Shown: positions 1 through 64,000 of the stretch, one piece after another
How the letters are laid out: each line of letters starts with the position of its first letter
Position numbering within the stretch: the first letter of the stretch is position 1
Origin: Styela clava
Lineage: Eukaryota
Assembly: GCF_964204865.1 (NCBI RefSeq)
Contig: NC_135253.1
Coordinates: 4,526,001 to 4,590,000, forward strand
Reading direction: 5' to 3'
DNA length: 64,000 bases
Notes under the pieces: model-generated
Told to the model about the DNA's origin: nothing
Database searches by the model: none
The model's input: the letters and a program-made list of their open reading frames with translations, nothing else
Program-made: the position numbers and the translations under genes

Positions 1-1041
1 AAAGACATACTAAGATTTCAATGATGAAAATTGGTAATAAAATCGTGCCCAATTCAATCTACCAATAAGTGTACTGCGACTGCCGTAAACGCAACCAAGG
101 TGGAGTTGTACGCACTCTGAGAAAAAGGGATGATTGCGCAACCATAGGCGGTGAGTCGATAAATTGAATATAATTAAAAGAGAGAATTCTCAATAAAATG
201 AACAATATCGTTATTACAGGTCCAAAATTGGGATTTTCCACGGCGACAAGAATGTTGAAATTCCACCTGGCCATTATGCTCAGTTACAAATTAAGACGAT
301 ATCATGTAGCTTACGGTCTAAATCCGTGTGGTCTAAGGTTGCGAGATTGAAGGACCGCAAAAAAATTTCAGAGGCCTTGCGGACCGCAGTCGGAAAAACC
401 CAAAAGTGATCAAAACACTGCGAGTTCAGTTACTTTAAATATATTAACGAATGAAAATTTACAGTTCTAATCAGCCTTATGTTGCATCAGTGGCGTTTTT
501 TGTTAATTACTTTAAGGAAGATATATAAAGCACTAACGAAACAATGTATTGTTTCTTGCTTTTGGTACTGTTTCAGATATGCGTTGCGTCACTGCTGTCA
601 CATGGCCCACGCTTGAACTAGGGGTGTATTTGTACTAACATAAAGGCACAAAACGTCTTTCCATATAAGGAGTACATATATGCTCAATCAATTTTCTATT
701 TCACTCAACTGAATTGTATTAATTGGGATTGTAGCTGGGATAAAGGAGTTATAAGGTAAAAGAGTCGATGGTTTACGTTGGATGCATTTATTACGACATG
801 ACATTAATATCAGCTGCCTGCTCTCTTTTACGACGCACGTTTCTGCATTCCGTTACGCGACTACTGTCAAAGATGCATAAATACACACTACAATCAAACG
901 ATTATAATACTTGTGGAAAAGATGCCGAAACACGTTTCTCACTGATGCAGACATTGAATAAATATAAATGACCCACGGTCTTCTTTTCAATGATGAAAAT
1001 AAAGTTTTGGCTCATTCAATGAAAAAGGTTCGCCATCAATG
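1..1041. mobile_element. Non-autonomous hAT element (right part) in intron 3 of copy A
   Basis: Ends GGTTCGCCATCAATG followed by CGCTAGAC; colinear with the complete copy at 27005-28127. Confidence 0.75.
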
Positions 1042-1050
1042 CGCTAGACT

Positions 1051-1253
1051 GGTGACCGTACATTTGAACCCATGTACATTTGAACCCATGCGTATATCCA
1101 CGGGTTCAATCTATATGCGGGTGCTAAAACCCATGGGTTAGGGTTAGTATGGGTTTAACTATCCGTGAAACAAAAAAAATTCCATAGGTGCAATAGCATA
1201 CAGGTGCAATTGTCATGGGTTCAAATGTACGTGGGTTCAAATGTAATGGAACC
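1051..1253. mobile_element. GG-ended MITE (Merlin-like?) with ~40-bp TIRs
   Basis: GGTGACCGTACATTTGAACCC...GGGTTCAAATGTAATGGAACC, flanked by direct repeat CGCTAGACT (1042-1050 / 1254-1262). Absent at the paralogous site (28128). A second copy lies at 54416-54616. Confidence 0.85.
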
Positions 1254-1297
1254 CGCTAGACTAGATGGTACACCGCGGTGCTCTCTGCATATCTCAC

Positions 1298-2487
1298 CAA
1301 TAATCTGGCAACCATTGCTTCACGAAACTCTGATTGCGATATGGCGCCGTCTTCATCTTGATCAAGTTCGTTGAACACGTTCCAGGTACTTTTCAGATCT
1401 TTCTGATTTTTTAGTTGAACCTTCTGGTCACCCAATTTCAATTTACAAGAGTATTTTTTGTGTAGGAACCAACCAGCTAAATAAAAGAGGGAAAAACTAA
1501 AAAAAAGGTAGAATAAGCATCACAGTTGCATGTAACCTAACGATTTTACTTTTTAATTACCAGTAAGTAAGGCAAAGACATTGAGGAATAAGGAAGGTAT
1601 TTCCGAATGAAATTAAAACCTACTCGTAAGGATAACTTGGTCGTTTATTGTCCAAATGACAGCAATTTAATCTATGATGCATTTCATTTGGTCCATGTGA
1701 CGGCAATGTTACCTAGTGGGCAGGCGAAAATGATTTATTGAATGATAATAGGTACTGGTAATTTCTACAATTTGGGAATCTCAAAACAGTATCAATAACT
1801 CACAATGGAATTCAACCGTTGAATTTCCATTCCTACACGATCCACAGTTACAGCAAAATAGGTTGCATCCCTTCCCGTTTCCACTACCGGAACCACAGCA
1901 CTTCCTGTGGCGCCAACTGCTAACTTTGGCGCAGTCTTTGCAAAAGCCTGTGAAATAATCAGGTTTAAAACGTTCTCATTTCTAAAACATTTCATAAAAA
2001 ATTGGTTTAATTCCTATCATTCATTTTTTGTAAAATGTGAAGAAATAATCAAGACAATGTCTCAAACGCGTTTTTGAAATTGGAATTACCACTGAAAATG
2101 TATTTGCAAACAATCGATCACGTGCGATGAGATAATCTGCATATACGATTATTAAAGTTTACATTATCAGAAAAACTTGAAAGGTGGTTCCTATAGCTGA
2201 AACAGATAATATCTGATATGACGTTGAATGTATTCATATATAAATCCTGAATCAGCACTAGGGATATCCCAAATAGAAAAAATTCGCTGATGTCTTGAAT
2301 AAAACAAAATTGACCATATTTGATATTCGGATATCAAAATACAGTTAGAAAACCGAAATAAACGGAGCATGCGTTTACCAATATATAATTTTTCACACTT
2401 ACCGTGTTCTCCACGATCACAGCAAATTCCTGAAATTTCCGCTACGGCAAACAGGAGGAATAAGGCAAGAAGTAAAAATTTAACCAT
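1298..2487 (-). CDS. Secreted Cys-rich (Diedel-like) + EF-hand protein, copy A (partial; exon 4 lies left of the window)
   Basis: Exons 2403-2487 (MVKFLLLALFLLFAVAEISGICCDRGEH), 1804-1947 (GFCKDCAKVSSWRHRKCCGSGSGNGKGCNLFCCNCGSCRNGNSTVEFH), 1298-1476 (SGWFLHKKYSCK...DQDEDGAISQSE...ARLL). GT-AG junctions, phases 1/1/0, near-identical to copy E. Confidence 0.85.
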
Positions 2488-4980
2488 TGTAAATATATAT
2501 CCCAATTGAGATTTCTAAAAATATAATTGCATTAAAAAAGATATTTCATGGCCAGTGTTCTTCAATGTCCAATAGTATTGAGCTACAGCGAGGAAGTAGT
2601 CAATTAGGAATATATGCCTTCGAAGGAGGCAACTAAATTGCATACTACATTGTTCTTTTACGAATGCGTAGAACTAGAGGATACTATGTATTTTCGATCG
2701 AACCAATGGTGGTTTCTTTTTCAGAATCTATGTTGCAGATTTTGCGTTCTACTCTTAGAAATATATACATAAATGAATACACATTAATCTACAAACTGAA
2801 GCGAACTTCAGACTACCTATATTAATCTATATGCAACATAAGAGCATCACAAACATCCTAGTTGCGAGGGTGTCCAATCTGGAAAGTGGAGAAATTGCTT
2901 AAATTCCTTAACCTTGTTCATTTGCATGACTCTGGACACATATGTTGCATAACATTGTCTTGATACACTGCACGTACATCCGTTTTTCACTGTCACAATA
3001 CCGCTTTGGAAACTTGAGAAAAGTGATATTCAGCTATTGTCCTTTTGTGAGTCATGAAGATCGATCTACTTCAATGCGGGTTGTATTAAGGGTAAAGGCT
3101 GAAAATAGTCCCCGAGAGAAGCTTGAAACAAATTCTATGGGCTATAACTTGGAGTAGAGTCACGAAATTTTGTTCAGAGCGGCTTTCTTATTTTATAACA
3201 GATCACATACCAATAAAGATCATAACTCAGCTTCTGCTTCGTTACTTCTAACAAATAGTATTTTCGTGAATATAAATCAAGTTGATAATATAAAAACAAA
3301 GTTGATAATATTATTAGTGAGTAAATGAATTCAGGCATCTTCAATGTGGATCTGAGGAAACATATATCAACACCAGACTAAACAAAGGAACAAGTACAAC
3401 AAATTACATCAACAAGTTATTAATTTCCACAATATAGCACTTCTCTATCAGTGTAATATCAATATAAGACATGTGTCTTTTGTCAACAAATTCTAAACAT
3501 TACAGGGCGAACAGTCATTTTGGCCGAACAAGAAAGGGTATTTGTTGAACCAAATCAGAATTGATTGTAAAACAACAAAAAGTCGTTGAATTTAACAAAA
3601 TATGCATCATGAATTTGATCATGTTTATTATATATATATATATATATAACATTCCGAATACACTGGAGTATAGATAATAAGAAAGACGACCTGCCAAGTC
3701 AAGAGCATGACTTATAAAATATTTTCGTTTTCGACTATTCAAAATTTTGAAAGGAATAAATTTTTTTCAGAGACTCTCACACAAAAAATATTTGTTTTGA
3801 TGAGCAAGAGGTTTCACTTATGAATGAATGGAAATTCCATTAAGTCACAATATTGTGTCAAAAAACATCAAAAACAGATAATTAAAACAAGATTGTAATA
3901 ACATCATGTGAATTGCATAATATCTATATACCACATCCTATTATTGACATATCATTTTTGAAAACCTTGAATTATAGCAAGTTTAGCAAAATGCATCATT
4001 AAAATTAACATAGAAATGTACAGATGCTATTCCTATATCACGTTGACAGTTCCAATGATAGGCCAATGCAGAATATTTATAAGGATTTTTTTACTCATGC
4101 TCCAAATATAGGTAAATCTATTCTCGTAATACGAAATGTAGCGAGCCAGTCTATTAGGATATTCTCAAAATTCAGCATCAGATGAAATAACTAATTGATC
4201 AATAGCACCGAAGTATAAGAAAAATAAAATGATATACTGCTGATTTCAAATCTGTGCATTAACCCTGCTAAAACGCTTAAAGAGATAATGATCTATACCA
4301 GGGCTTCCCAAACTAGGGGCCACGAAACGAATTTTAGGGGCCGCGAAACGAATTTAGGGGCCGCAAAGAGAACATCAATTTTACACAAAGTACTATATTT
4401 GTTGTACTTTTTCAGACTAGCAAAATTGAAACGACGCACTTTGAGAATGACAAGAATTTTACGAATAAATGGTTCAAATCAGAAATTTTCTAGACCAGAT
4501 TGAAATCTCCAGTTCAGAAACCTTCTCTGTAACTAATTTTGTTCGCTCACTTTACATCAAGTTGTATAAAAGGACTGAAACCTATGGGTAGGTCAATTGG
4601 CTAACACAGACAGTCCCCGAACTAGTAATAGAACTAATATAAGAAAGCATAACATAATGGAACTGATTTTACTGTATGAATAGTCAAGCTTTTTGTGATA
4701 ACACAGAACAATACAATATACTTTTTTCAATATCGAATCTTCAAGTAACATTTTTAAAATACCGAAACATGAAGACAAAATTACCTCATTCAAACCAAAT
4801 TCTTGACATCACGAAAAATCACATTATTGTTCAGCATTGCAATAATGAATTAGTTAAATTTAAATCGTGTTTATCAGGGTTCTTGATAAATTAACAATGA
4901 GAGATCGTGATGTTGAAAATATTTCTAGTTGAATTGGATTAGCTACTTGCAAAATGTGAAAGAGATTTTGAGAAGTTTTC

Positions 4981-7900
4981 TTATGTTTCTGTTTTTTCAA
5001 GATCTTTGTCAAATTCAGCTGCTTGGATCATTCCGTCGTTATCAGCATCAAGTTTCTGGAATTCCTGCTTAATAAGATCATCAAGATCTTTGCTTTGTTC
5101 CAAGTCCTGTCCGTCTTGCTCGGTAACGACATCAAGAAGGGCCAATACATCTTCTTCGTTGTTGGAGTCCAAAACATGGGAAGCAACTAGTTGACCGGAT
5201 TCGTTGTCCTGGTGATATAAGATAAAAGTGCTGTTAGGGCAATTACTAGATAGTGAGTCACGCCTTACTACCATATAAGCCTAACCCTAACACACTAGAG
5301 ATGAACTGATACCACTTTCCGCGCCGATACCGATCCGAGACCAACAGAAAAAACGCCGACACGGATATTTCGAAAAGCCATATCCCGATACTATGTAACC
5401 ATTGCTTTGGGTGTTCAGGGCAGACGAGTTAAAACGATAGTCTGTGAGCATTATTCATAGCACGCTTTATTTAAGCCTGAAAAAGAGATATTCCAGATAA
5501 TAGGAAATTGATGTTTGTGATCCTGATGTATTAATTGATTCGGAGGCATTGTGCACTGACGTTCGTAAATTAGGTGTTCAATTAGAAAATTCATTTTGTG
5601 CAAATATAACTTCGTATTTTACACATTGGAAAATATTCGATTGATATATATATATATATATATATTTTCATAATTACCATGCCAATATAAAAATTTGGCA
5701 GCACAAATAGCCAAATTAGTTAAAAGGTAACGACACAAGTAATTTCAACATTTGTATTCCAACTTATTTTTAAAAGCATTCTGGATCAGATGAAAAAGCT
5801 AAATATATCGGTCTACATTTAACCGATACCGAAAAAATGACCGATATTGGCGATGCCAATAACAATACATCGGCCATTCTCAATAACACACACGATTCTG
5901 TACGCCATTTTACCAATTTTTTGCTAAATTAAGCAATGTAAGATTTCTTTGGTAAATAAAGAACTTAATTGGTTGATGTACAGTACAGTGGTTTATCTCA
6001 CCAATAATCTGGCAACCATTGCTTCACGAAACTCGGATTGTGATATAGCTCCGTCTTCATCTTTATCAAGTTCATTAAACACGTCCCAGGTATTCTTCAG
6101 ATCTTCCTGATTTTTTTGTTGAACCTCCTCGTCTCCCAATTTCAATTTACAAGAGTATTTTTTGCTCAAAAACCAACCAGCTGAATTGAAATGAAAAAAA
6201 AAAAAAAGCATCGCAGTTGCATGAAACTCAACGATTTACTTTTAATTACCTTTAACTTGAATCACCGGTCTACACAATGTAGAGTTTCAGACTTTGTTAT
6301 AAAAACGATCGAGCAATGCTCAAATATATGGGCACGAAGGTGGGGGCATCAAGGAATAAAGAAGGCATTTCCGGCTGATATTAGTTTATTTTTAACGGTA
6401 ACTTGGTCATTTATTGTCCAAGTAACAGCAATTTAAACACTGAGGCATTCCATGGTACTTTCAAAACAGTATCAACAACTCATAAAGGAATGTAATCAAT
6501 GCACGTCCATTTCTGCATAATCCACAGTTACAGCACAATATGTTGCATCCTTTCCCGTGTCCACTACCGGAACCACAGCACTTCCTGTGTCCCCATATGC
6601 TAACTTTAGCGCAGTCTTTGCAGAAGCCTGTCAAAATATAACGTACAGCACTATCCAACTTTTTCAATCCTAGAACAGATTCCATTTGAAAGGGAATTAA
6701 CTTGTTACAAGAACACCATTCATTTAAGTAAAATGTGTAGAAATACTCTAGACCAGGGATCGGCAACCTACGGCCCGCGGGCCGGATCCGGCCCGCGGAG
6801 CACTATAATCCGGCCCGCGACGCTTCACTAAATTATGGTAACAAAACATCCGTTTTGACGAATATATTCTTTATATTATAACCTAACAAATATATAATTC
6901 ACAATTACTCGTTTATTGAGCATATAATTTAATTATTATTAAGCAAATGTCAACAAAACGCAGAAAAGTTGATGCTAAGTGCAAAGGGTTCAATGGCGCC
7001 GAAAATATGCAAGTGAATTTTATGAGATGCAATGAGGAAATAAATCTATACTCTATTCGAGAGATGTATCACTGCTTGATTTTTATTATAAAAAGTACCA
7101 TCCGTTCGATTTTTCAACTTAAAATATGTGCGGCTCGCCAATGACTTGCACCCTTAATTTTGGCCCGCGAGCGACAAAAGGTTGCCGACCCCTGCTCTAG
7201 ACCATGGCTGCCCAACTCGCAGGCTGCATGTGGCCCGCCAGGCTGTTTACAGCCCGTCCTTTTAAATGAGTTTATAAGCAGACTTTTGAATTTTCTAGCA
7301 TTTTATTTAGGCTAAAGTGGACATCGATGTTCAAGTTTTTTTTTATATTTTTTGCAGAACTGCGCGTTCTGTTCCACAAACTCGAAAGCTACTGTGCGAT
7401 CATCGGCGACAAGACGCTGAGGAAAATTATAGGAATGAATTTGCAACCCAAATTTTCAAATTCATTTTGATTATTATCTCGTGTCGACTTTGACCGTAGT
7501 GAAAAATATCTTTGCTACTGGCTTCGGGATTTGTTGTATTATTTTTTTGCATATAGTAAAACTCATGGGATCACGTCACTGCAGATCGGTTCAAAATTCT
7601 GATAAAATTTATTTATTGGCATAAAATTCACGCGACATTTGGCGCACATTATGCTCATTTAAGAATTGACACTTGAAATAAATAAATAAATAAAAACATC
7701 ATAACGCGAATATAACACTCAATTTTGACGTCTTTGTCTGTTAGTGAAAAGTGTGTTCTCGTCAGAAATCCGCCAGTGTGTTGTGCTGTCTAAACGTTTG
7801 ATTGAGCGATGCGTAAGTGACGTGCCGCGGTTAGATCACGTGTTACCAGTAGGGATGGGAATTTCAGGGAAAACACTTTAACCGTTAACCGGGTCAAATT

Positions 7901-9073
7901 AATTGGTTAACCGGTTAACGTTTGACGTAATAATTGCTTCTGACTTATGGAAGTATTTTAGTAAAACCCGAATTCGTTATTAAATGTCATTTATATTGCA
8001 AATTTTCAGTTTTCGACGTGCAAATTCTACTCTGAGATATCATAAAAAAAAACATCAACTGCGCACTTGTTGGACGACATTGAATACACGATTTTGTAAT
8101 AAAGTCGTGAACAATATATTTCGACCGAAAACTGATTCTGAATAATATATCATTGTCAAATTTTCATAATCAGCAATCTTGGTACTTCAATTATTTTTCA
8201 CAATTATTGGGTCTTTACCGGTCCTTACCAATACAATTAATAACAATCTCTCGAATTAAACGCCACAGAAGATAAATTTGCGATGACGTAATCATTTTTG
8301 AAGAAATTTTACATTATAAAAATGATTTGTACCTGGGACGTCAGTTAACGATTAAAATAAATTGTAACCGTTAACCATCTAAAATCCGTTAACCGGTTAA
8401 CTATTCCCAGCCCTAGTTACCAGACATTAGAACAGTAAACTGCTACTTTAATATTCGAATATTTTGCTCAGCCCCTACCCTGAACTTGCTTATAACGTAT
8501 TTTGTAATTTCTAACGTAAATCAGAACTTAGCTGGGGTTCAAGTTTGGTAAAAACATTTGCGGCCCGCAATGAATTTTCTCATGTGAAAGTGGCCCGCGA
8601 CACCAAAACGATTGGGCAGGCCTGCTCCTGCCAGACAATGTCACAAGTACTTTTCTGAAAGTGGAATTGCCACTGAAAATATAGGTGCAAAAAATCTCTC
8701 ACGTGCAAAGATCTACATATACGTTTATTGAAGTCTACATTATCCGGAAAACTTGAAAGATGATTTCTATGACTAAAACAGACAATATCTAACAAGATGT
8801 TAAATGACCTCATTTATATATAAATCCTGAATCCGACCCTGGGGATATCCCAATAGAACAAGATTTGCTGATGTCCTAAATAGAACAAAATTAATATTCG
8901 AATATCAAAATAATCGTTAGAATAGAGAACTAAACCATTTAGACCGGCAAATGCGTCCAGCAATCTATAATTTTTTCACACTCACCATTTTTTCCACGAC
9001 CACAGCAAATTCCCGAAATTTCCGCTACGGCAAAAAGCAGGAATATAGCACTAATAACTATAAGATTATTCAT
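4981..9073 (-). CDS. Secreted Cys-rich (Diedel-like) + EF-hand protein, copy B; exon-2 donor mutated (truncated variant or pseudogene)
   Basis: Exons 8986-9073, 6484-6627, 6002-6180, 4981-5208, all with open frames. The intron-2 donor reads ATGAGT at 6483 instead of GTGAGT. The paralogous TAA is AAA here, giving a KTET extension. Confidence 0.75.
5296..5883. mobile_element. Ac-type hAT MITE in intron 3 of copy B
   Basis: Starts TAGAGATG, has subterminal CCGATA repeats and 8-bp TSD TAACACAC (5288-5295 / 5884-5891). Same insertion in copy D. Confidence 0.75.
6754..7194. mobile_element. Charlie/Buster-type hAT MITE (internal deletion derivative)
   Basis: TIRs CAGGGATCGGCAACC / GGTTGCCGACCCCTG, perfect TSD CTCTAGAC, GGCCCGC subterminal motifs. 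Retains a transposase-like N-terminus MSTKRRKVDAKCKGFN at 6947. Confidence 0.85.
7203..8624. mobile_element. Older Charlie/Buster-type hAT element in intron 1 of copy B
   Basis: Imperfect TIRs CATGGCTGCCCAA / TTGGGCAGGCCTG, GGCCCGC motifs, left TSD CTCTAGAC and degenerate right TSD. Confidence 0.7.
7850..8415. mobile_element. Ac-type hAT MITE nested in 7203-8624
   Basis: TIRs TAGGGATGGGAAT / ATTCCCAGCCCTA, perfect TSD GTTACCAG (7842-7849 / 8416-8423), subterminal GTTAACC repeats. Confidence 0.9.
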
Positions 9074-12000
9074 TGTAAATATCCCCGTTGAGATCGAGAG
9101 TTATTACTATAAATATGATTTTATTGAAAAGATATGTTTATGGTCAGCGTTCTTCAATGTCCAATAGTACTCAGTTATAACGAGAAAGAAGGCAATTGAG
9201 AATGCCAACCTCCGAAAAACGCAACTAAATTGCATACCACATTGTTCTTTCACGAATGCGGGAGTGATACTATGTATTTTCGTTCAAAGCAAAGGCAGTT
9301 TCATTTTTAGAATTCAGATAGTTTTATGGTACAGACTTTGTGTTTTACTCTCGGCATAATATATATATAAATCCATATTAGTCTACAAACTAAATCTAAC
9401 TTCAAGCTATCTATATTAATCTATGGAACATAAGGGCATCACAAACATCCTAGTCGCACGGTCGTGCGATATGGATAATAAAGAAACTGCTCCCAGATAC
9501 GTTAAATTCCTTAAACCTGTCAATTTACATGACCCTGGGCACGTATGTTACATAAAATTATTTTGATACACTGCACGTACATCCGTTTTCCGCTGTCACA
9601 ACCACAGGACTGCTTTGGAAATCTGACGAAGGTGATAATCAGCTATTGTTGCTTTCTTGCATTATATGAGACATGAAGACCTGTCTTCCTCAATGCGTCT
9701 TGTATGAACGGTGAATGCATAAAATAGTCCCTGACAGAAGCTTGAAACAAAGTCTATGGGCTTTGACTTGCATTATAGTCACGTAATTTCGCTCAGAACG
9801 GCTTTCTTATTCTATAACAGATCACATACTCAGATAGATCATAACTCAGCTGCTATCTCGTTGTTTCTAACAAATAGTATTTTCGTGAACATTATGTGAC
9901 TCACCACAACATTATTAAACGGGCAAAATTCACAGATATTTCATTACTTTATTAATCCTATACGCTGGTCGGGGAGGGTGGAACGTGCGCGATTGAGCAA
10001 AGGGTTACTTGGCGTTTCTAGAAATAAGTTATCACTTTTTAGCAGGTGCGATTTAAAAAAAATTTGCATGACTCTAAAAATATCAAAAGTGGAAGGCCGA
10101 AGGCATTTGACGACGGTTGATAAAATAACGAAAAAAAAAAAAAGTGTCCTCTTCCATATCGAAGTCAGTATATATAGAAGTGGCGGACTCTGTAATTTGG
10201 GTGGTCAGGCCAGGAATCTCTAATACACATCCCAAATTCGATTAGAATCGATGACGAGTACTGTGCAAATGCCAATGTCTACTACTCTACTACATTACCT
10301 CGGTAAAAGAATCAACAAAGTGGAGAATATTTTTCTATTTTGCTCCAACTCAAGACCAAACAAAAGAACAAGTACAACAAATTACATTAACAACAACATT
10401 TTATTTCCGCTGTACAGCACTTATATATCAGTGTAATATCAATCCAAGACATGCTATCTTGTCAGCAAGTGCGGACAATACATTGCGAACACTCGTTTTG
10501 CCGAAAAATAAAGAGTATTTGTTGAACCAAAACGGAATTAATTGTAAAACAACAAAAAAATTATTGAATTCAACAAAATATGCATCATGATTATGTTCAT
10601 TATATAATATTTCGCATACATTGGTGTATGGAAAATGATAGAGACGACCTGCTAAGTTAAGAGCATGACTTACAAAGTGTTTTCATGTCCTTATATTAAA
10701 AATTTTGAAACGGATATTTGTTTACGGATATTAGCTGTCAATAAATGGAAATTCCACTAGACCACATTATTGAGTCAAAAAGCATCAAAAACAAAAAAGT
10801 ACAAACATACTGTGAATTGCATAATGTCTATACCACATCCCAATAATAACATACAGTATATTTTGCAATATTGTCGATAACTATTATTGGAATATACTGA
10901 TACTAGTTAAATCCCACTTGGAAATTCGATAATAATTCATGTCACATATGAAATCAGATAAAAGATTTTAGAATGCCAGTCATGTCAAACTTGCACCTTT
11001 AAGAGGGTCAAAAATCTTACTTTCATTCAAACAATGTCATCAGAACTCGCAATCATCATACAATAAATCTGAATGATTGGTATCTAAAGTGATATAATAT
11101 ATATTCAATAGCATTAAGCTATAGTGAATAACAATATTTAAATACCAATTTAAAATCTACATCGTTCTTGAGCGTAATTCTCGCCCAATAACCTTCATCG
11201 ATTTGAATATTTTCAAATAGCAAGAGCGATTAATAGATGTCGCGACCCAACCTTTTTCCACTTGTCATTGTCAAAAACTGCCATCTTCATAAGCTGGCCG
11301 AACATATTTTTTTTCTAAATGCATTTGATCACAGACTTTTAATGCCGTTGAGAAGAACCATACTGCACTGGAACTTGAGTCATAAATCACAAAATGTTGA
11401 TCTTGACATACAGTAATCTAACATAAATCCAAACTGGCGACATTTTGAATTCTACGAAATTTCTGTATTTTACGAAGTGCCACGCATCGTTACATTAGTT
11501 TATAATAAGTCAATGAGAACGCATAGTTAGGGTTTGTGATGTTTCTTTTTTTTACTTTCCGGAACGAACGCAGTTTCTTAAGGTCACGTTACATTGAACA
11601 ACTTCGGGGTTACAATTAACTTAAAATTTTATTAAATTTTTCATTAAGTATATGTATTTACAGCGACTAAACCGTGATTGTTTTGGTAAAGTGAAGTACT
11701 TACCATATTTACCTTACCATATATGCCAGATTCCAGTGATCAAAAAAGCCAAGACAAGGAACCAAAAAGCGAACAAATTTATCAAGTACAAAATCCTCAT
11801 GATTGAAACTCTTGGCACAATAGGGGATTTGCACAGTTGGCAATACGCTGATTCAGATCAGTTGATTTAGTGAGCCACACAATTGTTTTTTCCCATTGAA
11901 AGTTGTATTTTCGGTTGCTATTATGATGATTTCCACCTCAGCATAATGAAGGATTCAAAAACAAAAAGTAATTATTGAACGGTAGACCCAGAATGCACAC

Positions 12001-12421
12001 CCGACACAATACAGTCAAGCTGACCTCCATATAAAAAAGTTTGAAAAAAAGAAATGATAGGCGGATACCAATATTTTACAGGTGCCGCTTCAGTATATGT
12101 GATATAATTAAATGTTCCAGCTAAACTTGCGATATACCTTATAGAATTTCCCCTATAGCTTACTATTAAAAAGAGTGTTGGCGATTACAAACGAGTTTAC
12201 ATGTTTGAAACATGTATTGCCGTACTAACACCGTGTTCCCCGTTAATAATACCTAGCCTGAAATGATTGTAACCCTGTTCTATTTTAGGAGAAACATGGT
12301 AGCGAAGTTTCGAACTGTTTATCAGAGCATTCGCGAGATCAAATTTAAATTATTGCAATTCAACTAGAGCTTATCGGAAGGCATAATGACAATTTAGTTA
12401 TTTCTTTACAACTATTTATAG

Positions 12422-12814
12422 AACTAGGGAGCTATGCTCAGATATATGGACACGTAGAGCATTTCGCCAATTCCCAAAAATCATACCACAGTCCACCGTT
12501 CGGCATAAAAGAATTTCCACTTTCGCTAAGCACTATACCAGATACACCGGCAAACGCCGTGAACGGAATCAGCTGATGTGCGTCCGCAGAACATTCAGTG
12601 AGGTCATAGAAAACAAAAAACCAATCCAACAAAGCTAAGAGAAATATTTAAAATAAATAAAAGTAATGGCCTTCTAAAAAAATTTCATCTTTAACCACTG
12701 AAAATTTGAAGAAATTGGTCCAGTAATCAAAGAGAAAAGCGACTTTTTAAGTTTTCCACTAGGTGTCCAAAAATAATGCAAAACGATCGTTATGTCCACT
12801 AACGTGTCCAATAA
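12422..12814 (+). mobile_element. DINE-1/HINE-like non-autonomous repeat
   Basis: 5' GAGCTATGCTCAGATATATGGACACGT and 3' TATGTCCACTAACGTGTCCAATAA. Same family at ~49529-49867 and 55902-56471. Confidence 0.6.
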
Positions 12815-13337
12815 CAACTAAAAACTGACGTAGCTAAGAAATAGGCTATTGTTGCACGCTGAATTTTTTATTTCATGTGATTGTACTAATAGACACTAAA
12901 ATATCAATAGACATCAAAAATGCCAAAACGCCCTGATCATTTTGTAACACAAAGAAGCGGATTTTATTACTTGTTACTTGTAACGTAGTTCTAATTACAA
13001 AACCTCAAAGTTAACATGTTCAGTCATCATTTGTGTCTAGTAATCTGATTAAATAAGACAAAAATATTCTTTTAGACTTAGAACCTCAACTGGAACTATT
13101 AGTATATATATGTAGGCTAGTATATAGAGTCTTGAATATAAATATTGATAATAGCATGACAGGATTATCGTTGCACAGATGTTTATATGGTTAAATCTAA
13201 TTCATGTTATCAGGGTTCTAAGTAGGGTGACAATGAGAGGGTAGGGTGTTGAAAATATTTATAGTTAAATTCGATTAGTTATTTTCAGAATGAGAAAGAT
13301 ATTAGGAATAATTTTGCAATAAATCTTCTGTTTCTGT

Positions 13338-26604: not shown

Positions 26605-29359
26605 TTATTCAAGGTCTTTGTCAAATTCAGCTGCTTGGATCATTCCGTCGTTATCAGCATCGAGTTTCTGAAATTCCTGCTTCATAAGATCACCAAGATC
26701 TTTGCTTTGTTCCAAGTCTTGTTCATCTTGCTCGGTAACGACATCAAGCAGAGCCAATACATCTTCTTCGTTGTTGGAGTCCAAAAAATGGGAAGCAACT
26801 AGTTGGCCGGATTCGTTGTCCTGTTGATAAAAATGAATTATTTGGTGTAAAGTGTTGTTGCGAATTCAAATTAGGTACATTCAGATATATTTAATTTAAA
26901 TGTAAGTATAATTCGTTTTAAATAGCTGTAAAGGTACGCCCATGATTGAGCAATATATAAGGGATTTCTGCGATGAAAAGCTTAAACGGTAAATATACGC
27001 TAGTCAGGGTTGGCGAACCACTGACCACAAAGTGACCAACCAAGTTTATTTCGGTGACCCGCCAAATCACGAATCAATGCAAAAGACATACTAAGATTTC
27101 AATGATGAAAATTGGTAATAAAATCGTGCCCAATTCAATCTACCAATAAGTGTACTGCGACTGCCGTAAACGCAACCAAGGTGGAGTTGTACGCACTCTG
27201 AGAAAAAGGGATGATTGCGCAACCATAGGCGGTGAGTCGATAAATCGAATATAATTAAAAGAGAGAATTCTCAATAAAATGAACAATATCGTTATTACAG
27301 GTCCAAAATTGGGATTTTCCACGGCGACAAGAATGTTGAAATTCCACCTGGCCATTATGCTCAATTACAAATTAAGACGATATCATGTAGCCTACGGTCT
27401 AAATCCGTGTGGTCTAAGGTTGCGAGATTGAAGGACCGCAAAAAAATTTCAGAGGCCTTGCGGACCGCAGTCGGGAAAACCCAAAAGTGATCAAAACACC
27501 ACGAGCTCAGTTACTTTAAATATATTAACGAATGAGAATTTACAGTTCTAATCAGACTTAGCCTATGTTGCATCAGTGGCCTTTTTTATTAATTAATCTA
27601 AGGAAGATATATAAAGCACTAACGAAACAATGTACTGTTTCTTGCTTTTGGTACTGTTTCAGATATGCGTTGCGTCACTGCTGTCACATGGCCCACGCTT
27701 GAAATAGGGGTGTATTTGTACTAACATAAAGGCACAAAACGTCTTTCCATATAAGGAGTCCATATATGCTCAATCAATTTTCTATTTTACTCAACTGAAT
27801 TGTATTAATTAGGATTGTAGCTGGGATGAAGAAGTTATAAGGTAAAAGAGTCGATGGTTTACGTTGAATGCAATTATTACGACATGACATTAATATCAGC
27901 TGCCTGCGCTCTTTTACGACGCACGTTTCTGCATTCCGTTACGCGACTACTGTCAAAGATGCATTAATACACACTACAATCAAACGATTATAATACTTGT
28001 GGAAAAGATGCCGAAACACGTTCCTCACTGATGCAGACATTGAATAAATATAAATGACCCACGGTCTTCTTTTCAATGATGAAAATTAAGTTTTGGCTCA
28101 TTCAATGAAAAAGGTTCGCCACCAATGCGCTAGACTAGATGGTACACCGCGGTGCTCTCTGCATATCTCACCAATAATCTGGCAACCATTGCTTCACGAA
28201 ACTCTGATTGCGATATGGCGCCGTCTTCATCTTGATCAAGTTCATTGAACACGTTCCAGGTACTTTTCAGATCTTTCTGATTTTTTAGTTGAAGCTTCTG
28301 GTCACCCAATTTCAATTTACAAGAGTATTTTTTGTGTAGGAACCAACCAGCTAAATAAAAGAGGGAAAAACTAAAAAAAAGTAGAATAGGCATCACAGTT
28401 GCATGTAACCTAACGATTTTACTTTTTAATTACCAGTAAGTAAGGCAAAGACATTGAGGAATAAGGAAGGTATTTCCGAATGAAATTAAAACCTACTCGT
28501 AACGATAACTTGGTCGTTTATTGTCCAACTGACAGCAATTTATTCTATGATGCATTTCATTTGGTCCATGTGACGGCAATGCTACCTAGTGGGCAGGCGA
28601 AAATGATTTATTGAATGATAATAGGTACTGGTAATTTCTACAATTTGGGAATCTCAAAACAGTATCAATAACTCACAATGGAATTCAACCGTTGAATTTC
28701 CATTCCTACATGATCCACAGTTACAGCAAAATAGGTTGCATCCCTTCCCGTTTCCACTACCGGAACCACAGCACTTCCTGTGGCGCCATATGCTAACTTT
28801 GGCGCAGTCTTTGCAGAAGCCTGTGAGATAATGAGGTTTAAAACGTTCTCATTTCTAAAACATTTCATAAAAAATTGGTTTAATTCCTATCATTCATTTT
28901 TGTAAAATGTGAAGAAATAATCAAGACAATGTCTCAAACGCGTTTTTGAAATTGGAATTACCACTGAAAATGTAGTTGCAAACAATCGATCACGTGCAAT
29001 GAGATAATGTGCATATACGATTATTGGAGTTTACATTATCAGAAAAACTTGAAAGGTGGTTCCTATAGCTGAAACAGATAATATCTGACATGACGTTGAA
29101 TGTATTCATATATAAATCCTGAATCAGCATTAGAGATATCCCAAATAGAAAAAAATCTCTGATGTCTTAAATAAAACAAAATTGACCATATTTGATATTC
29201 GGATATCAAAATACAGTTAGAAAACAGAAATAAACGGCGAATGCGTTTACCAATATCTAATTTTTCACACTTACCGTGTTTTCCACGATCACAGCAAATT
29301 CCTGAAATTTCCGCTACGGCAAACAGGAGGAATAAGGCAAGAAGTAAAAATTTAACCAT
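26605..29359 (-). CDS. Secreted Cys-rich (Diedel-like) + EF-hand protein, copy E (207 aa, intact)
   Basis: Exons 29275-29359, 28677-28820 (GFCKDCAKVSIWRHRKCCGSGSGNGKGCNLFCCNCGSCRNGNSTVEFH), 28172-28350, 26605-26820 (...EFDKDLE*). GT-AG and in frame. Confidence 0.9.
27005..28127. mobile_element. Non-autonomous hAT element in intron 3 of copy E
   Basis: TIRs CAGGGTTGGCGAACC / GGTTCGCCACCAATG, flanked by CGCTAG repeats. The empty site is visible in copy C (ATACGCTAAATGGTACACC at ~13718). Confidence 0.8.
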
Positions 29360-30872
29360 TGTAAATATCCCAGTTGAGATTAATAGTTATTTCTAAAAAT
29401 ATAATTGCATTAAAAAAGATATTTCATGGCCAGTGTTCTTCAATGTCCAATAGTATTGAGCTACAGCGATGAAGTAGTCAATTAGGAATATAAGCCTTCG
29501 AAGGAGGCAACTAAATTGCATATTACATTGTTCTTTCACGAATGCGTAGGACTAGGTGATACTATGTATTTTCGATCGAACCAATGGTGGTTTCTTTTTC
29601 AGAATATATGTTGCAGATTTTGTGTTCTACTCTTAGAAATATATACATAAATACAAATTAATCTACAAACTGAAGCTAACTTCAGACGACCTATATTAAT
29701 CTATGCAACATAAGAGCATCACAAACATCCTAGTTGCGAGGGTGTCCAATCTGGAAAGTGGAGAAATTGCTCCCAAATACGTTAAATTCCTTAACCTTGT
29801 TCATTTGCATGACTCTGGACACATATGTTGCATAACATTATCTTGATACACTGCACGTACATCCGTTTTTCACTGTCACAATACCGCTTTGGAAACTTGA
29901 GAAAAGTGATATTCAGCTATTGTCCTTTTGTGAGTCACGAAGATCTATCTTCTTCAATGCGGGTTGTATCAAAGGTAAAGGCTAAAAAGTCCCCGAGAGA
30001 AGCTTGAAACAAATTCTATGGGCTATAACTTGGATTAGAGTCACGAAATTTCGTTCAGAGCGGCTTTCTTATTTTATAACAGATCACATACCAATAAAGA
30101 TCATAACTCAGCTTCTGCTTCGTTACTTCTAACAAATAGTATTTAAGTAGGCTACAACAAATTACATCAACAAGTTATTAATTTCCACAATATAGCACAG
30201 CATATAGCAGTTTAATATCAATCTAAGACATATGTCTTTTGCCAACAAATGCTAGACATTACAGGGCGAACAGTCATTTTGGCCGAATAAGAAAGGGTAT
30301 TTGTTAAACCAAATCAGAATTGATTCGTTGAATTTAACAAAATATGCATCATGAATATGATTATGTTTATTATATATATATATATATAACATTCCGAATA
30401 CACTGAAGTATAGAAAATAAGAAAGACGACCTGCCAAGTCAAGAGCATGACTTCTTCATTTTCGACTATTCGACTTTCTTCATTTTCGACTATTCAAAAT
30501 TTTGAAAGGAATAAATTTTTTTCAGAGACTCTCACACAAAAAAAATTTGTTTTGATGAGCAAGAGGTTTTACTTATGAATAAATGGAAATTCCATTAAGT
30601 CACAATATTGTGTCGAAAAGCATCAAAAACAGATAATTAAAACAAGATTGTAATAACATCCTGTGAATTGCATAATATCTATATACCACATCCTATTATT
30701 GACATATAATTTTTGAAAACCTTGAATTATAGCAAGTTTAGCAAAATGCATCATTAAATTAACATGGAAATGTACTGATGCTATTCCTATATCACGTTGA
30801 CAGTTCCAATGATAAGCCAATGCAGAATATTTATAAGGATTTTTTTACTCATGCTCCAAGTATAAGTAAATC

Positions 30873-33397
30873 CAGTGGCGGCGCGTCAATAGGGCCAACC
30901 GGGGCAATGCCCCGGTTGTTTATTCGGTATAATAAAAAATATTCGAAAAATACCTCAATATCGGTTGCACAGACTGTCTCCACTAGCCATATTCTCCCGA
31001 CATGGTTCATTTTTCGCTCGCAAAGCCTTCGCCGAACGTCGACGGGGCGACGCCGATTTTGCCCCGGTTGCTCATTGTATATCGTATTCTCTCTTTTATC
31101 TTCCACTCGCCGCGTTTGTTTTCTGTTTCTTTTACTAAATCATCGGGGCTAGCCCCGAAATTATGACGACACAATGCCGACGTTTCTTACAACAACGTGT
31201 TGACATATTCACGCATTCCTTCTTGTTCGTTGGTTGCTTGAAGAGTTGATAGTTTCCTCGCCTTCGTTTTTGTCGCTTGTTTCGCTATTTGAATCAGTTA
31301 GAGACCTTTAGTCCATTTGCTTTCGATTTTCCACATTCCTTTTGAGCTCCTCACTTCTTTCCGGCTCCGCATTTCTTAGCCTTAGACCTCATAATGAATA
31401 AGGTTGATGCACTACTTCGCACTCCGTTTTCGCAGCTGCCGCTGGAACAAAAATTAGAGGTACAACGTCTTGGGCCTTATCAACCAAAAAATTGTTCACT
31501 GGAACAATCCCATGACGGAGGAAAGCGTCGGCGTACATTCTGCGCAGAAACTTGGTATAAAAAACACGAATGGTTGTGTTACAGCCAGGACAAAAATGCA
31601 TTTTTTTATTTTTATTGCCTACTTTTTGCTACCGCCCGTGACTCACGTTGGTGTAAATTTGGTTTTAGAGATCTTAAACATCTTTCCGAGCGTGCCAGGG
31701 ATCATCAATCTTCTATGGAGCATCTGGACAATGCAGTAAAATACCGAACATTCGGAAATGTTAATATTGCAGTGTTACAGCCTTACAACGCGAAGTCAAA
31801 ATTGATAGCTCAAACTTATGACGGCGCGGCAGTCATGAGTGGGTCGAAACATGGTGTTCAAGTATATATAAAAGAAGATTTTCCTCATGCGCATTTTTTA
31901 CATTGTTATGCACACCAATTTAACCTCGTTATTAAAAATATGTGTCTTGATACCCCTCTCGTCCGTATATTTGTTGCAAATGTTTCGGGGTTTTCTTCAT
32001 TTTTTTCCGTTTCGCCGAAGCGCTCTGACCTCCTTCGCCAGATATGTAGCCGCCGTCTCCCAGCTTGTGCACCAACACGTTGGAACTTTCAATCACGTGT
32101 GGTGCAGGGCGTGTCCGAAATTAGGTCTGAACTCATTGAGTGTTTCAGTGGCATTCAGAGCTCTCCGGTTTGGGACGAACGCTCTGTGAGGGAGGCCGCA
32201 GGTCTAAAGCGTTTGCTAGAAGATGGTGAGTTTTCATTTTTTCTCGCTTTTTTCTCCACAATATTCTATCACGTGGATGTATTATACGGCGCATTGCAGT
32301 CAAGGCTAATGGATGGAGCGTCTGTGCAGTCGTGTATTTCAGACTTCGGCGATGCTGTATCTCGTATCCGGGAAACAATAAAATACGACGACACATGGAG
32401 TGCTTCTTTACGCCGCGGGCAAACAACGCAGCGTTTGATTTTGCCTGCAAAGGAATGCTGTGACATTCTGGTGAATCAAATAGGCGATCGTCTGCGCACT
32501 GAACACCTTGCCGCGTTCTCTTTGATGAACCCCAAAAATTTTTCAAAATTTGCTCGTCAATTTCCCATCCATTTGTTGGCTACTGTCTCCAAATTTTACC
32601 CCATGATAAACGTGGGTAAATTAGAAAATGAATTGCGATGTATATACACCAATCAAACTTTTTTGAACATCACATCAACTTGCGCGCTCTATGGGTTCCT
32701 CATAGATAACACTCTAGTAACTACTTTTGCGGCGTCTGCAAAATTTCTGGACATCATTTTGACGACGCCTATTTCTTCCGCCGACGCAGAGCGAACATTC
32801 AGCACGCTGAAGCGTATTGAAACGTTTCTCAGAAACACAATGAAGCAAGATAGATTAAATTCCTTGGCTGTTTTATCCATTCACAGAGACGTTATTTCTG
32901 GGATGCATGACTTTAATCAGCGCGTTATTGAGCATTTTGCTTCCAAGAAACCGCGGCGTGTTGCATATATGTTCAAGCAGTAGAAGTCTAGCAGCATATA
33001 TATCTATGAACGAGCGACGCATGTCCTTATCTTTGCATTAACTTTCCTTTCTTCATAGTAACGTTTTAAACCTTATTTTAGGTTTTGTCTGCTTTCCCCA
33101 AGTTTCTGTTAATATGTCATTGTATTTATCTGGGTAAATATTGTCTTTTCTTTTGAAAGAGGTTTCAAAATAAACTATGTCTATATTTATTAATCCCTTG
33201 ACTTGGACCGGTTTTAAAGACACTTTCTTATCGTTAAAAATTGTCGCTTTTGCCGATTGGTTAATACCGATGGAATGGTTTTTATACTCATAAAATGATG
33301 GGAGAACTTACAGCGCTCATCCTGTCCCCGTAGATGGGGGTGACTTGGTCCCGCAGTAGCTTGCCCCGGTTGTCAAAATGACCACGCTCCGCCACTG
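30873..33397 (+). mobile_element. hAT (Tip100/ZMYM1-like) DNA transposon, recent insertion
   Basis: TIRs CAGTGGCGGCGCGT / ACGCTCCGCCACTG, perfect 8-bp TSD AGTAAATC (30865-30872 / 33398-33405), subterminal GCCCCGGTT repeats. Empty paralogous sites at ~4111 and ~35921. Confidence 0.95.
31394..32983 (+). CDS. hAT transposase (TTF-type Zn finger, YDGA..MSG, CxxH, C-terminal dimerisation domain), internally deleted
   Basis: 529-aa ORF with WLCYS..F.F.CLLF...H....H, AQTYDGAAVMSG, HCYAHQFNL, PTRW and SSADAERTFSTLKRI...RLNSLA motifs. Confidence 0.9.
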   Translation: MNKVDALLRTPFSQLPLEQKLEVQRLGPYQPKNCSLEQSHDGGKRRRTFCAETWYKKHEWLCYSQDKNAFFYFYCLLFATARDSRWCKFGFRDLKHLSERARDHQSSMEHLDNAVKYRTFGNVNIAVLQPYNAKSKLIAQTYDGAAVMSGSKHGVQVYIKEDFPHAHFLHCYAHQFNLVIKNMCLDTPLVRIFVANVSGFSSFFSVSPKRSDLLRQICSRRLPACAPTRWNFQSRVVQGVSEIRSELIECFSGIQSSPVWDERSVREAAGLKRLLEDGEFSFFLAFFSTIFYHVDVLYGALQSRLMDGASVQSCISDFGDAVSRIRETIKYDDTWSASLRRGQTTQRLILPAKECCDILVNQIGDRLRTEHLAAFSLMNPKNFSKFARQFPIHLLATVSKFYPMINVGKLENELRCIYTNQTFLNITSTCALYGFLIDNTLVTTFAASAKFLDIILTTPISSADAERTFSTLKRIETFLRNTMKQDRLNSLAVLSIHRDVISGMHDFNQRVIEHFASKKPRRVAYMFKQ

Positions 33398-34519
33398 AGT
33401 AAATCCATTCTCGTCATACGAAATGTAGCGAGCCTGTCTATTAGGATTTAGGATATTCTTAAAATTCAGTACCAGATGAAATAACTAATTGATCAATAGC
33501 ACCGAAGTATAAGAAAAATAAAATGACATACTGCTGATTTCAAATATGTGCTTTAAAGAGATAATGATGTATAACCACATATGGCATCGGTCAGAAGATT
33601 CCAGATTGCCAGGCATGTCAAACTTGAGTCCTAAGAGGGTCAAAAATCTTACCTTCATCGAAACAAGGTCAGAAATCACGACTATCATACAATGAGTTTG
33701 AATGATTGGTATATTAAGGGATACACTATATATTCAATAGCATTAAAAAGCTAGTGTAATGTAAGTGTATGTACCAATCTGGAGGTAACTAATTTTGTTC
33801 GACCACTTTACATCAAGTTGTATAAAAGGACTGAAACCTATGGATAGGGGGATATTAAATTGGCTAACACAGACAGTCCCCGAACTAGTAATAGAACTAA
33901 TATATAAAGGAAAATCGGAATAAAACTATGGCCTACCCATAACCTGGTAAATACACTACGGTGGTACCGATTTAAAGACCGGATTAAAATCTACATCGTT
34001 CCTTGAACGAAATTCTTTCCCAATAACCTCCATCGATTTGAATATTATCAAATTAGCAAGAGCGATTGATAGACGTCGCGTGCCAACCTTTTTTCATCTG
34101 TCATAGTCAAAACTAGCTATCTGGAAACCTTTAATGGCCGAACAATAATTTTTTCCTAAATGCATTCGTTCACAAAATTGCAATGCCAGTGAGAAGAACC
34201 ATACTGCGCAGGAATTTGAGTCATAAATAGTAAGCACTAAATGTTGATATAGACATGCAGTCCTAGCCTAAATCAAAACTTTGGCGACTGGCGTTATTTT
34301 AAATTTGTAGGCCACGCATTGTTACATTAGTTTGTAATAAGTCCAAAATACCACAGAGTTAGTCGTCGGGAATCGTGATGTTTTTTTAGTTTCTGAAATG
34401 AACGCCGTTGTTTGAGATCACCAAACATTGGTCACCGCCAGGGTTATAATAAACCTAAATTTTTATTAGATATATTCGTATTCACGGAGACTAAACTGTG
34501 ATTGTTTTGGTATAGTATG

Positions 34520-36260
34520 ACACGCATGTTGCATAACATTATCTTGATACACTCACTACACGTACGTCCGTTTTTCACTGTCACAATACCGCTTCGGAAA
34601 CTTGAGAAAGGTGATCTTCAGCTATTCTCCTTATGTGAGTCATAAAGCCCTCTTCTTCTTCAATGTACAATGGGTAAATGCATAAAATAGTCCCCGAGAG
34701 AAGCTTGAAACAAATTTTATGGGCTTTGACTTGCATTAGAGTCACGAAATTTTGTTCAGACCGGATTTCCTATTTTATAACAGATCACATACCAATAAAG
34801 ATCATAACTCAGCTTCTACCTCGTTACTTCCAACAAATAGTGTTTTCGTGAACGTTATATGTCGACGAAGGTTGGTGAAAATTAATGGAGAAACAACAAT
34901 GTGTCCTTTTCCATACTGCAGTCGATATAAAAAAAAAAAGGTTACGGACTTCGTAACTTGGGTTGTCAATTCTCAACAACCCATCATTTACATGGACTGA
35001 AATCATTTATACACGTGCCTAATTGGATTCGAAACTGCGAACTCATACAGGATAACCTGCTGCACAATGACAAGCCCCACATTACTTCAGCACAAAAATG
35101 AACAAAGTTGATAATATAAATCTTTTTATTTTGCAAATGGGAATCATACACAAAATCACAATTATTAGTAAGTAAAATGAATTCAGGCATCTTCAATGTG
35201 GATCTGAGGAAACATATATCAACACCGGACCAAACAAAGGAACAAGTCACAGTTAACATCAAGTTATTAATTTCCACTATACAGCACTTCTCTATCAGTG
35301 TAATATCAATCCAAGACATGTTACTTTTGTCAAGAAATTCTAGACAGCACAGGGCGAACACTCATTTCGGCCGAAAAAGAATTGATCCGTAATTGATGGT
35401 AAACCAACAAAAAATCGTTAAATTTAACAAAATATGCATCATGAATATGATTATGTTTATTATATATATAACATTTTGAATACACTTAAGTATAGAAAAT
35501 GAGTGAGACGACCTGCCAAGTCAAGAGCATGACTTACAAAATGTTATTCTCATCCTCTATAAAATTTTGAAACAGATATTTGTCTACAGAGACACCACGC
35601 AAAAATATTTGTTTTGATGAGGTTTCAGCTATCAATAAATGGAAATTCCACTAAGTCGCATTATTGTGTCGAAAAGCATCAAAAACAGATGATTAAAACA
35701 AGATTATAATAACATACTATGAATTGCATAATATCTATACCACATCCTATTAATGACATTTATTTTTATGAAAACCTCCAATCATAGCAAGTATAGCAAA
35801 TTGCATCATTGAAATTAACATAGAAATGTACTGATGCTACTCCTATATCACTTTGACAGTTCCAATGATAGGCCGATGCAGAATATTTATAAGGATTTTT
35901 TTACTCATACTCCAAGTATAGGTAAATCTATCCTCGTCATACAAAATGCAGCGAGCCAGCCTATTGGGATATTCTTAAAATTCAGTATCAGATGAAATAA
36001 CGAATCAATAGCACCGAAGTAAGAAAAATCATATGATATACTGCTGGTTTCAAATATGTGCTTAATAAGAGATAATGATGGATTATCACATGTGACATCA
36101 GTCAAAGATTTAAGATCGCCAATCAAGTCAAACTTGCATCCTAATAGAAATCAAAATTTTTTACTTTTCAACAAAACAAGGTCAGAACTCTTAATCATCA
36201 TACAATAAATCTGAATGATTGGTAGATAAAGTGATATAATATAAATTCAATAGCAATCTA
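34520..36260. repeat. Orphan duplicate of the array's upstream (promoter-side) block, with no gene attached
   Basis: Colinear with ~2940-4260 and ~29825-30870/33400-33740 (GCATAACATTATCTTGATACAC, CAGATCACATACCAATAAAG, GACGACCTGCCAAGTCAAGAGCATGAC, TGGAAATTCCA). Confidence 0.8.
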
Positions 36261-37032
36261 GTAAATAAGATTTGGCTGAAATCATAATAGCTATAATAAC
36301 AAATAGAGATGACAAAATAGTAATATTCATGGGTATATTCCAATATATATTGTTATATATTATCATTGAATAAACATATTTATTTAACAGAGCAAAAAAT
36401 AGAACGCTGTATTTTTAACTTATCGGCTCTTATATATGAACAATGATCAACGTCAAGCATCATTAAAAGTTGAATATCAAAGAAGGCAGCAAACTTCTCC
36501 CAATTTACATTTATCACAACAATGGAGATGTCATCAAATAAATAACTTACCACTCTTGGCATATGTCATAGCATATATTCACAGCATAACATAATGGAAC
36601 TGATTTTACTGGATGAATAGTGAAGCTTTTTGTGATAACACAGAACAATACAATATACTTTTTTCAATATCGAATCTTCAAATAACATTTTTAAAATAAC
36701 GAAACATGAAGACAAAATTACCTCACTCAAACCAAATTCTTGACATCACGAAAAATCACATTATTATAAGATAAAAATCAAAGAATGAAAAATATTGCAA
36801 CTGAACATTTCAAGTTAGATTAGAGAGATATCATATCACTGATAACAGATCATAAAATACTCAACACAAATGTTTGACAGAGAAAAGAAAATCTACTATA
36901 GGTGATAAGATATCAATCTATCAATCAATCATAACAACAATCAAGTAGTAGTTTTTGCATCAACAAAATCAGAATGATTCGATTCTATTCAACCGTTTAA
37001 AGTCTTCTAATAATCTCTCTCTATATCTCTAT

Positions 37033-40000
37033 TTAACTCTGCTCAATAGCAGTTAGACAGCCTTTCAGCACTTGGACAATAGCCTGAAAAAAAGAAAAAA
37101 AAATGTTTTATGCAAACTCGAGTATAGTTGTTGCAGTAGCTAATGTTAATATGAATCAACCATTAGCAGGAAGACGTAAATTCAGATGATATTGTCAATC
37201 CATTGTATCTTCCGACCAGAGCTTCCAACATAATGGAGCGGTGGTTCCCACCCGGTGGGAAATTTGACGACTGCAGGTGGGAAATAGAATGCTCCTCTAA
37301 AAAATGTACGCACAACAACAAAATTATTAAATATTACACAATGAAAATCACAATATATGACATGAAGCGGAAATGACTCCCATTCAATTATGGAAACTTT
37401 ACTAAAATATCACGTTGTTCGCCATGATATTCTCATGGTGCTACTTAATTTATTTTGATTTTTGGTCGGCCGATAACAGCCTCACAGACATGTCTCGAAC
37501 GAGCACCAATGCTGACTAAACCTGTCATAAGTTAAATGAAAATTTTATTTTCATTTTATAGAACTAATTTGAGGGAAATAATTACCTTGGAATGTTTGAC
37601 TTCAAGTTCCCCAAGCTCGATTAAATTCTTCCTAAAAGCTGTAACACGTCGACCTTTGAACTCTGTTAATTCCTGTTTACCAACTTCAGAAAGCTTTTCA
37701 AACTTCTCTCGAGTTTCAACTTGATTCTTTTCTGCCTGAATACAGAAAATTGTAAATGGAAACTGGATCAGTATGAGCAATAAGCGAGCAACAAATACAA
37801 GATTCAAGAATATTTCAATTTTCAATAGAGCAAATATTAAGAGAAAATTACAAACCTGGTTTACATTCTTTCCCTTTGCTCTTGCTTTATCCAATTCTTT
37901 ATTTGCAGTTTCATAATTTGCCATAGCTCTAGCACGACGATATAGCAAGTCCTGTATAGTAAAACAATACAAAATAAAATATTCTGAACTATGTTTTAAT
38001 GTAATAATGTCCAGCAAAAGAGGATAATATTTCTTATATATCATTCAATCATTTGTTCAATAACAGTCAACTAACCTTGCATGCCTGAGTGTCACGCATA
38101 TAATAACGCAGAAGATCTGATAATTTTAAATCTTCATCTGATGAAACTCTCGACATCAGTTTCTGGAAAAATTAGACAATACAGTATCAATCAATTTGAC
38201 AGTCATTATATACATAATTGAAAATAGGCAAATATATTTTAATGCTAGTTGAGAATAGTATGGTGATCTAATTTATCAAAAACATAAAATCACATAAAAT
38301 GACATCTTACCCTGATTTTTTCTAACGTGTCATGGACTTTCAACAACATCCTAAATATGAAAAACAAAAATGAGTATGCAGGAATATAAATATTTTATAA
38401 ATATTATGTAGAACATGAGCCGGTAGATTCAAGATCTACGTTGCTACCACCGCATGATAATCAATAATCCAAATATGCAATTTTTAAACGAATTAAGCTT
38501 CATATAGAAATAAAATCTTTGCTATTGTATAAAATAGGAAAACTAACCAAGAACCTGGCAATCACAGATAAAAGCTTTAACAAAGGGATAGCCAAAGGGA
38601 TTAGGTGAGTGCAATTTAACCTGTAGGATTCAGGATAATAAAAATGAAATAAATGCATTTTGGGATGAAGCTACAGATATATTACAGCTACATACAAGAC
38701 AACCCAACTATACTGCTTTATTATCATTAAAACTGTTGTTTATATGGTTATTCAGACTTCACATTTGGTTTGAAACTTGGAGTGTCTATTTATTTAGAAA
38801 AAAAAACCTCAAACATCTGCATATGAATTACCTTATTACCTGCCAAAATTTGATACAAATATGACCACGAATGTACTTACCACATATTGTTGTTCCAACT
38901 TAATCTAGCAGCATGTTAATAGAATTTATTGCACATGATCAACAAGTATTTTATTCTGATATTCTATGGATCTGGTCATAAAGAAATCCTATATATATGG
39001 CCAACAGTTGGCTATGAACGTAGTCAAAGGATGGCTTAATGAAAGTGTAACTGCTAAGAAACTACCTGTCGAATTGGGATTGATGACTGCTTCCAATAGA
39101 ATATTCGATTGTTGCCAGAGACTGCAGATTCCTGGCAATAGTCAAGCAATCATCTGCACATTCTGAATATAAAATGCAAATCAGTATGTTAGAGTGATGT
39201 GGGTGATGTAGTGTTGAATTAGATGCTATCTATTTCACCAGAAATTCTCAGTTGTGACTCTTTCTGTAATCAGAAAACAAAAAATCTTACGTCTATGAGT
39301 CTTTGTAAATTTATCAGATTTCCCTGTTGCATCTTTAATTCTGCTGTGATATTCTGTGATGAATGATTTCTCATGTTCAAAAAAATCATCAGTATCCTAG
39401 ACAAGAAAATAGCTTTTAGTTGCATGAAATATCAAGCAAGACAAGAAATTGTATCTTAGTAATATCACTATCACAAGGAGCATAATTACGGTAGATGATA
39501 AAAAGTATGCAGACTTGAATTGACAAGGATCGAATGTTAGTCATGCCACAAATAGCAAAGGATTCGACTCTGATTACTACACTTCCTGGATTCAAATTGA
39601 CACAAGACAATTGAATTAAACATTGGTTTGGACTGTGATAATTGATGACCAACGCCACGTCAGAAAAAATGATTTGAATGTGTGTCACCACAGCTAATAG
39701 TCTATACCAGGGGTGTCCAACAGGTGACCCATGGGCCACAATCTGGCCCGCCAAGCAATTTAATGTGGCCTTTAAACACTCAAGTTTTTTTCCCATCACG
39801 CATGAAATTTGAATTCGAAATTATCCGCTGTGTTTCTAAATGTTCCGCCACATTGCCCACTGTATTTAATACTGCAAGACCAACTGACAAAATATCTTGG
39901 CACATCCCCAGTCTATACTAAAGCATTCGGAGCACAGCTGAAGAAGAAGGAAAATAAGTGAAAATGTAGCAACCTTTTGTCCAGACAAGATCAATGCCTC

Positions 40001-43000
40001 ATCAGCAGATTTTGTTATGTTCTTGAAAAATCCAGATAAAAGTTCTTTTTTGTTTTTGCCCCTTACATTCAGCTGTGAATAAATAGATTAGCACTTTTAT
40101 TAGCATTATAAAATGATACATATGATATCTAAGGCCCTGTAAATTCCACAAATATCCGGACGCTTGATCACATCTAAATATCTGAATAACAAAGTAAGAA
40201 TAGTACATCAAATTTTGTAAAACAAAACATCTTTAATGATGAACAAACTGAAAAAGAAGAAAAATGTTACCTCATTTTCATACACTAGAAAAACTTTGAA
40301 ATTGCTATCAGTTCTCAAGCTTGGATGTGCTGCAATTCTGCATAAGAAAATCTCATGCATTGCCACTGTTTTCTTAAAAATCGCCAGATATTCCCTGTAA
40401 GAAATGATATATAAATTGACAACATATAATAATTAATAACATACACATCAAAACATTTATAATAATATTGAGATGTAATTACAACAATCCATACCTTTTG
40501 CATTCTGAAATATGTGAAACTAATGTTGTGGTAATGAATAAACCAGCTATGAGCAACCCTGGATATCGAATATTTAATGCAAATTGTGCACTACAATTTA
40601 TTTTTAAATTTTGATATTCCAATATTGTTTTACGTCAAGCCTACCGGTATGTCCTGGACATTAAGATTATATCCAGTGAATATACAAAGTGGACCTGTTC
40701 ATATTTTTGACCTTAGACAACCGCAGCATGCATCACAGCTTCCAAATACCGTTATATTTCGCATCTCGAAAGTTACCGTATGTATTAGATTTATGCGAAG
40801 CGTTTCATCATGTTAATGTACTTTCCTAGAAACTTCTTGTTACTGAGTTCCAAATAAAGAAAACCTTAACATTTTGAATCACACCACAGTATACACACTA
40901 GAAGTATGATTTGAAAAAATCCCAAAATCCTTTTAATTTTTTAAACAGGTAATAGGTATATAAAGAAAATTTTGATAGTGTATCGAATTTTGCCTTCACT
41001 TACGCTTCAAGTTCTTGCTTCATTCTTGTGAACTCTTCTTTTGTCATTGATCCTTCACCTTCGCTCAATTTTCCCAATTTCTCTCGAGATGCTTCAAAAT
41101 CTGGCTTTGGAGGAGCAGGTGGAATCTAAGGATACATGATTAGGTTACATCGATATTTTTCCAGCAGCAATTCAATTTTAGTTCACACATTTTTTCGTAT
41201 AGTGTTTGCATAAATCATTGTTTAGCATTGGTAAACAAATAGTGACTTATACTTGCTGTATCTATGATTTACCTAAGACAAACTAATATATCAAATTCAA
41301 AAATATAATGCTTGAGTGTTAATATAGATATATTGTAGTGGTTATTAAAACTCTCCTCTATTTTTAACTGAATTTCACTAGCCTCAAAGACACTAAAAAA
41401 ACACTTTAATTCAACTGAATAATGATAGATTTTGTATATGGTGCACGATAGGGAAATTTTAAATTGTTCAGTCATGAAAGGGTCAACACAAATAAGTTAG
41501 TCATACCAGGGAAAGTACATTCATATACCATGAGTGAATCTTCTTCAAAAAATTTATTGACAGTTTATTTCTCTAATACTAAGCAGGCATCTTTAAAAAT
41601 GCTGTTGTTTCTTGATCAATTGAGTTTGAAGTTTAGTACTCAACAAATTTGAACAACGCAAGTAAGGTAATTTGGTAATATAATCATTATTTTTATGATC
41701 TCTCTGAAAGTAGTTTTAATTATTCCACAATTCTAAATTAATCTAAATTGTCTAGTTTCTTTGCTCATTATTTTCAATAAGCTGATTTTCGTTCACTTTC
41801 TTGGTGATGAAAAAAATGTTTACGAGCCAATTTATTTAAGATATACCAGTAAATATGAGCTGGGTAAATATGAGTGTATAATAAAAATAAAGTCCATAAT
41901 TGGGTAACCACATTGTACTTGAACAAACAACAGCAAATTTCGAGAAAGGTGACACTGACATCTATTATTATTTATTTATAAATTGAGAGGATATTTTATT
42001 AGTGAGTACAGATAGCCAAAACAGATATATCATTATTACAAATACATTCTAAAAATATTTTTGAATACATTCTAAATTGCGCCAGGTTTAACAAAGAAAT
42101 TTGCTTTTTCCTTCACAAATTATCATAAGTTGAATGACTGAAGAACTATATTGGCCCTAATTTCCAGGTGTCAAATGATCAAGAGGACATATTTTAACAT
42201 TAAATTATTCAGCTTCAATCAAAAAATAAATGAAGAATTTGCTATATCGTACATAAGTTCTGCAACTTCTGATGTATTTGAATATTTGATTGATTTTAGA
42301 CATGCCTATTTGTGAGCATTTCAATTTATTTAAGTCGATACCATACAACATCAGCCCAGCAAGGTACCAATCGACCTACTAGATCGCAACCCATTTCCTG
42401 TCCGTTGTATTCTATTGCTTTGTAACAAACAATAAAGATTTGTCATGGTACCATTATCAATACATATAAAGACTCATTATCCAATTATGAAGTGATACGG
42501 TAATGATTATAATCAATATACAAGACATTGTGTATTGACTAATGACTTCTTCAAACAAATTTGGTAAAAGATAGTAAGTTATTTTTTCAAATTTCTATGA
42601 AAATGAATTCACAGCTGACATTACTGAGATTGAATATCACATAACGATAAAAGCAATGGGCACTTAGCTAGCTGTATTGTTGCAATTTTATCTTATGAAA
42701 TATCTTAATAATGATAAGTGCATTATAAGCCAATAATTACAATGAAAATAAAGTTATTTATGTACCATCCTATCATCCTGCAGGTTGAGTTAAATTTGTA
42801 ACCAACATAAGGAAACTCCATCGAAAAGAGCCAAGTATTTGCTGGATTCTATATATGATAAGCTGATAACTTAAATCCTGTTAGTCATTCGGCATAGTGG
42901 TTACATTGCTAGTACAAGTATAGTGGGACTCAACATACTTTTCAATTTCACACATAATTTCTAATATAATCGTAAACTGAAATATATTCTTCCCAGAGAA

Positions 43001-44724
43001 TTAAGTTGCGTGCTAACACTAACAAATCCCTTTAATGAGCTATCTGTAGATAATGGTCATCAGTTAAAATTAATAAATCATCTTATCCTTCACGTTGTGC
43101 ATAATTTCAAAATATAAAAATAGCAATATCATACATAACATACCAGAATTTCACCAGAGGAAAATTTTTTATTCAGTAAAGCATCAAAAAATAGTACCGT
43201 ACCGTACTTCAAATGAAAAGTTCTAACAGAATATGTTTTGGGGCTCCCGAAGTATGCGAACCAAGATGGCGGACATCGGAATGTAATATGTGTACTAGGT
43301 TAGGGTTAGGCCATAATTTTAGCTATAAATACTACGGGAGGCTCTTGGCTAGTCTTCGAACTGATAATAGGACTAAAATGAGGAAAATTAGAAAAAAATT
43401 ATCGCCTAACCCTAACCTGTTACCCATGTTATGTTCCGATGTCCGCCATCTTGGTTCGCATACTTCGGGAGCACCTATGTTTTTATAATGTGTCCATTGT
43501 TATCCATACAGAAATACATCATTAGGTATGTGACCTGACACCTATACAATTAGAACAACCTGAACAGATATGATATGTAAAATAATACACCTACCAATAT
43601 TCCAGCATAATTTTCATTCTCCACATAAGCATCATGAAGCCACACAAATTCCTCATGCTGCCTTACGACAGAATATTCTGACTTCTCGAATTCTTTCATC
43701 GTTGTCTAAAACATGAAAAAGGGTTAATTTCACAATATTAGGACAAATTTTTGTATTTTTTTTCAATTGTTCAAATTGTTGGTAATATATTAAACAATGC
43801 ATGAAAAAACTAAAAAGGTGGAAAAACGCATAAGCATACACTCATTTTGTCTTCTCTCAAAAGATAAGAAGATGATTTTATTAAAAATGTGTAGATTAAT
43901 GTAGTTCAACATTAAATTAGTCCTGAGTATCTCAAACTGGGCCCTTTATCCTCTTTAGGGGTATACCAAGTATTTTTATAGAAGAGTATTTTTATAGAAG
44001 TGTTGAGAGCGTTTGAAGAGGGAGCCCTCGGCTTATCACAGTTTAAGAATCCTTAAACTAGTCCAATGGTAAACTGTAAAAAAAAAGATTTGTACTTTGA
44101 ATCAATGACAAATCATCATTACCCTGGTGTGAACAGTAAATTTAACTTTTTCTTTTTCACTGAGAGCATCAGATATATCAACAACAAGTGAGTTATCTGT
44201 CAGATCCACACTGACTGACCGTTGTGATTTTTCCCCTTCTTCAGAGAGCAAGTCAGGGCTGTCATCAAGTCCATCCTATGAAAATTAATAATAAATATTT
44301 GACATATATAGAGTTCTTAAATGGATTTTAATGAATTCAGTTTTCAAAATTCAGAAATTGAGTATGTCAGTATGTACAAGACCACTGTTAAAAAGCATTT
44401 GGACTATCAAGGCTATTTATCAGTAAATGATCAAATCAGACAATGCTGCAGTGCTGACAATATCAGAATGCAGGAATGTGTAAATATGGAATTAGGTTTA
44501 AAATAAAATGACTTAATGAAGGTGTCTGCAATTTCTTAGATCTGTAGATGAGCAAAGAGCAATTTTGTAGAACAATTTCAAATTGTTAAGGTCATGTATA
44601 TCAACCTTTTGAACAACTACACACCATAAGAGTACAGTACGGTAGTATTGCGATGAATAATTAATCAAAATACCGTACCGGTATACGGTAATAGCGTAAC
44701 ACAAATGAAAAATCTCACCATCAT
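37033..44724 (-). CDS. SNX6: Sorting nexin 5/6/32 family PX-BAR protein (~413 aa)
   Basis: Exons 44719-44724 (MM), 44123-44275 ([13 protein letters not shown]...[20 protein letters not shown]), 43595-43705 ([13 protein letters not shown]), 41004-41125 ([17 protein letters not shown]), 40271-40394, 39974-40072, 39291-39396, 39066-39162, 38311-38350, 38076-38162 ([13 protein letters not shown]), 37856-37951, 37586-37735, 37033-37083. All GT-AG and in frame. Confidence 0.95.
39708..39910. mobile_element. hAT MITE in an SNX6 intron
   Basis: Starts CAGGGGTGTCCAAC; perfect TSD GTCTATAC (39700-39707 / 39911-39918). Confidence 0.75.
43240..43475. mobile_element. GG-ended MITE with ~45-bp near-perfect TIRs
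   Basis: GGGGCTCCCGAAGTATGCGAACCAAGATGGCGGACATCGGAA / TTCCGATGTCCGCCATCTTGGTTCGCATACTTCGGGAGCACC; TSD TATGTTTT. Confidence 0.9.
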
Positions 44725-45231
44725 CTTTTCAAGTTATTAGCTAGCGTGGGGTTTTGGGCTCAGGAAATTATTTGAAGACTTCAGCATGCACGAGAAGATA
44801 AGAACTAGCTAGAATTTCCGGGTTTCCCTTGTTTCTGAAACAACACAGCCGGTATAAAGCAGCTCAAATTGCACAACTGACTGAATGAACAATACCGAAC
44901 CGTCGAGCAAAACAACCAACAAATTGCTACCACATGTAGCGCCAGAGAACCATGAACGAATCCCAATCACGTGACTCTCCAGATGTAGAAAACGTGTTGC
45001 GAAACACCGGCAAAAAAAACAGAAATCAGCGGGCGCTCGAAGTTGTGCGCCGAAGGCGAGGGGTTTACGGTTAATAATTCTTTCCAGCAGTATTTCAGTA
45101 ACTTTTGAATGAGCGATCAGCAAACTTGGCAGTACCATTGATTCTATCTTGTTGCTCTTTTAACTATTTTAGTGTAATATTCGGCACTGCTGGTCTCAGG
45201 TCCTCCACCTTCTGACCTTCCTGATTTCAAA
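44725..45231. promoter_or_regulatory. Bidirectional promoter / 5' UTRs shared by SNX6 and eIF3d
   Basis: Start codons are ~510 bp apart, head-to-head. Locally GC/CpG-richer, with CCAAT adjacent to TCACGTGA at ~44963-44974. Confidence 0.7.
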
Positions 45232-48200
45232 ATGACTGCGCAGTTTGTCCCACCAATAATCCAGGACAACCCTGATGGTTGGGGTCCAAGGCAAATCCCA
45301 GAGAAGTTCAAAGACATGCCATACCAGCCTTTCAGCAAGGGAGATCGTTTGGGAAAGGTATTGCTGACATGTTTAATACGGTACATTTTAACTCATTGTT
45401 AGGTTTTATTCATTGTGAATGAATCGAAATGAGAATTATATATGTTCTGTACTTGTATATTGTTTCAAAGATTCTGATGTTTGTCATGTGTATTTATTGG
45501 GTCTCATGTAGTTTCGTACCTAACATACTTCTAGTGGGCGAAGCATGACAATTTTTTCACGTATCAATCCTAACCCCCACCTGACTACACCATCCAAAAA
45601 TTACGTCAACACGACGTCACAGTGACGTAAGAGAGCCCTTCAAACTATACGAACTGCCATCCAAGACGCCCAAACGAGCACCCGAAACCAAACAGTTATT
45701 TCTCTCGTTTTCTCGTCGCAACGATTCCAATAAGTGAGAGATCAATAATGTCAGTCAGTTCTTTATCGTCGGCGTCAATGCCATTTCGGGCGATTGTACG
45801 TATATTTGGCAAGCTCTATGACGTGATTGTGATGTCGTAGTGACGTAATTTTTGGATGGCGTAGTCAGATGGGGGTTAGGATTGACATATCAAAAAATTG
45901 TTATGCTACGTCCACTAGAAATACGTTAGGTACGAAACTACACGAAACCCTATTTATGTATTGTGATTTTTTATACCATGGCGGAGTTATCAATAATAAC
46001 TTATCTCCAATCAATTGCAGAATTCGTTTCACTGTTTCAAGTGAATTTATCCCCTGTAATCAAGTTCAAATATAAAATGTTTAAATATTGGATTTCAGAA
46101 ATTGTAGAATGCAGAAATGTGGACTGTTCTAGTTTATGTATGTGTATTGTGAAATAATATTTTGATATATGCAATTTAAATTTTCTCCTATAAAAGGTTT
46201 CTGATTGGAGTGGAACAACATACACAGATCGGCGGTATATGAATAAATATCACTCACAATTTGGTGGTGGAAGTCAATACTCATACTTCCATGATGAAGA
46301 TGAAAGTAGCTTCCAGTTGGTGGATAATTCCAAGGTCAATACTGATTTTATTTATTAATTGTTCAAGAATTTTTTGTATTGAAATGTGGATATTAGGGCT
46401 ATATTGAATATTTTTCCAGGCTGCAACTGAGTATATATATCATGGTTTTGCAGCACAAAAATTTATCAGGGATATTTAACATAACATGAAGAAATTGTTC
46501 CTACAAGTTGTTATTCCCCTTTTTGTTTTCATATTGTAACCATTTAACAAATTGTGTTTACTATTTATATGGAATACACCGGTTCCAACTGTATTCACTT
46601 ATCATTAGAACGATGTAATTGAAAGACTCAATGTGTTTTGAATAACAGAGAAATATTGGTTGCAAAAAAATAAATAAAACAAACTTTAAATCATGTGTAT
46701 AACTGTATATACATCACTTTATTATACGCTATTGAAATCTTCTTCAGATTCAAAAGCCTCCATACCAGAGGAATAGGATGCGATACAACCAGTTTAAACA
46801 GAGGCAGCAACGGCAGCAGCAGAGAGATGGTGCAAATCAAATTGGACAACTTCCTCTCACTAAATTGGAGAAAAGTAGAGAGCGAGATCGGCAAAGACTT
46901 CAAAGAAAAATGCAGAAGCAATATGGTCAATCAAGACTACGATGGGGTAACAATAGATATCAGAATCAACAGAAAAGAAGAGATGCTTCTGTTAGAGTTC
47001 TGGAGGATTGGGAGGTTTGTATTATGCAATGATTAGTGTCTATTATAGATAAGTCTGATCAGTTCAATCCTCACTCCCACTTGCCAAAAGCTTCTTTTTT
47101 TATAAAACTATCGAGATATGGAATTGGTTTTCAACCTCTTTAGTGTTTGTGCTAATGAAGTAAAGTGAATGGATTGCATTTTGTTTGTGATTTTACTATA
47201 TATAACCCAATATTTATAACCTGCTTACAAGATATAATTTGAAAATAAATGAATTCAGGTCAAAGAAGAAATGGATTTCACTCGTCTTTCCAAACTCAAG
47301 CTTCCTGATATCGGTGAACCAAAGGATTTGTTTGTGTGTGGAGCTCTTGAGCAGTATGATAAATCTTATGATCGTGTCAGTGTCAAAGCAGAACGTCCAT
47401 TGAAACGTGTTAAGAGGATCTTTCACAAGGTTTACAAAATATTTTTCACTCAGTTTGGATGTCTTAGTGTTTTGATGGAATTTCTTTTTAAATCTTTGAT
47501 AGTTAACTACTTATGTTATTGGAAATTCAAAATATCTCATCTGATTTACTGCATAGTAGGAACTTATGATAATAGCAAATACCGGTATGGGTTTTGTATG
47601 ATGCACAAGTCATGACGGTTTATTAAATTAACGAAATTTGGAATGGCAATATTAAAATATCAATATACTATTTTTATAATCATGAATTTTAAAATGTTTC
47701 TTCATTCAAAAATATACACTCAATAGGTTACAACAACTGATGATCCTATTATTCGAAGATTGGCGAAATCACATGGCAATGTATATGCTACAGATACCAT
47801 ATTGGCGACTCTAATGTGCTGCACACGATCCCAATATTCTTGGGATGTCATCGCCCAACGTGTTGGACGGAACAAACTGTTTTTCGACAAGCGAGATGAC
47901 TCTCAGTTTGATCTTGTGACTGTCAGCGAAACTGCCAATGAACCACCGCAGGTATATTATCTTTCAGTATTTATCATATTAGCCAATATAAAATTTGGAA
48001 CATGTCTTATGATGGATGGTTACAATGAAGAAAAAGGCATAAAAAATGCAATGATTTCCTGAATGTAACTGAAGTTTCTAAGAATTAAAGAATCTCTGGT
48101 ACATTTCATGATATTGTGCTCATTTTAAGTAGGTGGCAGAAGTCGTGTTCTAAATGACTATTGTATCAAAATTAAAAATACTAGACCAGCGGTTTTCAAC

Positions 48201-50801
48201 TTTCAACAGTGGAATTCCAACGTAAAAAACATCCAGCGGCCAGAGGAATCCCTTCGTAATAGTTTAATTATCTTATGCAAAAAAACATTGAATATTTGAT
48301 TAATAATTGTATGAACTATAAATGGGACACCGTGGAGTCTCTGTTGATTATTACTGCACTAACCCCTGTTTAAAATATTGCCTGATTGTACGAAATCGTT
48401 GAAACATTTTGACAATGCATCTTACTGAATCTTAGTGTCATTTTTAACAGTTTTTGAAATCAATTATTTTTGTATATTTAGGAGGAGAATACAATTAATT
48501 CACCAGGGAACTTGGCACTTGAAGCAACTTTCATCAATCATAATTTTTCTCAGCAAGTTTTAAAACCAGGAGAAAAGCATAAGTTTGGCAGTGCCAATCC
48601 ATTTGTCCCAGGTTTGTTGAAAAATCCGTTTATGAATCCAATTTTAATTAGGATTAATAAAAATTGAGAGACTGTTGCGAGTCATTAAATACAAAGACGA
48701 AAAATATAAATATTTTCCCATTTCATGACTGCTGCATACATTTTATATAAGTATTTGCCTGTACATAAGATTTACGGTTTTAAATAGTTTGGTCTAGGGT
48801 TATGCATTTACTAAGTGCCCAAGCTGAGACGAGCTGACAGAAAGAAACTATGGAACTTCTGTTGGGAGAGATATGCACACTGGAAAACTAAGAATTAGGT
48901 CTTGTTCCAACTCTATTAGGTATAGGTCTTTTCACAATTTCCTTTCTATGTCAAAATTGATTGAGGTTAAAATCAATACAATTATTAGTTCATCGGGTCT
49001 TTTATTTCTGAAATATCTGAAATTTTTATTTGGTGTTCTGCAAGCAATTTAGGATTTAAAAAGTTGTTCCCTGGAACAATACAGGTTGAAAATCACTGCT
49101 CTATCTGTTAAATCATTATTCATAATTGTTATCAGATCAAGATGCCAGCAATGTTGCATCTGTAGCATATCGCTATAGAAAATGGGATTTAGGCAATAAT
49201 ATTGAACTGGTGGCTCGAACTGAACATGATGCTGTCATGACTACAACTGGAGGAGATACTTGTTTTATCAATGTCAAGGTTAGATTAAAGTTCAAATTTG
49301 ATTTATTTTATAAAAATGCTGTCATTGTGTATATTATGTTGAAATATCTGTTAGTTTGTTGTAATCTTAATACTTAGGCAGGCTATGCTGAATAGAAGAA
49401 AGACTCCAGCCTACCTATCAGTAACTTCTTGTTAGAGCCTTGTTCTGCGTGAAGTTGGTAAACATGATGTGTTGCTTTTATAATTTGTAACAATATATAA
49501 GTAATAATGATTTCTACAAGTCATACATAAGCAAGAAAGCGATGCTCAAATATATGGACATAAAGTCCGAAACGCTGTAGTAGGGGTATGCAATCTGTCA
49601 CAGTAGTGTAACGATACCAGCCGTCACGATATCATAAAAACTTGTTCCCCTAATGTAAAATTATACAGCTCATTTTAGATAAAATATCAGATCTTACAGT
49701 AAATTTAGGAACAGATAAAAGCAAAAAAATCTTCAACCACTGGAAACTTCAAAGCAATTGGTCCATTAGTGAATGAGAAAAGTGATTTTTTTCATAAGAT
49801 AACAAGAAGAATAAGAATAACAACAACATATTAACAAAACGATCCATAGATTCACTTGGTCCAACAATCATTTTATGTAAAAAAAAAAAAACGCTCAATA
49901 CTTTTCCTTCCAGACACTGAATGAATGGGACAGTCGCAGCTGTAATGGTGTTGACTGGCGTCGCAAATTGGATTCCCAAAGAGGTGCTGTACTTGCCACC
50001 GAGCTCAAGAACAACAGCAGCAAATTGGCTAAATGGACAATGTCTGCTCTTTTGGCTGGGTAGGTTTCTTCCTTTGACATATATATGATGTTGCGTTAAA
50101 TAATATGTATTAGATTTGCCCATATCTTATCACTTTGTCATATTTTACCGATTGAGGCTTTTTTTCTGTCACTCGTCACTGCCTATCTGTCGTTTTTTCT
50201 AATATTTTATTATACAAATGCCATCACAGATCGGAGTACTTGAAGATGGGATATGTGTCCAGAAGAAATGTTCGAGATACGGCTAACCATATTATTATTG
50301 GAACTCAACAATTTATTCCAACTGAATTTGCAGCTCAGATCAATTTGTCGTTGCCGAATGCATGGGGAATACTTAGATGCATCATTGACACTTGTATGAA
50401 ACTACCAGAGGGAAAATACCTTATTTTAAAGGTAATAATTGATAAAAATACAACTATATAATATGTAAAATTAGGAGAGATTTTTAGCATTCTGTAAAAG
50501 TTATTGGAAAAGCTAATCAACATCGATAATTATTTGTAGATGTGTTTATTTTGAGAACATTAGGAATTAGTTTGGTTTTTTTTTAATCTCACTGAAATTC
50601 TCACTTCTGGCTGTAAAGGAATATTACAAATATCTTATCAAATCGACTTTGATTCATGTACAGGATCCCAACAAACCAGTTGTCAGGATCTACAGCTTGC
50701 CTGAGGGAACTTTCAGTTCTGAGGAAGAAGAGAGTGAAAGTGACAACGACAGTGATGAAGATGACGATGATGAAAGGAGAAAAGGCGGAGAACGTCGTTG
50801 A
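45232..50801 (+). CDS. EIF3D: Eukaryotic translation initiation factor 3 subunit D (~561 aa)
   Basis: Exons 45232-45357 ([10 protein letters not shown]...[15 protein letters not shown]), 46197-46334, 46748-47014, 47259-47429, 47727-47951 (VTTTDDPII...LFFDKRD), 48482-48611, 49136-49278 (AYRYRKW), 49914-50059 ([21 protein letters not shown]), 50230-50431, 50664-50801 ([10 protein letters not shown], acidic tail). Confidence 0.97.
45499..45950. mobile_element. Foldback MITE with ~135-bp TIRs in eIF3d intron 1
   Basis: GGGTCTCATGTAGTTTCGTACCTAAC... / ...GTTAGGTACGAAACTACACGAAACCC; TSD TATTTATT / TATTTATG. Confidence 0.85.
49529..49867 (+). mobile_element. Diverged DINE-1/HINE-like repeat in an eIF3d intron
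   Basis: GCGATGCTCAAATATATGGACA start, AAAGCAATTGGTCC core, (AACAAG)-like tract and degenerate 3' end. Confidence 0.5.
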
Positions 50802-51444
50802 CCGATTATTGGGGATGGAATAAAATGAAAAAATTCTGCAAGCTGAATCAGTGATGTGCTTTGGTGTTTATTGCTAAACGGTGTTTGAAACAGAGAGAAT
50901 AATGTAATAAAAGAGTATTCATTCATGTAATTTTGTTTTAAAATTTTGTTCCTATAATAATCACAGATTGGGAAAATACTGTATGGGTCAATTTGTTTGT
51001 TATACCTGAAATTCAATTGAGTATTGGAACTTGGAAGACTCTTTTGGCCTATTCTGTGAAAGTATTTTAGCACTAAATCGGCAACCTATACTGCGCAAAA
51101 ACCTTGATTGTTAATGGACTGCATCAGCACTAGGACACGATAGTGCCCAACGTCAACATTGCCTGCTTGCAAACGTTGTTATGCGTTGCTTATCTTCACA
51201 TGAAATGTCACGCCGACGCTTGTATCGGCACCTTTGTGCGTTTGCTCCCACTAAACGTCAGACACAAGATGCCAACGCCGAGAAATAAACGGAGCCTTAT
51301 CGCTTAATGAGAATATTCCACGCAATACAGTCGGAGAAGCAGATTGTCAGTAGTAGAGGTCATTAATTATCGGATTTTTGGTAAAAATGAGTTGGTTGGC
51401 ACAGCATTAAATATAAACATGATCCGTTGTCGTAATTTTGAGTT

Positions 51445-52324
51445 ACTGGGTTATGGCTTCCTCTGCCATCAAGTCCATGCATCTGAAAACAAATTACTAG
51501 CTAACTCATCCCATACCCGTCATGGACTCGTAACCGGACGAGAGGCTGTGGTTCGTCATATGATTAAGCCGTCTTATCGGCTTTCTTCTCCCAGAGATAA
51601 ATTTGTGAAACTATCCTAATAGTGCCGCACAAATAGCGCGTCAATATTAATTACGACTATTACCTTCCAAATTTTGGCTCTAAATAAACCTATATGGCCT
51701 ATGCGATCGTTCTGTTTTGGTACTAGGGGCTACGTTTTAGTTGAATGAATCGAATATGGACAAAAATACAAATGTTGATTGAAATCATTCGCATGTACTT
51801 TTTGATGTGAGCTTCGCACTGTCTTAAATAATAGTAGAGTTGGGGTTTCAGTGCCGAATTTGATCCAAATTTGACAAACCATGCAAAAAATCACATATGC
51901 ATGCGAACAATTATTTTCGAAAATAGTTATTTTCAAAGTAAGACGGCTAAGTTGAGTTCACGAGTTATTGCCATCATCGCGCGATGCTCAAAATTTCATC
52001 TGTGTGAAAAAATTGTGATTCATCGGCCATATATTCTGTTTTTAACTTTCAAAAGTATGTGCGGCCCGCTAGGACTTGCTAACCTTGATTTTGGCCCCAA
52101 ACAACAAAAGGTTGCCGGTCACTGGGTTATGGCTTCCTCTGCCATCAAGTCCATGCATCTGAAAACAAATTACTAGCTAACTAATCCCATACCCGTCATT
52201 GATTCGTAACCGGACGAGAGGCTGTGGTTCGTCATATGATTAAGCCGTCTTATCGGCTTTCTTCTCCCAGAGATAAATTTGTGAAACTATCCTAATAGTG
52301 CCGCACAAATAGCGCGTCAATATT
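51445..52324. repeat. ~204-bp direct repeat (51445-51648 and 52121-52324) flanking a hAT right end
   Basis: Near-identical ACTGGGTTATGGCTTCC...AGCGCGTCAATATT copies; hAT end AAAGGTTGCCGGTCACTG abuts the second copy. Confidence 0.85.
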
Positions 52325-52418
52325 CTTGTGATTTAATCTAAAAGGATCCAAGGGCTATCAGCCTCAATCGACGTAGCCTTCGTTGTAGTTTTGAGTGCTG
52401 TAGTAGTGTAGTGCAGTG

Positions 52419-54829
52419 CAGTGTTTCCCAAACTGTGTTCCGTGGAACACTAGAGTTCCGTGAGCGTTTTCGTCTAAAATGGTCGCCATGGCGATCTATG
52501 GACCGTGAAATGGCGCCCAAGACTTTTCGATATCGCGTCACCGTCGGCTTAGCTTTTTGCCTCTTAAGTTCAATATCAAGTTTACAGCAATCCTTTTGGT
52601 TATGTCATAGATAAATAAGTATGTCTGAAGCAATTGTCGGCAAACTTTGTGTACTTGCGGGCCAAATATCCAATTTTTCGGTTGCGTGCTGGCCGCATTA
52701 ATTTCCCCCTATGTACAATCGCCACATCTAACTTCAAATTATAGCGCACTCGTGCATTCTATTACTGCGTTAAATGACTGCCACAATTAGACGTGTATGT
52801 GGCCTTTTTTATATATATTTTATCAAACAATACATTGTTTTTATTGAGTTATTAACATTGTTTAGGATGATGTTGTTTCTGTGTTCAGGCCAAAGCGGCA
52901 ACTTCATTGCCATGCAGTACGATCTGACAAGCGAATACGCAAGTTATTCTTAGTGTAATACCTTTTAAATAGAGCTGGTCGCAGCTAGAGTTTTGTTTTT
53001 TATCAATTCTAAAACAAACAAGGGCTTGTTTTAAATCAATTTTTTTCTGTAGTTTTTTATTGAAATACCCCTTGTATCGCCGCTAAACTACGCCAAAACG
53101 TTGCATCCTGGCAGCTGCAAACGCAGCCAGAATTATAATTTCAAAAATGTAAGTAAAATTTTTTATTTTGACTTTTACTTCTATTGCGTACAATCATCGC
53201 CACGTTTGTATCTCCATCAAAGTCATAAGATTTTACCCGGAATGTTTAGCCGAGATATCAGAGAGATGTTTTGAGTAAGAAAAATTGACATATTGACATT
53301 TTTCCCATAAAATGAAGGCATTATTACGGATAATACTGTTCGGTTAAATCTATGCTCACATTGCTCAGCATACTTTGTTTTAAAGGTTGAAGTGATAGAG
53401 TTTTTCAAAGTTATACATATACAAACAAATTTATTCGATCGCATTTTAATTTTCGCAAGGTGGTTTCATCGCAGAATGGCTCATCACGTAATGGCTTATC
53501 GGTTGCATGCGTCTTATTGCGCCAACCACTGAACTACAGCTTGAGAAGGTGTGCATGAGCCTCTATCGATAGTTGTAGCGTTTTGAAAGATTTATTGCAA
53601 ATAATAAGCGCTTGGCAAGTTTTTACATCTATTTTTCTTCAACCTATTTAATACAAAAAATCAAATAGTACAGCCATTTTGAACAAAACAGGCGAAAAAA
53701 ACTTGATTTAAAACAATTGTTTCAAAACAATTCTTTTTGAACAAATCCCTAGTCGCAGCACTATGTGCTTTCGAAGTGCATACTTTACGTTTTACACTGT
53801 CGCACGATGAGCAGTGGCGCAGCCCCGGGTCGAATTTTAACATTGGATACCTTAATAATTGCGATGCTGACCTTGCATATCAAGCAAACTGGTTTTGAAA
53901 TGCGCGAGAAAGAAATATGTTTTTATCCTCCAAGCACTTTGTAATGTTCGGCCCCCGTCGCAAATTTCCCTCCGTTTCCCAGACATTTTCAAATTTTAAA
54001 AATCAAAATAAACTTATAATTACAACCAATGATGGGACGTTCATCAAGTAAACGACTTACAACCGGCGCTACTTGCTATAAAACAAGAGACGTACAGCGG
54101 CACTTGTTACCACATAAATCCATTTGGATACAATACATTTTAAAACAATTTTTATTTTATGAATTAAGAGTCGTTCGAGGGCCGCAAAAAATCCGTTCGC
54201 GGGCCGCATTTGGCACGCAATTTGCCAACCACTGGTCTAAAAAATAAAGGCAAAAGATCAACTCTTCTTCCCCCATCTCTGCCTGGTTTCATTTTGAAAT
54301 GCTGAAAATATTACAGGGCTGCAGGCTTACAGCTCGCGAACTAGTTCTATCTCCATTAGACGTAACATTTGAGGCAAACACTAAGTAATGGAAAGTAAAT
54401 GACATAGAATGGTACGGTTCCCGTACATTTGAACTCACGACAATTGCACCTGCATGCTATTCAAAGTGACTATAGTCACTTTGATGCTATTGCACATATG
54501 GAATTTTTTTTGTTTTGCGGATATTTGAACCCCTACTAACCTTCCCCCATGGGTTTTAGCACCCGCATATAGATTGAACCCGCGGATATACACATGGGTT
54601 TAAATGTACGGTCACCAATGGTACATGAATGAATTGATTAATATACACAGCATTTAAATTATGGAACGATAAAACATTTATGATAAATGCAATTGCACGG
54701 CGAACCCATTGGGAACCGCTACATTACACAATTTTTCTATATCAATTTTACTCTTTCATTTGTTGGTGTTCCGCAAGGCGAGATAAAAAGTTTAAGTGTT
54801 CCGTGGCTGAAAATGTTTGGTTAACGCTG
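52419..54829. mobile_element. Old hAT element hosting nested insertions (52631-54234 hAT; 54416-54616 MITE)
   Basis: CAGTGTTTCCCAAAC / GTTTGGTTAACGCTG termini with GTTCCG subterminal motifs and degenerate TSD. The inner element is homologous to 59289-60087. Confidence 0.6.
54416..54616. mobile_element. GG-ended MITE, same family as 1051-1253 (inverted)
   Basis: GGTTCCCGTACATTTGAAC...TAAATGTACGGTCACC; TSD AATGGTAC. Confidence 0.85.
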
Positions 54830-55901
54830 TTGTAGTGCATACCATGTTTATATGTTGCCTGTTCCTAACTTTTTTCCGTCTGCGCCGAAGAGGGCAGATG
54901 GAAAATCGGCCGAGAAGATTCACATCAGGCGAGTTTTCTAAATTTGTCTGGGATGGTTCAAAATTGCAAATGCGCATAGGTCATCTGCGATCCACGATTT
55001 TGATACAAAATGTCGTCGATACCGACGTAGGGAATTGTATCAACGTTCCACCATTTAGAAAAATCCCCGATGGCCTCTGTACTGGTCAATAATAATAAAT
55101 TTATATATCTCATATTATATATCATTATGACATTTTAATGGTACTGATAATCCTATTATAAGATATGTTGCGCTATACGTGGCAACTTGAAAATATGAAG
55201 TTTCTATTGGTGTATTGAAAAACCTAATTCAAACCTATAGTTTATTAAAGCAATGCAAGAACGTAACGTTGCATGATAACCAGCATGTACGACATATAAA
55301 CTAATGTACGGAAGATACAATTACCATGACACGCTTTGCGTAAATCTGATACACATCTTTCGAAACGCCAAATATAAATAAAACAATTACGGCATCGTGT
55401 TTAATTTCAAGCAATCTAATTTATTTAGATTTCATATGAAACATAACAAGCGATAAAATGTTCAATAAAGGCAAAAACTCGTTCCTGAAATCTCGGCATT
55501 ATTTCAGATTACATCGGGAGGTGGAAATAACTTAGTAAATAAATCAGTGAGAGTATAGGAACACAACCCTGGATTAGATTTTATCTACATTTTGTGGGCA
55601 CCAAATGGACCCATGGTTCAATTTTCTGAATTTTGGCTGTTGTTCTTGTCGGCGCCGTTGTTGTGAATGGACGCCTTTATCGGGATTGTTGGTTCATCAA
55701 TCTTTTCACTTCTAGTTAAAAGCATATGTTGGAAAAAATATAGAAAGTAGATAGATATAGGAACTATTTTAGATTTTGAAAATGACATGGCCTGTAGTAA
55801 GTAAAGGCAAAACAAATGGGGAGGAGCTTTGAAATATTCAGTGACTGGAAATATATACGATCTAATAACAACAAAGTTGTATTGAAAAATGTGTATATAT
55901 C

Positions 55902-56471
55902 AACAAGAGAGCTATGCTCAAATATATGGACACGTAGCGCCACCTAATGGCAATAATTTTGATGACGTCATAGCAACAACAAAAAAAGTAATAGCCTTCT
56001 GAAGAAAATTTTTATCTTTAACCACTGAAAATTTCAAAGCAATTGGTCCAGTAATCAAAGAGAAAAGCGACTTTTTAAAAACGTGTCAAAGAATAAGAAC
56101 AAGAGAGCTATGCTCAAATATATGGACACGTATCGCCACCCAATGTGAATAATTTTGATGACGTCAAAGCGAAAAAAAAAGTAATAGCCTTCTGGAAAAA
56201 AATTTTATCTTCAACAACTGAAAATTTTAAAGTAAGTGGTCCAGTATTCGAAGAGAAAAGCGATTTCTTCAAAACTTGTCAAAGAACAAGGACACTAAGA
56301 ACAACAATAAGACAACAACAACATGATATTGAAACGATCGCTATGTCCACTACGTGTCCAACAATAAGAAGAACAACAACATAATATTGAAACGATCGCT
56401 ATGTCCACTACGTGTCCAACAAGAACAACATAATATTGAAACGATCGCTATGTCCACTACGTGTCCAATAA
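55902..56471 (+). mobile_element. DINE-1/HINE-like element with tandemly reiterated ends
   Basis: 5' end AACAAGAGAGCTATGCTCAAATATATGGACACG occurs twice (55902, 56098). 3' end AAACGATCGCTATGTCCACTACGTGTCCAA occurs three times. Confidence 0.65.
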
Positions 56472-59288
56472 GCTTTCTGACCAGTGAGAACGTGTATGTT
56501 GTTTGCCGACAACTACGTTGGGCCGTTGTTTGCCACATGATTGACCGTCTTATCAGTTTTTCTATTTCTAAGATAAATTTGAAAATCCCGCCGAGATGAA
56601 TTATCCCGGCAGTGGCATGTCTGTGACGCAATCCCGCAAAATGTTTTTCAGCAAACAACACCAATACGATTCGCGCATAAAGTCACGGCCAATCTTTGGT
56701 GAATTTGCTTCCATGGCGCAGATTGTGGATATTTTACCCGCAGTGAACCCCATCTGCTAGCAAAGATTGATTATTATTATATATGAGAAAATTGGGCATA
56801 TTATTCAGTTTAGATTACCGGTAGGCATTCCGCCTCCACGGCGGCTTGCTGGCGACACAAAGTGGCAAAAAAAGGAGAGTTTACATTTCCCGTAGGAGAC
56901 ACGTAGCGATAGTCAGTCGAAATCAGTAAAATTGGTCAATGATTGGGAGCGACAAAGTGAGAGGTATACAAACCAAATACACAACTGGCCGTGGCATCAT
57001 ACACATGGTATTCGAAGGCATCAGTGCTGTCAATAGCATAGTAAAGGTTGTTATTCCCCAATTTGAAAAGCTTCATTTTTACAAAAGATTTATTTTTCTG
57101 TGGCATTACTCGAAAAACAGCGTATCGCTCGTGAAATCATGTAGAGAAGACAGCTCATTGAGGCATACACAACCTACAGCCAGAAAGAATTTTCCGAAAT
57201 AAACGAGATAGTCAGAAACGCAGCTGATCATGCGCTTATGTAGGTTTATGACGTAGAACGCAAGAATGACGGCGATTTCTTTTTTCAGTTTGTTTATTAT
57301 AATCTCCCAGACACACGTACTGCGCGCGCAATGCGTGCTTCTTCTACGCACCCCTGGAAGTTCTCTCGGTAAGACCCGGAACACAGAAACGTCGCATCAT
57401 GATGGTGAGTTTCTTTTATATTTATATTAAATTCTCGCATTTCTTCCTCGCCGGCCGTTGGTTTGCTGCGTGTTGGGCTGCTGTTCAATAAATCGTTTTT
57501 TAAAACGGGAGAAGCAATCATTTTGAACTCGCTCGGCCACGCAATAGTGCGAGTAAGAGCGTTGTTGAAGCTGCGCTTGCTGACTTCATCGTTCTCTCTC
57601 CTTGGCCAATCATATCCATGTTCTGGGCACGTCGAACATTCAGTTCTCTCCCTGGCGGCACGGCAAGCATTTTTCTCGGCGCAATAACCTCCATGTTTCC
57701 AATGCTAAATACAGTATAACTGTGTGAACACCCGACCTAGTTCATAAGCTGACATGCCATCTCTCTAATTTTCAAACTTTTCCATTTTTTGAGGTTCAAA
57801 TTCATCTTTTCCATTTCTTTTCATTTGGTGTTCAAATTGGGCAAATTTCAGGCCACCTTTTCTGATTCCCTCAGTACTACTAGGATAAACTGCCAGAATA
57901 CTGGAATAAATGGCCTTCAACAGGCTTTAGGCAGAACAAGGCTGTCACTGTCAGCTTTGATTCATTGGTATCATAGAATTTCATTGGACCAGTTTAGGTG
58001 CATAACTTGGAGCTGCTCAGCTACATAGCCCAAAACTTGACACAATAAGCTAAATCATATGTAATGTTATCATTGGTTTTTAATCATAAATTTAGCCTGC
58101 AGCTTTGTGTTGAAAAGGAATAATTTCCCTGCTGCTTTAGGTCCCAAGACTACCATTCGGTTATCGCAATGATTCTCTTATATATATTTATACACCTTGT
58201 GCTGCGCTTAGTAATGTGAAATTGATCTTAATCCTTATCACCATTGTAATTCTCCTTGGTTGGGAAGACTGAAGAATGAGTGGAAATAGGATTCTAACGA
58301 ACTCAATCGGTAAAGCAAAAAAGATATATTCTTATATCAAACGTAAATATGCCCCTTGATTGGAAATATAGCAGACGTGCGGGGGTTCCGCAGGAATTGT
58401 AGATGTGTAAAATTGAAAAATTCACCTTGATAACCGTTAGCAACGCAGCAAGCGACAAAACAGATGTTTCTGTTCAAAAAGAAATTATGGTTATGTGATG
58501 TTTTAATTGGGTAATCAGTAGAATCACTTTAATACCATTCAAAAATCACCTAATGCGCCCGTAATTGATGTTTCTCGCTAATCTACCAGAAGTCATATTC
58601 AATAAAAGTATTGTATTGGTAAGGGTAGCGAATCAGAAATTCCGATAGTACAAATTCCTAATCTTCACTTCTAGTAGTCAATGGCTTGAGTGAAAATCGA
58701 ACTGTTTTGGAGCGCTAGAAAAAAAAATCGGCTGTAGTAGATTCGTTTCAAGCTTTACTCAAATTATTCAAAAACTTGAGTAGAATACAATTCTCAGAAT
58801 TTTAATTCTACTAACATCTCAATAATACTTGTTGGAACTCCAAATTTTGAGCTTTTTCTTGTTAGGTTAATATTTCCAATGTTTCAACTGCATAATCAGC
58901 ATGATAGGCAATAAAGTAATACTTAAAAACTGGCAATAGAATCAGCAGAGCAATCAAAACTTCAGTAAAGTTTATAATGTACAAAATAGCTATTTTACAC
59001 TTCATTTTACCGGCCGTAAAACATTTGACACTACATGAATTTCCTGCCTGGGCTCTTTTTTGCCTGATTGTTTTTGTTGATGGATTGTCAACGGAAGGCG
59101 CCTGTTAGTGTCCACTCTTGGGTGTTAAATTACCATATATGGTTCATACTTCTTACAATAATTATGACAATTTCTCTTACTGAATCATTTAAGTGAGTTG
59201 CAAATTAGTGGCATAAAGGCTGCTTCCGTTAATTTTGTATTAATATTGAACAAAGATATTTATAACTTTCATATTGCATAACCTAGAC

Positions 59289-60087
59289 CAGTGGTCGGCA
59301 AACTTTATGTACATGCGGGCCAAATATCAACTTTTACGGTAGCGCGCGGGCCGCAATATTACCGCCTTCGAACATTCTCCATATTGAACTTAAAATTATT
59401 GCGCATTTGCACCTTCTATCGCTGTGTTAAAAGCCTGCCATATTGATATGTGTATGTGTTCTTTTTTCAATATATTATCCAACAATGCATTGTTTTGTGA
59501 AGAATGATGTTTTTATGGCAAATTGCCCGTGGTACGTGTCCAAATGACTATCTGACAAGCGAGTACAAAATTTATTCCAAGTGTGAAGCATTTTAAATAA
59601 AACTTCTCACAGCAATATGAGCTTCCTAACTTGCAGATTACATGTTTCTCACTGTCGCACAGATGAGCTGTGGCACAGTCGTGGGTCTTGTGGTCGATTT
59701 TTCGAAGACACGTTTTGTTTCGAGTTTACCATTGAATCCTTTCATATCTGCGATGCTGACTGGGCATATCGAGCAAACTGGTTTTGAAATGCGCAAGTAA
59801 GAAAAATGTTTTTCGGTTCAAGCACTTGTGAACGTTCGACCCTCGTCTCGAACCTCCCTCTGTTTCCCAGACATTTTTTAATTTTGAAAATCAACATTAA
59901 CTCGAACGACATACAACATAACAAGCGTCCTACATCAGCATTTGATACAACAAAAATTCGTGTAGAACCAATAATAATTTTAAGATAAATTTTTGTTTTA
60001 TGTATTCATTTTCGGGTCGTTCGAAGGCCGCAACAATTAAGCTCCCGGGCCGCATTTGGCCCGCGAGCTGCAGTTTGCTGACCCCTG
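59289..60087. mobile_element. Charlie/Buster-type hAT MITE
   Basis: TIRs CAGTGGTCGGCAAAC / GTTTGCTGACCCCTG; perfect TSD ACCTAGAC. Confidence 0.9.
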
Positions 60088-60806
60088 ACCTAGACGGTGG
60101 GACAACTTGCTAAAATCTGGACTGTCCTGACTAAACTGGGACAGGACTATGATATGCCTATGTTTAGGTCAAAAATATACACTGTAAAGCAGTGCATTAT
60201 GAAATGCTGTTCTATTTGGTGATTATATGGTATATCATTATTTTTTATTAAACTCTCGTCTTTATTCTTGTTCAGGGAAAGTCTTTGTGAATTCTGAAGT
60301 TCAGATATGCTGGTCAGTGAAAAAAGGTAATACTACTTTTTTATCAATTTATCTAATCTCTTTTTGTTATAAGAAAATTTGCTCAAAGCAATGTGATGCA
60401 CATTCGTCAAAAGCATTGGAAACTTATCTCCGAGCACGGGTGGCTACTGGAGAGCTGAGACTATAAAAAGTATAGTGATGCATTGAATTCTGAATCCTTT
60501 GGCATAAATGTTCGTCTTAAAGTTCTTTCAATTCTTCATTTGGTGCACACTGCATCCCGATTGGTAATTTGTCACGCAAAAGTTTTATTGTACCATGCCA
60601 GCTCATTGCCAATGTGGCAAGTACTTTTTAGTTGTATTTTATACATGGCCCACACTTGACTGTTGAAATTGAAAAGAATTTTGTTACAAGTAAGTGTCTG
60701 TAAATAGTTATCTGAATAAAGTCTTCAAAGTTGTTTCTTAATGATACTGTATTAGAAGATAAGTTAATAAGAATCTTTACTTCACTTGCAGGAAAAAGAA
60801 AGAGAA

Positions 60807-63800
60807 ATGGACATTTTACAACAATCCCTTCAAGCAGCGGATATTCTCTCTGGGGAAGATAATGATATTTTTGGAGAGCTTGGAATCACATTCAATAATT
60901 CCTCTGTGGAAACTGTTGGATTGGGCGATGATCTTTCTGCTCTGGATTCCCAAGGAAATGCACTGTTTAATAATGAGACTAAAGCTCATGACCAATCACC
61001 ATTTCCTAGTTTTAATGAATCTAATGACTCAAATTCGATGTCTGGTTTTGATACTTCGCAATTTCTTAATACTTCCGCACCAATTAACTCAGCACAATCT
61101 GCACGGCATACATCATATGAGCAACAGCCCACTGAATTTGCTAAGCAAGAGAATTACCAACATTTACCTGTTTCATTACATTCTAATCAACCTTCATCAT
61201 CTGCAACAACGGTTTCCCCCTTTGCTAATCAGCACGAGGGGATGACAAATTATGCAAACCAATATCAAACTGTCCAACAAGTTTCGATGCAAAGCGTCTC
61301 GCAACCTAGCACAACAGTTGCTACTTACCAACCTTATTCAAAAGCAATATCAACGGTTGCTTCATCACCAGTGCTTACAAGGCTTCCATCGCAAACATTG
61401 TCAACTCTACTTAATCCACAACCCAGTACACTATCTGCAGACAATTCACCGGCGACTTTGCCTGTCGGAATTCGAATTGCGACACCCAATACTTTTCAAA
61501 ATGACACTAATATAGTGCTCGACAACAATACCCATGTCACACAAAATGCTAATGTATTAAGGACGTCCACTCCTATTCAAATACTCCAGCCCACTGCTGT
61601 TCAGCAAAACCAAACTCAGCTTATTACTGTGCTTCAAAAGCAAAATAACATTCGAGTGAGTTCTCCTGTCAATCAAAATGTGGCATCTGCCCAGTACATC
61701 AATGGATTGACAGTACAACCACATCAAACAAACGTAGTCAACCAAAACTCTAATGTTGCAGTGTTGAGAGTCGCAAGCTCAAAACAAAATATCAACATAA
61801 GTGATCCGCAAGTAAGTTGCTTATTAAAAAAACTTATTGGACAATTTGTTGCTGAAATATTTTTTTATTTTTTTCACAAATGTCCTTTTGAATATTGTTA
61901 CAGCTTGTCAAAGCCCTCACAGCCAATTTGTTGCAGAAGCAGCAAACTTCTGAAATGCAGAATACACAGCAACCTCCCCAACAGCAATTCGTGAAATTGG
62001 ACCCCAACAACTCTGTTATTAATGTCATTTCACAAAGGTAATTCTGCAATATTTGTAGATATGTACAATATTACTACAATAGATACTACACTTGTTTTGA
62101 AATTTTCTGGCCAGTTTAATGAAGATGTAAACTTATTTTAAATTATTGAGAATGCGATATCAGATTGTAACTGAATATAATAAAAAAACATTGCTTTCAG
62201 ACAACTATACTTACATTTCTGTCCATACAGTAAGAGTGTTGCTGTATAGACTGCCAAACAAATGCCCTATTCATATTTTTTCTGAGTAAAACACGTTTTC
62301 TATATTCTTTTTTATAAGACCGCAACCGCAGGTAAGAGGAGCGCAACAAATTACTCTGCAAAATGGCCAAACAATACTACTGAATAGTAGTCAACATGTC
62401 CAAGTGCTTCAGGCTCCAACACCAGCACAGAATGTCGCTTCGTCACTACCTAACTATCCCAAATCTATAAAGAACTCTCTCCAGCCTTCAAAGTAAGCTG
62501 AATTTATTTACTTAGCTAAATACATTGATAATTTTCATCTGAGTTGCAAAGATTATTATGTTATTTTTAGGTCTGGTCAAATGCCAATAAAAGGAATACA
62601 AATTGCCAGTGTTAATATTCCTATTGCATCACCTTCTGCCAACACTACCTCAGTTGATGTTGCACCAACAGCAAATAGCATTTTAGCCATACCTGTTGTA
62701 GCCAAACCTGGTTCCATTTCAAGCACTGTGACTTCTGCAAATTTTGAAACTGGTGCCACTGTTGCAGTATCACGAATCACCCCTTCTGTGGCGACAACTT
62801 TGAAATCCTCCACAGTTCGAAATCTTCTCACCAATTCGATATTGAAGCAAAACAACAATACCTCATTAACTAACAGCAATCTATCACAACCAATTATGCA
62901 ACAACATCAAAGTACATCAAATGCGCAAGTTGTGATGACAGAAACAAATGGTCAGGTTGGTGTGGTTTTACTTGTTTAAAATTATGTTTTTTTTTTCACT
63001 ATTTTTCTAAACACATATGCTGTATATACCTTCTTATTCAGTTAGGTTTACAATATGTTCAAAATTCAGGTTGCTCGTGCATCAATGGGTCCAACGTTAA
63101 GATTAAATCTGACGCCACAACAAGCTAGTAAACTAACGACCTCCCAACTGCAGACTATTATAAAACAGGTAAAACAAAATTATAATGATTTATTATGATA
63201 AAGTAATAAGGCTTTGTTAGAATATAATATTTTTCATACTGTGATTTTATGGTATGGCATGGTTTTGAGGCTAAACTCCAGCCTGAGTTATATCTCTGCA
63301 AAAGATGTTGGCATTTTGGTTTTCCGCAGCTCAAGAAGTCTAATATTTATTTTGCAGCATCGTGCTACATTACAAGCCAGAGCTCTTGCAAATGCTGATT
63401 CTAGAATACCAACTGCGGTTGATGGTGGACAAGCGATGGATGCTAGTTCATCTTCTCAAGCAACCATTGTGAAAAATACACTTGCAGGATCCAAGTCGCT
63501 TGCTTCAATATTAAAGCCTTCAGTAACAGCTGCAGTGGTTCGTTTTTTTTTTATCAGTGCAATTTGACTATCTTTACTAAGACTTTGCACAAATGAATCC
63601 ATCTGAAATTGTTTCTTCCATTAACCACATTTTTTATGTACACAAAATTTCTACAACTTATTATTTATTTTGTTTTTACTTGAATTAAGACTACTGTGGC
63701 TTCAAATTCATCCGTGACTGTGAGTCGGCAGGGTGGTGTAGACCAACAATCTTCTGTTCAGGCATTTCGTGTTGACCCGACATTAACAGAAGGACAGATT

Positions 63801-64000
63801 GATGAAGTGAAGAAGCTACTCACAAATCGCACAATTGCATCTAAGGTAATTTTTTATTAGAAATAAAATTTGTATTCTGACTTTTTCATCGTGAATAACC
63901 ATACCTTTTTTTTTAGCTCCATCAGTTATCAAGAGAACAGCGGCAGCTCGTCCTTGCATTTCAAGCACAAATTAAATCAATGTCGCCACCTGTTCAACAG
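60807..64000 (+). CDS. BICRA/GLTSCR1-like low-complexity (Q/S/T/P-rich) protein, 5' part, continues past window end
   Basis: N-terminal DILQQSLQAADI resembles DILQQSLQEANI of BICRA/BICRAL. In-frame GT-AG exons 60792-61811, 61904-62037, 62319-62492, 62571-62955, 63070-63168, 63358-63537, 63690-63845, 63917->64000. The diagnostic C-terminal GLTSCR1 domain is not in the window. Confidence 0.6.

Follow-up and report, generated by a model that had tools for sequence, protein, structure and literature searches.

Genes for small proteins, predicted to be secreted, in which a cationic Cys-rich domain is joined to an acidic EF-hand pair, were found as a tandem array in the genome of the tunicate Styela clava. 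The window, i.e., the whole stretch of 64,000 nucleotides that was analysed, contains five minus-strand four-exon paralogues at positions 1298-29359. Judging from the databases searched, the family to which they belong is so far restricted to Styela clava. The reading proposed here, namely, a family peculiar to this species, whose secreted products would combine a cationic Cys knot with an acidic EF-hand pair and act in defence or recognition, is tentative and, as a whole, has in our estimate slightly less than an even chance of being correct.

Exon sizes in the five window copies are 85-88, 144, 179 and 216-228 nt, and the phases are 1/1/0 (Table 1). Acceptors are CAG or TAG, and donors are GTAAGT, GTGAGT or GTGAGA, with the exception of copy 2 exon 2. 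Intron 1 measures 2358 nt in copy 2 but 304-455 nt elsewhere in the array. Four of the five copies have undamaged frames and splice sites and retain all 12 Cys. RefSeq P0029 contains every exon peptide of copy 3, and P0009 every one of copy 4, without a mismatch, at positions 1/31/79/138; the RefSeq label for these genes is "uncharacterized protein", and several isoforms are modelled. Copy 5 is a near-twin of copy 1 (dS 0.045). Matches to exon 2 within the genome have E-values of 1e-26 to 4.5e-7, and its recurrence is far beyond chance.

The preliminary description of this DNA had reported five tandem four-exon paralogues with matching exon sizes and phases. The paralogues are real: their coordinates, frames and GT-AG borders were verified. 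Five loci are indeed present, but exon 4 lies within the window in four copies only, that of copy 1 being outside it, and the five genes, described as an array of their own, are part of a larger cluster of 13. Uniform splice borders hold for the other copies but not for the donor of copy 2 exon 2, and the core CCGSGSG holds for the other window copies but not for copy 3. The remaining sequence motifs named there, the end of the signal peptide, xCC, CxDC, the glycine/Cys core and the 12 Cys, were all recovered in the translations.

Table 1. Exons of the five gene copies and conserved upstream stretches (window positions unless marked C4)
Feature	Position	Strand	Remarks
Copy 1 exon 1	2403-2487	(-)	ATG, signal peptide, xCC; 85 nt, ends in phase 1
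Copy 1 exon 2	1804-1947	(-)	Cys-rich core, 144 nt
Copy 1 exon 3	1298-1476	(-)	12th Cys and EF-hand 1, 179 nt
Copy 1 exon 4	C4:4525528-4525743		258-473 bp before window start; intact, outside window
Copy 2 exon 1	8986-9073	(-)	88 nt
Copy 2 exon 2	6484-6627	(-)	144 nt; donor broken
Copy 2 exon 3	6002-6180	(-)	179 nt
Copy 2 exon 4	4981-5208	(-)	228 nt; 4 additional codons ahead of stop
Copy 3 exon 1	14828-14915	(-)	88 nt; identical to part of RefSeq P0029 (LOC120326487)
Copy 3 exon 2	14318-14461	(-)	144 nt; CCGGGSG variant; in P0029
Copy 3 exon 3	13761-13939	(-)	179 nt; in P0029
Copy 3 exon 4	13338-13553	(-)	216 nt including stop; in P0029
Copy 4 exon 1	21652-21739	(-)	88 nt; identical to part of RefSeq P0009 (XP_039247737.2, LOC120325698)
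Copy 4 exon 2	21204-21347	(-)	144 nt; in P0009
Copy 4 exon 3	20627-20805	(-)	179 nt; in P0009
Copy 4 exon 4	19617-19832	(-)	216 nt; in P0009
Copy 5 exon 1	29275-29359	(-)	85 nt
Copy 5 exon 2	28677-28820	(-)	144 nt
Copy 5 exon 3	28172-28350	(-)	179 nt
Copy 5 exon 4	26605-26820	(-)	216 nt
Upstream stretch, copy 1	2488-2787	(-)	conserved, 300 bp
Upstream stretch, copy 2	9074-9373	(-)	conserved, 300 bp
Upstream stretch, copy 3	14916-15215	(-)	conserved, 300 bp
Upstream stretch, copy 4	21740-22039	(-)	conserved, 300 bp
Upstream stretch, copy 5	29360-29659	(-)	conserved, 300 bp

The donor after copy 2 exon 2 (window 6482-6483, minus strand) is AT instead of GT (ATGAGT versus GTGAGT), and read-through of this exon would reach a stop after 8 further codons, giving a product without EF-hands. 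The upstream twin of the exon, at C4:4501073-4501216, retains GTGAGT. Copy 2 is likely a pseudogene or a truncated variant.

Genome-wide, the expanded tandem family comprises about 20 loci, namely, 13 genes at C4:4466927-4555359 on the window's chromosome, 6 on contig C1 and 1 on C6. A block of four genes was duplicated recently, with an offset of 27-32 kb and 92-98% identity, and the family has grown by tandem and block duplication. The same architecture is common to subfamilies of only 40% identity. Overall dN/dS between copies is 0.24-0.56, with 0.57 for exon 2 versus 0.14-0.23 for the EF-hand parts. The 300 bp upstream of the ATG have a mean column identity of 79% across all five window copies and contain a TATA-like ATTATATTTTTAG, some 35 nt ahead of the ATG, as well as a CCATTGG box; this stretch is a candidate promoter or trans-splice acceptor.

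The products are 207-216 aa long. The verified motifs are ..LFAVAEIS[GA] followed by xCC, CKDC, CCG[SG]GSGxGxGCNxxCCxCGxCRxG and the 12th Cys, located in exon 3. The 12 Cys are invariant across all subfamilies, with the fixed spacing CC-7-C-2-C-10-CC-9-C-3-CC-1-C-2-C-20-C. In all subfamilies a hydrophobic N-terminus precedes xCC, with cleavage after [AG] placed by the -3/-1 rule; in the window subfamily the site is ambiguous, between AVA and EIS or between ISG and ICC. Secretion, already proposed in the preliminary description, is predicted here as well. The first module, which runs from the last part of exon 1 through exon 2 into the beginning of exon 3, comprises about 67 residues and has a net charge of +7 to +11 and a pI of about 9. 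The 12 Cys probably form a six-disulfide knot. AlphaFold models built from alignments of 10 and 14 family members had pLDDT values of 26-45 and 27-35 in the Cys domain, and the disulfide knot is therefore an assumption. A Foldseek search of the PDB with the low-confidence model returned EF-hand rows only (E>0.03), because the Cys domain of the AlphaFold models failed.

The second module, represented by the remainder of exon 3 and exon 4, is strongly acidic (net charge -19 to -25, pI 4.1) and contains one EF-hand pair, the two hands of which are separated by an acidic, helical stretch of about 40 inserted residues. The loops DQDEDGAISQSE and DADNDGMIQAAE were confirmed in window copies, all of which have the patterns D[QKE][DN]EDG[AI]ISQSE and DADNDGMIQA[AST]E, corresponding to the canonical 12-residue loop (D1, D/N3, D5, G6, hydrophobic 8, E12). 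Divergent subfamilies have M, K or L at position 6 of hand 1 but retain D1, D3, D5 and E12. RefSeq P0001 matches Pfam EF-hand_1 with 35.9 bits (cut-off 25.4) and EF-hand_5 with 37.8 bits (cut-off 25.9), in two stretches each, and exon 3 alone reaches 26.6 bits to Pfam EF-hand. The paired hands correspond to a four-helix lobe, and the two EF-hands reported earlier are genuine by scores, loops and EF-pair fold. The pair would be expected to bind Ca2+. Body fluids of marine invertebrates contain about 10 mM Ca2+, a level at which canonical EF-hands would stay loaded, and Ca2+-sensing outside the cell is doubtful for this reason.

A profile of exon 2, compared with 1.84 billion cluster representatives, detected 5 real clusters, and those looked up were all from S. 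clava; the long matches of this profile, P0006 and P0007, were GSGSG low-complexity artefacts (serglycin-like and BACON-domain proteins). The full-length profile gave 11 matches, all from S. clava. The searched representatives stand for 15 billion proteins, among which no relative outside this species was found. The clusters found contained no member from a transcript-type assembly. The ESM Atlas contained no usable match for residues 20-80. Sequence search of the PDB gave weak EF-hand matches only; the best match of the exon-2 profile there, the TB domain of LTBP1 (E 0.077), was judged to be due to chance. The Cys patterns of granulin, TB-domain, vanabin, WAP and prokineticin proteins were considered and set aside, as they do not appear to fit in spacing. 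In the literature, no paper on the family was found by LOC numbers, XP accessions or keywords, as the earlier description had supposed for the array, and the host, taken there to be a non-insect animal, is a tunicate.

No living group is more closely related to the vertebrates than the tunicates, whose humoral immunity depends on secreted effectors that are specific to their lineage and poorly catalogued. Most likely, to judge by the sequence features, the proteins have an immune-effector-like role in humoral defence or recognition; small, cationic, Cys-rich, fast-evolving tandem genes also fit toxins, reproductive or matrix proteins. After cleavage of the signal peptide, the mature chain would begin with xCC, and the cationic domain would form the putative knot, the fast-evolving non-Cys residues of which could provide a variable recognition or effector surface. 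The EF-hand pair, Ca2+-loaded outside the cell, would serve as a conserved Ca2+-dependent module for folding, solubility or docking, and the acidic module may also neutralise the cationic knot. An EF-hand pair joined to an unclassified cationic domain with six putative disulfides is a combination without a described counterpart, and the family cleanly exemplifies how a young gene family can be assembled from an old module and another that seems to be new. At present its importance is potential only.

The preliminary description had assigned the Cys-rich region to a Diedel-like domain, and this assignment is unsupported. Diedel (Drosophila CG11501; Pfam PF13164) has homologues in granuloviruses and ascoviruses. 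No match to PF13164 (gathering score 21.3 bits) was found at E<=10 on the exon translations or on four full-length RefSeq proteins of the family; three viral Diedels, taken as the positive control, score 54-68 bits. On these exons and proteins Pfam detected EF-hand families only. The six-frame translation of the S. clava genome also gave no match at E<=10, a result weak on its own because the control genomes were equally silent. An unfiltered HMM from 9 Diedels yielded -9 to +3.4 bits on the Styela proteins, with a compositional bias of 11-25 bits, and the exon-2 profile found no Diedel at E<=0.001 among the 1.84 billion representatives. In Diedel, subdomain SD2 consists of the first four mature residues, including CC, and the loop 60-89, with four disulfides, of which two fasten this loop to the N-terminus, while the ferredoxin-like SD1 (beta-3_10-beta-beta-alpha-beta) is inserted after the N-terminal CC, ahead of the SD2 loop, and resumes behind that loop (PMC3307722). 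In Styela, CC is separated from the next Cys by 7 residues and from the CC opening the Cys-rich loop by 21, versus about 26-31 residues between CC and the loop-opening Cys in the fetched Diedels; after the loop come a short hairpin and, next, the EF-hand domain, and SD1 is absent. Against the SD2 loop CGxGxCNIFGCNCDGGC, extra Cys (CC for GC, CC before G) and an insertion of 5-6 residues, GSGxG, are present. The likeness comes down to a short motif and the xCC start, the latter claimed earlier for the five copies and found in all subfamilies, and by these comparisons the Styela proteins are not demonstrable members of the Diedel family. The knot could still be a true, very divergent homologue of SD2 that kept the N-terminal CC and the Cys-rich loop, lost SD1, gained four Cys and became joined to an EF-hand pair, in which case the proteins would act as secreted Diedel-like cytokines or anti-apoptotic signals. 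SD2 is likewise built from an N-terminal CC and a Cys-rich loop (PMC3307722), and the eight SD2 Cys of viral Diedels are matched in order (CC, C[NK]D, CGxG, CN[IV]F, xC, xC, C..G). The hhalign probability against Diedel is 71.8% (E 3.5e-5 for one comparison), a score attained by 1 of 300 column shuffles, and BLASTP of P0005 against one viral Diedel gave E 0.006 as a single comparison; such single-comparison values overstate the support, because Diedel was picked after the motif had been seen. However, only 18 columns are aligned (CNIFxCNC..C..G), the probability drops to 26% when the alignment is stretched to 35 columns, and intermediate sequences outside insects and their viruses are lacking. 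We consider SD2 homology distinctly unlikely. Less probable again is a genuine stand-alone SD2 module, without SD1, fused to a Ca2+-loaded EF-hand pair in a chordate; if it were true, the Diedel cytokine family would gain its first relative outside insects and insect viruses, and the SD2 knot would be suggested as an old, mobile signalling or effector module. If the knot is not Diedel-like, it would represent a new disulfide-rich scaffold, worth a structure.

An unlikely reading, though the least so of the alternatives, is that of a SPARC analogue with no immune role, an extracellular Ca2+-binding protein with a structural or adhesive task in tunic, blood or matrix. Its EF-hand module would serve to bind Ca2+ or a partner in the matrix, and its Cys knot would provide stability or cross-linking. 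A secreted Cys-rich module followed by an EF-hand pair is the architecture of the SPARC family, the C-terminal domain is very acidic, and purifying selection on the EF-hand parts is strong. The weak match to SPARC_Ca_bdg (PF10591; 20.1 bits, E 8e-4 on P0001, 12 bits on others), however, is under the Pfam cut-off of 22 and covers the EF-loop region alone, so that membership in the SPARC family is not indicated; no follistatin or Kazal module was found by Pfam in the exons and RefSeq proteins, and a lineage-restricted family of about 20 copies with a fast-evolving knot is unusual among core matrix proteins. The charge split between the modules is also what a precursor of a cationic Cys-rich antimicrobial peptide would have, the acidic EF-hand half being a conserved, neutralising pro-region removed by proteolysis on release. 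Anionic pro-pieces are known in many such precursors, and cathelicidins combine a conserved pro half with a variable cationic half, as is the case here; the broken donor of copy 2 would even yield a product without EF-hands. Yet a conserved dibasic site between the modules is absent (KK and KR occur in some subfamilies only), the putative cut falls before the invariant 12th Cys, and the halves may therefore stay linked, while charge masking needs no canonical conserved Ca2+ ligands; such a precursor is quite improbable. That the loci are mostly non-functional, being annotation artefacts or decaying duplicates without an expressed product, is scarcely credible. Besides the donor of copy 2, an internal TGA in one upstream exon 2 and a stop in one extra exon 4 point in this direction, but the other four window copies are intact, dN/dS is 0.14-0.57 rather than 1, the upstream 300 bp are conserved, the architecture persists between distant subfamilies, and RefSeq models several isoforms.

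Compared with known systems, the Styela proteins resemble Diedel in being small and, by prediction, secreted, in the xCC start of the predicted mature chain right after the signal peptide, in the local motif CG.G..CN[IV]F.C.C..C..G and in same-order counterparts of all eight SD2 Cys. They differ in having 12 Cys versus 10, in the absence of the SD1 helix or strand after the loop, with no room for SD1 between CC and the next Cys, in the C-terminal EF-hand pair, present in no Diedel, and in their occurrence in a tunicate, Diedel being found in insects or insect viruses. With SPARC/BM-40 they share EF-hands that are likely Ca2+-loaded outside the cell, whereas the follistatin/Kazal domain and the disulfide in the EF-hands are absent, and the proteins are much smaller, lineage-restricted and multi-copy. 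In comparison with single-lobe EF domains (RASEF 2pmy, polcalcin, and the luminal pairs of MCFD2 and FKBP14), the acidic helical insert of about 40 residues is an addition, and the exit helix of EF-hand 2 has merely 6-7 residues and ends the protein. The Styela proteins also lack a signal for ER retention, which was rejected because they end in ..DKDLE or ..DKDLK rather than KDEL.

Six-frame motif scanning and splice-site inspection bore out the five paralogous tandem genes of the preliminary description, numbered here as copies 1–5 by rising coordinate. They consist of exons of 85 or 88, 144, 179 and 216 or 228 nt with intron phases 1, 1 and 0. Introns begin with GTAAGT, GTGAGT or GTGAGA, except at the exon 2 donor of copy 2, and end in CAG or TAG. 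Exon 1 specifies a hydrophobic signal sequence whose last residues are ..LFAVAEIS[GA], followed by xCC; exon 2 encodes CKDC and the core CCGxGSGxGxGCNxxCCxCGxCRxG, represented in copy 3 by the variant CCGGGSG; exon 3 contains the twelfth cysteine and the first EF-hand; exon 4 encodes an acidic stretch, the second EF-hand and the protein end ..EFDKDL[EK]. Both claimed EF-hands were recovered, Pfam EF-hand models passing their cut-offs over two stretches per protein, and the loops are canonical. Exon 4 of copies 2–5 is present in the window, whereas that of copy 1 lies outside it, intact, 258–473 bp ahead of the window start. The 300 bp 5' of the ATG are 79% conserved among the copies and contain a TATA-like box.

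The exon peptides of copy 3 occur without mismatch in the RefSeq protein of LOC120326487, and those of copy 4 in XP_039247737.2 (LOC120325698), in both cases starting at positions 1, 31, 79 and 138, and a single codon is split at the first and at the second junction; therefore, the NCBI models use the same exon borders as those described earlier. Full-length analyses were based on RefSeq database proteins, and exons were searched singly.

In the 377-Mb assembly, family matches were found for exon 2 (20), exon 3 (18) and exon 4 (21), and no EF-hand exon outside the family came near them in this search. Chained tblastn hits gave approximately 20 loci genome-wide. A four-gene block is present twice, with copies 2, 3, 4 and 5 matching upstream genes at an offset of 27–32 kb and 92–98% identity; dS between copies 1 and 5 is 0.045. 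Subfamilies at just 37–46% identity share one architecture and retain all 12 cysteines, spaced as CC-7-C-2-C-10(12)-CC-9(7,10)-C-3-CC-1-C-2(1)-C-20(22)-C. Two stop-containing family exons were also found outside the window; therefore, the older cluster end holds decaying copies.

Coordinates of family loci and other features (C4, the contig containing the window at C4:4526001-4590000, NC_135253.1; C1 and C6, other contigs of the assembly; positions without a contig are those of the window)
Feature	Position	Strand	Description
Copies 1–5	1298-29359	-	five 4-exon genes
C4 cluster	C4:4466927-4555359	both	13 genes, chained tblastn hits
C1 cluster	C1:10136407-10163559		6 genes, chained tblastn hits
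C6 locus	C6		1 gene, chained tblastn hits
Copy 1 exon 4	C4:4525528-4525743	-	intact
Upstream four-gene block	C4:4499673-4528487		duplicate of copies 2–5
Extra exon 4	C4:4497063-4497293	+	in-frame stop
Exon 2 fragment	C4:4467738-4467884	-	internal TGA
Copy 2 exon 2 donor	6482-6483	-	ATGAGT
Exon 2 of upstream twin of copy 2	C4:4501073-4501216		GTGAGT donor
Tandem repeats	15414-15807, 23888-24280, 16744-17614		unit ~195-199 bp, 2-4.4 copies, 77-89% matches
hAT transposase-like gene	31394-32983	+	intact 529-aa ORF; C-terminal dimerisation domain (PF05699, 34.8 bits)
Vps5 C-terminal-like (sorting nexin BAR) ORF	37556-38044	-	exon-sized; 30.7 bits
SNX6-type gene	38881-38904		read from sequence
Q-, S-, T- and N-rich open frame	60786-61994	+	402 aa; no Pfam match

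In copy 2, the first intron base at the exon 2 donor has changed from G to A, while GTGAGT is found there in every other copy, the upstream twin included. Read-through from exon 2 would meet a stop 8 codons on, and the product (~85 aa) would contain the signal peptide and Cys domain without EF-hands. The change could equally represent a pseudogene, a polymorphism or an assembly error.

The intergenic spacers that follow copies 3 and 4 contain tandem repeats, the first two listed arrays being mutually related, and the hAT-like gene lies 2 kb beyond the start codon of copy 5. The Vps5-like ORF agrees with the SNX6-type gene, and the Q-, S-, T- and N-rich frame could represent one large exon from the gene of a low-complexity nuclear protein.

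An exhaustive search of 1.84 billion protein cluster representatives with a profile of the five exon 2 peptides revealed five real clusters; the four looked up contain solely S. clava RefSeq entries named "uncharacterized protein LOC1203...". Two non-Styela matches were rejected as GSGSG low-complexity artefacts. A word-seeded search of protein databases with the Cys domain found S. clava proteins alone, the full-length family profile gave 11 matches there, all from S. clava, and no paper mentioning these loci or accessions was found. This is a genuine family, annotated in RefSeq but not yet characterised, that has a new domain combination and is so far specific to S. clava.

The Cys-rich N-domain has a net charge of +7 to +11 (pI ~9), and the acidic EF-hand C-domain of -19 to -25 (pI 4.1). 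Across the window's four gene types, dN/dS falls from 0.95 in the signal-peptide exon to 0.57 in the Cys exon, even though nine cysteines and several glycines do not vary there; EF-hand 1 has a value of 0.14, and the acidic insert and EF-hand 2 each have one of 0.21. The EF-hand module is therefore conserved and under constraint, and rapid evolution falls on the non-Cys surface of the knot.

Judging from sequence, a defence or recognition effector would best fit a small, predicted secreted product with a cationic, presumably disulfide-rich domain, from a family that is restricted to one lineage and was recently amplified in tandem. The protein may instead bind Ca2+ in the matrix or tunic, or be the precursor of an antimicrobial peptide whose pro-region is the EF-hand part. 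Since marine invertebrate fluids contain ~10 mM Ca2+, the EF-hands are probably loaded with Ca2+, serving for structure or docking rather than as sensors. The preliminary description stands as an observation, with corrections for copy 1 exon 4, the copy 2 donor and the copy 3 core; its interpretation is supported in part, with the exception of its Diedel label.

The Pfam Diedel model (PF13164) had no match at E ≤ 10 on exons, full-length proteins or the genome. Scanning of IMG/VR with the back-translated CNIFGCNC motif of the earlier claim yielded three ORFs on large viral contigs (134–170 kb) scoring 54–68 bits on PF13164, which therefore works as a positive control; related matches in a wider Diedel search were named granulovirus proteins, and further Diedels from it were included in an alignment of nine sequences. 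Pairwise BLASTP of Styela and Diedel proteins gave E-values of 0.067 and 0.006, each for a single comparison, and hhalign gave a probability of 71.8% over 18 columns, aligning Styela CNifCCnC--xCRxG with Diedel CNIFGCNCDGGCIEG. The N-domain-only alignment score was 24.2, against a mean of 12.0 (SD 2.75) for column shuffles, 1 of 300 of which reached the observed value. Unfiltered hmmsearch with the Diedel HMM gave Styela proteins -9 to +3.4 bits, with bias corrections of 11–25 bits, and two AlphaFold runs gave the Cys domain pLDDT values of 26–45 and 27–35.

These comparisons indicate a resemblance at the motif level, above composition, and do not place the Styela proteins in the Diedel family; remote homology of the Cys domain is neither shown nor excluded. 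The label "Diedel" should be dropped and replaced by "shares a short motif with Diedel SD2". Diedel has 10 cysteines, a ferredoxin-like SD1, and an SD2 formed by the first four mature residues and loop 60–89 with four disulfides (PMC3307722). The Styela proteins have no room for SD1, because only 7 residues lie between CC and the next cysteine, but by order each of the eight SD2 cysteines has a possible counterpart among the 12 Styela cysteines.
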